A stretch of DNA of 64,000 nt from Macrostomum lignano (lineage: Eukaryota). The first letter of the stretch is position 1; every line of letters begins with the position of its first letter. Shown here piece by piece: positions 1 through 64,000 of the stretch. Below the pieces are notes generated by a model. That model made no database searches. It saw nothing but the letters and a program-made list of their open reading frames with translations, and had not been told where the DNA came from. The position numbers and the translations under genes are program-made. Location: positions 1-64,000 of the forward strand of contig NIVC01000209.1 in assembly GCA_002269645.1 (NCBI GenBank). The letters are read 5' to 3'.

Positions 1-393
1 CATCTCCGGCTACATGCGGGCTCGAGATGCCTCTCTATCCGGACCTCAGGTCCTACGAAATTTCTCAATAGCGCAATCCCATCCGCTCATGGTTGGTGTC
101 TCTTCTCAGGCTCACTCTCTCTTTTCTATCCTCTCGCCTCTTCTTCTGCCCTCCTCTCTCCTCTCTTGCCCCCTCTTCTCTCTGGCTTTTTATCAGCGCC
201 ACTCTAACATCACTGATTTGAACTTCGTTTTTGTCTTAGTAGTTGTATACTTCGAACGAAATAGAGCAGTTTTTTATCTTTATTACTAAATATTCCTTAT
301 TACCAACTCTATATCGAGAAATACACAACGTTGTAAAGTGCATCCTTTATTTTGTATTTTTCATTTGGGCGTTTGGAACACAGCAGATATGTT

Positions 394-510
394 AGTAGTA
401 AGCGTTTTTTACGCCATAGCTCGTTTTTACATGGCGAAATCAATAGGAAGTTCCAAGCACTAGTTCAATGGGGATACGTGCATAGCCTGTTTTTGCATAG
501 CAAAACTAAT
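394..510 (+). repeat. Left terminal inverted repeat of the Maverick
   Basis: Reverse complement of 18101-18218, with about 5 differences (1 indel, 4 substitutions) by eye. Confidence 0.95.
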
Positions 511-760
511 ACAAAGTTCTAGGTTATAGACGATGAATTTCCATCCTGCACAGGCGCGTTACCAAATCTCGTCCCGTCATGATCTTTCTAGCATCACTCT
601 TTCTTCTACATACGTGGTCGTTCAATGCTGCGACCGTTGTGTCACAGCCAAATAAAAAAGGCACATACACACGCATCGCTCTATTGCCACAATGCTTTTG
701 TGAATTAGTTCGTTTGTGATGAAAGCTTTTATATTTTTTGTCTGGATAAAAACTATCTGG

Positions 761-1385
761 TCAAGCTTGCATTAAAACAGTGAAACGCTCGCTTTTACCG
801 GCGGCGCAGTAGGGGTTGAAGAACATGCTTGAGAAAAAGCTCAGAGAGGAAAACGCGCGCGAGAAAGGGCTGCTGCGAGCCCGACCATGTTGTCGCATCA
901 CCCAGTGGATGAACGAATTTAGATCCTTTCCACTAGCAAGTTTAAAAAACAGATAGAACAGAATCCAGGCTCCACAGTGGGCGGTACGGGGATCCTGCAC
1001 CGCATAGCGCGTGTAACGCCAGTTTTTTGGATCTCCAAATTTCGGCTCATCCACTGGGAGATTTCAGGCAGCGGGTGCAAACCTAGCGGATCAAAGTATT
1101 CACCTATCCTAGCTCGTCTAACAGCGCCAATAGGGCCTGCACAGACCCAGACAGCAACCCAGTGTTTTCCGGGCAAATTGCTAGGGTCCGTGTTTACGAT
1201 GAAAAAATAGTTACGCGTGTCTTGAAAGTACGGACTCGTGTTTAGAGTAGGGATCGTTGGTAGAGAATTGCTTGGGTAAACTCCCATAAAAACTGCATCA
1301 GGATAAATACGCAATATTTTAGGCAGACCGAGCGCAAAAACACATTAGTTACGCCAGATAGAATAGTAGTGTTATCTACTTCCAT
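761..1385 (-). CDS. Adenain-like (C5) cysteine maturation protease, frameshifted
   Basis: FMGVYPSNSLP, IVNTDPSNLPGKHWVAV (His) and EYFDPLG (Asp) in ORF 919-1314; AVQDPRTAHCGAW (Gln/Cys) in ORF 761-1054. Probable ATG at 1385 overlaps the MCP end. Two frameshifts inferred. Confidence 0.88.
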
Positions 1386-2704
1386 ACAGATCCAGGTACC
1401 ACGCGCGGAACTCCGTCAAATGCAGCTGCTTGTCGAATAGTCCGCCCACGATGACGTTGTAGACTTTGTCCGTGGCAGTCGCGAAGCGTAGTTCCAATCG
1501 TACATTGCCCTCTTTATATACCTGTGCGCCAGCTCCGACACCCACCTCACTACCCAGTCCGAAGGCGTAGATAGTGTAGCCGGCTTTGTACTCTGCCATC
1601 GTGAACCCCAAGTCGCGGTTACGCAGATGCAACCCCAGCTGTTGCAAAAACCACCCGTACTCCAAAACGCAGTCCCCACTATCGCTGTAGTCGGTTTCGA
1701 GGGGTCTTGTGGCACCGGCTCCCCATTGACAAACACCCCCAAACTGCTCAGGTTGGCATGTTCGAATCTAAACGGGTTTGTGTCCACACTTCCATTGAAC
1801 GCTTTGTTGCTCACAAAGGCCAGAAGTAGAAGTTTCGGAACGCCGCTTGGGAAGAGATTTTCACGCGTGTAGCTAGACGTACCACTCGTAACAGTAAACG
1901 TGCTCATCTGTAGCTGATTTATTGGATAGATGGCATTGTGCTGTTTCAACCCCGCAGCGTGCGCAGCGAGTACACTCGGCGAGGGGGATACGTAGCGTAC
2001 ACGGAGCTCGGCCTTTAGCACCTCTATCTCGTAGCTCTTTAGCGGGTTTTCACCTATCGCACCGACCATGAGGGCGAAGGCAGCGGAAGACGGAATCAAT
2101 TTTATTTCGTACAGGAGTTTTAGACAACAGAAACCGCGGCTGGCGGCACATGTCCAAGAACAAGGGCCCCGATAAGCGCACTCTCGACCCCTGCTATCAA
2201 TGCGCGTCGGCGTTTAGCGCCAACGTTCGCGTCGCCGGCTGAATGCATTTGTCCAGCTGTGTCTTTGTAGAAACCCCAGGGCGTTAGACCACAGGTTTGA
2301 GCATCCGAACCATATTCTAAAAGCGTCAGTAGCATGGCTTTGTAGGGGTACATGAAGGTTCCGCCTTCGACTACAGTGTCTCCAATAGTTAGTTGTACAT
2401 CGCGGAACAGGCTCGCGATAGGCAAATTAGTCAGCGCTACGTTGTTCTTCGTCGCATCAGCGGTTACTCCGTCCGAGTCTCGTACACGTATGGCCAGATT
2501 TAGAATCGTCTCTTGTAGATCCAGGTAGAGTGCATCCCCTGCGGAGACGACTTCGAACTCGATTGGGGCACCTTTTGAGAGTCCGTGTTGCGGCTGAATG
2601 TGGGTATACTGGCTGTCCACTACACTGTACTGTACAGCGGCTGCATCAAAAAGGGCCAATTCGCTTTTTAGTACTACACTGTCAGGGCCAAGCAACTGGT
2701 TCAT
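1372..2704 (-). CDS. Major capsid protein (double jelly-roll, Polinton PY type), frameshifted
   Basis: Polinton MCP motifs SELALFD, LYLDL, MYPYKAMLLTLLEY, GFYKDTAG, AFNGSVDTNPFRFEH and GYTIYAF...GNVRLELRF, spread over ORFs 2120-2704, 1416-2099 and 1372-1665. Confidence 0.92.
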
Positions 2705-3162
2705 TTTCGGTTTTCAGGAGACTAAACAGCGATTTAGCAGCAACGGCCTTGCGATTCCGCTTTTTCTTCACCCTTCGTCGCTTCTTCTTGGTTAGACCCT
2801 TTCCTCGCTGGGTTTTTGCCGGTTTTCCACGAGTGCGAGCTTTCTTACCCCGTTTGCTTATAGTTTTCCGGGACGTTTTTTTCGGCTGCGTTTTGTGGGA
2901 ACAGCTGCGCTCGACATCTTGTAACCGCTCCCGTGTGCTTTCGTTTGCGATTAACGTTTGTTGTCTCGTTGCTAGTGCCTGATAGGTATTCCAAGCCCCG
3001 TGCCAAAAGATCCTTTCCCGCACTCCGCATAACCGGGATCAACACTCGATTAGAGAGGTTGGAAAGGAATCCATAGCCTTCGTAGATCGGAATCGCTCGG
3101 GCGGAGGATCCTCCCCCGCTTTGAGTGGGTCCAGAATAGAATCGGTATATTGGATCCATCAA
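2682..3162 (-). CDS. Basic Lys/Arg-rich putative virion core protein with QxGxG motifs, frameshifted
   Basis: MDPIYRFYSGPTQSGGG...IPIYEGYGFLS N-terminus, resembling the Polinton gene found directly upstream of MCP. Highly basic C-terminus (KTQRGKGLTKKKRRRVKKKR) in ORF 2682-3023. Confidence 0.65.
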
Positions 3163-3196
3163 ATTTTTAATTGTTATTATGTTCCCATTTCACAGT

Positions 3197-4407
3197 TTAC
3201 TTATAAACGCGCCGAAAAAGCCGTCGAGTTCGCTCATCCAACTCGCCTTCTTTCAACCACTGATTCCTAAAGGCCTCAACTCCTTGCCATTTCACTAAAT
3301 ACCGCCGCTGACCGTCTGAGTCTTTTCGTAAGCGTCTACACGCTCGATGACTGACGGCTCCGTACTTTCTTTTGCTACACGCTGTAGTTCTCCCTCATTG
3401 AAGTAACCCTCTAGTGTGCTATTTCCGTCTTCCGGATTCTCTAGTTTATACGACGCTGCTCGGCGAGGATTCGTAGCACGGATCCGAAACACGGTGTTGC
3501 TCCACACTGTCGAATAGCCCTTCTCGAAGGCACCCGCTGTCGTGCGATTCTTACCCAGTCCCTACCTTTAGTGTTGATAGAGGCTGCTGCGAGGCTTCAT
3601 GCTCTATAATCTCAGACCCGATGATTCCTTGTAGACGCGGATCCACCGCCGTGTTGTGAGGACTCTGACCAAACAGCGCCCGGTGAGGGCTTGAGTTCAA
3701 ATTTCGTTCCATTTGGGGTAGAATGTCATACCAGCGTTCTAGGTTTCGAGCCCGAAAATAACGGCTGAGCCGCTCGTTCAGAGTACGGATTAACCTTTCA
3801 GCGATCGCAGCCTTGTAATTGCTTTGGCTAACAAAAAAGCGTACACCCGCCCGTTTTAGTACAGCTTGAGTTTCACGCCCTAGGAACTCCTTTCCCGCGT
3901 CACCCTGAAGATAGAGAGGTCGGAAGCCTTCACGAAACAGATTTTCAAGTGCGGCGCCCACCTCTTTAGCAGTTTTTGTTCGTAGAGGTCGCAGACGTAC
4001 TTCGCGAGTGAAACAATCGATCAAAACGAGGATGTAGCGGTATCCCTTGTTTTCTGACTTGTATTGAGGGAGATCAGCCAGGTCGATTTGGAATTGAAAA
4101 CCAGGGATATGTGGTACACCAATTCTGCGGGTTTTGAATATTCGTTTAGTTTTGCGAAACAGGTTATATTCTTTGGTATCCCGGGCCCATTCGTCAACGA
4201 TTTCTGCCGCTCGTTTTGATCTAGTGACGGAAACTGGGTTTTAACATGTCTTAATAGCTGTTGCTTACTTCCCGCAAAAGCAGTAGGGCGGTCCAAATCG
4301 TAAAATTGTCTGTCTAAGAAGTTCTTGACGTCTAGCGAGTTGTTCAAACTAGTCCGTTCTTTTGCGTTTTCGGACAGCTGCCGGCTCTGGTGTTTCGCTT
4401 TTCGCAT
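3197..4407 (-). CDS. Retroviral-like (rve) integrase with C-terminal chromodomain, frameshifted
   Basis: FYDLDRPTAFAGS N-terminus. DDE core from reading across frames: QIDLADL...IDCFTR, LQGDAGKEF, KAAIAERLIRTL. FEKGYSTVWS follows. A third frame at 3197-3310 reads RRYLVKWQGVEAFRNQWLKEGEL (chromodomain-like), with TAA at 3197-3199. Confidence 0.92.
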
Positions 4408-4649
4408 CTGGAGGTCTCTTTTTCGCTGCCATCGGTTTTTGTATCGGTGATTCCTCCCGCACCGCTGCTCTGTGGCAAGTTATCAGTTGATGCAGAGCGC
4501 GTCACCGTCATGCAGCACCTAATGTTCTGTATGGTGATATCGCCCGCGTCGGGAGTGTCCTCGTTATGGTGGAGTGCCCCGCCTAAGCAGCCTTGCAAAA
4601 GTCTCACAACCAAATGAAAAACAAAGCGTAAAATTTCGCGTAGTTCCAT
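4344..4649 (-). CDS. Small orphan protein (101 aa) with hydrophobic N-terminus
   Basis: Intact ORF on the same strand as its neighbours, preceded by a TATAAGCTAA motif at 4693-4702. No family recognised. Confidence 0.5.
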   Translation of the reverse strand: MELREILRFVFHLVVRLLQGCLGGALHHNEDTPDAGDITIQNIRCCMTVTRSASTDNLPQSSGAGGITDTKTDGSEKETSRCEKRNTRAGSCPKTQKNGLV

Positions 4650-4727
4650 TATCAGAGTGTGTTGATACTCAATCCGCGATGCGTCCGACCAGTTAGCTTA
4701 TAGCTGCTACAATATTTAACTACAAAC

Positions 4728-5431
4728 TTAGCTTGTCAGTGTCTCGTAATTTTCTAGGAAATCCATTTCTTCGTCCCGTGTTTCTTTTCCTCGGTAAAGG
4801 CGGGTGGTAGCTCTTTCTCTGCTGCAGCTGACAATTCCGTTCGAAATTGTTTTCCGACAAGCTGAGGATCCGCTTTTCGTTGACGCAGGTAACTTAAAAA
4901 GTTTTCCAACCCGCCTGGCAGGCGCCCCATGCCTCTTCAGGGGTTTGTCGCGAACTACGTAGTCCATCAGATCGCGCATCTCCGTTTCGGTTAGTTCGGT
5001 GCCGTTTGCCGCAGATTTGCTTTCTCATTTTCGATGAAAGTTTTAAGACGTCGCCAACGTGCCTGAAGTGCTTTTGGAATGCGTGTTGTTTCGCTCTCTT
5101 CCTCCGCGCTATTGACTAACGGCTCTTCACTCGCTTGAGGGTTATCATCTGGCTTCAAAAACTGCTCGCGTGTTTGTAGGAGCTTGCTTTCCATTCTGTT
5201 TCTTGCCAGACGAGCAGGCGAATTCGGGGTAGATTGATCCGTAGCAATAATCTCGTCTAACCCATCGATTTTCTGTTTCATCCGCACGAGTTCTTGTCCC
5301 ATCGTGTCATTTGGCATCTCCAAAACCTTTGCTCGTTCGTCAGCGCACTTGTTTTGCGCGACCAGCTGCGAATATTCTGAGATGGGAATAACAACCATCT
5401 TTTGCAGTGCCTCGTGTGAGCGAGTTCCCAT
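4728..5431 (-). CDS. Conserved Polinton hypothetical protein, frameshifted
   Basis: KMVVIPISEY...IPKALQARWRRLKTFI and DLMDYVVR segments resemble, by recollection, a conserved uncharacterised Polinton gene. Lies in ORFs 4991-5515 and 4728-4979; start uncertain. Confidence 0.55.
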
Positions 5432-5435
5432 ATTT

Positions 5436-5888
5436 TCAGTTTCGTTTGTTCTGTATGCTGCGCACGAGACTAGCAGTACCCGCAGCTGTACCTGCAATGC
5501 CGGAGGTGATTCCAAGAGCCGTGGTGATGGATGGTAATGCTGCCGTTACTGCGGCCACAATCGGCGCGAGGAAAGGCAGAAAACCTCCGTGTTGTACAAT
5601 GATTCTTTTTTTCTCAGTCAGAGAATGACCACCCGAAATGAGCTTCTGAATAGGTCGACAATGTTTTTCTAATTTTTTCCGGTCCGCGTGGCGGAGTGGC
5701 ACTCGCTGCCGCACGATATTGATCAAGAACTCGACTATACAACGCACTTCTGCTAGACTGAGAGTCTTAAGGAAATCTCGTCTGGTTTTTCTATCACGCA
5801 GTCGAGCAACAATGTGCAGAATTTCCGCGCAGTTTGTGATCGAAGATGCACTCTTTCTCGCTTTTTGCGTTAATCGTCGTGCGGCCAT
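5436..5888 (-). CDS. Conserved Polinton protein with QHGGFL motif and hydrophobic C-terminal helix
   Basis: Intact 150-aa ORF. CIVEFLINIVRQRVPL...KKRIIVQHGGFLPFLAPIVAAV matches a Polinton structural-module gene I recognise (NVLKGNVPL...QxGGFL). Confidence 0.72.
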   Translation of the reverse strand: MAARRLTQKARKSASSITNCAEILHIVARLRDRKTRRDFLKTLSLAEVRCIVEFLINIVRQRVPLRHADRKKLEKHCRPIQKLISGGHSLTEKKRIIVQHGGFLPFLAPIVAAVTAALPSITTALGITSGIAGTAAGTASLVRSIQNKRN

Positions 5889-5939
5889 ATCCTACTCTCC
5901 TCACTCTATATTTAATGATGTGCTTGTTTGCTTATAAAT

Positions 5940-6945
5940 TTAGTCGGTTTTTTGGCGGAAATGCAGCACCACTACGCAATGTGCATCCGGCTGGAAAGTG
6001 AGAGGATTTCCCTGTTCGTCACCTAACCGAATGGTGATTTCGTCGATATTTTGCCGATTCGTTGGCAAATAGTAGGGATTTGTGATCATACCGTCTTGGG
6101 GCTGAAGTTGGCCCCCTGTTTGAGGGTGCAACGCCATAATCCGAGAAGGGGCACAAGGTGACTGCCAACCGCTTGGTATTCAATTATGTCAGTGTAGCAG
6201 TGCATGTAGACAGTCTTTCCCCGAACGATTTTTTCGCTGGGCGATGTTAGCGCTATGGCTCTAATCATCCAGGCCTTGTTCTTCTGCCAATACTTATCTA
6301 GCGCTCGGTCCCCCTCGCTCTTCCCAGGCGCCTGTCCCATTATCACCTCTGTACTACCAATTAGAGCTAAAGCTTCGCTTGGTCTCAGACGGAAATCGAA
6401 ATCAGGTCGGTTATGTATTCAGTTGAGCTTTTCGCTCTCTCGTAATAGCTTTTATAGCTTCCTTCCTCACCGATGAGTGGACTCCGAGTAAGAGATTCAA
6501 TGCTATGGAAATCACTATCCTTCCCACGCACTATTTTCCACTGATCGAAGCCATAGACACGCATGAAATGTAAGGTAAACGGATTGCTAATTGACTCGCG
6601 CCACCGTTTCGGAGATACCACAGGTACTGCCGCTCTTCCGGGCGACAAAGCAGATAGGCTTCCAGGTCGCCTCCCTGCCAAATTTTTGTCAAAGCAGCCT
6701 GCTTCACTGAAAGATGTGGACTAATATCAACCGAATAGGGCAATAACCCTGACCTATCGGAGGCAGCATAACCAATGTTTCCTATAGCACCTCTGCACAA
6801 AAGCTCGACTAAAGCGACCTCGTACGCGTTGCGGTCCCATAACGTCCGATAAGGTTCAGAGGATTTTTCAATCGCACACGAAACTCGTTTGGAGTGTTGG
6901 ATGGGTAGCTTTTGTCGTTTGAGGAAGAAAAACGTAGAAGCTCAT
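5940..6945 (-). CDS. Minor capsid protein (penton, single jelly-roll), several frameshifts
   Basis: ATG at 6945 gives MSFYVFLP..YPSNTPNEFRVRL...YEVALVEL. C-terminal YTDIIEYQAVGSHLVPLL...NPYYLP...IDEITIRLGDEQG...VVLHFR motifs are typical of Polinton mCP. Confidence 0.85.
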
Positions 6946-7011
6946 GTTTGTTTCCTTGGTGGCGATGGTTCAGTCTTGAAACAACATGGCTTGCTTATAA
7001 TCCAGGCGCCT

Positions 7012-7696
7012 TTAGTTCTCTGTTGCCAGGCCCACCATAGCTATCATCAGCTCTCCCGCAAACACGCCTGTTCGAAGTCGCAAGAAATCTGGCGTATCCT
7101 GACGCAAGTCGATAAGTAGATATGAGTACGGTTTTCCATCGGTTCGTCTTCGTAGACTTGGACGAGATAGTTACTTTTTTTTGGATACATCTGTTTCCCA
7201 AGATTCAAAACTGCGGTTCGATCTCGTACCGAGCGGGTTAAACAGATGTAGCTTGTAGATAAGCTTCTTGTTCGTGCCTCCGCGTCTGAACGGCTGAACA
7301 GATTCTGGCATAGGTATATGCAGTTTAATGGGAAATGGTGGGCGTGTTTGGTGAAGACAGCTGTGAAGTCGGCGGATTTAGCAATCTCACTTTGCAGATC
7401 GTCAACAACCAAAAGATCTCCCGATCGTAAGCTCCCAACAATGCGCCCGTAAAACCCCGAATAAAATGTATTCCTTCGGAGTTGCCCCAACAAGCCCGAA
7501 TTTTCCCGCGTTCCTGGTCATGAAGATCGGTCCCGTGACACCAGACTAGCCGTTGTGGTGGTTTCTTAAACATGGCTACTCTTTCTTTGATTAGACGCAA
7601 AACCCATTCTGTCTTCCCAGATATCGAAGGCCCCGCCACGATGATGGTTGAATCAGGCGCGAGGCGCAAATCGTAGATAGGCGGCTTTGTCTCCAT
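7012..7696 (-). CDS. A32/FtsK-like genome packaging ATPase, frameshifted
   Basis: Walker A VAGPSISGKT and Walker B LLVVDDL; FTKHAHH, YLCQNLF and PYSYLLIDL motifs. ORFs 7325-7696 and 7047-7493 plus a third frame ending TAA at 7012-7014. Confidence 0.92.
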
Positions 7697-7721
7697 GTAG
7701 CTCAGGCGCTCGCTTGTTGCT

Positions 7722-8137
7722 TTACTTGCATAACTTTGCTACAAATTTGGCGGCTAGTTTCTCACCCAAACCACTGCTTGGATCGTGGGCTATTTCTCGC
7801 GCGCCCTGTTCCAGCAAGCGGTCCGCTTCGAGACGGTCTTTCGTTTCAGAGTTCTTCTCGTAGGCCTTATCGTGCAGCATACACAGCCTATCTAACCTAT
7901 TTTTCCCGGTCTGGCCTTTGGCCAATCGTTCTTTCAACCTAGTACCCGGTCCACAGAATTGGTAGCCCGGAAGATGTAGTTCAAACGGCAAATGGTTAAT
8001 AACCAAATTTACAATACCACTTCCTCTCTGTAGTCGCTGATTCCGTTTTGCTCTACGGCTACTAGTAGTAGTAGTTCGAGATTTTTTTTAGTTTTTCTTG
8101 CGCTCTTTTTCAAGTGCCTGCTCTGGTCTCTTACCAT
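7722..8137 (-). CDS. Parvovirus-VP1u-type phospholipase A2 domain protein
   Basis: HLPGYQFCGPGT (Ca-binding loop) and LHDKAY (catalytic HD..Y), then DRLEAD. Basic N-terminal leader from ATG 8137 joins via one frameshift in the A/T homopolymer near 8082-8089. Confidence 0.85.
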
Positions 8138-8344
8138 TTTCTGCTAGTAATATTTTGAAGTCATAGCTCGTAGGGAAATTTGTTTTGCTTATACAATCTG
8201 TTGACTATTACGTCGATTGGTGGTAGCGTATATTTTGAAGTTGTTTAAAACAAGAGAATATTAGAGTTTGAGTTTGCGGTGCTAGCTACGTTTAGATTTG
8301 TTAGTGTCATCATTATCAGGTCCCATTACGCCGCGCAAAAGCGT

Positions 8345-8921
8345 TCAAATTCCGGTACTGCCCAATCCGCCCGTTCCGCGAATGCGCTTCGGCGGCTCGA
8401 TAGGTCCTTCGTTCTCTTCTTCATCGACGAGGACAGGGATGGTCTTGTCATCGTCGTTGACTAGTCCTCGTCGTGCGCCCTGGTCTTCACTTCTTCTCCT
8501 TCCTTTTTGCCAGGCCTGCCTGCACGATTAACAACAACAGATGGTGTAGCGACACGCTCCAAAACCAATTGAGCGATGCGGTCGCCAGGCTCGACCTTGA
8601 AGTCACAAGTCGAATGATTGAAAAGAATCACTTGCAGCTGTCCGATGTAGTCTGGGTCGATAACTCCGCCGCCGGCAACGATTCCGTAGCGCGCAGCCAG
8701 GCCTGAGCGAGAAGCAATTCGACCATACGTGCCGTCTGGAGATCGATACTTATTCCGGTATCGAGTACACACCAGCTTTGCGCAGTAATGGTTTTTTTCT
8801 CCAAGCTGGCTAGATCGTAGCCAACCGATCGCTCGGTCGCCCGTTGCGGAATCTTTGCTCCGGCTTCCTCCAAGAAGATTCGCAGCTCCTCGTCCACTGA
8901 AGAGCAGCCGGTCGAGTCCAT
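8345..8921 (-). CDS. dut: dUTPase, frameshifted, with extended linker before motif 5
   Basis: Motifs [24 protein letters not shown] and GDRIAQL in ORFs 8628-8921 and 8461-8772. Motif 5 [10 protein letters not shown] lies in another frame ending TGA at 8345-8347. Confidence 0.92.
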
Positions 8922-9279
8922 GTTGCGCAGTGTGCAGATAGAGCTGGAACAGAGATTGGGGTGAGGTGTTTGTTAGTTTCTTGTAGAGGTTTAAAATATC
9001 GTTTTCGCTTTACTTATAATGCTAAAGCCACCCAAGCTACTTCCCTCCTCGTATCTGCCGTAGAAAAACAAATTGACTAGGCCTCTAACAGTTTAGCAAG
9101 ATTAGTAGTAGACCAAGTTTTCGCTGTCGCTATATTTAGTCAAATCACGGCATAGCGCACACTCATCAACACTTGGTTTAAAAAAGTCAAAGCGATAGAT
9201 TAGTTCAACCGCCAGTGGCCGTAGGGTAGAGAGGCGAGCGCGCCCAGCCAAGCACGTTTCGTGTCGAAAGAGCTTAGGG

Positions 9280-12200
9280 CTAGCTTGCGATGCTCGAGCA
9301 AAAAGACAACTTGTTTTGCGAACTGAAGCGTCGCTGCTGAACGTAGTAGAGGCTTCTCTCGTTAACAGTTCTTACATACTCAGTATGCTTAATCTGTCGG
9401 GCAACCGTCTTCGTCACCCCCTTGCAGCGCGACAGTTGTTGCACAACTTCATTGGCCCTCAAAAAAGAGTAGTTCTTGGGCCGCAGAAACGCCAGCTCGA
9501 TAGCCAGCTGCCCGCCGAATTCATCCTTCCACGCCATCAGCCGACCCTTGTGTCTGTCAGAGTAGAGAGGATGGGTCTTCGGGTAGTTGCTGGTGTCCAA
9601 AAGGCCTTGCTGCACAAAGTCCTTAAAAATAGTGTCGTACGGGGTTTCTCCCGACTTGCGCATCACCAGGGCCATCATCAGGCTGTCGGTATCGCCAGCG
9701 AGGACGCGCGCGCACTCCAGAGAGCTGTGCGCCTGAACATGACTGTAATAAAAGTCATAGACAATTGTCTTAGCAATATCGAGAATTGCGGCGCCAATGA
9801 TGATCGGCTTGTTTAGCGTAACTTTTCTTGGAGCGAGATTAACTCCCGCGAGATTTTCAGAGTAGATTACAACATCTTGGAAGCGTTCCAACTGACCAGC
9901 GTCTCCAGCTTCTCTGGGTCGGAGCACATTCGAAAGTTCATCCGGTCGCGCACGCGCTGAAGAAACTTCCCGAAGAGCGAATTGTTGAGTAACTTAAAAA
10001 AATCTTTTTCGAAATCCCCCGTGGCCGCTTTCCGCCTCTCAATGTTGCGCTCGATGTAAGAGCGCAAGATCGAGCGTTCGGTGAAGACAAGCACTCGGCG
10101 AATTCGTGTCACGCGCAGTCCCAACTCCAGATAGAGGCGCAGAGCTCTGTAGTGCACCGCGTAGTTTTTTTGTGCACCAGCGAAGCGATTAGCTTTTTCG
10201 TAGGGCTTTTGAATGGGCTGACCTCCTCGTATGAGGTTGCGTTAGCGCTGCGATTTGGATTCATCTGCCGCTGTAGTAGTAGCCAGTCTTGTCGCTGAGT
10301 TCTTGTCAGCCGGCTCTCAGTCACAGTTTCGTGACCTAAAGCCAAGGGCAAATCATCAGCAGTGGAGTCGTGCAGAAAATTTGGATAGTAGAGATCCACC
10401 GTGAACAGGGCGCCCCGGTCTGCCGAACAGAAATTACAAATCCAGTCCAGCAGCTTGCTCCTCACTGATGGATCCTCGAGTTCATCGGCGGACAGTCCAT
10501 TGTCGCACGGAACGGACCGGATTTCTTGCAAAGTCATCCACTTGAAATCAGCACAAGGCATGGGATGAACCATGCATGCTGAATAGAGTGAATTGGCATC
10601 CAGATAAACAAGAAAAGTGTTTGCCGGAGCGTTTTTCCGCAACTGCACAAACTCCGGTTCTTTCTCGTCAAGCTGGCAGCGGAAAGGTTCTACAAGCGGA
10701 TTGTTTGCAGTGGTCAGGTGCCGTGTACCAAAACTGAAGCCGCCACGGTACATGTCCGCATCAGTGACTAACTGAATAGGCTCCTGAAGAGTTAGTAGGC
10801 AGCTGGCGAGGCTGTACATTGGCGCGCCCAAATAGTGGGCCGGGTCAATGCTGTATTCCTCCAGGCCGGTTTTACGGAAAGCCTCGAACACATCCGCCAG
10901 AAGCAGCACGTCCAAAGACAGGTATGCTGTTGTGTAGTCCCGCAGGCTGCGGCAACCGAATTCTTGCCAGCTTTTTTCGGCCCGGGCGTAGTCCTCGAGC
11001 GAGCAGGGCTCCTCTCTCAGGTGGTCAAAAAACGCCTCTCTGGGTGGGAGACGCGTAACTGAATCCATTTTCTCAAAAGAATCCGCAAATGAGTACGGAT
11101 AGACTCCTTTTTGCAACAGAGTCGTTTCGCTCAGGCCTGGATAGAACTTTAGAAGCTCCTTTGTACAGATGAGTTGATCTGGTTGAAGACGTCCTGCCAG
11201 GCTCGCCAGGCTTGACGGTAAATAGGCAAATGTGTCTTTGAAACAAATTTCAAACCACGCCTCGTCAATGCCGTCCGTGCTGGTGCTGCCTCCCTGCAGT
11301 CGAAACTTAATGGAAAATGTCTTAAACTGCTCACGGTTTTCCGGCAAGACATTCAGCCGAATGTCCTTGCTGGTGCCCGAGAAAGTCTCGTAGATCTCTC
11401 GAATGATAAATTTCGAATCGAAATTTTTCAGGTTATGCATAAAAACTGTTATTTTTCGGCGTTGTAAACTTAGTTTTCGATTGCAAGAGCGGCATAAAAC
11501 AGCACGAGGACGGCCTGTCAAATGACAGTGGTCCAAAACAGCTTGATCTTCTTCTTCTCCGGGTCCGAACTCCCGCAGACACAACTGGCAATTTGTCGCT
11601 GCCTCCAGCACTAGTCTTCGTGCGGGAAGAAACTTTCTCATCAGTGGTTTGTGGAGTTCTAGCCGTCCATAGTGCATGATTTCCGAAGCTAGTTGGCGTA
11701 ATTTTAGAAGAAACTGGCTCACGCAATTGGGCCCGACCGAGCACGGACTAGAATACAGCACCTCACACGGCTTTCCAGCACAATATGAAGGCAGCTTGCT
11801 TTTGAAGTCTTGCGGCTGGGTAACCAATCTGTAGCCCAGGCAGAGTGGTACGAGTACTTCTCGTACAATGCCGCTACCGAGTTTGGGAACCGGGTGACCG
11901 GCCGCAGCCGCCTGTTCCGGACTCATTGCAATCGTTTCTAGATCTGAATAAATAACAAATAAAGCAGGTAGTCGCGTCTCATCGGCTGTGAAGCGCACAA
12001 AAGCCTCCTCTTGAGCTGGCATTTCTTCACGCGAAACAAAGCGGATCTCGCGGAACTGACCCTCTGGTTCAGACTGCCATACACAGCCCCTTGGTTGAGC
12101 TGCAGGCTCGGTTGGAGGCACGGACGTGCCAGTACAGCAGTGCTCGTTCAAGATGAAGTCCCAGGACACAGTGTGATTAAATGGCGCTAAACAGTCGGGA

Positions 12201-12981
12201 CAGAAACGCCGTCGTCGCGTGTTAGAACTTAGCAGGCTTTGCAAATTCTTGATTGCAATTGCATAGTGCCCAAACTTGAAGCTTGAATAAGGTGGTATGA
12301 ACAGGCAATTTGCCGTGTAGATAGCTTCTGGTGTTTTTTTCGAAAAAACAAGCTAGCAGATTTGCTTTCGTGATCCCAGACAAACATGCGTAAGCCAAGA
12401 GTGGGATTTTTTCTCAGAAACTTGTTGTAGCTGTGTGCATTGTGCCGTTTAGGACCGGATGGATTTCGACCGAAATCGAAAACTTGCAACCATCGCTTGT
12501 AGCTGGCTCGTCTAGCCGGTCGGGGCACATCTTTTTGAAAGACGCTTGCTACTACAGCATAGCAAAAACAATCCTGCTGGTTCGCATTGTTGGGTTTTAG
12601 AAGCAGCACAGATCCAGCTTTTCTCGCCAGTGACAGCGGAATTTTGAAAGGTGTGGCCGCCGCCGCCGCCGCCGCCGCCGCGGGTGTTCCAGCTCCTGCA
12701 CCGCGCTGTACAGACGCTCTCGCACGAGAGCGTCTGTACAGGGCGAGTAAAAAATCAACCTGTTCCACCGCCTCGAGATGCCAATTGCTGCCTTGTTTTT
12801 GAAAATTTTCCAGTCGAGTGACAAGATCACCAACAGCGCGCAAAAACCACTGGTTAAAGGCGTCGGGCGAAAGAAGAGCTCCAGCAGCAGCAGCAGCAGC
12901 AGACTCTTCGTCAATTGTTATCGTAACGATATTGGTATTGAAATAAACTGAAATCTCCTGTTGTTGCAGCGGTGGCTGGTC

Positions 12982-13014
<33 letters not shown>

Positions 13015-13287
13015 TGGGATCAGACGACTTAGCTTACACTTTAAATGAATGCAAGTTCGCATTAGTAGATCTGGCTGCAGTAACCTGCTGAAAAGTCTGT
13101 AGATCGGCTGCTGAAGTGAAGCGAGCACCTCAGAGATCCCGTTGTTGCTGTTGTTGTTGCCAGTGCCGCCAGCAGTGGGAATAAATTTTAGAAAATTAGC
13201 TCTTCCATGCAGCGCTGATTCTTCCAGAGCCGCATTCCAGCCACTAGGCGGATCGCTAATCAACGAGTTGACTGGCTCGCGAATCAA
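9280..13287 (-). CDS. pPolB: Protein-primed family B DNA polymerase with N-terminal terminal-protein region and EndoVII-like Zn module, frameshifted
   Basis: ExoI YSDLET, ExoII HNLKNFD, KGVYPY, ExoIII YLSLDVLLLADVF; Pol motifs YLDANSLY, KLLNNSLFGK, GDTDS; DHCHLTG...LCRSCN. Four ORFs: 12229-13287, 10109-12244, 9867-10157, 9280-9927. Confidence 0.95.
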
Positions 13288-13904
13288 CGATTCCAGAGGG
13301 TGAAAACAAGCACCGTGCGAATGCGCATGCAGTGCTGCCTAGGTTCCGAATCGTTTGCCGCAAACGCGGCACTGAATCCGTGCCGATTTCGTTGGCGAAT
13401 GCGCTGCAGTGCCAGCTCCGGGTTGATTTCAAGGTACACCAGGGTGCAATCCTCTCGAGGTGTAACTGTCTTTGTCTTCTTTTCTAAGACCTGCAGCTGA
13501 TTAACGAGAATTGCTTGCTGGGTACCATTCAAACGCCCTTGATGTTTTAGATGCGTTAAAAATGCATAGCAGCTGCCCAGGTGTCGGTCTGCCACAATAA
13601 ACCGATGCGTGCCTTTTGTAGCGATTTTGCGGAGCTTCATGTCGCGTCTCGCCATCTCGTGCGACACATGGACTTGAAATTCAAAAGCAGACACGTCACC
13701 ATCGTAAAACTGCTGCAGCAGATTTTGCTCCGTGTAACGGTGCTTTCGGTAGTATTCCGCCGGCTCCCGAGCAAACTCGTACCCTCCACTCCAGCATTCC
13801 AGGCGAGCCATCAGAGCCAGATTGCGGACAAGGGAAGATTTTCCGGCCCCGATTAGACCTTCGATCACGTAAGTTCGAGTCTGAGCACGGACTTGAGCGG
13901 CCAT
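13284..13904 (-). CDS. Deoxynucleoside kinase (dNK/TK2-dGK family)
   Basis: P-loop IEGLIGAGKS, REP, FEFQ, IVADRH...CYAF, and VYLEINPELALQRIRQRNR (Arg-rich lid). The C-terminus may be truncated. Confidence 0.88.
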   Translation of the reverse strand: MAAQVRAQTRTYVIEGLIGAGKSSLVRNLALMARLECWSGGYEFAREPAEYYRKHRYTEQNLLQQFYDGDVSAFEFQVHVSHEMARRDMKLRKIATKGTHRFIVADRHLGSCYAFLTHLKHQGRLNGTQQAILVNQLQVLEKKTKTVTPREDCTLVYLEINPELALQRIRQRNRHGFSAAFAANDSEPRQHCMRIRTVLVFTLWNR

Positions 13905-13920
13905 TTGCTGAAGTGAATAA

Positions 13921-14514
13921 TTAGACAGCTGCTTGGGGCAAATGTTGAAAAACCTCCAACACTTGCTTCAGTTCCTCGAGATTTTGAGGACCACAGACTA
14001 TAAATTTCCGACTAAAGAACAGGTTCAGGAACAGCCTCGGGTTGCATTGAAGCCTGCAGGAGATTGCCATAGGGAAATTTTCCTTATCCATGCTTAAACA
14101 ATAGCCGCTCTCCAACTTCAGTGTAGTGGTATCCGAAAACAGGGACTCCAGGAGCGGAGTGCGGACAGATGAATCTAGGCTTCCCGCATAAGTACTTGTC
14201 TGCACACACACAGACTCATAGTCTAAACCACCGATGCATAACTCGTTTATGAAGCACAGGCACCTTACTGCTTGGATTTTAGATTTAGCACCAAAAATTG
14301 TTACTTTCCCTTTGGGATACAGCTGAACAGAACAGCCACAAAAGCGGGTTTTAAGCATCGAAGGACGCCCACGATAGAGTTTCGCCTCCCGTCCGGTAGA
14401 AATTAGCTTAGACTTTAACAGATCCAGCTGCCCGCCTGGTGGAATGACTAGTCGAGCCCCCACAACATGTTGCAGCAGTCTCTGGAAGAGACAAGGAACA
14501 AGAAACAAACACAT
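13921..14514 (-). CDS. Divergent TATA-box-binding-protein (TBP)-like protein, intact 197 aa
   Basis: Two TBP repeats aligned by eye. Repeat 1: LQHVVG..QLDL..VQLYPKGKVTIFGAKS (cf. IQNIVA..LDL..ALIFASGKMVVTGAKS). Repeat 2: VQTSTYAG..DKENFPMAI..LNLFFSRKFIVCGPQNLEELKQVLE (cf. IQNIVGS..EPELFPGLI..LLIFVSGKIVLTGAKQREEI). Confidence 0.8.
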   Translation of the reverse strand: MCLFLVPCLFQRLLQHVVGARLVIPPGGQLDLLKSKLISTGREAKLYRGRPSMLKTRFCGCSVQLYPKGKVTIFGAKSKIQAVRCLCFINELCIGGLDYESVCVQTSTYAGSLDSSVRTPLLESLFSDTTTLKLESGYCLSMDKENFPMAISCRLQCNPRLFLNLFFSRKFIVCGPQNLEELKQVLEVFQHLPQAAV

Positions 14515-14725
14515 TTCTTAATTTCTTTTTAATCAATGAGATGTTACACGTTTATTTAACTTGTACTTCAACTTCAAATTTTGGTTAAAAACTAGCTAGC
14601 TAGCGCATAGCTTTTCTGACTAACTAGCGAAGCAAAAATCAATGGTCAAGCTAGGACCATGACAATAGTTAATTTTCTTGGGTTTGACGAAGTCACTAAA
14701 GCGTCCGCTCTAAGCTGGTGCTTTT

Positions 14726-15893
14726 TCAGGTGAAAGCGCCAAAGGGCGGCGACGAATCGCGGACCTCCACTAGGTCATCAGTTTGCTCCTCCGAGTCGTC
14801 AGAAGAAGCTGAAACCGGGCTCTGTGGAGGTCGCATTCTTGGCTTTGTGGGCGCTTTTCGCCCAGACGGACCACTCACAAGTTGCTTTACCGGCGGCTTG
14901 CAGGCCTCCATGAGGTCCTGCGCAATCGCTTCAACGATATTAGAGTCCGAGCTGGCAGCAGCATCAGCCTTCCGCTTGCGAATCCGCGGCAACTTCTTCG
15001 GCGGCGGCATCGTCCTCGGCGCATCAGCAGCAGCAGTCGATACATTTGACTTGTTTGGCTCCCGGCTGGCGGACTCGGGCACTGCGGCTCGCGGGCCATT
15101 GTTGTCCCTCTTGGCCAGGCGTAAACCTTCCATTTGGCGGGAGACTATGCGGAACATCTGCATGTCATGCACGCCTTCCATCAGCGCGGCAGAGCGAAGG
15201 GTGAATAACACCTTCCACTTGTCGTTGGCACGAGGGCGGATTAAGCAAGCTGCCTGGAAGGTTAAATGATACAGTCCCGACCGATCGAACAACTCCGGCA
15301 GCTGAGCCTCGTAGTAAATCTTGTGCGTCAGATCCGCTAAGAATGTCGCACAGGCAACATTTGCACGCAGGCCGAGCCAGCTGGGCGGGGCTGTTGTTCC
15401 GTCCTCCGGAATCTTTGCCTGGCGCACGAGTCCATGAGTGTCCCTCTGAGCCGTTAAAATTGCCTCAATCATTTTTTCGGCCGTTCTGAAAAGCAAGCGA
15501 CAGAGTTCCAAAATTGAAAAAAGTGGTTCAAAAATTAAGGAAAAGATAGTTACGTATTACAAATAACTTTAATTACCTGATGCATTCGAATGTGGTTTCA
15601 CAGAACGTTTTTGTTGCGAATGTGACACTCATGCCCTCTCGGCGCCACAGCTCCGAGCCGCTGTCCGGACTGTGGCCTTCATTTCGGGTGATGCCGCGAA
15701 AGACCTCTACCGGCTTTGTGGTCTGAAAAACGAGCGGCAGCAGCTCCCGGCATGTAGAACTGGGTCTCCAGGCCAGAGTTCGCAGTCCGTTTTCGTGTTT
15801 GTTCCACTTTTCTGCCTTGCCGAAGATAATTGCGGCATCCTTGCATTCGAGGGCCTCCTTCGAGACAATCGCAGCTTCAGGGAAGAACGCCAT
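14726..15893 (-). CDS. Two-exon orphan gene (~358 aa) with basic NLS-like segment
   Basis: Exon 1 is 15893-15577, followed by an AT-rich 91-nt intron 15576-15486 (AG|GTAATT ... TTTTCAG), then exon 2 at 15485-14726. Splicing joins both ORFs in frame (ECI-R-TAEKM). PKKLPRIRKRK motif; TATATAAG at 15940-15949. Confidence 0.68.
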
Positions 15894-16407
15894 CTCGGTC
15901 AGCCAGGTCGTTGTTGCTAGGCGGCTGTGGGACTAGTCCCTTATATAAGCCTCAGCAAATGGCATGCAGCTGTAGCCCGGATGAAAAAAACAACATTCCG
16001 CATGCTTTTACCAAAATGTCAAAGGGACAACCCGCGCCCAGATTTTTTCAAGTTTTGCATGCAAGTAGCAAGACGATAGTTTTTTCATTTTGATGGCGAA
16101 TGACAGTTGGTCTTCTAAATCCTGTAAATAGCAATGGCCTACTAATGAAAAGGGGGATGATAAATGTAGTCAAAGCTGAAACAGTTGGTGCCAAGGCTGA
16201 AAATGCCACTAGGGGAACTGTGTCAGCTGTTGTGTAACTCTGTTGTGAAGAATAAAGACGGTAAATATAGCCAATCCTAAACAAAGAACTTCACTTTCGA
16301 TATAAGCTTAGACGGCAAGGGAGCTGTATCCGAGAGGATACACTCTAAAAAGCGCAATCTCTATTGTATAGCAGTATCAATATAACTTCTTAAATTTTGT
16401 TTGAGTT

Positions 16408-17290
16408 ATGAGCGAGAATCTACATCATTTCGGACGCGCTGCTGAAGCTGTTAACGACCCTAGAGGGGCCGTTCGCGTTCGCGAAATGGACACCATATAG
16501 ATACTTTATATTTTAATAGTTCGTCGCAATTTCCGGAGTTTGACGAGTTTTCGGATGCCGACTACTTAAATGAACTATGCCGGATCCCTGAAGAGGGTAA
16601 GTTTGGTACCTGCTTGGTTATGTTTTAATTTATCCTCATTGAAATAAACATCTAGTGTTGCGACTTTCCTCCGCAGATGCCATCAGTCCTGAACCGCAGG
16701 GTGATCATGGACGCTGGGCACCGTGGACGTGGGTGTCGAGTGCGTGGACGTGGGCGAGGGCCCTGTGGAGTAATGGCGCTGCGGGCGGAGACAGCGATGT
16801 TGAATCTAGCCTTCAAAGTGATTCTGGCGAGAATGTTCGACCGGCCCCTGCGATGCTAGAGTCTCCCGTCCTGGGCGAGGGTGCCGTGGGCGGTGGAAGC
16901 GCTGTGCAATCCGACTTGGAAAGCGAGCCTTCTAGACCAAGCGAGAGCGTCGCGGGGGGCGGCAGCCATCGTGAGATTGGCTCCGTCGAGGCTCGTGTTT
17001 GTCGACAGTCACGGGATGGACCTAGCCGGAGCGAAGGCGCTATGAGCGGCGACAATCCTCGCTGGTACCCATTTCTTAACCATCGTCACGCATCTCACGT
17101 CTACGCCCGACATCGCCCTCTTGATGGGCGCGGGCATGGACGGGTGCGTAGTAACGGCGAGAATTGGGTAATCATCGCCGAAGAGCCTTCGCTTTATGGT
17201 CCATTGCGCATACTAGTTAGAGAGAATATGCCTGGTCCGCCTATTCGACGGGCGAGTTTTGACTCGGACTCGGGCCTCTGTGAATTTTAA
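16408..17290 (+). CDS. Two-exon acidic, disordered orphan gene, the only clear + strand gene of the element
   Basis: ORF 16655-17290 has an acceptor (TTCCTCCGCAG at 16676) and an upstream donor (G|GTAAGT at 16597). The phase-1 join gives QFPEFDEFSDADYLNELCRIPEE-DAISPEP. Reaching ATG 16408 needs one 2-nt correction near 16497. AATAAA at 17387. Confidence 0.55.
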
Positions 17291-18100
17291 GCATTGTGTT
17301 TACGCGCCCGCCTAATAACTAATAACGTTACAGCCGTTACAGAGAATGCAAGCCCGTTGCATTGAGCATGTGTGAATGTATGTGAAAATAAATATTAATC
17401 GTTTCAGTGTTACTTCAATGCGTTTATAATATTTGTGCTGGGGGCGGGGGTGATAAGGAAAAGTCGTAAAACCCACTGACTGCGAGAGGATGGGCTAGTG
17501 GATGAGAACGAGCCTCTAGCCAAAGAAGACGAAACGGACTAGCTGCAGTTACGACAAAACGCTTAGAAGGAATGGAATGATGCGAAAACTTGTAATTTTT
17601 GAACAAACTGGTATAGGGCGGGTGTGAGAGGCGAGCCTGGAAAAAGAAAGAAATCCAGATTTAAGACAAACCATACTAAGCTTATTTTTTCCATCTGCGG
17701 ATCAGTGCTAGTGCAACACGGTCTGAATTGGGAGGTGTTTGGTATTGGGACTTCAGCGTGGAGGCAAACATAACTGATGCAGGGTGGCAGTGACTAGTCC
17801 TAATAGCAAATTGTTTCTGAAGATGCGCATGAACATTGAAAAGACTTCCAGAAACCCCAAGTTCTGTTGTGCTATCAGAACAAAAAAGAATCAGTTGAAG
17901 CAGAATTTCCCAGCTCCCGAACACGCGCGCCTTTAGCGAAAGCGTCGAACCACATCACTATAGCAAAGCAAAAGTTAGGAATCTAGGAGAGAGTGGCCGC
18001 GAGCCTAGCAATAAAGTGGTTGGGAAAAGTGGTGGGGACGAGATTAGGCAAACGCGCCTGGGTAGGATAGAAATTCATCGTCTAGTGGCTGGGACTTCCT

Positions 18101-18218
18101 ATTGGTTTTGCTATGCAAAAACAGGCTATGCGTGTATCCCCATTGAACTAGTGCTTGGAACTTCCCATTGATTTCGCCATGTAAAAACGAGCTATGGGCG
18201 TAAAAAACGCTTACTACT
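18101..18218 (-). repeat. Right terminal inverted repeat of the Maverick
   Basis: Reverse complement of 394-510; followed by the TSD TATGTT. Confidence 0.95.
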
Positions 18219-19001
18219 TATGTTTGTGAAAAAAATCGTCAAGTCAAAACGGTGCTCGCTTGTCTCTCAGTCAGAAAGCTCCGTGCTTGTCTCCTGGCCC
18301 AACCTGCTGTCTCTGTTCTCTAGGCTTTTATCTTTGGATGTCCTTTTTAAACTTAGCATGACAACAGCCATATTTTACAAATAGCTTCGTTCGTTATTAT
18401 TAGCCGAATAATCCAAACAACTTTCTATACATGCTTCGGACCAACTATTGATGTGTGACAATTACTGTCATTAGGATTCGTATATAAGTAGTGGCAACGC
18501 AACAGGCACTTTTCAATTTAGCTTTCCATTGTTAAATTATATCTTCAATCTTATACTCAGCAACATTGAAGAGTCGCCACTCTATGAATTTCTCTTCAAG
18601 GACTATTCTGAAATCAAAGATGCGAGAAAACTGATCGGGGTCAGGTAGCTTTAATTCGCCAAGCCCTCGCACACCGCCCCCCCCCCCACTTTATTCCTCA
18701 ACTCAAGTCTGCACTTTCTTACTCTACTTGAGCAATGAGCAATCGATCACTGTATAATACTATACTGTATTGTCTGGAAACAAGGGAGTTTGAGAATGCG
18801 ATTTTTCGTCCTCAAACAAACATTAGTCCTTGAGTAAATCCCTGAATCGGAGCAAATTTTTGCTTTATTCATTCCAGCTTTATTCGCTTGTCACATGTCG
18901 AAATAGGAAAGTTTTCATAAATCTACAAACAACTGAAAACTGTAGCTCACTGCCTGTCGAGTTGTCAAACTCTATGCAGTGCTCTATGAGCCACAATAGT
19001 T

Positions 19002-20834
19002 TTATTTGCTTGTCCTGCCCGTCGGACCAATCATCATCGGGAACTTTGTCGCCGAATCGACTCCGCTGACGTCAACTGTGGCGCTGCTGCTGCCGTATTT
19101 GTTGTTAAAACTGACGCTGATCTTTGACCCTCGACGACGAGCGTCTCGAGTATCGCCGTCTCCGGGCTGGCCTTCACGCCGAGTAGCCATGTAGCGCGTG
19201 ACCAGAATGCAGGCCAGCGAATAGCAGAATCCCACAGCCAGGCCGAGAGACACGTCCAGCACGAGGACAGACACAGCGGTCAGTAGCCAAGTGCTCAAGT
19301 CCAGGTACTTGGCTTCACGCCACAGTTTAGGAATATCAGTCACTTGTTTGAACAACCCGACTAAGGACACGACAATAACGGAGGCCAGAGCGCAGTCGGG
19401 AACAGCTTCGAACAACGGGCCAACTGCTAGCACAACCAATAGCAGGACGAGGCAGCTCACTGCTGATGCCACCTGCGACATCATGCCCGCTCCGACCACC
19501 ACAGCGCATCGAGCCAGCGCGCCAGTAGCGTAGAAGCACTGGAAGAAGCTGCCAAACAGACTGGACGTTCCCAGTACAAAAAGTTCTCCATTGTAATTAA
19601 CTTCATAGTCAAACTGCAGGGCGTACATTTTCCCGATAGACAGGGACATGGCCGCGCCGACTAAACTAACAGGCAGGCACGGGAGCAGGACGTTTGGCAT
19701 GAAGGAGAAATCCGGTACTAGCGGTAGCGGCAAGCCTCTCGGGACGGTTCCGACTACGTCAACGCCGAAGTGCGACTGCAATTGCAACGCGTGTGACGCC
19801 ACCAGCGCCGATAAAATGATGAGCAGTTCAACTGGCAGTGGAACTTTGATGCACTTTTTGACGCGCGGATTCAGGTACTCTTTCATTAAGTAGAGCGGCA
19901 CCATGCACGCAACGGAGGTGATCACGGTGGTCCAGTTAGTCGACGCGATGTCGTTAATTATTCCGGTGTAGCTGGCAATCAGTTTAACAAAGTTGTCGCC
20001 GCCAGTTGGCTGAACGCCCAGCAGCATCGGCACCTGGCTGGTGAAGATGTGCACAGCTGCTGCTGTTGTAAAGCCGCGAAGCATCGGGTTGGAGACGTAC
20101 TTCATCACAAAGCCGAGCTGCAAGGTACCAAGCGCCATGTTGATTACTGATGCCGCAAAACTGCCTAAAACGGCGACTTGAAGTCTAGCGTATTCTTCCA
20201 CGGTGAGTCCTCCGTAGTACTCATCGGAGTCGCTCGAACAGTCGGCATTTAGATTGATTTCATCAACTTCTGAGTATAAAGAGCAATTACTTATGGTGCT
20301 GTTAGAGCCCGGAAGCTGGTCCATGTACTGACGATAGGTCGTTCCGATCATGTCCGCTAGCAGCAGCGAGGTCAGCGAGAAAGTGCCTAGCGATAAGTGA
20401 CGTGACCTCCCTAGCAGAGAGTAGAGAGCCACGGGTATCAGCGAAGTGTACAGGCCGTTGATGGGTCTTAGACCGGCCAGTAAGCCATAGGCCAGGCCTT
20501 GTGGTATGTGAAAGACGCTCATTGTTAACCCGGCGAGCAGGTCCGACACCAGAGCTTTGCTTGAGTAGCTTCCGCCAGAGATCAGGGAATAGAACGGAAA
20601 CAGCAGCTCGAACAAGCTCCCGGCTCGGTGCTTCAGCGCTACCATCGTTGGCTCGCTGCAGCAGGAGTTGCAGCAATTACTGCAGCGACCGCGAAACGGC
20701 TTCTTACCGAGCAGGCCTCGTCGTCTCGTTGTTGAAGATCCGTACAGATGGTGCAAATCGTCCGACAACAGCGGAACTGTTTCCGATCGAGTGCTCTCCA
20801 ACAGGTCAGCCTCTGATTCAGTTGCCGCTGTCAT
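19002..20834 (-). CDS. SLC26/SulP anion transporter paralogue 1, intronless, lacking STAS domain (610 aa)
   Basis: HIPQGLAYGLLA, NGLYTSL, GRSRHLSLGTFS, GFTTAAA and FFQCF motifs. After the last TM segment (LAVGFCYSLACILV) there is an unrelated ~60-aa tail and a stop. Confidence 0.9.
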   Translation of the reverse strand: MTAATESEADLLESTRSETVPLLSDDLHHLYGSSTTRRRGLLGKKPFRGRCSNCCNSCCSEPTMVALKHRAGSLFELLFPFYSLISGGSYSSKALVSDLLAGLTMSVFHIPQGLAYGLLAGLRPINGLYTSLIPVALYSLLGRSRHLSLGTFSLTSLLLADMIGTTYRQYMDQLPGSNSTISNCSLYSEVDEINLNADCSSDSDEYYGGLTVEEYARLQVAVLGSFAASVINMALGTLQLGFVMKYVSNPMLRGFTTAAAVHIFTSQVPMLLGVQPTGGDNFVKLIASYTGIINDIASTNWTTVITSVACMVPLYLMKEYLNPRVKKCIKVPLPVELLIILSALVASHALQLQSHFGVDVVGTVPRGLPLPLVPDFSFMPNVLLPCLPVSLVGAAMSLSIGKMYALQFDYEVNYNGELFVLGTSSLFGSFFQCFYATGALARCAVVVGAGMMSQVASAVSCLVLLLVVLAVGPLFEAVPDCALASVIVVSLVGLFKQVTDIPKLWREAKYLDLSTWLLTAVSVLVLDVSLGLAVGFCYSLACILVTRYMATRREGQPGDGDTRDARRRGSKISVSFNNKYGSSSATVDVSGVDSATKFPMMIGPTGRTSK

Positions 20835-21529
20835 GATCTCCCCGCGGAGCCTGTCCGACGAAATTCCTTGCTAAAAATGCGACTAACAGTTTTTTTGTGA
20901 GCATTAGAAGGAGCTCCTTTCACGCTAAACTAGGTCGAACGAAACGCTTAAGAAAAGAAGCGGAGAGGGAGAGAGAGAGAGAGAGATAGCCATGAGATTC
21001 AAACTGGTTGCAACGCCTATTCCAGACTGATCTTCTTATCAATGTGAGCATTTGAGCGCGGTTTCTGATTGCACGTTGGGGGAGCGCCTGCCGTTAGTCT
21101 CTTAAAATCTAAAAAGCGGTCTTCTACGACACCAATAGCCGTTGTTAATTGTCTGTACGGTGGGTGTATAACTGGTTTTCAGTTTATTGCACCTACGTAT
21201 TAACTATTTTTACTGAAGTAACTTAATGAATGATCGTAACTTGGTGTACAACTATAGAAGTCGTCTTATCTATAGGTAGGGAAAGTGATTATTATTTCAG
21301 CAGGTAACAGTAGCTAGAGAGACCAGACTAATGTACACCTTTTTAGCGAACACCTGGGCTATTCCCGCACCTGAAAAGCGAGAAAACTTGCGCGGTCTTT
21401 GCTGAAAAAGTGAAGCGCGTCTAAAAACTCCGAAGAGTATTTGGTCATCGGCATGCAGTGTAAGTGCTTTTAGTTCTCGCTAACGCATGAAAAATGATCT
21501 TCTAGTTTGGAAATTACTCGACTAAAGCT

Positions 21530-22129
21530 GATCGCGACTTGGCCTTACTTTCGATCGAAGTCTTCAAGACGCGACTTGGCATTATTTTTGATCGAAGTCT
21601 TCAAGACGCGACTTGGCATTATTTTTGATCGAAGTCTTCAGACGCGACTTGGCATTATTTTTGATCGAAGTCTTCAGACGCGACTTGGCCTTACTTTCGA
21701 TCGAAGTCTTCAAGACGCGACTTGTCCTTAGTTTTCGATCTACGTCTTTAAGACATGACTTGGCCTTACTATTCGATCGAAGTGTTTAAGACATGACTTG
21801 GCCTTACTATTCGATCGAAGTGTTTAAGACATGACTTGGCCTTACTATTCGATCGAAGTGTTTAAGACATGACTTGGCCTTACTATTCGATCGACAGGTT
21901 TAAGACACGACTTGGCCTTACTATTCGATCGACGTCTTCAAGACGCGACTTGTCCTTAGTTTTCGATCTACGTCTTTAAGACATGACTTGGCCTTACTAT
22001 TCGATCGAAGTGTTTAAGACATGACTTGGCCTTACTATTCGATCGACATGTTTAAGACACGACTTGGCCTTACTATTCGATCGAAGTCTTCAAGACACGA
22101 CTTGGACTTACTATTCGATCGATGTCTTT
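21530..22129. repeat. Minisatellite, 36-38-bp unit (GACATGACTTGGCCTTACTATTCGATCGAAGTGTTTAA)
   Basis: About 16 tandem copies; about 1.3 further units at 24140-24190. Confidence 0.95.
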
Positions 22130-24139
22130 CGTTGTGTGTGTGCTTTTACATGTACTTTATACAAAGTATACAAATTACAAATACAAATTATTAATATTTT
22201 CTGTTCAGCCATAGACATGCTTTGGAACTCACGCTCTACAGGTATGAGCTTGAAGCCAGCGATCGCTATCTAAAAATACACAAGACAGGGAATTCTAAAT
22301 CCTACTGGAATGACAACTGAAACAGAGGTGAGGACTTTTTTATACAAGATAAGGCTTACTGCGATTGCCACAGACATAGGATTTTTTTGCCGCATCAACT
22401 TAGACTGCCACTAAGAAGAATCATCTTCGTTCACCTTATTTTGTCTTAGTCTGCTTACAAGCACTAATATGCCAGATTGACTTTCCTGAAGCCAAGTCTC
22501 TGCGTCCTCTGCAGAAGTTTTGCGTCCTCTGCATGCCAAATAAATGCGCCGTTTTTGGCTGCAAGTCCAGCCGTGAGTCGGCAACGGCACGGTCAGCGAG
22601 GATTTCATTCCACAAGTTTCCGAATCGAGACGACCTGCTGGAAACTGGTAAAGGAGCATTTCCCGAGAAGCAACTTTCAAGCCATCGAAGCACACTCGAA
22701 TTTGCTCTCTTTACTGCACGGAATCAGATTTTATTACTGAGAATCAGGACAGCAATGCATATCGGAAAAAGAAACAACACGTAGAAGGTGCCAATCTTGT
22801 AAAAAGAATATTAAGAGAAGATGCAGTTCCCACCCAATACAGCACGACCAGCATGACATCATATTTCACAAAAACTCCACTAGCTTCGCGATCAGGAAAC
22901 GCATCTTGTCGCAACGGCGTCACGAGATCGATGTCGCACAAGTGAAACAACAAGTGAGAGATTATTTTGCCAGTGAAAGAATTCAAGGTCGCTAAGTTTT
23001 CGAAAGAGAATTGAAGCCGTCCGGATTTATTGCGCATCAACCAGCAGACACTCTCAGCATTATGCTTGGTTGCTAGAATAACTCGAGATGAAAGACAAAC
23101 TATATGCTGCGCTATTGAAACGATGAAAAACGAAAAAGGGCCTCTTGAGCGAGATGCTCTGGGTCGATATATTTAATGAGCTGAGTGAAAGCGTACAATA
23201 CACGTGAGCGTAATGTGGGGTGGGGCGATCAGTGAAGAATGAAAGTGGTGCGATCAATAATTAGGGACTGTACGTATGAGCAAAATAAATATGTTAGTCT
23301 AATTGAACGTACATGTAGCTATTGCAAACGAAAAGTTTAAGAAATACCACGAGACAATGGCAGCTCCAGAACAATGCTTATAGCTAATGGTCTACCTCCC
23401 ATGGTCAAGAGTTGCATAGCCGTGAATTGTAAGTTGGAAGTCCTAGTTTTTTATGGCAGCCGGGCAGTATCGCCAAAACAGTACAGCCACATCATTCCAG
23501 TGTCCTCAACTCTGAGTTCAGCCACGCAGCTTGTAAATTTAATGGCCTTTGTGAAGTCTGCAACTGAATCCAATGCATTCCACGTTGACCACAAAGAGGC
23601 TACATGCTCTAGATAGTCTCAAACAGTTGCTCCAGCAGGACAATTGTCCGTCAGACGGCAGTGCGCCGTCTTGCCTGGCTTTTATCACTGAGCAGCTCAA
23701 GCTGGTTGATGTGGACAAGCATGCTCGACGCTATTCACCCGAGTTGATCGTTTTCTCTTATATTCTGTTGTCTGTGAGTCCGGCTGCTTTGCTTGCTTGA
23801 CATACTCCTGTGCCTACTTGTGTTACATCTAGAAATTGATATAATTTCAACGTCTTCTTGTCGCGTTTCATTTCTGTGCTTTTGTTATTGTTTCGGAAAT
23901 ATACTTTGAAATATGATCCTTCTTTTTGAATATTCTGTGTGTTTACTTCGTACTCTTGCGATCTCTAATCTTGGCCTCATTTTGTATAACTGATATTTCA
24001 GTTGTCATTCCAGTCGCTAGATTTAGAATTCCTTGCACAAGCGCATAGGAGAGCCAAGGCTCATATTGAGTTTCGAACTCACAGTAGTTTGTGTCTCACG
24101 ACTTCAACTCGATTCAATAAAGAAGCGGAGAACACAACA
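22130..24139 (+). mobile_element. 2-kb LTR-like insertion with 5-bp TSD, containing a THAP transposase remnant
   Basis: Ends CGTTGTGT...ACACAACA, with TCTTT on both sides (22125-22129 and 24140-24144). AATAAA at ~24116. Interrupts the 38-bp minisatellite. Confidence 0.6.
22533..23800 (+). pseudogene. Degenerate THAP-domain / P-element-like transposase fragment
   Basis: MPNKCAVFGC...SFHKFP; a shifted frame gives FKPSKHTRICSL...EDAVPT. FITEQLKL...RRYSPELIVFSYILLSVSPAA resembles the P-element/THAP9 N-terminal region. Stops and frameshifts are present. Confidence 0.75.
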
Positions 24140-24309
24140 TCTTTAAGACACGGCTGGTCCTTAGTTTTCGATCTACGTCTTTAAGACGCGTGACTTCCAG
24201 AGTCGTATCCAGCTTCAAATGTACTATATATTTAATTACTCGTACATTATTAAACAACTCATGCCACTTTCCGTCCGACTCCGTTGCACCCATACCTTTC
24301 AGACAACCG

Positions 24310-27300
24310 ATGGCGGACAATACCGAAGACCTGACCTACCATGTGCACAGACCAGTCCTTGACTATGGCACTTTTGCTACAAAATATCGAGAGACATTCC
24401 GTCGAAAGCGATCCCTGCTAGAGGTTGCTCGCGATGAAGCTAAACAGCAGTGCGGAGGCTGCACCGGTCGGCACTGGGTCAGCCGTCTGCTCAACTTGGT
24501 GCCGTTAGTGAATCTGCTTCGACTTAATCAGTATAGCAGAACCGACCTGCTCTCCGACGTTGTGGCGGGGTTCACTACCTGCGTGTTCCACATACCCCAA
24601 GGCCTGGCTTACGGACTGCTAGCCAGCCTCAAACCAATCAACGGTCTGTACACGTCTCTGTTTCCCGTATTCATATTCGGCATATTCGGCCGATCGAGGC
24701 ACCTGTCTATTGGTACATTCTCTCTGATGGCTCTATTATTGTCCGACATGATCGAAGCGAACTACGAAGCTTATATACGTCGGATGCCGGGTAACTTTAG
24801 TGCACCGATGAACTACACTGGGGCTGAATATGCCAAGCTGCAAACTGCCGTGGTTGGCACTTTTGCCGCCTCTGCTATGATTCTGACGGTCGGGATTCTG
24901 CGCCTGGGATTCTTTATGCGCTACATGTCGGATGCCATGCTGAAGGGATTCACCGCCGCGGCGGCTGTTCAGGTTGTTGTCAGCCAACTGCCTCTGCTGC
25001 TCGGGATTCAGCCCGAGAGAAGCAACAGTCACTTCAGGATTGTAGCTGTGAGTTGCTATATAAGTCCCAATTCCAACTCTATAGATGTCCTATTTCTGAT
25101 GCTATAGATGTCCGATTTCGATGCTATAGATGTCCGGTTCATGATGCTATAGATATCCGATTCCTGATGCTATAGATGTCCGATTCCTGATGGTATAGAT
25201 ATCCGATTCCTGATGCTATAGATGTCCGATTCCTGATGCTATAGATATCCGATTCCTGATGCTATAGATGTCCGATTCCTGATGCTATAGATATCCGATT
25301 CCTGATGCTATAGATGTCCGATTCCTGATGCTATAGATGTCCGATTCCTGATGCTATAGATATCCGATTCCTGATGCTATAGATGTCCGATTCCTGATGC
25401 TATAGATATCCGATTCCTGATGCTATAGATGTCCGATTCCTGATACTATAGATGTCCGGTTCATGATGCTATAGATGTCCGATTCCTGATGCTATAGATA
25501 TCCGATTCCTGATGCTATAGATGTCCGATTCCTGATACTATAGATGTCCGGTTCATGATGCTATAGATGTCCGATTCCTGATGCTATAGATGTCCGATTC
25601 CTGATGCTATAGATGTCCGATTCCTGATGCTATAGATGTCCGGTTCGTGATGCTATAGATGTCCGGTTCGTGATGCTATAGATGTCCGATTCCTGATGCT
25701 ATAGATGTCCGATTCCTGATGCTATAGATGTCCGATTCCTGATGCTATAGATGTCCGGTTCGTGATGCTATAGATGTCCGATTCCTGATGCTATGGATGT
25801 CCGATTCCTGATGCTATAGATGTCCGATTCCTGATACTATAGATGTCCGGTTCGTGATGCTATAGATGTCCGATTCCTGATGCTATAGATATCCGATTCC
25901 TGATGCTATAGATGTCCGATTCCTGATACTATAGATGTCCGGTTCATGATGCTATAGATGTCCGATTCCTGATGCTATAGATGTCCGATTCCTGATGCTA
26001 TAGATGTCCGATTCCTGATGCTATAGATGTCCGGTTCGTGATGCTATAGATGTCCGGTTCGTGATGCTATAGATGTCCGATTCCTGATGCTATAGATGTC
26101 CGATTCCTGATGCTATAGATGTCCGATTCCTGATGCTATAGATGTCCGGTTCGTGATGCTATAGATGTCCGATTCCTGATGCTATGGATGTCCGATTCCT
26201 GATGCTATAGATGTCCGATTCCTGATACTATAGATGTCCGGTTCGTGATGCTATAGATGTCCGATTCCTGATGCTATAGATGTCCGATTCCTGATGCTAT
26301 AGATGTCCGATTCCTGATGCTATAGATGTCCGATCTCGATGCTATGGATGTTTGATTCCTGATGCTATAGATGTCCGATTCCTGATACTATAGATGTCCG
26401 GTTCGTGATGCTATAGATGTCCGATTCCTGATGCTATAGATGTCCGGTTTCTGATGCTATAGATGTCCGATTCCTGATGCTATAGATGTCCGATTCCTGA
26501 TGCTATAGATGTCCGATCTCGATGCTATAGATGTCCGGTTCTTGATGCTATAGATGTCCGATTCCTGATGCTATAGATGTCCGATTCCTGATGCTATAGA
26601 TGTCCGATTCCTGATGCTATAGATGTCCGATTCCTGATGCTATAGATATCCGATTCCTGATGCTATAGATGTCCGATTCCGATGCTATAGATGTCCGGTT
26701 CATGATGCTATAGATGTCCGATTCCTGATGCTATAGATGTCCGGTTCGTGATGCTATAGATGTCCGATTCCTGATGCTATAGATGTCCGATTCCTGATGC
26801 TATAGATGTCCGATCTCGATGCTATAGATGTACGGTTCTTGATGCTATAGATGTCCGATTCCTGATGCTATAGATGTCCGATTCCTGATGCTATAGATGT
26901 CCGATTCCTGATGCTATAGATGTCCGATTCCTGATGCTATAGATGTCCGATTCCTGATGCTATAGATGTCCGATTCCTGATGCTATAGATGTCTGATTCC
27001 TGATGCTATAGATGTCCGATTCCTGATGTTATAGATGTCTGATTCCTGATGCTATAGATGTCCGGTTCGTGATGCTATAGATGTCCGGTTCGTGATGCTA
27101 TAGATGTCCGATTCCTGATGCTATAGATGTCCGATTCCTGATGCTATAGATGTCCGATTCCTGATGCTATAGATGTCCAATTCCTGACGCTATAGATGTT
27201 CGATTTGACTCTATGGATGTCGGAGTTCTGATGCTATAGATGTCCAATTAATAAAAATTAGCATAATATGCGCTCATTTCCAATCCACCCTCAGAGCTTA

Positions 27301-29883
27301 ATCAACCAGTTCAAAGTGATCAAGTCCACCAACTTCGTCACTCTGGGCATATCGATCGGCTCCATTATCATTCTCTACCTCGTGAAAGAGTTCGTTAATC
27401 CGCGAGTTAAAAAGAAGATTAGAGTGCCTCTACCAATTGAACTCATCATGATTGTTATCAGTCTGCTAGTCTCAAAGTTTGCCAAATTTAACGAACAACT
27501 CCAAGTGGCCATTGTTGGCGAGGTGCCACGCGGTCTGCCATCTCCGCTGGTTCCGGATTTTGGCTTCCTGCCAGCGATGCTACCAGCGGCCATCCCGGTT
27601 GGGCTGGTTGGCGGCGTGGTCACAATGTCCCTGGCCAAGATGTACTGCCTGGAGTTTCAGTACAGCTACGATTTCAATGAGGATTTCGCCATACTGGGAG
27701 TCAGCAGTCTGGTGTCCAGCTTCTTCCAGTGCTTCTTCGCCTGCGGAGCTCTGGCCAGAAACTCTGTGGTGGTGTCGGTGAGCCTGCGGCGGCCCAGCAA
27801 CTGGGGATCTGGGAGGCTGACCCAGCAACCGGGGATCTGGGAGGCTGCATGGCCCAGCAGCTGAGGATCTGGGAGGCTGGTCCAGCAACTGGGATCTGGG
27901 AGGCTGGTGGCCCAGCAACTGACACTCTGCTATAGATGCTATAGCAGATTCCTGATGCTATAGATGTCCGATTCCGATGCCTCTTAGACGTGAGCCTTAT
28001 CGTGTCGCTTATCCCTGTCAGTGACATCCCGCGATCAGTTACATCCCGGTCAGTGACATCCCCGTCAGTTACATCCTTGTCAGTGACATCCAGATCAGTT
28101 TACATCCCGGTCAGCTACTGACCCAGTGGCCCAGCAACTGATGATCTGGGAGGCCGCTAGCCCAGCAACTGAGGATCTGGGAGGCTGGCGGCGATCCAGT
28201 AGCTATAGTAAATATGTCTGTATTTTTCTACTACCTGGTAGTAGGCACCGCGTTTTTTAAACTTATTTTATGAAAATCGGATGAAAATGAACCAAAAAGT
28301 TGTATTTTTGTTCAACCACCCGCCCAGGTAGGCATGAAGAGCCAGCTCGCCAGCCTCATCAGCTGCTCAGGCATGCTGTTAGTACTGCTAGTAATTGGGC
28401 CATTCTTCGAGACCATCCCTACCTGCGTGCTGGGCTCCATCATAGTCGTGTCGCTTATCAACGTCATGTCGCCGCTGAAAGAATTGCCGCGTATTTTTCG
28501 AGTTTCCCGCGTTGATTTCGCCGTTTTCGTTGTCTCCGGCCTGGCAGTCCTTGTCCTGGACGTGACACTTGGTTTAGTGATCGGTTTTGCTGTCACTTTG
28601 TTCTCTGTTGTGCTCAGGACTCAGCTGCCTTCGACGGCTGTGCTGGGTCGAGTCGAGGACACGGACTTGTACGAGGATTTGCAGGTCTGCCCATCGGCAA
28701 AGGCGTTGCCAGGGCTGGCCATCCTGCGTTTCAATGCGCCGCTGAATTTCGCCAACGCCGAGGCCTTCGGCGACTTTGTGATTCGACTGGGACGCGATGG
28801 CCAGACGATGGGCCAATCAGCTGAAGGTGCAGCGCCGCCTGAGGAGCCGGTGCACACCGTCGTACTGGACCGCTCACCGTGGTGCTACGTCGACATGGTG
28901 GGGGTGCGCACTCTACGGGAGGTGAGCCAGTGACATCCCTGTCAGTGACATCCCTGTCAGTGACATCCCTGTCAGTGACATCCCTGTCAGTGACATCCCT
29001 GTCAGTGACATCCCTGTCAGTGACATCCCTGTCAGTGACATCCCTGTCAGTGACATCCCTGTCAGTGACATCCCTGTCAGTGACATCCCTGTCAGTGACA
29101 TCCCTGTCAGTGACATCCCTGTCAGTGACATCCCTGTCAGTGACATCCCTGTCAGTGACATCCCTGTCATTGACATCCCTGTCAGTGACATCCCTGTCAG
29201 TGACATCCCTGTCAGTGACATCCCTGTCAGTGACATCCCTGTCAGTGACATCCCTGTCAGTGACATCCCTGTCAGTGACATCCCTGTCAGTGACATCCCT
29301 GTCAGTGACATCCCTGTCAGTGACATCCCTGTCAGTGACATCCCGATCAGTTACATCCCGGTCAGTGACATCCTAGTCAGTGAAATGAGATTCCCATGGA
29401 TTTCCAAAGAGATTCCCATGGATTTCTACAGAGATTCCCATGGATTTCTAAAGAGATTCCAATGGATTTCTAAAGAGAATCCCATGGATTTCTAGAGAGA
29501 TCTCATGAGCTTTTAAATCGCCTATCAAGAACATCTTCACGATGGCTATGAACTTCCCCAAGCAGTAAGCAATGAAAGCTTCCAAAAGAGCAACTTTTCC
29601 CCTGCATCAGGTACATCGTCAGCTGACCGATCGAGGCCAGCGACTCCTGCTGGCAGGCTGCCAAGATACGGTCAGAGCCAGCTTTGCTAAACAGGGTCTC
29701 ACACTGGAGGTGAATCCAGGATCATCTTCAGCCTGTTTTGTCAGCCTTCACGACGCGGCACTGTATGCCATGGCAACTGCATCGCAACCACAGGGTGCAC
29801 CGTTATTTAGCAATTTTGTTGTAGTTGAGGATGACGTGGAAGGCTTAATCGTGAACGATGCTGGAGTGTCTGAAGACTCTTGA
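24310..29883 (+). CDS. SLC26 anion transporter paralogue 2, 4 exons (~695 aa, with STAS)
   Basis: Exons 24310-25047, 27295-27777, 28328-28921 and 29611-29883. All joins are GT-AG, phase 0 and in frame. STAS motifs RFNAPLNFANA and VLDRSPWCYVDMVG. Confidence 0.9.
25078..27245. repeat. Intronic minisatellite, 23-bp unit (ATGCTATAGATGTCCGATTCCTG)
   Basis: About 90 near-identical copies fill intron 1 of SLC26 paralogue 2. Confidence 0.97.
28930..29372. repeat. Intronic minisatellite, 15-bp unit (CAGTGACATCCCTGT)
   Basis: About 29 copies start just after the exon 3 donor; a short 22-bp array follows at ~29388-29500. Confidence 0.97.
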
Positions 29884-30394
29884 TTCGCGTGTGAAACCTT
29901 TGCTAATTTATGTTGTTCGATCTCTATTTGCTGATTTCCTAGACTGCTGAGTACCAATTTAAATAAAGTGTTCTGATCTATAAGCGTATTTTATGCGAAA
30001 TCACAAGATACTGTTATAAAAAGGTTTGGATCCTAACACAGAGCTTCAAACCATCTTTCTAAGAAATCTGTAATCTTTTCAATTTTGGACAAAATTATAC
30101 ATCGCTTGTACATGTAGCTACTCAAAGCATATGTAACAAAAATCATTTCTAAGAAACCAACATTTTAATAAAACCAAGGCGCAGTAATTCGCTTCTCCAA
30201 AAAGCAACATAATGCGTAGTAAAACGTTTCGAAGACAACTGGATCTTGAAAACATTGCCAAATAATTTAGAGGTCATTTTAATCGCTTTAAAAAAGAGCT
30301 TGATCGTTGTTACATAGAAATCTGGAACTTTAAAGTAATTATTTCTAGGAAAACTGGAGCTTGTAAATTCAGTTTTTAAAAATCTAGGACTTTT

Positions 30395-30910
30395 ATTCAC
30401 ATTTCTAAGAAAACCAGTGCTCATTAATCGTTTCTAAGAACACCAGTAATCATTAATCGTTTCTAAGAAAACCAGTGCTTATTAATCGTTTCTAACAAAA
30501 CCTGTGCTCATTAACCGTTTCTAACAAAACCAGTGCTCATTAATCGTTTCTAAGAAAATCAGTGCTCATTATTTGTTTCTAAGAAAACCAGTGCTCATTA
30601 ATCGTTTCTAAGAAAACCAGTGCTTATTAATCGTTTCTAACAAAACCTGTGATCATTAATCGTTTCTAAGAAAACCAGTGCTCATTAATCGTTTCTAAGA
30701 AAACCAGTGCTCATTAATCGTTTCTAAGAAAACCAATGCTTATTAATCGTTTCTAACAAAACCTGGCTCGTTAATCGTTTCTAAGAAAACCAGTGCTCAT
30801 TAATCGTTTCTAAGAAAACCAGTGCTCATTAACAGTTTCTAAGAAAATCTGTGCTCATTATTCGTTTCTAACAAAACCAGTGCTAATTAATTTCTTAGAA
30901 AACCTGTGTT
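30395..30910. repeat. Minisatellite, 29-bp unit (TTTCTAAGAAAACCAGTGCTCATTAATCG)
   Basis: About 17 tandem copies. Confidence 0.93.
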
Positions 30911-31025
30911 TAATAATAATTTCTCAGAAAACTGGAGCTCAATTGTTGGTGTCTAGAAATCTGAAGATTCAAAATAATTTCTAAGAAATCTAGATCATGT
31001 ATTTTGTAATTTGAGAAAAGGTTAG

Positions 31026-33158
31026 TGATGTAACCACGCTCTGGTCGCGGGATAGGGCAGGGGAACTTTTTCAAAAGTGCCTCCTATCGCCGTGCACCCC
31101 CTGCACAGAGCTGTTGAGACTCGGCCAGGTCTCCGACCAGGCCTAGAGACTCCCGCTCTGCTGCACCCCCCCCCCTGCTGCCTTGGCTCCGTCTCCCCTG
31201 CCGCCACACTTGCCTTTCCAGAGCTCCCCCTCCCTCTTTGTACCTCCCCCTCTACCCTATCTCCTCTGCTTTCCGCCCTATTCTTCATGTACTTTTCCTG
31301 TCTCCCCTCTTTTTGCCCCTTTTCGCACTATTTTTCTGCGCTGTCCCCCCTTTCTCTGCGTCTACTTACAGTATTTTGTGCGCTCACCGCCACCCCATCC
31401 CTTCTCAAACTCCCAAACGGTGACGCAAGTCATGTGACCCCTTCTTCCCCTCGATGACTCATCGATGACTCATCCCCCCTCTCTTGCGCAACCTTTTCTC
31501 ATGCTATTGTTCTCCTCCCCAAATTTCTCATGGTTTTCTCTTTCTATTGTTCTCGTTTTCGCACCTAATTATCACCTTTTCTCCAATGTTTGCTTTTCTT
31601 TTGTTCTCGATTCTCCCCAATTATCCCCGATTTCCAATTCCTTTGTTCTGGACCCCAGCCCCATTGTTCTCAATATTTGTTTGCGCAACACTTTCTCGAC
31701 CTCCCGCTGCGCCAATTATCCCCCACCCCACCTCCGGATTGCGCAATTCTCCCATTTCTCATGTTGCTATGCCGTTCTCATGCTTCTCATCATGACTCAT
31801 TCTGACGTCATTCTGCCGGCAGCCAATCAGAGAGGGGGAGTCATGGAAACGACCTTGGAGCGGCGACCGGGAAGGCTATATAAGGAAGCGGTTTTCGGCA
31901 TGAGAATCCTCAGACGCGTTCCTTCTCGTCCTACTGTGGACTTGCTGTCAGACCTTGATCTGACCTATTCGCCTATAGGACGAACCTCTGCCGGTCCGCG
32001 GTCTGATACCGCCCAGTTACCTTAGCTCCCCAAGTGAGCTCGCCTATCGGCCAGCGGTCTGATACCGCCCAGCATCATCAGCATCGCCTGATCTACATCA
32101 GCGCCTCGTCGCTTCAGCGCATCGCCGCTTCACTGTCTGCCTGACTGCAGCCTACAGCCGCCCTCGGTCACTCCGCCTCTCTCCCCTCTGTGCAGCTGCC
32201 GGTAAGTTTCTATTACTAATTTGTGTTCTAATCGCCTTTGCTTATCCGGGGTTTGCCTATTTTGCCATTACTTGATTAGAGAGCTGAGCCAATTGTGATA
32301 CCGTATCTTTTGCTGTACTTTTACTCAATAGTGAAGCCGCCTAATTGCCTGATTATTTGCCTAAGGGCCTAATTATTAACTATTAACTAACCTCATCATT
32401 ATCCACTCTTTCACCATCATTTCACTCATGGCTTGCTAAGCCTTTCTCTCGGGGTGGCAAAGCATAAGGAAGTTTGGGTAAGCTAATGGCCTCTCCCCGT
32501 GCAAAGCCCAGTAGAGGCAGTAGAGGGGATTAGCGAGTCTTGGCACAGAATGGCAGTAGGAAGGTTGCAACCCCATGCTGACGCGTCCCTTCGCCCTGAG
32601 CAATCTAAATTATAGACAGCACATGTTCGTCTCATACTACTCTTAGTAATCAAAGTCGCAAGTCAGCCTCGCTCACAGTCACAAAGGATCCCCTGCTGAG
32701 AAATCCTCCAGATTGAGCCCAGAGTTCCCGATCATGCCCCAAGCAGAGTCCCTGTACTCGGCTGCATGTGTCTCCCCTGTTAGCCTAAATCCCCTGGTAA
32801 CCAATCCAGGCGGGGCTCTAGCCTCGAGAGGTCTGGTAGTAAGATCTAGGTGCGCCAGGTCACATAGAGTGGTGGCGAGTCTCATGCTTCGCCTTTCTCA
32901 GGCGAAGCCCATGGTATTCTAAAGTTACCATGACCGAGTGACCAACTATTGCACCTTGGCTACAGGCGGGGTCCATGTGGGTACTTGGCCCTCTGGTCAC
33001 AAAGCGCTACCAAAGCTATCAATCATGTGGACGGGACAGTCTGGTGCTGGAGGTCCGTCAGGTCATTGCCCGGTCATAGGCAGCCTACGGTCATTGCCCC
33101 CTCTGGTCATGCGTTCGTCTCTCAACGGAGCGGACAGGCGACAAGGGCGGTTACATCA
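31026..33158 (+). mobile_element. Solo-LTR-like element, copy 1 (2133 bp)
   Basis: Termini TGATGTAACC...GGTTACATCA; 4-bp TSD TTAG (31022-31025 and 33159-33162). CCAAT and TATATAA near 31877; donor-like CCG|GTAAGT near 32202. No long coding frame. Clearly homologous to 50401-52635. Confidence 0.88.
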
Positions 33159-33799
33159 TTAGTCTGAAATTAACATCCCTTAGGCTAATTTTAAGTATTC
33201 TAAAGTAATTTAAGAATTGATTTTTGGTCACCCTTTGTTGCGATTATTCACAAAACTTCTTAGTCATTTCATTTCAAACTTCAGAAAGTTCACAAATAAT
33301 GGCTAATTTAACACTATAATTCCTTGTAGATATGCGCAAAGAATTTATATCTAAAAAATTTGACAGCACAATGCAGTTGCGAGAGGTCAATTTAAGGTCA
33401 AGATTCGACCGCCTTTCAACTCTCTCCTCTCCTCATGCAGTTTCATTCATTAAAACAAATTTTAGCTATAGGGTTGCACAGCAGTGTTGTATATAGCATC
33501 AATGCTTCAAGAGCCAAATGAGCAATGCATTATATTTTTCGAGATTTTTGTACCCCATCAACCTCTCTTTCTGCGAGTAGCAGGTGTTTTGTTTATTCGC
33601 TCCGACGGAGCATTCTAGCTAGATTGAGCCTTATGATGCTCCACTAATGAGAAATGCTCTGCTGCAACCGTTAGTGTCTTCCAAAGCAGACTCCCGAGTC
33701 TTAGAGCCGGTTATGTTTACTCTTGCCACTAACAGGTCACACACCTGAAGCAGCACTCTCAAAGAAGTTGCCTCGCTAACAACAGCTCACCCATCAACA

Positions 33800-34232
33800 A
33801 GTCCCCATCAACAACAACTCCCCATCAACAACAACAAAAACTCCCCGTCAGTAAAAACAACTCCCCATCAACAACAGCAACTCTCCATCAACAACAGCAA
33901 ATCTCCATCAACAACAGCAACTCCCCATCAACAACAGCAACTCCCCATCAACAACAGCAACTCCCCATCAACAACAGCAACTCTCCATCAACAACAGCAA
34001 CTCCCCATCAACAACAGCAACTCTCCATCAACAACACCAACTCTCCATCAACAACACCAACTCTCTATCAACAACACCAACTCTCTATCAACAACACCAA
34101 CTCTCTATCAACAACAACAACTCTCCATCAACAACAACAACTCTCCATCAACAACACCAACTCTCCATCAACAACAACAACTCTCCATCAACAACAACAA
34201 CTCTCCATCAACAACAGCAACTCCCCATCATC
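33800..34232. repeat. Minisatellite, 20-bp unit (CCATCAACAACAGCAACTCT)
   Basis: About 20 tandem copies. Confidence 0.93.
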
Positions 34233-34969
34233 AGCAAACGTCTCACAAAGAACTGAATTCAAAGCAGCGCAATTAAAATCGTTACCGAGTGAGACTCACA
34301 ACGCGTGGATACAAAGAATGCTTTATTGAACTCCGCTCAGCATGAATACACTCTGATCAGCACCAAACGGTTACCGCTTGCTACAACAGCAAGCAGTAGG
34401 TGGAGAGGCAAAGAAATTGGTTATGCACTCGACACGCAAGCATTAAATTTAAACACGCGCGCACACGCAGATTAAAACAAATATATAGCAACGAGACTGT
34501 TGTTTTTCTAACAAAAATATAACAAATCATCAAGCCAGCAAGATTTAGTTGAAACCGAGTTGAATTAGGACATTTTTTTACACAGTTCTACACAGCTTAT
34601 CAATAAACATAAATACTACCAAAAAGCAAATAGACGAAGTGTTAACCCTGATTTGATTTGACAGTTTTTAGTAATGCAACAAGGGCGCGATACACAGGAT
34701 GAGATACTGAAAAATTTCTTTACAAACTGACTTGTCAACGCCGGGTCTCTCATCGTGCACAGGTGTAGTTATATCAGGTAGGATTATGATTGCTTTTAGC
34801 GGCAGCAGACATTAGAACTGGCAGTAAAGAAAATACAAATCATTCCACCCCACTCCACTTGAGTTGACGCGTGAGCTTTTTAAGCAAACTATTTAGCGAC
34901 AAAGTCGCGGGTTCGATTCCGTAGGGCTACTCACAGAGAGTGTACATGCCTATCAATGACATTGATATA

Positions 34970-35200
34970 GGGGGTTGTAGCCTAGTGATCGGAGAGTCGG
35001 ACTCACGATTTGAAGGTCAGGGGTTCGATTCCCGATCCCACTCGGAGCAATTTGTGTCCTTGAGCAAGACACACTTAAGTCTGCATTGCTTCAGCTCACC
35101 CAGCTGTAAAATGGGTGCCAGCATTATCTGGGATAATTGAGGCTGTGTGCGGCGACCCCCAGAGCCGCATCTCAACTCAAGTAGGGATCGCTAAGAATCT
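34970..35200 (+). mobile_element. tRNA-derived SINE with CORE-like central domain
   Basis: A-box-like TAGCCTAGTGATCGG at 34978 and B-box GGTTCGATTCC at 35022. These are followed by GTGTCCTTGAGCAAGACAC...CAGCTGTAAAATGGG, resembling the CORE/MIR-type conserved domain. Confidence 0.7.
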
Positions 35201-35206
35201 GGACAG

Positions 35207-38185
35207 TCACACTAGGGATTCCTGCTGATTCGCCAGTCGGAGCTCCAGCGGCTGGGGCAGCCGGGTTCGCGGCTTCGGCTGCTGCTGCTGCTGTTGCTGC
35301 TGCCTCGGACTGCTCAAAGCTGAGTTGGTTTCGCTTCGAGAAGCAGCAGCGCCTGCAGCCGTTGCCGCGGGTCCTCGCATTGGCGCGTGCCGGCTGGAGA
35401 AGTTCAACTGCCGCTGCTGCTGTCGACTTTGCCGGCCGCCAACCGTCGCCGAATCGAAGCTGTCCCGGGTGTGCAACCGGGACAACCGGTCGAATTCCTG
35501 ACGCCGGTGTCGGGCGGTTTCGTCTCCGTCTGGCTGGTGCCGATGGTGCTGATGATGGTGGTGCTGGTGGTGCTGGTGCTGGTGCTGGTGATTCGATGGC
35601 TGGTGCTTTGATGAAGATTCAAGGCCCAGCAGCTCCAAGCGAGTCTCTGAACTGGAACGCTTGCGGAATTTGGACTGACGCTGGAGCTGCTGGAGCTGCT
35701 GCTGCTGCTGATGCTGCGCAGCAGCCGACGTAGCCGCCGCTGCCGTCGAAGCCAACGAATTCGCTGGCACCGCTCGCACCGGTCTCGCTGCCGGCGAAGA
35801 CGATGCCGTTGTTGTTGATGCAGAAGATGCCGATGCGGACGCTGGAACTGACGGAGACGCGACTGTCGACACCAGCGGATGACGCGACTTGGACTCGGCT
35901 AGCGGATCGAATCCCGCCGGCAGCGGCTGCCGGCCCGACGTCCCCACCGACGCTGGCCGCCTGTTCATTCTGGCTGGCACCGGCGGCCGCTCCCGAGCAG
36001 GCGGCTTCGTCACCTCCTGGTAGGGCAGCTGCGGAGGTGGAATTGGCTTTCTTTGCGGCTTCTGCGGCGGCTGCTGCTGCGGCGCCCTGGACCGCTGACT
36101 TCGAGCCTGCCTTTTGATAGCGATATCGTACGGCGGCGGCTGCTGACGCTCAGGAATGTCAATGGGAGCTGCGGCTGCCGATCGACGATTGTCGTCAAGC
36201 TGCTGATCGCTGAGCTGCAGCCCGGAGTCCTTGGACAGGGAGGACAGCGACAGCGGCTCGGCGGCGTCCATCGCGGTTGGCCTGACTCCTTCGAGACTCT
36301 CCGTGGAGGACAGGTGCTCGTCAGTCTGGCAGATGTGAGTCACGAAATCGTTGAGGGCTCGTTCGTTCTGCCGGGGGTCCGGCCAGATTTCGTCGAAATT
36401 GGTGATCAACAGCTCGATGAGTTTGTTGATGCGCTGTGCGTCCTGCTCCATGCTGGCCAGGTTGATGTCCTGCTGGTCCTGCTCCAGCACGGAGAACGAG
36501 ACCGACCGGCCGATGTTCGCCGGGGTCATCTGGTTCTGCTCGTGATTGCTGGCAACTCGACGCAGTGCAGTCATCAGCATGTGCAACAGGTGGGCATTCT
36601 GCGGGTGCATCTGCTGGATGACGCTGCGGATTTCATCGGAAGCGGCCTTCGAGCTGAGCACGCCGTCCACTACGTCGCGTCCGATGCGGCTCCACTGGCC
36701 GAAGAGGTTCCTCTGCAGCAGGCAGCCGGGCAGATTCCTAAGGTAGTGCTTCAACGCGTCGCCAATGCAGTAGTCGCCGAAGCTGTTGAGCTGCGGCAGA
36801 TTGTCCGGCTTGGACAGATCGTACTGGCTCAGCAGCTGCAGCACCTGGTTCTTCTCGCTCACCGAGCCCGGCTGCCGGAAAATTCCTTTGGTGGCGTAGC
36901 AGCGGTGGTAGATCTGCGCCAGAAGGCACGTGACCGGACGCGACACCACGCCAGAGGGGAACAGCTCGGCCAGGGGCCGGCCGATTATTGGCGACGGCTC
37001 GCCGGACGAAGAGCCTCCACCGCCGATTCCGCCGCTGCTGCCGCCGCCCGACACTGTCAAAGCTTCCACTGAGGCCTGCCTGACCAGCTGCGACCGTCGG
37101 TTGCTGGAAATCCAGTTGCGAATTTTGCTGGGCACTTCAGACGCTCGACGGGACTGCTGCTGCTGCTGCTGCTGGTGCTGGTGCTTCTTCTTCTTGTTGG
37201 TCGAGCACACCCCGGCAGAGCAGGCGTCCTGCGAGTGCAGCGACAATCGAACCCGACAAGCTGTCGGCTGCTCAACGTCCAGATCCATCGAGTTCGACTC
37301 GTTCGGGCTGGTCGACGACGCCTCGGACATGACGCTGCCGCGCCGCCTCTCCGACTTGTGCTGCTCGTGAATGTGGTACAGCACGGCGGCGAAGATGGAC
37401 TCGCAGCCCACCATGCAGTGATTGCCGCTGGAGCCTTCCAGGCACAGCTGCGCTCTGAAGCTCGCATCGAGTTTAAACGCTGTTTTGCACTTTCGCGCCA
37501 CATCGTTAGCCGTCTCGTACGGCTTGACCGTCAGCGTCTGGACGGCGGCACCGGATGATGAGGCGGCGTCCGCTCCACCGGACGATGGCGACGGCGGATC
37601 GACGTAGACCTGGATGCAGCTGGCCAGGCTGACCTGGCACTGCTCGCTCGGCTCGGCGTCGTCGCCGTAGAGTCGACGCAGCGTCTCCAGGTTGACTTTC
37701 TGGAAGGCCAGCAGGAAGCGCTCCTTCTCGCTGCTGGTGCCGAAAGTGACAATCATGAGGTCAGTGTGCCAGCCTGCCAGCACCGCCAGGCTCTCGTCCT
37801 TGATCCGGTGGCTATCGCTGGGCACGTAGTCTGAGACGTTCCGTCGGACCCAAACGTAGTAGACAAATATCTTGGCCTTGATCTTGTCCTTCTTCTTTAG
37901 CTTGAGCTGGTCGCCTTGGAGCTGCAGCACCCTGTTGGACGGATCCTGATCGAAGTGCACCGGCTGACCTTTGGAGGACTTTTTGCGCGAATGAACGTCA
38001 ACCCGAGCCTCGAACAAGGTCTCGCCGGCGAGGTGTTCGTCCTCAGAAGAGCTGACGCATTCGCCGCTGGAGTCGCGCAGCAATCTGGAGGCGCCGCTGC
38101 CGCCAAACGACTTGGAGAATGCAGGCGTCTGCAGGTACTGCAGCTGCTGCTGATTCCGCCTGACTGTGACACCTGTGTCGTCCAT
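35207..38185 (-). CDS. Intronless Rho GTPase-activating protein (PH-like + Ras-association + RhoGAP; ARHGAP20-like architecture), ~992 aa
   Basis: RhoGAP motifs IIGRPLAEL, KGIFRQPG (Arg finger), ALKHYLRNLP, NAHLLHML and NQMTPANI. RA-like TLTVKPYETANDV. First in-frame ATG at 38185; poly-Q/His/Ser tail. Confidence 0.88.
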   Translation of the reverse strand: MDDTGVTVRRNQQQLQYLQTPAFSKSFGGSGASRLLRDSSGECVSSSEDEHLAGETLFEARVDVHSRKKSSKGQPVHFDQDPSNRVLQLQGDQLKLKKKDKIKAKIFVYYVWVRRNVSDYVPSDSHRIKDESLAVLAGWHTDLMIVTFGTSSEKERFLLAFQKVNLETLRRLYGDDAEPSEQCQVSLASCIQVYVDPPSPSSGGADAASSSGAAVQTLTVKPYETANDVARKCKTAFKLDASFRAQLCLEGSSGNHCMVGCESIFAAVLYHIHEQHKSERRRGSVMSEASSTSPNESNSMDLDVEQPTACRVRLSLHSQDACSAGVCSTNKKKKHQHQQQQQQQSRRASEVPSKIRNWISSNRRSQLVRQASVEALTVSGGGSSGGIGGGGSSSGEPSPIIGRPLAELFPSGVVSRPVTCLLAQIYHRCYATKGIFRQPGSVSEKNQVLQLLSQYDLSKPDNLPQLNSFGDYCIGDALKHYLRNLPGCLLQRNLFGQWSRIGRDVVDGVLSSKAASDEIRSVIQQMHPQNAHLLHMLMTALRRVASNHEQNQMTPANIGRSVSFSVLEQDQQDINLASMEQDAQRINKLIELLITNFDEIWPDPRQNERALNDFVTHICQTDEHLSSTESLEGVRPTAMDAAEPLSLSSLSKDSGLQLSDQQLDDNRRSAAAAPIDIPERQQPPPYDIAIKRQARSQRSRAPQQQPPQKPQRKPIPPPQLPYQEVTKPPARERPPVPARMNRRPASVGTSGRQPLPAGFDPLAESKSRHPLVSTVASPSVPASASASSASTTTASSSPAARPVRAVPANSLASTAAAATSAAAQHQQQQQLQQLQRQSKFRKRSSSETRLELLGLESSSKHQPSNHQHQHQHHQHHHHQHHRHQPDGDETARHRRQEFDRLSRLHTRDSFDSATVGGRQSRQQQRQLNFSSRHAPMRGPAATAAGAAASRSETNSALSSPRQQQQQQQQPKPRTRLPQPLELRLANQQESLV

Positions 38186-39284
38186 ATTTGCGAGCTTTTG
38201 GATGCTATGCCATATGAAACTCAGGTAAACTAATAGAGTGGCACTGCTAGCTGGGAGCCGTGCGCAGCTAGCAATAGTGGTATGAGAAGATCGACCTGTT
38301 TCTTTGCCTGGCTTTATTTTAACCAACTGCACACACACTCACACACAGAGGGCGAATTCGTCACCAGAGACCAAATCTGGTTCTACTCCGCTCAAGGTAT
38401 AGTCATTCGCCTTCTGCAGGGGCGGCGGGGGTCACGGAGTGAGGGGAGGGGTAGGGGAGGGGAGGGAGAGAGGGGGCAGAGTAGGCAGGAGAGTCGCAGT
38501 GCAGGTAAGAGAGAAATAGCCTGCGCCTTTGTGCGGCACAAATTCTCTCTCTCCTCTGCAGAAACGCGCCAGATTCTCTCAATAACCAGGTCGCCAGCTC
38601 GTGTATTGCGTCTCTCCTTACTGAACTAGCCCACCATGTAAAGGGCGCACACACCGCACACACACACATGCATAAGTGCCCTTCACCCCAGCACTTACCT
38701 CATATGTAGCTCAATATGTATATTGCCTTCCTGCTCCTAATTAGATTAAATGCGCAAAGCAAACTGAGCCGCGCTTAAACAGAAACCTACTAAGGACTAA
38801 GTAGTCCTTATTTGTTCGAATAACTAATATGAAGGCTCTATTGTCTTTAAAGCCATTCCACTGCCCTCGCAATGCAGATGGAAATTTTTCATTCAAGCTG
38901 AATGCAGACAGTACGTGATGCAAAAAGGTATTTTGAAAAAAAATTATGGCCCAATAAAGCTGCACTTTCCCTCATCTCTAACCGGAAATGTGTCCAGTGT
39001 CAGAACTAATGCCAGAACAAATCGCAATTTAATTTGGACACACAACAGATTAGATAACGAGAAAAAACTGGCTTAATTCAATTGTATGCTCACACAGCTT
39101 GTTGTTAAAAATAAAAATGACAAAATTTTGTGTCGGCAGTACACTGTAGAGAAAATAGAAATGCCTCACAAGAGCTACTAAATAGACATCGGAGTTCAAC
39201 TATGTAAATTATTGCACTGGAATGAACTCAATTAGGGTTGTAGCCAAATCTTTTTATTGAGGCGTCTTAGGTTGGGGCGCAGTT

Positions 39285-39856
39285 TCATTTTAGGGGGTGC
39301 CATTCTATTTCGGGGGGGGCGCCAGTCCATTTCAGGGGGCGCCATTCCGTTTCAGGGGGCGCCATTCCATTTCAGGGGTGCCAGTCCATTTCAGGGGGCG
39401 CCATTTCATTTCAGGGGCGCCATTCCATTTCAAGAGGTGCCATTCCATTTCAAGGGTTGCAATTCCATTTCAGGGGGTGCCATTTAATTTCAGGGGGCGC
39501 CATTTAATTTCAGGGGGCGCCATTCCATTTCAGGGGGCGCCATTTAATTTCAGGGGGCGCCATTCCATTTCAGGGGGCGCCATTCCATTTCAGGGGGCGC
39601 CATTCCATTTCAGGGGGCGCCATTCCATTTCAGGGGGCGCCATTCCATTTCAGGGGGCGCCATTCCATTTCAGGGGCGCCATTCCATTTCAGGGGCGCCA
39701 TTCCATTTCAGGGGCGCCATTCCATTTCAGGGGGCGCCATTCCATTTCAGGGGGCGCCATTCCATTTCAGGGGGCGCCATTCCATTTCAGGGGGCGCCAT
39801 TCCATTTCAGGGGGCGCCATTCCATTTCAGGGGGCGCCATTCCATTTCAGGGGGCA
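39285..39856. repeat. Minisatellite, 20-bp unit (CAGGGGGCGCCATTCCATTT)
   Basis: About 28 tandem copies. Confidence 0.93.
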
Positions 39857-40659
39857 CCAGAGGCACTGCAATACTTGCACTAGGCCGTGCACTTTCACCA
39901 AGCAACAGGGGCGCGGCCTGCCCCTCCCCCCTCTCGGCTACGCCATTGAACCCAGCGCAGCTCAAGTAGTTGGAGACTTCACCACTCCAGTGCTCCTGTG
40001 TGGGCGTACAGCACTTGAGTCAGCACCCACCCGGGTATCTTCCGACGCATTGATAAAATACACAGTACGCAAACGCACAGCTGCCTCAACTGCTACATGT
40101 ACCTATTATGTAGCTTAAGACAGACCTAAGCAATTATAAATGGAACAAAAACCCTCACACAAATATAAGTGCATAGCTACGGGGTGTGTAGCGAAAAAGC
40201 CCAAAGATGCGGTTCATTGCAATGCATTGAGCGAACTTTTCTATCCTAGTGGCAGAGTTGTTCTTAGAATTACGAGCTTGAGCACAGCGAGGCAACACAA
40301 TACTGAGCTAAAAAATTGAAGTTCTAACGATGTCGTTAGGACTGAGTCATATGAGCTGTGCCTACAGAGAAGATGAGCGCAAATATTTACATTGATGAGC
40401 TAGCTGTCGCTAATCGGAAACTAAGGCAGATGCTAAATGGCTGTGTTGTGTACACCGCATGCTAATGCTGCGCAAACGGTATGACTAAGCACTGGCGTCA
40501 TTGGGGCAACGATTGAAAGCAAGCGCAAGATGATTAAAGCAACAATGACAGGTGACTAATATAAGTGAATATAACAGATTACTAAACGAGGATGATAATA
40601 GATTAAGCTAGAAAAGCAAGGATGATAGATGCCTCATCCAAGACGACAGATGATTAAGC

Positions 40660-41448
40660 AATTAAGATAGATGACTAAGCGAGGATGATTGATAGATGAC
40701 TAAGCGAGGATGATTGATAGATGACTAAGCGAGGATGATAGATGACTAAGCGAGGATGATTGATGACTAAGCGAGGATGATTGATAGATGACTAAGCGAG
40801 GATGATTGATAGATGACTAAGCGAGGATGATAGATGACTAAGCGAGGATGATAAATGGCTAAGTGAGGACGATAGATGATCAAGCCGGGATGATAGATGA
40901 TTAAGCCAGTATGATAGATGACTAAGCGAGGATGATAGATGACTAAGCGAGGATGATAGATGACTAAGCGAGGACGATAGATGATCAAGCCGGGATGATA
41001 GATTATAAGCCAGTATGATAGATGACTAAGCGAGGATGATAGATGACTAAGCGAGGATGATAGATGACTAAGCCAGGATGATAGATGACTAAGCGAGGAT
41101 GATAGATGACTAAGCCAGGATGATAGATGACTAAGCGAGGATGATTGATAGATGACTAAGCGAGGATGATAGATGACTAAGCGAGGATGATAGATGACTA
41201 AGCGAGGATGATAGATGATTAAGCGAGGATGATAGATGACTAAACGAGGATGATAAATGGCTAAGTGAGGACGATAGATGATCAAGCCGGGATGATAGAT
41301 GATTAAGCCAGGATGATAGATGACTAAGCGAGGATGATAGATGACTAAGCGAGGATGATAGATGACTAAGCGAGGATGATAGATGATTAAGCCAGGATGA
41401 TAGATGACTAAGCGAGGATGATAGATGACTAAGCCAGGATGATAGATA
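40660..41448. repeat. Minisatellite, 21-bp unit (GATAGATGACTAAGCGAGGAT)
   Basis: More than 35 tandem copies; source of the spurious IYHPRLV/SSLSHLS ORFs. Confidence 0.93.
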
Positions 41449-41469
41449 ATTAAACAATTGTGTTAGATA

Positions 41470-42434
41470 CTTCGGGTGTGTCATAAGTAATGTCACTGCA
41501 GGCCTCTGTCTAAAATATGTAGGCACATGGATTTGTGGGTAGTGTAGCTGCAAAGTATACTTAGTGAAGCAATAGCAGTGCATTTCAGACGTGCATAGGT
41601 TGTTTATGGCCCAAGCTATCGCAAGAATACGCCAAGCAGATTTAGCAAGTGCAACGCGATGAAAAATCGTCTATGCAGCGAACAAAAATCACCATGAATC
41701 TCGACATGACGCCTGCAACAAGCAGATCCGCAAGGTGTTTAGCAGCCGGGGCTTGAATGACATCCTAAACTGCCTGGTTGCTGAGGATGAAAGCTGGCTC
41801 CACCTGGATGGCAAGGGCAGCAAGGCAGACAATCGCTGCTGGTTGGGAGCTGGGGACTTCAGGCCGATGGTGACTAGGAAGTCCATCTCGGACAAGAAGA
41901 CCATGCTGCTGGTAGCCTTCACGCCAAACAAACGAGTCTCCATCTGCACAACTCCACCGAACACCAAGGTCGATGGCCAGTACTTTATCGACTTTTTCCG
42001 GCACACTGGGGACCTCTGGTGCACTCTCCGGTCAAATCCATGTCACCTGGACGAGGTTCTGTGGCAGATGGACACCGCACGGCTGCACACCTGAAGGCTG
42101 TTTCGAATTTTCTGCCTGCACGGCAAGTGAATCTGCTCTGACAGTCCCTACAGCCCAGACTTCAACTTTTGCAAGAGATTCATGTTCAAATGGCTGAAGG
42201 CTGACTTTTCCAAGAAGAGTTTCGCAAACCATGAAGAGGTAAAACAGGCTGCGTTGCACTGGTTATGGCAGTTGGAGGAAAAACACCTGCAGGCTGAGGT
42301 GGACAAGCTGAGCACTGCCAGAGGGTGATTGTTATTGGGGGACTCTATGTTGTTGAGTGGTACAGTTTTGTTCATCTGCGATTGCAAGTTCGTCTGTTTT
42401 CACATCAGTGACATTACTTATGACACACCCGAAG
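41470..42434 (+). mobile_element. Internally deleted mariner (Tc1/mariner) DNA transposon
   Basis: 29-bp TIR CTTCGGGTGTGTCATAAGTAATGTCACTG at both ends; TA TSD (41468-41469 and 42435-42436). Transposase remnants AEDESW, WQMDTARLH and PYSPDFNFC; no N-terminal HTH. Confidence 0.93.
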
Positions 42435-42767
42435 TATTTAGGCCAGGAAGACAGAGGATTAAATGATCAAGCACATAAAAGCCCTAGACGATTCGGATCG
42501 GATGCCGATAAATGATGCACTGAATTTGCACCGCAAAGGTAGGCAGTAATTTCATCAACACACAAAACTCCACAAACTCATTCACTCTAAGTAAATTTGT
42601 GACGTGGGTCTGGCCACACAAAAGGCTTGTACAAATGCACTCGTGTCTACATCTAGCAAAATAAACGCAAAACACTGCGCAGTTATAGTTAACATTTTGC
42701 ATTCTAAGCGCCAATTTAAATTGTGGCCGGTTTCTTAAGGTTGCACTATAATTAAAATACGCAGTTA

Positions 42768-43625
42768 GTAACAGTAACAGTAATAAGTATTCGGCGCCTC
42801 AGCCATTGATTAGGCTCTTACGCCACTAGATAGAAATTGATTCCAGGTTGGGAGTGTACTTATGTACACTGAGATCCTAATTGGAGCTAAGAGGACTGTA
42901 CAAAGGGCAAATGACAAATCAAAAACCTCCCCGGGGGACAGTGACAGCGGAACGACATACCAGTCAGGAAGCCCGTGCCCAAAATCCAGGTTAGAGAGAT
43001 CCCTTGCCTATTAGGGTTGGCCCGAAGGCCTAGAGCCGTGGCTACCATGCTGGGGCCGACCGCCCACCACCCCGGGGTACTCAACCAAGTGTACATAAAC
43101 CTCCCCGGGGCCAGAGGGGGAAGAGTGAACCATTCAGGGAAGCCCGTGCCTTCTCCAGGGTTAGATAGGCCGAAACACCGGTCATAAGACCGCCCCCACG
43201 GCCGTGGCCACCCGAAGGAGCCTCCCCCCCCCAACTAAACCCCGGGTACTCTTGCCAGACAGTCTCTTATCTTTGAAGCGGCAGGAGGGCTAATCGCCGG
43301 GACTATTTCACCCTTTGCTTCGCCAACCCGCCATTTATATAGTGACCGTGCCAACGGTCTCGTCCTGCTCAGACTAGTCCTGGTTCTGGCACACTCCAGC
43401 TTTAATAGGGTCGCTGGCTGTTCGCTCAGAGGGCACTTGAGGGAGACCGTCAAGGCACCAACTGGAACAGGTATAGGCCTGCCTTCCTATACAGCTACCC
43501 ACAGCCCTTCCCGATCCACTATTACCCTCCAACCCAGCCTACTCACTCATTACAAGCTTTCAGCCAGGCAGAGACAAGTTTCACAGAAGTGACTGCGGTT
43601 AGGCGTCTCTATGCGAGACAAAACC
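42768..43625 (-). mobile_element. Non-LTR-type retroposed insertion (858 bp) with microsatellite tail
   Basis: 14-bp direct repeat AAAATACGCAGTTA at 42754-42767 and 43626-43639. (TTACTG)n-type tail at the - strand 3' end. No recognisable RT domain. Confidence 0.7.
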
Positions 43626-44129
43626 AAAATACGCAGTTAAATCTAGTCGTTACATATTTATATACATAATATACTGGCAAAAGTCAATTTAAACAAAAAT
43701 TAACAAACAATTTTTTGTAGTCTATTAATTTTAATTTGACCTACTCAATTGATTAAAAACTAAATTTTTACGTATTTATTGCATACAAAGATTAACACGA
43801 AAGAATTTTATAACGCAATATTTTCTAGTGAATAAATAACTAAGTAATGTTGCTTGATATTCAATATAACAACAGACATAAAAATTTCTGAGATTCAAAA
43901 TGTCTTTTTACCTTGGCAAGAAATTATGAAATTAGAATACGAGCGTACTTGGCATTTTTGTAACAAAAAATTAACAGCATATCAGACATTATGCTTTGCA
44001 CTGCTTTGTACGCAGAAACAACAAGACGAAAAGGCTTTTCCAAAGCTGAGACTGTTGCTAACCTGAGGCAGGATAGGGAGTAATCTAGGTAGAGCGGATT
44101 GTAATCTGAGATGATGGATGGCAATCTAG

Positions 44130-45118
44130 GTAGATTAAGTTGTAATCAGAAAATATTGGGGTGTAATCTATATAAAGGTTATGATGTAATCTAGACATAT
44201 TGAGATGTAATCTAGAAAGATTCGGGATGTAATCTAGAAAGATTGGGATGTAATCTACAGAGATGGGGGGTAATCCAGACAGATTGGGATGCAATCTAGA
44301 AAGATTGGGATGTAATCTAGACAGATTGGGATGCAATCTAGAAAGATTGGGATGTAATCTAGAAAGATTGGGATGTAATCTAGACAGATTGGGATGTAAT
44401 CTAGAAAGATTCGGGATGTAATCTAGAAAGATTGGGATGTAATCTAGAAAGATTGGGATGTACATGTAATCTAGACAGATTGGGATGTAATCCAGACAGA
44501 TTGGGATGTAATCTAGAAAGATTCGGGATGTAATCTAGACAGATTGGGATGTAATCTAGAAAGATTCGGGATGTAATCTAGAAAGATTCGGGATGTAATC
44601 TAGAAAGATTCGGGATGTAATCTAGAGAGATTGGGATGTAATCTACAGAGATGGGGGGGTAATCCAGACAGATTGGGATGCAATCTAGAAAGATTGGGAT
44701 GTAATCTAGACAGATTGGGATGTAATCTAGAAAGATTGGGATGTAATCTAGAAAGATTGGGATGTAATCTAGAAAGATTGGGATGTAATCTAGAAAGATT
44801 GGGATGTAATCTAGAAAGATTGGGATGTACATGTAATCTAGACAGATTGGGATGTAATCCAGACAGATTGGGATGTAATCTAGAAAGATTCGGGATGTAA
44901 TCTAGACAGATTGGGATGTAATCCAGACAGATTGGGATGTAATCCAGACAGATTGGGATGTAATCTAGAAAGATTCGGGATGTAATCTAGACAGATTGGG
45001 ATGTAATCTAGAAAGATTCGGGATGTAATCTAGACAGATTGGGATGTAATCTAGACAGATTGGGATGTAATCTAGACAGATTGGGATGCAATCTAGAAAG
45101 ATTGGGATGTAATCTCGA
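44130..45118. repeat. Minisatellite, 21-bp unit (GGGATGTAATCTAGAAAGATT)
   Basis: About 45 tandem copies. Confidence 0.95.
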
Positions 45119-45477
45119 TTAACTTGACTAAAGGAAATCATTAATTAGTGATGTAGCCACAGATTGCAATATGCAGAAGCAGATCGTATGGCACACTCGT
45201 AACATTGTAGGTGATAAAAATTAAATGATTAATTATAAGCCTAACGAAAGACACTTAGCAGAGATTATAAAACTTGCTGACCTTTAAAATTTGCTCAATT
45301 AGTCAATGAGATTCAACAAATAGCAAATGTTAAATACAATAGTTCTTGAAAACAGTGCTAGATTTGCTTACTACTACTTAATATCGGTCTCCAAGCAGTA
45401 GCAACAAGCGTATATTTATTGGTAAATATTTATTGTTAATAAAAAATGAGAACTTAAAAAAATATAGCTTTTGTCCG

Positions 45478-48400
45478 TTACAAATTCGTATCCATGGTAA
45501 CGAGATTCGTGGCCGGCATCCCTTCTTCGCCTTCAATTTCGATAGCCTCGTTCACGTGCTCGCTTGAGGACGAAATCTCGTCCTGAGAGATCGGGGGTAC
45601 GTTGCTGGCGTAAAGTACAGCATCGTGCAGGCTGATGAAGAACAAGGACCTGTCAGCGTGCTTGTAAAAGTCGTGGAGATGAAGGTGGAGCCTCACAGAC
45701 TCTTTGCAGCGGGCGAACAGGACGCGATAGCCTTGCTTTTTTAGTCGCTGATAAGTCTGCGCGAGTGATGATAGCAAAGCGTATGTTTTCTTAAATGATC
45801 GCAATGCCTACTTTAAGTAGCTTGCGCGTGGGTGTTAAAGAACAATTCCACATACTTAAAAGTAAAGAAATTAGATTTGGGAAAGGAACCTGACAATCTG
45901 GGAAGGAGTCTGAGGATTCGGGAAGGGAATCTAAGGATCCTGAAAGGAATCTGAGGATTCGGGAAGGCATTATAAGGATCTAGGGAAAAAGCTAAGGATC
46001 TAGGAAGGAATCTGGGGATCTAGGGAGGAATTTTAAGAATCTAGGAAGGAATCTGAGGATCTGAGGATCTAGGAAGGAATCTGAAGATCTAGGAAGGAAT
46101 CTGGGGATTTACGGAGGAATCTGGGGATCTAGGAAGGAATCTGAAGATCTAGGAAGGAATCTGAGGATCTAGGAAGGAATCTGAGGATCTAGGAAGGAAT
46201 CTGGGGATCTAGGAAGGAATCTGGGGATTTACGGAGGAATCTGAGGATCTAGGAAGGAATCTGAGGATCTAGGAAGGAATCTGGGGATTTAGGGAGGAAT
46301 CTGAGGATCTAGGAAGGCATCTGAGGATCTAGGAAGGAATCTGGGGATTTAGGAAGGAATCTGAGGATCTAGGAAGGCATCTGAGGATCTAGGAAGGAAT
46401 CTGGGGATTTAGGAAGGAATCTGAGGATCTAGGAAGGCATCTGAGGATCTAGGAAGGAATCTGGGGATTTAGGGAGGAATCTGAGGATCTAGGAAGGCAT
46501 CTGAGGATCTAGGAAGGAATCTGAGGATCTAGGAAGGAATCTGAGGATCTAGGAAGGAATCTGGGGATTTAGGAAGGAATCTGAGGATCTAGGAAGGCAT
46601 CTGAGGATCTAGGAAGGAATCTGGGGATTTAGGGAGGAATCTGAGGATCTAGGAAGGCATCTGAGGATCTAGGAAGGAATCCGGGGATCTAGGAAGGAAT
46701 CTGAGGATCTAGGGAGGAATCTGAGGTTTAAACCAAAGGAAAAAACTAGGATATCAAAATAGCTGCCATGAATTTCACCTCTTTAACGGTCCTAACGCCG
46801 ACCATATCAACCGAGACCCAGGAGGAGCAGTCCAGCACAAAAGTGTGCACCGCTGTTGCCTCATCTGATTCTGGATGCTCAGCTTCAACTCTGCCGACTG
46901 GTTCCGCCTCGGCGGGTCGCCGAGCCTCATGGGCCAGCTGCAGCACGAAGTCCTGGAATCTTTCCGCGTTGGCAAAGTTCAACGGCGCGTCGAAGCGGAC
47001 AATTTTCAGTCCCGGCAGCTCCTCGGCCGCCGCGTACACCCGGACGTTTCTGTAGATGTCCGTGTCGCCAATGCGGCCAAGGACCGCTATTCTGGGCGAC
47101 TGGGTGCGCAGGACCACGGAGAACAGGGTGAAGCCCAGACCGATAGCCAAGCCGAGGGTCACATCCAGGATGAGCACGGAGAGCGCTGCCACCAGCCACA
47201 CGCTGAAGTCGATACGGGAGATGCGCCAGATCTGCGGCAGTTCCGTCACCTGCTTGATCACGTTGATTAACGATACGACTATGATGGAGCCCAGCACGCA
47301 GGTAGGGATCGAGCGGAAGTAGGGTCCGATGGCCAGCAGCACCAGCAGCATGCCAGAGCAGCTGATGAGGCTGGAGATCTGGCTCTTCATGCCCACCTGA
47401 AAGTTTGCGCGATATAATTGTCAGGCAATGTCAGCACTGGATTCTAGAATGCCTCCAGATGCATTGTGATGCAACCGCTTCCCAGATCCTCAGTTGCTGG
47501 GCCAGCCTCCCAGAGTGTCAGTCGCTGGGCCAGCCTCCCAGATCCTCAGTTGCTGGGCCACCAGCCTCCCAGATCCGGTTGCTGGGCCAGCCTCCCAGAG
47601 TGTCAGTCGCTGGGCCAGCCTCCCAGATCCTCAGCTGCTGGGCCACCATCCTCCCAGATCCGGTTGCTGGGCCAGTCTCCCAGATCCCCAGTTACTGGGC
47701 CAGCCTCCCAGATCCCCGATTGCTGGGCCAGCCTCCCAGATCCCCAGTTACTGGGCCAGCCTCCCAGATCCCCGATTGCTGGGCCAGCCTCCCAGATTCC
47801 CGATTGCTGGGCCAGCCTCCCAGAGTATCAGTCGCTGGGCCAGCCTCCCAGATCCTCAGTTGCTGGGCCAGCCTCCCAGATCCTCAGTTGCTGGGCCAGC
47901 CTCCCAGATCCCCGGTTGCTGGGCCAGCCTCCCAGATCATCAGTTGCTGGGCCAGCCTCCCAGATCCCCGGTTGCTGGGCCAGCCTCCCAGATCCCCAGC
48001 TGCTGGGCCAGCCTCCCACATCCCCAGTTGCTGGGCCAGCCTCCCAGATCCCCAGCTGCTGGGCCGCCGCAGGCTCACCGACACCACCACAGAGTTCCTG
48101 GCCAGAGCTCCGCAGGCGAAGAAGCACTGGAAGAAGCTGGACACCAGACTGCTGACTCCCAGTATGGCAAAATCCTCATTGAAATCGTAGCTGTACTGAA
48201 ACTCCAGGCAGTACATCTTGGCCAGGGACATTGTGACCACGCCGCCGACAATGCCAACGGGAATAGCGGAGGGGAACACGGTCGGAAGAAATCCCAAATC
48301 AGGAATGATAGGCACCGGCAAGCCCCTGGGCACTTCGCCCACTATGACAACGCCTAGGTTGGAGCTCATGTTGGAGAACTCTGACGCCAGCAGGGTAATT

Positions 48401-51400
48401 ATGATAATGAGCAGTTCTATTGGCAGCGGTACTTTGAACTTCTTTTTCACCAGGGGGTTGATGAATTCTTTGACGAGGTAGAGCACCGCGCAGCAGGCGG
48501 CGGATAGGCCCATGGTGACAAAATTTGCCGTCTCGATCACTTGGAACAAATTGATGAGGCTCTGCAGGTGAGGAGGAGAGGCTGGGCTATTTGGTGTCTT
48601 TATCCCAGCCTCACTGTCTCTACAGTATCCTACCCCAGTGTCGTTATCCTACACCAGTGTCGTTATCCTACCCTCAGTGTCTTTATCCTACCCTCAGTGT
48701 CCTTATCCTACCCTCAGTGTCTTTATCCTACCCTCAGTGTCCTTATCCTACTCTCAGTGTCTTTATCCTACTTTCAGTAGTCTTTATCCTACCCTCAGTG
48801 TCTCTATCCTACCCTCAGTGTCTTTATCCTACCCTCAGTGTCTTTATCCTACCCTCAGTGTCTCTATCCTACCCTCAGTGTCTTTATCCTATCCTCAGTG
48901 TCTTTATCCTACCCTCAGTGTCCTTATCCTACCCTCAGTGTCTCTATCCTACTCTCAGTGTCTTTATCCTACCCTCAGTGTCTTTATCCTAACTACCCTT
49001 AGTCTCTTTATCTTACCCCCAGTGTCTTTATCCTACCCTCAGTAGTCTTTATCATACTACAGTGTCTTTATCCTACCCCCAGTGTCTCTATCCTACCCTC
49101 AGTCTCTTTATCCTACCCTCAGTAGTCTTTATCATACCACAGTGTCTATCCTACCCTCAGTGTCTCTATCCTACCCTCAGTCTCTTTATCCTACCCTCAG
49201 TAGTCTTTATCATACCACAGTGTCTTTATCCTACCCTTAGTTTGTTTATCCTACCTACCCTCAGTTTCTTTATCCTACCTACCCTCAGTTTCTTTATCAT
49301 ACACCTTACTGCGTTTACCCTACAGTCTATCCAGTGGAGTCTTTATTCCAATACCTCAGCATCCAAAGGCTTCATTCTAAGCTGCCATCAGCATCTGCAG
49401 CATGGCAAATCGCAGCAGAGCAGCCACTTACCCCGGCAATCTTGAACTGACTGACAGTTCGCTCCGGTTTAACTCCCAGCAGCAGCGGCAGCTGGCTGAC
49501 CAGCACCTGTACAGCAGCGGCCGCGGTGAACCCCTTCAGCATGGAGTCTGACACGTAGCGCATAAAGAATCCCAGCCTGAACACACCGATGGCCAAGATG
49601 ATGAGGGAGGCGGCGAAACTGCCAACAATAGCTGACTGCAGTTTTGCATACTCCACTGCCGTGTAATTCAACGGCAACTCAAGCGCCGTGGCATTCAACC
49701 TCGGCAAATAGGCCTCATAATTTCCTATAATCATGTCCGACAGTAGCAGAGACATCAGCGAGAATGTGCCAATCGATAAATGACGAGAGCGGCCAAACAA
49801 TGCGTAGATGAATACGGGAATTAGCGAGGTGTACAGGCCGTTGATCGGCTTCAGTCCGGCTAGCAGGCCGTAGGCTAAGCCCTGCCGGGTTGGGTTTTAT
49901 AAAAGGTCATTTAAGGTCAGACACTTTGATTACGTGATTGCGGGGGCGGGGTTGTCACTGCCAACCGCGCCACTCTTGTACTTTCTACCCCAAACCGGAA
50001 CCGCGATTATCCTGAAACCGGTTTTTTGCATCCGGTTTTACGGTGTTGAAATTTGCAATATATGCTGATACAATGAGGCTCCTATCGTGAGTTGCTACAA
50101 ATAGACGCTCTGGGCAAGGTCTACTCAAGTAGAAGAACAGGAGATTACGTTTCTTGGGAAAAATTAGTAGGATAAAGACACTGAGGGTAGGATAAAGACA
50201 CTGAGAGTAGGATAAAGACACTGAGGGTAGGATAAAGACACTGGGGGTAGGATAAAGACACTGAGGGTAGGATAGAGACACTGAGAGTAGGATAAAGACA
50301 CTGTGGTATGATAAAGACACTGGGGGTAGGATAAAGACACTGAGGGTAGGATAGAGACACTGAGAGTAGGATAAGGACACTGTGGTATGATAAAGACTAC
50401 TGATGTAACCACGCTCTGGTCGCGGGATAGGGCATGGGAACTTTTTCGAAAGTGCCTCCTATCCCGTGTACCCTCTGCACAGAGCTGTCGAGACTCGGCC
50501 AGGTCTCCGCCCAGGCCTGGAGACTCCCGCTCTGCTGCCCCCCCCCCCTCCTACTGCCTTGGTTCCGTCTCCCCTGCCGCCACACCTGCCTTTCCGGAGC
50601 TCCCTGTCCCTCTCTCTGTACCCTCCCCTCTACCTTATCTCCCCTGCACTCCACCCTATTCTTCTTGTACTTTCCCTTTCCCCCCCTCTTTTTGTCTCTA
50701 TCTGCACTCTTTTCCTGCGCTGTCCCCTCCTTCTCTGTGTCTACTTACAGTATTTTGTGTGCTCACCGTCTCCCCATCCCCTCCCAAACTCCCAAACGGT
50801 GACGCAAGTCGTGTGACCCCTTCTTCCCCCCGATGACTCATCGATGACTCATCCCCCTCTCTTGCGCAACCTTTTCTCATGCCATTGTTCTCCTCCCCAA
50901 ATTTCTCATGCGACACCCACCCCACCTCCACCTTCTTTTGTTCTCTCGACCCCCACCAATTATCACATTTTCTTCTCCGATTTTCTCTTTCTTTTGTTCT
51001 CGTTTTCGCACCTAATTATCACCTTTTCTCCAATGTTTACTTTTCCATTGTTCTCAGTTTTCCCCAATTATCCCCGATTTCTAATTCCTTTGTTCTCGAC
51101 CCCAGCCCTATTGTTCTCAATGTTTGCTTGCGCAACACTTTCGCGACCACCCACTGCGCCAATTATCCCCCCACCCCACCTCCGGATTGCGCAATTTCCT
51201 TATTTCTCATGTTGCTATGCCGGTCTCATGCTTCTCATCATGACTCATTCTGACGTCATTCTGCCGGCAGCCAATCAGAGAGAGGGAGCCATGGTAACGA
51301 CCTTGAGGAGGCGGCTGTGAGGTCTATAAAAGGAAGCGATTTCGGCATGAGAATCGTCGCTCGCGTTCTACGCTTCCACTTCTGCCCACCTTCGGGCTCC

Positions 51401-54400
51401 TAGTCTTTCTTTAGACTTGCCGTCAGACTGAGTTCTGACCCATTCGTCTATTAGACGAATCCCTGCCGGTCCGCGGTCTGTTACCGTCAAGTTATCCTTA
51501 GCTCCCCAAGCGAGCTCGCCTATCGGCCAGCGGTCTGATACCGCCCAGCATCATCAGCATCGCCTGATCTACATCAGCGCCTCGCCGCTCCAGCGCATCG
51601 CCGCTTCACTGTCTGCCTGACTGCAGCCTACAGCCACCCTCGGTCACTCCGCCTCTCTCTCTCTCTCTCTGTGCAGCTGCCGGTAAGTTCCTGTTACTAA
51701 TTTGTGCTCTAATTGCCTTTGCTTATCCGGGGTTTGCCTATTTTCCATTGTCTGATTAGAGAGCTGAGCCAATTGTGATACCGTATCTTTTGCTGTACTT
51801 TTACTCAATAGTGAAGCCGCCTAATTGCCTGATTATTCGCCTAAGGGCCTAATTAATTATTAACTATTAACTAACTTCATAATTATTCAATCTTTCACCA
51901 TCATTTAACTCATGGCTTGCTAAGCCTTTCTCCCGGGGTGGCAAAGCATAAGGGAGTTTGGGTAAGCTAATGGCCTCTCCCCGTGCAAAGCCCTCCTGTG
52001 AGTGCGTGCTGCGGGGCCGCGTGTGCGTGCAGTAGAGGGATTAGCGAGTCTTGGCACAGAATGGCAGTAGGAAGGTTGCAACCCCATGCTAACGCGTCCC
52101 TTCGCCCTGAGCAATCTAAACTGGAGACAGTACATGTTCGCCTCATACTACTCTTAGTAATCAAAGTCGCAAGTCAGCCTCGCTCACAGCCACAAAGGAT
52201 CCCCTGCTGAGAAATCCTCCAGGATTGAGCCCAGAGTTCCCGATCATGCCCCAAGCAGAGTCCCTGTACTCGGCTGCATGCGTCTCCCCTGTTAGCCTAA
52301 ATTCCCTGGTAAACAATCCAGGCGGGGCTCTAGCCTCGAGAGGTCTGGTAGAAAGATCCAGGTGCGCCAGGTCACATAGAGTGGTGGCAGCCACTCGGTC
52401 ATACCATGACCGAGTGACCAACTATTGCACCTTGGCTACAGGTGGGGTCCATGTGGGTCCTTGGCCCTCTGGTCACGAAGCGCTACCAAAAGCTACTAAT
52501 CATGTGGGCGGGACAGTCTGGTGCTGGAGGTCCGTCAGGTCGTTGCCCGGTCATAGGCAGCCTACGGTCATTGCCCCCTCTAGTCATGCGTTCGTCTCTC
52601 TACGGAGCGGACAGGCGACAAGGGCGGTTACATCACTACTGAGGGTAGGATAGAGACACTGAGAGTAGGATAAAGAGACTGAGGGTAGGATAGAGACACT
52701 GAGAGTAGGATAAAGAGACTGAGGGTAGGATAGAGACACTGAGAGTAGGATAAAGAGACTGAGGGTAGGATAGAGACATTGAGAGTAGGATAAAGAGACT
52801 GAGGGTAGGATAAAGACACTGTGAGTAGGATAAAGACACTGAAAGTAGGATAAAGACACTGTGATTAGGATAAATACACTGAGAGTAGAGTAGGATAGTA
52901 GATGAGGTATCAATATTTTATCATTTATCAATTGATTAAGCTATTTATCAACTTTTTATCAATAGCTCAGATATCGTTAAATCCCTTTTATTTTCTTCAG
53001 TGTGTTTTTCTTACCCACAAACATAACAGTTCGTTTAGGGTTGCTTGCCCGCAAATTTTAAGATTATATTTATGAAAAAAATAATCCTTATATCTGCTAT
53101 AGTCAATTAAATTAAATTCAAGTTAAAAGCAACAGTTAAAAAACCGGTTTAGAAACCGGTTTTTACAACAAATCACCGGTTTTGGCATTTCCTAAGTTCG
53201 TTGTATCGTTGCTCTCACTAACAGACTCGGTTTAGCGTAAGAAAGAAGCCTGTTCAGCCTACTGTCAGTAAGCTAGTTAGAATATTATTGAAATATTTTA
53301 AAATATAATGCAAAATTATGCATTATCCTTTGTCCTTTATCCTTACGCATTTCCTAAGTTCGTTGTATCGTTGCTCTCACTAACAGACTCGGTTTAGCGT
53401 AAGAAAGAAGCCTGTTCAGCCTACTGTCAGTAAGCTAGTTAGAATATTATTGAAATATTTTAAAATATAATGCAAAATTATGCATTATTTTTGTTTCTTT
53501 TTAAAAGGAAGTCACGATCCCCAATAAATAATATAGGATCGCAACAGGGGTCATTCAAGGTCGCAAAGTATGAGCCCAATAGGCCTAATAAAGTCGCGTG
53601 TGATGACGCAACTTACCCGCTAAATTACATGTAATGCCTCGATTCCAAAAGGTCGGGTTGAATGAGCCACACAGGCCAATGCAATGACGCTAGATGAGAT
53701 AAGAAAGTGGAAAAAACACACTAATTATTATTATTTTGAAATCCAAGTTTACAAGCACAAAAAAGTGGAAATAACGAAAAAGTGAGTGGTTTTGACCGCA
53801 AATCTAAGATAACCGGATAGGCCTGAAAACGTGGTTCTTTTGAGCCACCAGAGCCTTGAACTGGGTCATGGTACAAGATTCAGTGAATTGCGTCAAATTC
53901 TAAAAAACCGTATGTTTTCATAACTGCAGTTAGAAACAATCCACTGAAATTTTTTTTGGAATCTAAAAAATGAAACTGCTAAATTTAAGTCAAAAACGGG
54001 TTGTTAAAGTCAAGGAAAGCTCACGGGGATAACTAAGGCCAAGAGCCTAGCTATAGCGCCACAAGTGAGATTTTAGCGCAGCAGGTGAGATTTTAGCGCC
54101 ACAAGTGAGATTTTAGCGCCACAAGCAATATTTAAGTGCAACAAGTGAGATTTTAGCGCCACAGGTCAGATTTTAGCGCCACAAGTGAGATTTTAGCGCC
54201 ACAGGTCAGATTTTAGCGCCACAAGTGAGATTTTAGCGCCACAGGTGAAATTTTCGCGCCACAGGTGAAGTTTTAGCGCCACAGGTGAGATTTTAGCGCC
54301 ACAAGGGAGATTTTAGCGCCACAGGTGAAATTTTTGCGCCACAAGTGAAACTTTAGCGCCACAGGCAAGATTTTAGTGCCACAAGTGAGATTTTAGCGCC

Positions 54401-55360
54401 ACAAGTGAGATTTTAGCGCCAGAGGTGAAATTTTTGCGCCACAAGTGAGATTTTAGCGCCACAAGTGAGATTTTAGCGCCACAAGTGAGATTTTAGCGCC
54501 ACAAGTGAGACTTTAGCGTCACAGGTGAAATTTTCGCGCCACAGGTGAAGTTTTAGCGCCACAGGTGAGATTTTAGCGCCACAAGGGAGATTTTAGCGCC
54601 ACAGATAGGATTTTAGTGCCACAAGTGAGATTTTAGCGCCACAGGTAAGATTTTAGCGCCACACGTGAGATCTTAGCGCCACAGATTTGATTTTAAAAAC
54701 AAAAAACCTAAAGGAGCATGGAAATGGAAAAATATTTTACGCCAAATTCACTCAAATATCTACCAGGAAAAATCACTGAAAAGAACGGACATCCCTCTAC
54801 GAATGAGTAATTACTGACAAAATAAATTTCCAAGGTAGATCGAGATAAGAATTTACGGAAACTTGCTCAGGCTTAAGCTTATAGTTTTAATTAGAAATTA
54901 AACTAAGCTCGTAACACACGAAGGTCAACAAGCGACAGGTGCTGGCCAACCTCACAATGACACATTAGCGCACACCTAGGGTAGCAAATGCAAGCATGGA
55001 AAGAGAAGCAAAATGCCTTACCTGAGGTATATGAAACACGCAGGTGGTAAAGCCGGCCACTAAATCGGACACAATGTCCATTTTGCTGTATTGTCCAGTT
55101 CTAATCTGGCCAACCAGAGGCAGCAGGTTCAGCGCTCGCAGACGCCAGGCGTCCCTGCTACAGCTGCAGGCTTTGGCCATAGACGATCGAACGGTGCTGC
55201 TGAACGGCGCGTGGCCCAGCAGGGCTTCTCCGTAGGCGTTGTTGAAGTCGGCATAATTGTACACTGGCCGGCGAACATGGAATTCCAGCGCTGGCTGCGA
55301 CGGCGGCGGCACTGTCTTATTGGCGTCGACATTGTCGGTTTCGGCAGGTTGAGCTGACAT
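45478..55360 (-). CDS. SLC26 anion transporter paralogue 3, 5 exons (~722 aa, with STAS)
   Basis: Exons 55360-55022, 49881-49432, 48561-48079, 47396-46779 and 45756-45478. All joins are GT-AG, phase 0 and in frame. The last three intron positions match paralogue 2. Confidence 0.9.
45895..46727. repeat. Intronic minisatellite, 20-bp unit (GAGGATCTAGGAAGGAATCT)
   Basis: About 40 copies in intron 4 of paralogue 3. Confidence 0.95.
47478..48066. repeat. Intronic minisatellite, ~28-bp unit (GGGCCAGCCTCCCAGATCCTCAGTTGCT)
   Basis: About 21 copies in intron 3 of paralogue 3; the same family occurs, reverse-complemented, at 27790-27922 and 28130-28190. Confidence 0.93.
48590..49320. repeat. Intronic minisatellite, 20-bp unit (CCTCAGTGTCTTTATCCTAC)
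   Basis: Tandem array in intron 2 of paralogue 3; reverse complement of the array at 50165-50400 and 52636-52895. Confidence 0.95.
50165..52895. repeat. Inverted-orientation copy of the 20-bp minisatellite (GTAGGATAAAGACACTGAGG), split by an LTR-like insertion
   Basis: Array at 50165-50400 resumes at 52636-52895 after the insertion. Confidence 0.92.
50401..52635 (+). mobile_element. Solo-LTR-like element, copy 2 (2235 bp), antisense in intron 1 of SLC26 paralogue 3
   Basis: Termini TGATGTAACC...GGTTACATCA; 4-bp TSD CTAC (50397-50400 and 52636-52639); TATAAAA near 51325. Confidence 0.88.
54055..54690. repeat. Intronic minisatellite, 20-bp unit (GATTTTAGCGCCACAAGTGA)
   Basis: About 31 copies. 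Confidence 0.95.
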
Positions 55361-55659
55361 TTGTCTTATCTCTTGAACTTTAATTGATGACTATAGCTTA
55401 TGCAGTCGGTCTCGCCGGCCGGTTGCGTCCTGCTCTCTTACTGCTCTGCAAACGAAGGAAAAATACACACAACAGGAGAGAGTTTTGCTGTCTTTTATTT
55501 ATAGCGGTTAGTGACAGCCAATTAGAAACTTGCAGTATTTTTCTTTCGAAACTAATATAAACTTTGTCTCATGTGTACTACCTGTGTTGATAAAAATAGG
55601 CATTGGACATTAAAGGATTTACTCTATCTGCTAGACATCTCTACCTGCCAATTATGTCA

Positions 55660-57250
55660 CCTGTCTTATCTCTATCTACCCCTTATCTCACCTGTCTTAT
55701 CTCTATCAAACCATTATCCCTCACCTGTCTTATCTCTATCAAACCATTATCTCTCACCTGTCTTATCTCTATCCACCCCTTATCTAACCTGTCTTATCTC
55801 TATCCACCCCTTATCTAACCTGTCTTATCTCCTTCCACCCCTTATCTAACCTGTCTTATCTCTATCCACCCCTTATCTAACCTGTCTTATCTCTATCCAC
55901 CCCTTATCTAACCTGTCTTATCTCTGTCCACCCCTTATCTAACCTGTCTTATCTCTGTCCACCCCTTATCTAACCTGTCTTATCTCTATCCACCCCTTAT
56001 CTAACCTGTCTTATCTCTACCCACCCCTTATCTAACCTGTCTTATCTCTGTCCACCCCTTATCTAACCTGTCTTATCTCTATCCACCCCTTATCTCACCT
56101 GTGTTATTTCTATCCCCCCTTATCTCTCACCTGTGTTATCTCTATCCACCCCTTATCTCAGCTGTCTCCTCTCTATCCACCCCTTATCTCACCTGTCTCA
56201 TCTCTATCCACCCCTTATCTAACCTGTCTTATCTCTATCCACCCTTTATCTAACCTGTCTTATCTCTATCCACCCCTTATCTCACCTGTCTCATCTCTAT
56301 CCTCCCCTTATCTCACCTGTCTCATCTCTATCCTCCCCTTAACTCACCTGTCTCATCTCTATCCACCCCTTATCTAACCTGTCTTATCTCTATCCACCAC
56401 TTATCTCACCTGTCTCATCTCTATCCACCCCTTATCTAACCTGTCTTATCTCTATCCACCCTTTATCTAACCTGTCTTATCTCTATCCACCCCTTATCTA
56501 ACCTGTCTTATCTCTATCCACCCCTTATCTCTCACCTGTCTTATCTCCATACACCCCTTATCTCTCACCTGTCTTATCTCTATCCACCCCTTATCTCTCA
56601 GCTGTCTTATCTCTATCTACCCCTTATCTCTCACCTGTCTTATCTCTATCCACCCCTTATCTCACCTGTGTTATTTCTATCCCCCCTTATCTCTCACCTG
56701 TGTTATCTCTATCCACCCCTTATCTCTCAGCTGTCTTATCTCTATCCACCCCTTATCTAACCTGTCTTATCTCTATCCACCCCTTATCTAACCTGTCTTA
56801 TCTCTATCAACCCCTTATCTCTCACCTGTCTTATCTCTATACACCCCTTATCTCTCACCTGTCTTATCTCCATACACCCCTTATCTCTCACCTGTCTTAT
56901 CTCTATCCACCCCTTATCTCACCTGTGTTATTTCTATCCCCCCTTATCTCTCACCTGTGTTATCTCTATCCACCCCTTATCTCTCAGCTGTCTTATCTCT
57001 ATCCACCCCTTATCTCACCTGGCTCATTTCTATCCACCCCTTGCCTCTCACCTGTCTTATCTCTATCCTCCCCTTATCTCACCTGTCTCATCTCTATCCA
57101 CCCCTTATCTAACCTGTCTTATCTCTATCCACCCCTTATCTAACCTGTCTTATCTCTATCCACCCTTTATCTAACCTGTCTTATCTCTATCCACCTTTTA
57201 TCTAACCTGTCTTATCTCTATCCACCCTTGTCTCTCACCTGTCTTATCTC
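55660..57250. repeat. Minisatellite, ~31-bp unit (TATCTCTATCCACCCCTTATCTAACCTGTCT)
   Basis: About 50 copies between the SLC26 paralogue 3 start and the ABC transporter 3' end. Confidence 0.95.
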
Positions 57251-57759
57251 TATTTCCCATTTTCCTCTCTCCTCATAAAAAAATCTCCTAACTGTAGCGG
57301 AGTGCATAATAATTGATAAATAAATGCAACAATTTAAGTTGCAGAAACCAGTTTCTAAATTGAATTAGTTAATAATAAAGTTGAAGCACAACATATTTCT
57401 ATTTTTGAATATGAATTGATATATCAAACTAAAATTTAATAGAAAGATAATTTTATAATCATTTTTTTCTACAAACAGAAACAATGAAAAATGCTTTATT
57501 ACGAGCGTAGTTCAATTAAACTAATTAATAAACTAAACTATATTTCGGTGACCTTAGCATAAATCAACACAAAAAATAACTATGGCACTTGAGTTGTCAT
57601 TCAGACAACCGGAAATGCTTTTACAATTAGATAGATCTGTTTAATTAAAATACGATTACTAAACTTGCCAGTTTATCGTAAAACGCTAAAATACTACTCA
57701 CAAGTAGGCAGCAAGTATATTATTCTAGCACAGAAAAATGATTGATACATGAAAAACTG

Positions 57760-60700
57760 TCAATCGATGAGGTCAGTCTCGTGTCTTTCCACCATGGCCC
57801 AGTAGTGGCCGCGCTTCTGCAGCAGATCGCTGCGTTTGCCTTGCTGTAAAATTAATTTGTTGGAGAATCAAGATTAGTTAGATGCGTTATTACAATTACT
57901 TCATTTTTGCAGAAACTTTAGGGGATGTACCTGAGGATTGGGGGTGGAATAGGGAGAATCTACCAGAGGATTGAGGGTTGGGGACGGATCTACCTGAGGA
58001 TTGAGGGTTGGGGATGGATCTACCTGAGGATTGAGGGGTGGGGACGGATCTACCTGAGGATTGAGGGGTGGGGACGGATCTACCTGAGGATTGAGGGGTG
58101 GGGACGGATCTACCTGAGGATTGAGGGGTGGGGACGGATCTACCTGAGGATTGAGGGGTGAAGACGGATCTACCTGAGGATTGAGGGGTGGGGACGGATC
58201 TACCTGAGGATTGAGGGGTGGGGACGGATCTACCTGAGGATTGAGGGGTGGGGAAGGATCTACCTGAGGATTGAGGGGTGGGGACGGATCTACCTGAGGA
58301 TTGAGGGGTGGGGACGGATCTACCTGAGGATTAAGGGGTGGGGACGGATATACCTGAGGATTGGGGGGGGGTGGGGACGGATCTACCTGAGGATTGAGGG
58401 TTGGGGACGGATCTACCTGAGGATTGAGGGGTGGGGACGGATCTACCTGAGGATTGGGGGGGGGGACGGATCTTCCTGAGGATTGAGGGGTGGGGACGGA
58501 TCTACCTGAGGATTGGGGGGGGGGGTGGGGACGGATCTACCTGAGGATTGGAGGGGTGGGGACGGATCTACCTGAGGATTGAGGGTTGGGGACGGATCTA
58601 CCTGAGGATTGAGGGGTGGGGACGGATCTACCTGAGGATTGAGGGGTGGGGACGGTTCTACCTGAGGATTGAGGGTTGGGGACGGATCTACCTGAGGATT
58701 GAGGGGTGGGGACGGATCTACCTGAGGATTGAGGGGTGGGGACGGATCTACCTGAGGATTGAGGGGTGGGGACGGATCTACCTGAGGATTGAGGGTTGGG
58801 GACGGATCTACCTGAGGATTGAGGGGTGGGGACGGATCTACCTGAGGATTGAGGGGTGGGGACGGATCTACCTGAGGATTGAGGGGTGGGGACGGATCTA
58901 CCTGAGGATTGAGGGGTGGGGACGGATCTACCTGAGGATTGAGGGTTGGGGACGGATCTACCTGAGGATTGAGGGGTGGGGACGGTATACCTGAGGGTTG
59001 GGGGGTGGGGCGGGTATACCTGAGGGTTGGGGGTGGGGCCGGTATACCTGAGGGTTGGGGGGTGGGGACGGATATATCTGAGGATGGGGGTGGGGATATA
59101 CCTGAGAAAATAGGAGTGAAAGGCAACTCTTTTAGCAAAAAAAAATATTACTAGAATTCACACAATACTCGAAAAATAGCCAAAGCACTCGCCTCCAAAA
59201 CGCGACCGTTGCCCATGACAACCACATAGTCGGCGGATTCGATGGTGGACAATCGGTGAGCAATTACAATCACTGTGCGACCCTGCATAGCCTGTTGCAG
59301 AGCGGCCTGGACAAGCCGTTCGCTCTCCGAGTCCAGGGCGCTGGTGGCCTCGTCCAGAATCTTGAAGGGATGGAGTGGGAGGAGATGAGAGATGCTGAAA
59401 GCGAAATTTGATGCAGTTGTGTATGAAGATCGTTTGCATGAAAATAACCGGAGCAATAAATTGGCCAAAATGCTTGTTCATGTAGAGGGGAGGCTGGGAG
59501 GCCTTGGGAATTTATCTGAGAAGTTAAGGGTTCGAGGGGCAGATAAACCTGAGAACTTGGGGAAAGTGGATAGAAGGGGGCGGATCCACCTGAGGTTCAG
59601 AGAGGTGGATACACCTGAGATTCAGAGAGGTGGATCCACCTGAGGTTCAGAGAGGTGGATACACCTGAGATTCAGAGAGGTGGATACACCTGAGATTCAG
59701 AGAGGTGGATACACCTGAGGTTCAGAGAGGTGGATACACCTGAGGTTCAGAGAGGTGGATACACCTGAGGTTTAGAGAGGTGGATACACCTGAGGTTCAG
59801 AGAGGTGGATACACCTGAGATTCAGAGAGGTGGATACACCTGAGGTTCAGAGAGGTGGATACACCTGAGATTCAGAGAGGTGGATACACCTGAGGTTCAG
59901 AGAGGTGGATACACCTGAGAATCGATGATGGAGGGGCGGATCCACCTGGTAATCGAGGGGAGGGGCGGATCCACCGGAGAATCGATGGGGGAGGGGCGGA
60001 TCCACCTGGTAATCGAGGGGGAGGGGGCGGATCCACCTGAGAATCGATGGGGGAGGGGGCGGATCCACCGGAGAATTGATGGGGGAGGGGGCGGATCCAC
60101 CTGAGAATCGATGGGGGAGGGGGCGGATCCACCTGAGAATCAAAGGGGTAGGAGCGGATCCACCTGAGAATCAAAGGGGTAGGAGCGGATCCACCTGAGA
60201 ATCGATGGGGTAGGGGGCGGATCCACCGGAGAATCGATGATGGAGGGGCGGATCCACCTGGTAATCGAGGGGGAGGGGGCGGATCCACCGGAGAATCGAT
60301 GGGGGAGGGGGCGGATCCACCTGAGAATCGATGGGGGAGGGGGCGGATCCACCTGAGAATCGATGGGGGAGGGGGCGGATCTACCTGAGAATCGATGGGG
60401 AGGGGGCGGATCCACCTGAGAATCGATGGGGGAGGGGGCGGATCGACCTGAGAATCGATGGGGGAGGGGGCGGATCAACCTGAGAATCGATGGGGGAGGG
60501 GGCGGATCAACCTGAGAATCGATGGGGAGGGGGCGGATCAACCTGAGAATCGATGGGGGAGGGGCGGATCCACCTGAGAATCAATGGGGGAGGGGCGGAT
60601 CCACCTGAGAATCGATGGGGGAGGGGGCGGATCAACCTGAGAATCGATGGGGGAGGGGGCGGATCCACCTGAGAATCAATGGGGGAGGGGGCGGATCCAC

Positions 60701-63245
60701 CTGAGAATCGATGGGGGAGGGGGCGGATCCACCGGAGAGTTGATGGGGGAGGGGGCGGATCCACCTGAGAATCGATGGGGGAGGGAGCGGATCTACCTGG
60801 GAATCAAAGGGGTAGGAGCGGATCCACCTGAGAATCAAAGGGGTAGGAGCGGATCCACCTGAGAATCAAAGGGATAGGAGCGTATCCACCTGAGAATCGA
60901 TGGGGTAGGGGGCGGATCCACCGGAGAATCGATGATGGAGGGGCGGATCCACCTGAGAATCGATGGGGGAGGGGGCGGATCCACCTGAGAATCGATGGGG
61001 GAGGGGGCGGATCAACCTGAGAATCGATGGGGGAGGGGGCGGATCTACCTGAGAATCGATGGGGGAGGGGGCGGATCCACCTGAGAATCGATGGGGGAGG
61101 GGGCGGATCCACCTGAGAATCGAAGGGGTAGGGGCGGATCCACCCGAGAGAGGTACGCACCAGCAATTTGGGATCTTTGAGCAGAGCCCTGGCAATGGCG
61201 ATCCGCTGTTTCTGACCGCCGCTGACCGCCAGGCCCCGCTCGCCAACGTGCGTGTCGTAGCCGCGCGGAAACGCCTTGATAAACTTGTGCGCCTGGGCGA
61301 GGCGGGCCGCCGCTTCAACCTCGGCGTCGGTGGCCTCTGGCCGGCCGTAGCGAATGTTCTCGCGAATGGTGGCGCAGAACAGGGCGGGCTCCTGCGGGAT
61401 CAGGCCAACCAGGCGGTCGCGCACCCAGCCAGGATCGTAGGAGCGGAGATCGCGGCCGGCTAGAAGCACCCGACCGTCCGTTGGGTCGTAAAACCTGACA
61501 CAGTGGAGAGGGAGGAAAATATTGAGAATTGACTTGAGGGATAAGAAGAGCGAATACTTTAACACCCTAAGTTTTTTACACTTCTTTTAGTTAGAAAATT
61601 TAATCGATCGATACATATCGGTATACTCGCAGTGGGGAGGGATTTTTTTATATTTTGCGCGACTATTAGGCAAATTTAAGCAATAAAAACATATGCTTGG
61701 TTAACTAACGTTATACATATCGGGTTATAGAAATACAAAACAAATGCAATTAGTAGTCTTGAGTGTTTTGACACATATAGGTACATTAGTTTAGGTAGGT
61801 AGCGCTTTCATTGAAATCAAGTCAACAAAATGTTGCTGTTCATAAATAATTAAATTAAACTTTAATACTAATTTTCTATTGTTATGCTGAGTAATGAAAT
61901 GCATTTATTAAAAAAATTGTCCCAAGGATACTTGAATCAAATAGGTTTTCGATACATATCGGCACTTTAACATATAAAATCGTACTTGAAAAAAATTGGA
62001 GTTTTTATTACTTTTGATACATATCGACGCTTTGAAAAAAGGTTTCGGATATTTTTAAACCGATATTTACTAATATTTCTACTCTACATGTAAGTAGTGC
62101 ATAGCGCTAATCTGCACTTACCTGGTCAGCAGCTGGGTCACCGTACTCTTGCCCGCCCCAGACCGGCCGCACACGGCCACAACGCAGCCGCTGGGCACCG
62201 TCAGGCTGACGCCGTCCAGCACTACGGCGTCCGGCCGGCCGGGATACGCAAATCGGACATTCTCCAACCGGACAAGATCCTGTCCGGCCGATACAGGGGC
62301 CGCCAGTTCGGTCAGCAGGCCCGGACGACCACGATCGATTTCTATGCAGGGCCGACTGTCCAGCAGGCGGAATACTCGACCGCCGGCTGTGGCGCCTTTG
62401 ATTGCGTGGCCAAACAGGGGCGACAGGTTGGCGGCCGAGCGCATTGCGGTCTGCACGCCCACCAGGTAGGCCGTGAGCTCGCCGGCCGTGAGCTCGCCCC
62501 GGCCGATGCAGACGCCGCCGCCGCACAGGACTGTGAGTACTACTCCGTTCACGGCTAGGTTTGATAGGGCCTGGTAGGATTTAATAAAATAAACAGCATT
62601 TACCAAGCGAGCTTTGTATAGTTTCGCTACATATCGGATGTACTTAAGTAATTGTAGATATTTCCGATACAAATCGGCCTTCTTAATTAGCTGTCTATCG
62701 GAAGTTTTGCATACTTTCGATACATATCGGCATTTTCAATTAGATATCGACATACACTTATGTGGCTGGTTTTGCATACTTTCGATACATATCGGCATTT
62801 TCAATTAGCTAGCGACATATACTTATGTGGCTGGTTTTGCATACTTTCGATACATATCGGTATGTTTTTAAATCCATAAAAACTTCACCTGGAACAGTCC
62901 AATGCCCAGTGCCAATCGTCTGGCCAGAGCAGCAGCCTCTTCCACCTGTCCCTCGTAGAGTCGCAACTCTTCGGCCTCCATGCCGAACGCTTTGACGCTG
63001 CGCATCTGTGTCAGGGCTTCGTGCGCCACCGCGTTGGCGGCAGCTTGTTGCGCGGCGGCTCGCTTGCTCAGAGCTCGAAGCATAGAGCCGAGGCCCAAGC
63101 CGACGGCAACAACTAGGGGAATGTACAGCAGAAAAAATGCCGACAGTCTGGGCGACATGGCCACCAAATAGCCGAGGCTGCCAACTGTTTGGGTGGCGTT
63201 GCGGAGGCCCTGCGACACGGCCGACTTGAATGCGCTTTTGAAGTC
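57760..63245 (-). CDS. ABCB8: ABCB8-like mitochondrial ABC half-transporter, last five exons (5' end beyond the window)
   Basis: Exons 63245-62889, 62570-62122, 61494-61161, 59360-59193 and 57843-57760 join in frame. [15 protein letters not shown]...[14 protein letters not shown] matches ABCB8. Walker A GRSGAGKS, signature [15 protein letters not shown], Walker [12 protein letters not shown]-loop IAHRLST. Confidence 0.87.
57925..59105. repeat. G-rich intronic minisatellite, 30-bp unit (GAGGATTGAGGGGTGGGGACGGATCTACCT)
   Basis: About 38 copies in the last ABCB8 intron. Confidence 0.95.
59575..61145. repeat. Two adjacent G-rich intronic arrays: 25-bp (GAGGTTCAGAGAGGTGGATACACCT) then ~32-bp (GAGAATCGATGGGGGAGGGGGCGGATCCACCT)
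   Basis: 25-bp unit at ~59585-59915 and 32-bp unit at ~59915-61145. Both share a GGAT(C/A)(C/T)ACCTGAG core with the 30-bp array. Confidence 0.93.
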
Positions 63246-63294
63246 CTGCGATTGAATTGGAATAAACGCAGGTATAGTTGTCTTGGACCGGGAG

Positions 63295-64000
63295 ATGCAC
63301 ATTGAGGAGTAATGGGGAATCCTAAGGATCGTATGTACATTGAGGAGTAATGGGGAATCCTAAGAATCGTTATTACATTGAGGGGTAATGGGGAATCCTA
63401 AGAATCGTATGTACATTGAGGAGTAATGGGGAATCCTAAGAATCGTATGTACATTGAGGAGTAATGGGGAATCCTAAGAATCGTATGTACATTGAGGAGT
63501 AATGGGGAATCCTAAGAATCGTGTGTACATTGAGGAGTAATGGGGAATCCTAAGAATCGTATGTACATTGAGGAGTAATGGGGAATCCTAAGAATCGTAT
63601 GTACATTGAGGAGTAATGGGGAATCCTAAGAATCGTATGTACATTGAGGAGTAATGGGGAATCCTAAGAATCGTATGTACATTGAGGAGTAATGGGGAAT
63701 CCTAAGAATCGTATGTACATTGAGGAGTAATGGGGAATCCTAAGAATCGTATGTACATTGATGAGTAATGGGGAATCCTAAGAATCGTATGTACATTGAA
63801 GGGTAATGGGGAATCCTAAGAATCGTATGTACATTGAGGAGTAATGGGGAATCCTAAGTATTGTATGTACATTGAGGGGTAGTGGGGAATCCAAAGAATC
63901 GTGTGTAGATTAAGGGACAGTGGGGAATCCAAAGAATCGTGTGTACATTGAGGAGTAGTGGGAATTCAAAGAATTGTGTGTACATTGAAGGAGAGAGTAC
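63295..64000. repeat. Intronic minisatellite, 38-bp unit (GTACATTGAGGAGTAATGGGGAATCCTAAGAATCGTAT)
   Basis: About 18 copies running to the window end. Confidence 0.95.

Follow-up and report, generated by a model that had tools for sequence, protein, structure and literature searches.

The locus described here raises the question of whether the structural genes of a Maverick are transcribed from a promoter of their own and, if so, which TBP reads it. The window, a 64,000-nucleotide stretch of the Macrostomum lignano contig NIVC01000209.1, contains a Maverick element, and a sequence-only reading had proposed that a TATAAG motif shared by six of its genes is an element-specific late promoter, possibly recognized by a TBP-like protein that the element encodes. 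What stands of this proposal is a private box, located at TATA distance and only before genes of the structural module, and a protein with a genuine TBP fold; that the one reads the other is argued below at its own strength.

The element and its genes

The features that define the element and its early block are as follows.

394..18218, strand not assigned, Maverick/Polinton element with AGTAGT termini, terminal inverted repeats (TIRs) and a 6-bp target-site duplication (TSD), TATGTT
9280..13062, minus strand, protein-primed DNA polymerase B (pPolB) region with an endonuclease VII-like insert, early block, boxless
13284..13904, minus strand, deoxynucleoside kinase gene, early block, boxless

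TIRs that begin AGT and a 6-bp TSD identify the element as a Maverick/Polinton, as do pPolB (PF03175, E 8e-14), which is broken across several frames in the window copy, and a retroviral-type integrase (PF00665 and a chromodomain on the L032 orthologue). The packaging ATPase, whose gene directly follows the PLA2-like gene (ATG 8137), and the protease drew matches on orthologues to Pox_A32 (E 0.0036) and Peptidase_C5 (E 0.033), both below the cut-off. The putative major capsid and penton proteins gave no Pfam match and no significant PHROG match, and their names come from how long they are (~440 and 330 aa), where their genes lie and how conserved they are, all read from the sequences. The TIRs, 6-bp TSD, pPolB, integrase, ATPase, protease, PLA2-like and pX-like genes are those of Mavericks, Polintons and adintoviruses (PMC8502044, bioRxiv 697771); in these two reports TBP is named in figure legends only and the word 'promoter' is absent.

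A box at the TATA position before structural-module genes

Seven boxes lie on the minus strand of the window copy, with distances counted from the first T of the box to the A of the ATG.

9009..9018, minus strand, TATAAGTAAA box 97 nt upstream of the dUTPase ATG 8921; perfect in 2 of 5 subfamilies, the least conserved junction
8184..8193, minus strand, TATAAGCAAA box 56 nt upstream of the PLA2-like gene ATG 8137; perfect in 4 of 5 subfamilies
6990..6999, minus strand, TATAAGCAAG box 54 nt upstream of the putative penton ATG 6945, a name given from gene position; 5 of 5 subfamilies
5927..5936, minus strand, TATAAGCAAA box 48 nt upstream of the adenovirus pX-like core protein ATG 5888; 5 of 5
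4693..4702, minus strand, TATAAGCTAA box 53 nt upstream of the ATG 4649 of a small cysteine-containing ORF that precedes the integrase; 4 of 5
3196..3205, minus strand, TATAAGTAAA box 46 nt upstream of the ATG 3159 of a putative core gene, provisionally named pVII-like; 4 of 5
2853..2862, minus strand, seventh box, TATAAGCAAA, within the pVII-like ORF 3159 and 158 nt upstream of the putative major capsid ATG 2704; 5 of 5

The sequence-only reading had listed the first six of these 10-mers, all of which are real and lie where it placed them; counted from the first T, the distances to the ATG are 46, 53, 48, 54, 56 and 97 nt in order from box 3196..3205 to box 9009..9018, the ATG given as 3162 is at 3159, and the reading had overlooked the seventh box, at 2862-2853. 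Two further sites that it regarded as related do not belong to the set. The first, 15940-15949, is the canonical TATA box TATATAAG (15947-15940) of the first early gene, while 16301-16310 was excluded because its TATAAG is on the plus strand, opposite to the set, where no fitting ORF follows: the first plus-strand ORF to reach 30 aa begins 107 nt further on and has just 30 aa. Ahead of the protease gene, three of the five subfamilies have a candidate eighth site (TATAAGGAAG); it encodes Leu-Tyr-Lys-Glu-Gly, has been lost synonymously in two subfamilies, including that of the window, and is considered unproven.

The motif is enriched over chance. On the element TATAAG[CT].A occurs seven times on the minus strand and never on the plus strand; Markov simulations of order 1-3 (150 runs each) averaged 0.27-0.33 occurrences and never exceeded 3. 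As this pattern was picked after the sites were known, the stronger evidence is the orthologue test, in which the late gene block of five divergent subfamilies (42.1 kb) contained 37 sense and 0 antisense copies of TATAAG[CT]. No single-base variant approached these counts, with 10 sense versus 6 antisense copies for the largest; TATAAA[CT] was present in 3 sense and 7 antisense copies, and the early halves were devoid of sense TATAAG[CT] sites in all six examined. The box is conserved in related, TBP-bearing Mavericks, with a perfect site at 29 of 35 orthologous junctions and a one-mismatch site 38-75 nt upstream at four of the other six. Within the box TATA is required at positions 1-4, position 7 is C or T in all 29 curated sites (C in 24), and the G at position 6, by definition of the set, departs from canonical TATAWAWR. 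Box and ATG are separated by 41-61 nt in 22 of the 24 curated non-MCP sites, and never by less than 41 nt, which fits the spacing of a TATA box. No initiator or upstream element was apparent, as outside +1 to +10 no position exceeded about 0.5 bit in the 29 sites.

The codons of the seventh box are always NNT-ATA-AGC in the five subfamilies, with unconserved flanking residues, a codon choice with a probability of about 4e-10 provided that the lineages are independent; in loci L008, L009 and L019 this box is TATAAA. Counting against the late-promoter reading, the ATPase, PZ and protease genes are mostly boxless, and the dUTPase and integrase-adjacent genes bear the box despite being non-capsid. 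Collectively, these sequence data support the view that TATAAG(C/T)(A/T)A is a promoter box at the TATA position before structural-module genes; that the boxed genes are late we infer from their identity.

A canonical TATA box at the early gene and a TBP-like exon

The remaining features upstream of the structural module are as follows.

15940..15947, minus strand, canonical TATA box TATATAAG, 54 nt upstream of the first early gene
14726..15893, minus strand, early two-exon gene with an intron at 15576-15486
14482..14878, minus strand, predicted alternative intron with donor 14878 and acceptor 14483-14482; its removal would fuse the TBP-like exon in frame with the early gene
13921..14481, minus strand, TBP-like exon of 186 codons, without its own start codon at the homologous N-terminus

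A TATAWAWR box is found at the first early gene in all six loci examined. Contigs of runs X1, X2 and X5 have the intron at 15576-15486 spliced out, and those of X16 do not. An orthologue of the early protein scored 0.85 in the ESM Atlas to DUF2738/DUF5871/Pox_I3 clusters and the product is possibly a single-strand DNA-binding protein, which we treat as a lead only; Pfam, PHROGs and a profile comparison with the early gene of lineage N1/N4 were uninformative as to its identity.

The TBP-like exon is predicted to adopt the two-lobe TBP saddle (pLDDT 92.6, Foldseek E 2e-9, TM about 0.7; a single-sequence fold with pLDDT 41 was discarded), its profile matches to TBPs in the PDB span both lobes, and dN/dS values of 0.07-0.36 in all seven unsaturated pairs indicate purifying selection. 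Its nearest Atlas clusters are Nucleocytoviricota TBPs, and its viral fold matches are mostly TBPs of giant viruses. No relative was found in viral_contigs or by word search, and among 108 profile hits only four were close homologues, two of which have a Gln immediately before the first aligned residue, consistent with an acceptor CAG. In sequence alignments, based on a contact-residue numbering that we take to be the standard one, the host TBP retains the usual DNA-contact residues and the clade TBP has Q, T, T/S, T and N at five of these positions, such that its DNA face is more polar than that of the host protein. The clade TBP retains a Phe-Pro pair and an acidic stirrup; in place of four intercalating Phe and a standard minor-groove surface it has at best two Phe, one Tyr and one position aligned, with some uncertainty, to Pro.

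The sequence predicts that splicing joins the TBP-like exon to the early gene with the canonical TATA, so that the TBP would be produced as a fusion. The phase-0 donor and acceptor of the alternative intron are conserved in all six loci, and the intron includes an AATAAA at 14556-14551; the fusion junction was missing from the listed joints in contigs of three RNA-like runs. A spliced-leader start for the TBP exon was also considered, and was placed behind the conserved cis donor.

Four boxes in one genome

A TBP-like gene was present in all Maverick lineages sampled, including those chosen as presumed TBP-less controls. Each lineage has its own box (sense:antisense counts).

window clade, TATAAG[CT], 37:0
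lineage N1/N4, TATAAATA (canonical), 24:0
lineage N5, [CT]TTAAGAA, 48:2
lineage N2, [CT]ATAAGAA, 8:0

The highest off-diagonal count in the box-by-lineage table is 5, and the spacing to the ATG of the N1/N4 and N5 boxes is mostly like that of the window clade. A TAAG core is common to the boxes of the window clade, N2 and N5. That four boxes go with different TBP lineages in a single host lends further support, at the level of sequence, to the proposal. The table covers three or four lineages, N2 and N5 are sisters and kin share labels, so that co-evolution of box and TBP would be no more than a possibility here.

Two residue patterns were noted alongside, both anecdotal and both fitting three or four lineages: G6 goes with a small hydroxyl residue at position V122, and T1 with a Pro at position P191. 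N1/N4, which has T1 without Pro at the P191 position, runs counter to the second.

Which factor reads the box?

We consider it probable that, in one Maverick clade, the box serves the late genes of the structural module as core promoter and is read mainly by the element TBP with host RNA polymerase II. It could be argued that host TBP/TFIID alone reads the box as a deliberately weak TATA, one that needs an activator or prior amplification of the genome, and that the element TBP has another role, such as that of a decoy or one in replication. According to the titles of PDB entries 1QN5 and 1QN3, crystals exist of wild-type TBP with the G(-26) and C(-25) variants of the adenovirus major late TATA box, so host-type TBP binds TATAAG variants and tolerates each deviation singly. 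Consistent with this reading, N1/N4 has a canonical box despite the most divergent TBP, and the clade TBP has at best two of the four intercalating Phe and a Tyr. Nor was an element TFIIB found: a search with PF00382 gave 16 matches, none at the listed Maverick positions, although a very divergent form could escape it. A single host TBP, however, would not account for the presence in this genome of four boxes that are almost exclusive to their lineages; CTTAAGAA differs from TATAWAWR at three positions, and TATAAA variants are unused at these junctions. In a small control limited to histone H3 loci, TATAAG was absent from all six TATA-bearing sequences among 17 distinct host H3 upstream regions. 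On balance we view unaided host TBP as unlikely.

Quite improbable is reading of the box by the transcription machinery of a helper virus, in the style of virophage promoters. Virophages and polinton-like viruses have motifs that are shared with their giant-virus helpers and are thought to be read by the helper polymerase, and these resemble the Maverick box in being short and in standing, at a fixed distance, ahead of most genes in a small element with a capsid; the predominance of giant-virus TBPs among the viral fold matches points the same way. The Maverick box, in contrast, is at TATA distance in an element that brings its own TBP and whose spliced intron and canonical TATA point to nuclear Pol II, and several boxes would demand several helpers.

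The baculovirus late promoter, (A/G/T)TAAG, in which transcription starts inside the motif and is carried out by a viral polymerase, was suggested by the sequence-only reading as an analogue, and a TAAG core ahead of structural genes is indeed common to three of the boxes. This analogy now appears less probable still, because the spacing is TATA-like, as for the canonical TATAAATA of a sister lineage, and a Pfam scan of 20 element ORFs detected no RNA polymerase subunit family; clade sites are never closer than 41 nt to the ATG, TATA is required at positions 1-4 and the gene content does not fit. Least probable of all is that the box arises as a by-product of coding sequence or belongs to the upstream gene, as a signal linked to its 3' end or stop codon, for although 16 of 23 sites lie -15 to +11 nt from the upstream stop and the integrase site reads TAT AAG TAA (box 3196..3205 overlapping the integrase stop codon in orthologues), six of seven long-spacer sites (38-380 nt from the stop) are still 43-61 nt from the following ATG, sites occur outside genes or in differing frames, as do the orthologues of box 6990..6999 within the upstream ATPase gene, and the capsid-gene site is mid-ORF.

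Discussion

Recognition of a variant TATA box by an element-encoded TBP would have a precedent in the beta- and gammaherpesviruses, where viral TBP mimics such as KSHV ORF24 act on TATT late promoters (PMC6541308, PMC12529657). The likeness comprises a nuclear DNA element without its own polymerase, a minimal late promoter in which one or two bases of TATA are changed (about 30 bp before the start in herpesvirus), and a protein that has the TBP fold, retains a Pro and intercalating aromatics, and presents a more polar face to DNA (PMC6541308, PMC12529657). In both systems a TBP-fold factor is encoded and a variant box is limited to late genes, 'late' in the Maverick being read from gene identity. 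The boxes themselves differ, TATTWAA in herpesvirus and TATAAG[CT] here. Unlike ORF24, the Maverick TBP is a bare 186-codon two-lobe exon with a predicted splice fusion to the early protein. In contrast to the six-member herpesvirus complex, no pre-initiation-complex partners of the herpesvirus type were named by Pfam scans of the element ORFs. The acidic TFIIB stirrup is present in the Maverick TBP and absent from ORF24 (PMC6541308, PMC12529657).

A second comparison is with the Nucleocytoviricota. In that group the viral TBP is likewise two-lobed, and members with a TBP mostly encode TFIIB as well (PMC7221094). In the Maverick, by contrast, neither TFIIB, sought with PF00382, nor RNA polymerase, sought among 20 ORFs, was found, and transcription is spliced. 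Nucleocytoviricota with a TBP mostly encode their own RNA polymerase.

Under the preferred reading, that the element TBP is the main reader, a cascade can be proposed in which host TBP would fire the canonical TATA at 15947 to give a spliced early mRNA. Alternative splicing from the tail of the early gene, with the poly(A) signal skipped, would then yield the early-protein/TBP fusion. The element TBP would prefer TATAAG(C/T) and probably recruit host TFIIB, and each of six or seven separate promoters would then start transcription roughly 30 nt beyond its box. In this cascade the binding, the use of host TFIIB, the start sites, their timing and the fusion splice are inferred steps. Together with the pairing of other boxes and other TBP variants in the other lineages of this genome, the box and the element TBP suggest a built-in, herpesvirus-like late-gene switch. 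More tentatively, and with considerable doubt, the lineages may possess private, mutually orthogonal TBP-promoter codes, in which TBPs have co-evolved with their own TATA variants so that no element could activate or exploit the capsid genes of another resident in the same genome, the TBP in two lineages being fused by alternative splicing to a single-strand DNA-binding protein. If true, such a fusion would couple late transcription to replicating genomes.

The fixed box positions tell where start sites should be sought, and the four pairs of TBP and box that occur naturally in this genome form a small testable matrix for shifts in TBP sequence preference. The finding bears on how Mavericks express their capsid genes and on their need for a helper virus. 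A conserved early/late promoter split in an element that also encodes a TBP argues that these 18 kb run an autonomous viral programme in the nucleus, one that would be convergent with herpesvirus TBP mimicry.

The Maverick and its putative late-gene box

The Maverick of this window has the following extent:

394-18218, Maverick element, AGTAGT at both ends, with inverted repeats and a 6-bp flanking duplication

Nearly all of its genes lie on the - strand. Read from the right end, they comprise a two-exon early gene (15893), a TBP-like exon, deoxynucleoside kinase (dNK), pPolB and dUTPase, followed by a PLA2-like gene, ATPase, putative penton, pX-like core protein, PZ-like gene and small ORF, and then by integrase, putative pVII-like core protein, putative major capsid protein (MCP) and protease. 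Pfam and PHROGs gave no name for the penton, MCP, pVII and PZ genes, which we take to be such from position and size. Several reading frames are interrupted in this copy; the interruptions probably reflect assembly errors or are unique to it, because many of these one-base differences are absent from short-read contigs, those of sequencing run X16 included, and the frames stay open for longer in related copies. At 10109-12022 (- strand) pPolB contains a domain resembling endonuclease VII (PF02945, E 8e-8), and the + strand has, close to the right end, a 145-aa ORF without a family match (16853-17290). Beyond the element, several host genes resembling SLC26 anion transporters, their introns full of minisatellites (19002-55360), and a RhoGAP-like ORF (35207-38185) were recognised by eye.

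The six TATAAG 10-mers that the sequence-only reading had located on the - strand are all where it placed them, and there is a seventh site, at 2862, within the pVII-like ORF and 158 nt upstream of the MCP ATG. Enrichment over background was borne out: TATAAG[CT].A occurs seven times on the - strand of the element and never on the + strand, against simulated means of ~0.3 (maximum 3 in 150 runs, for each of three Markov orders), and the stricter TATAAG[CT][AT]A is absent from the 45.8-kb host sequence right of the element. Of two further sites that had been called related, the one at 15947-15940 proves to be a canonical TATATAAG, and the one at 16301 lies on the + strand and has no fitting ORF.

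Conservation and spacing of the box

The genome holds many related elements, with 79 TBP-like matches at 27-100% identity. Five subfamilies sharing the box (the window clade) were compared through one representative each (loci L068, L032, L067, L062 and L043), near-duplicates L035 and L063-L066 being excluded from box counts. The MCPs of the four other subfamilies share 67-70% identity with the window's; in the TBP gene, synonymous sites were saturated in each of the three pairs tested between subfamilies (among A, B, C and G). Across the five blocks of presumed late, structural-module genes (42.1 kb) TATAAG[CT] occurs 37 times in sense and never in antisense orientation, none of its 18 single-base variants is similarly strand-biased (largest 10 vs 6), and in the early halves (n=6) its sense count is zero. 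Seven genes in five subfamilies give 35 orthologous junctions, 29 of them with a perfect site (all five subfamilies at penton, pX and MCP, only two of five at dUTPase); the other eight sense sites are five tandem-duplicated in L067 and three inside ORFs. Position 7 is a pyrimidine (C or T) in 29/29 sites, among which no conserved sequence was found outside positions 1-10.

The box tracks the start codon: the distance to the ATG is 41-61 nt for 22 of 24 non-MCP sites, with a minimum of 41. Because the genes are tightly packed, 16/23 sites are also found within -15 to +11 nt of an upstream stop codon, which counts against start-codon tracking, but 43-61 nt to the ATG is retained by six of the seven sites with a long spacer. 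A TATA box lies ~30 nt upstream of the transcription start, and the ~41-nt floor fits such a box followed by a presumed short leader. The mid-ORF MCP site always reads NNT-ATA-AGC while the surrounding residues differ in the five subfamilies (a codon usage with a probability of ~4e-10, assuming that the five lineages are independent), so it is the DNA that is constrained. TATAAG[CT] is very probably a real, selected promoter box.

The copies also vary in structure. In subfamily C a tandem duplication gives four to six boxes upstream of the PLA2-like gene (L035:2112-2283, L067:2194-2472). ORFs similar to both dNK and pPolB occur in subfamilies B, C and E (varying fusions at L031, L034, L038 and L042), and subfamily G has one 418-aa TBP-dNK frame, the fusion patterns differing by subfamily. 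In L040, L046/L047 and L048, internal deletions have left early genes fused to a portion of the capsid gene, with nothing in between, and these copies are probably non-autonomous. Module exchange between subfamilies D and E (L036/L038 versus L062/L063) is suggested because capsid and integrase are nearly identical (dS ~0.07) but the TBP genes divergent (dS ~1.6), late-block and TBP loci coming from different contigs.

Early gene and predicted TBP fusion

The early gene carries a TATAWAWR box at 6/6 loci. Its intron (15576-15486) is spliced out in contigs of three RNA-like runs (X1, X2 and X5, two studies) and unspliced in X16, and this splicing indicates nuclear Pol II transcription. At all six loci TBP homology starts in phase 0, without an ATG, immediately downstream of a pyrimidine tract plus YAG, and the early gene's low-complexity tail has a phase-0 donor at one shared L|VS position; donor words in early-gene exons are in phase 0 in 7/7 cases, vs 9/16 in 17.5 kb of other ORFs. 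The predicted intron is:

14878-14482, - strand, 397 nt, which would skip AATAAA at 14556

This junction was absent among the joints listed from RNA contigs, and one X2 contig ends at 14542, a weak hint of use of the nearby AATAAA. By inspection, the distant N1/N4 lineage has the same lay-out. In two distant Maverick lineages (the window's and L054/L050/L128/L129), an early-protein/TBP fusion is therefore predicted from conserved splice signals. One lead, an Atlas score of 0.85 with low recognition, is that the early protein could be a single-strand DNA-binding protein.

Which TBP may read the box

A profile of eight clade sequences matches TBPs of known structure across both lobes (best E 1e-8), the structure model (pLDDT 92.6) matches TBP at E 2e-9, and dN/dS of the gene is 0.07-0.36 in all seven unsaturated pairs. 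Sequence alignment shows the standard DNA contacts in host TBP, and in clade TBP a retained Phe-Pro pair, second C-lobe Phe and acidic stirrup. Yeast L114, V122, N159, V161 and L205 presumably correspond to Gln, Thr, Thr/Ser, Thr and Asn in clade TBP, and F116 to Tyr, by sequence-only mapping. Most of the 150 scored PF00352 matches in the genome are repeated Maverick TBP-like genes, not host TBP or TRF2-like, as judged from the loci fetched.

The element-specific late promoter of the sequence-only reading, possibly read by the encoded TBP-like protein, is upheld in the box's restriction to the late block, its conservation and the TBP fold; that the element's own TBP reads it is somewhat favoured. 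A point against this reading is that several late genes have no box; these must depend on shared mRNAs or on other promoters. A further point against is that titles of PDB entries report crystals of wild-type TBP on G(-26) and C(-25) TATA variants, as would suit reading by host TBP alone; however, among 17 distinct host H3 upstream regions, a small control, six have a TATA-like word and none TATAAG, and we consider host TBP alone unlikely. A PF00382 search found no element TFIIB, so the likely partner of the element TBP is host TFIIB.

Boxes of other lineages

Distant lineages (MCP 32-36% identical) were fetched as TBP-less controls, but every one carries its own TBP-like gene. Unbiased 7-mer counts ranked a TATA-like word first in four of five element sets and third in the other. 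Own-box sense:antisense counts are 37:0 for the window clade, 24:0 for N1/N4 (TATAAATA), 48:2 for N5 ([CT]TTAAGAA) and 8:0 for N2 ([CT]ATAAGAA), off-diagonal counts being 0-5 in a table of 8/20 loci picked for unbroken late blocks, where copies within a lineage are related and counts not independent. Many sites lie 41-62 nt upstream of an ATG; N5 and N2 each have one 140-149 nt upstream of a downstream ORF, as at the window clade's MCP site, and N1/N4 and N5 a single TATATAAG upstream of a non-structural gene (PC4-like in N5). The TBP tree groups the window clade with four relatives (93/92) and N2 with N5 (99/94), N1/N4 forming a long branch. Private TBP-box pairs would produce such a box-by-lineage pattern, three or four lineages being too few to test co-evolution; the canonical box of N1/N4 counts against such pairs.

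The TBP gene of N5 (L057:4097-4663, L112:7431-8000, others) has its own ATG, with the lineage box CTTAAGAAG 65-83 nt upstream, within an overlapping upstream ORF itself preceded by TATAAGAAG or TTTAAGAAG; positive autoregulation is possible. At L054:3311-4090 (N4) a Fic-domain gene (PF02661) has an ATAAATA-type box upstream.

Relation to known systems

Our literature searches, which covered main texts outside supplements, subscription papers and repeat databases (where TBP annotation may exist), found no paper on a Maverick TBP-promoter system, and TATAAG was not found in the papers checked for that word. In the accessible text of two Maverick papers (PMC8502044, bioRxiv 697771) TBP is named in figure legends only; that of PMC11161782, bioRxiv 2026.10.13.758929 and bioRxiv 2023.08.22.554363 lacks the terms TBP, TATA and promoter, and that of PMC11296320 the terms promoter, motif, TAAG and TATA. 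Viral TBPs are documented in large DNA viruses, nearly always alongside viral TFIIB (excerpts of PMC7221094). KSHV ORF24 has a polar-rich DNA face, retains the Pro and lacks the TFIIB-binding acids (excerpts of PMC12529657); clade TBP shares the polar face and kept Pro but retains the acidic stirrup. The herpesvirus vTBP reads a modified TATA (TATT) ~30 bp upstream of late starts (excerpts of PMC6541308). With a different motif and no partner complex found, the late promoter of the window's Maverick is not a member of that system but is proposed to work alike.
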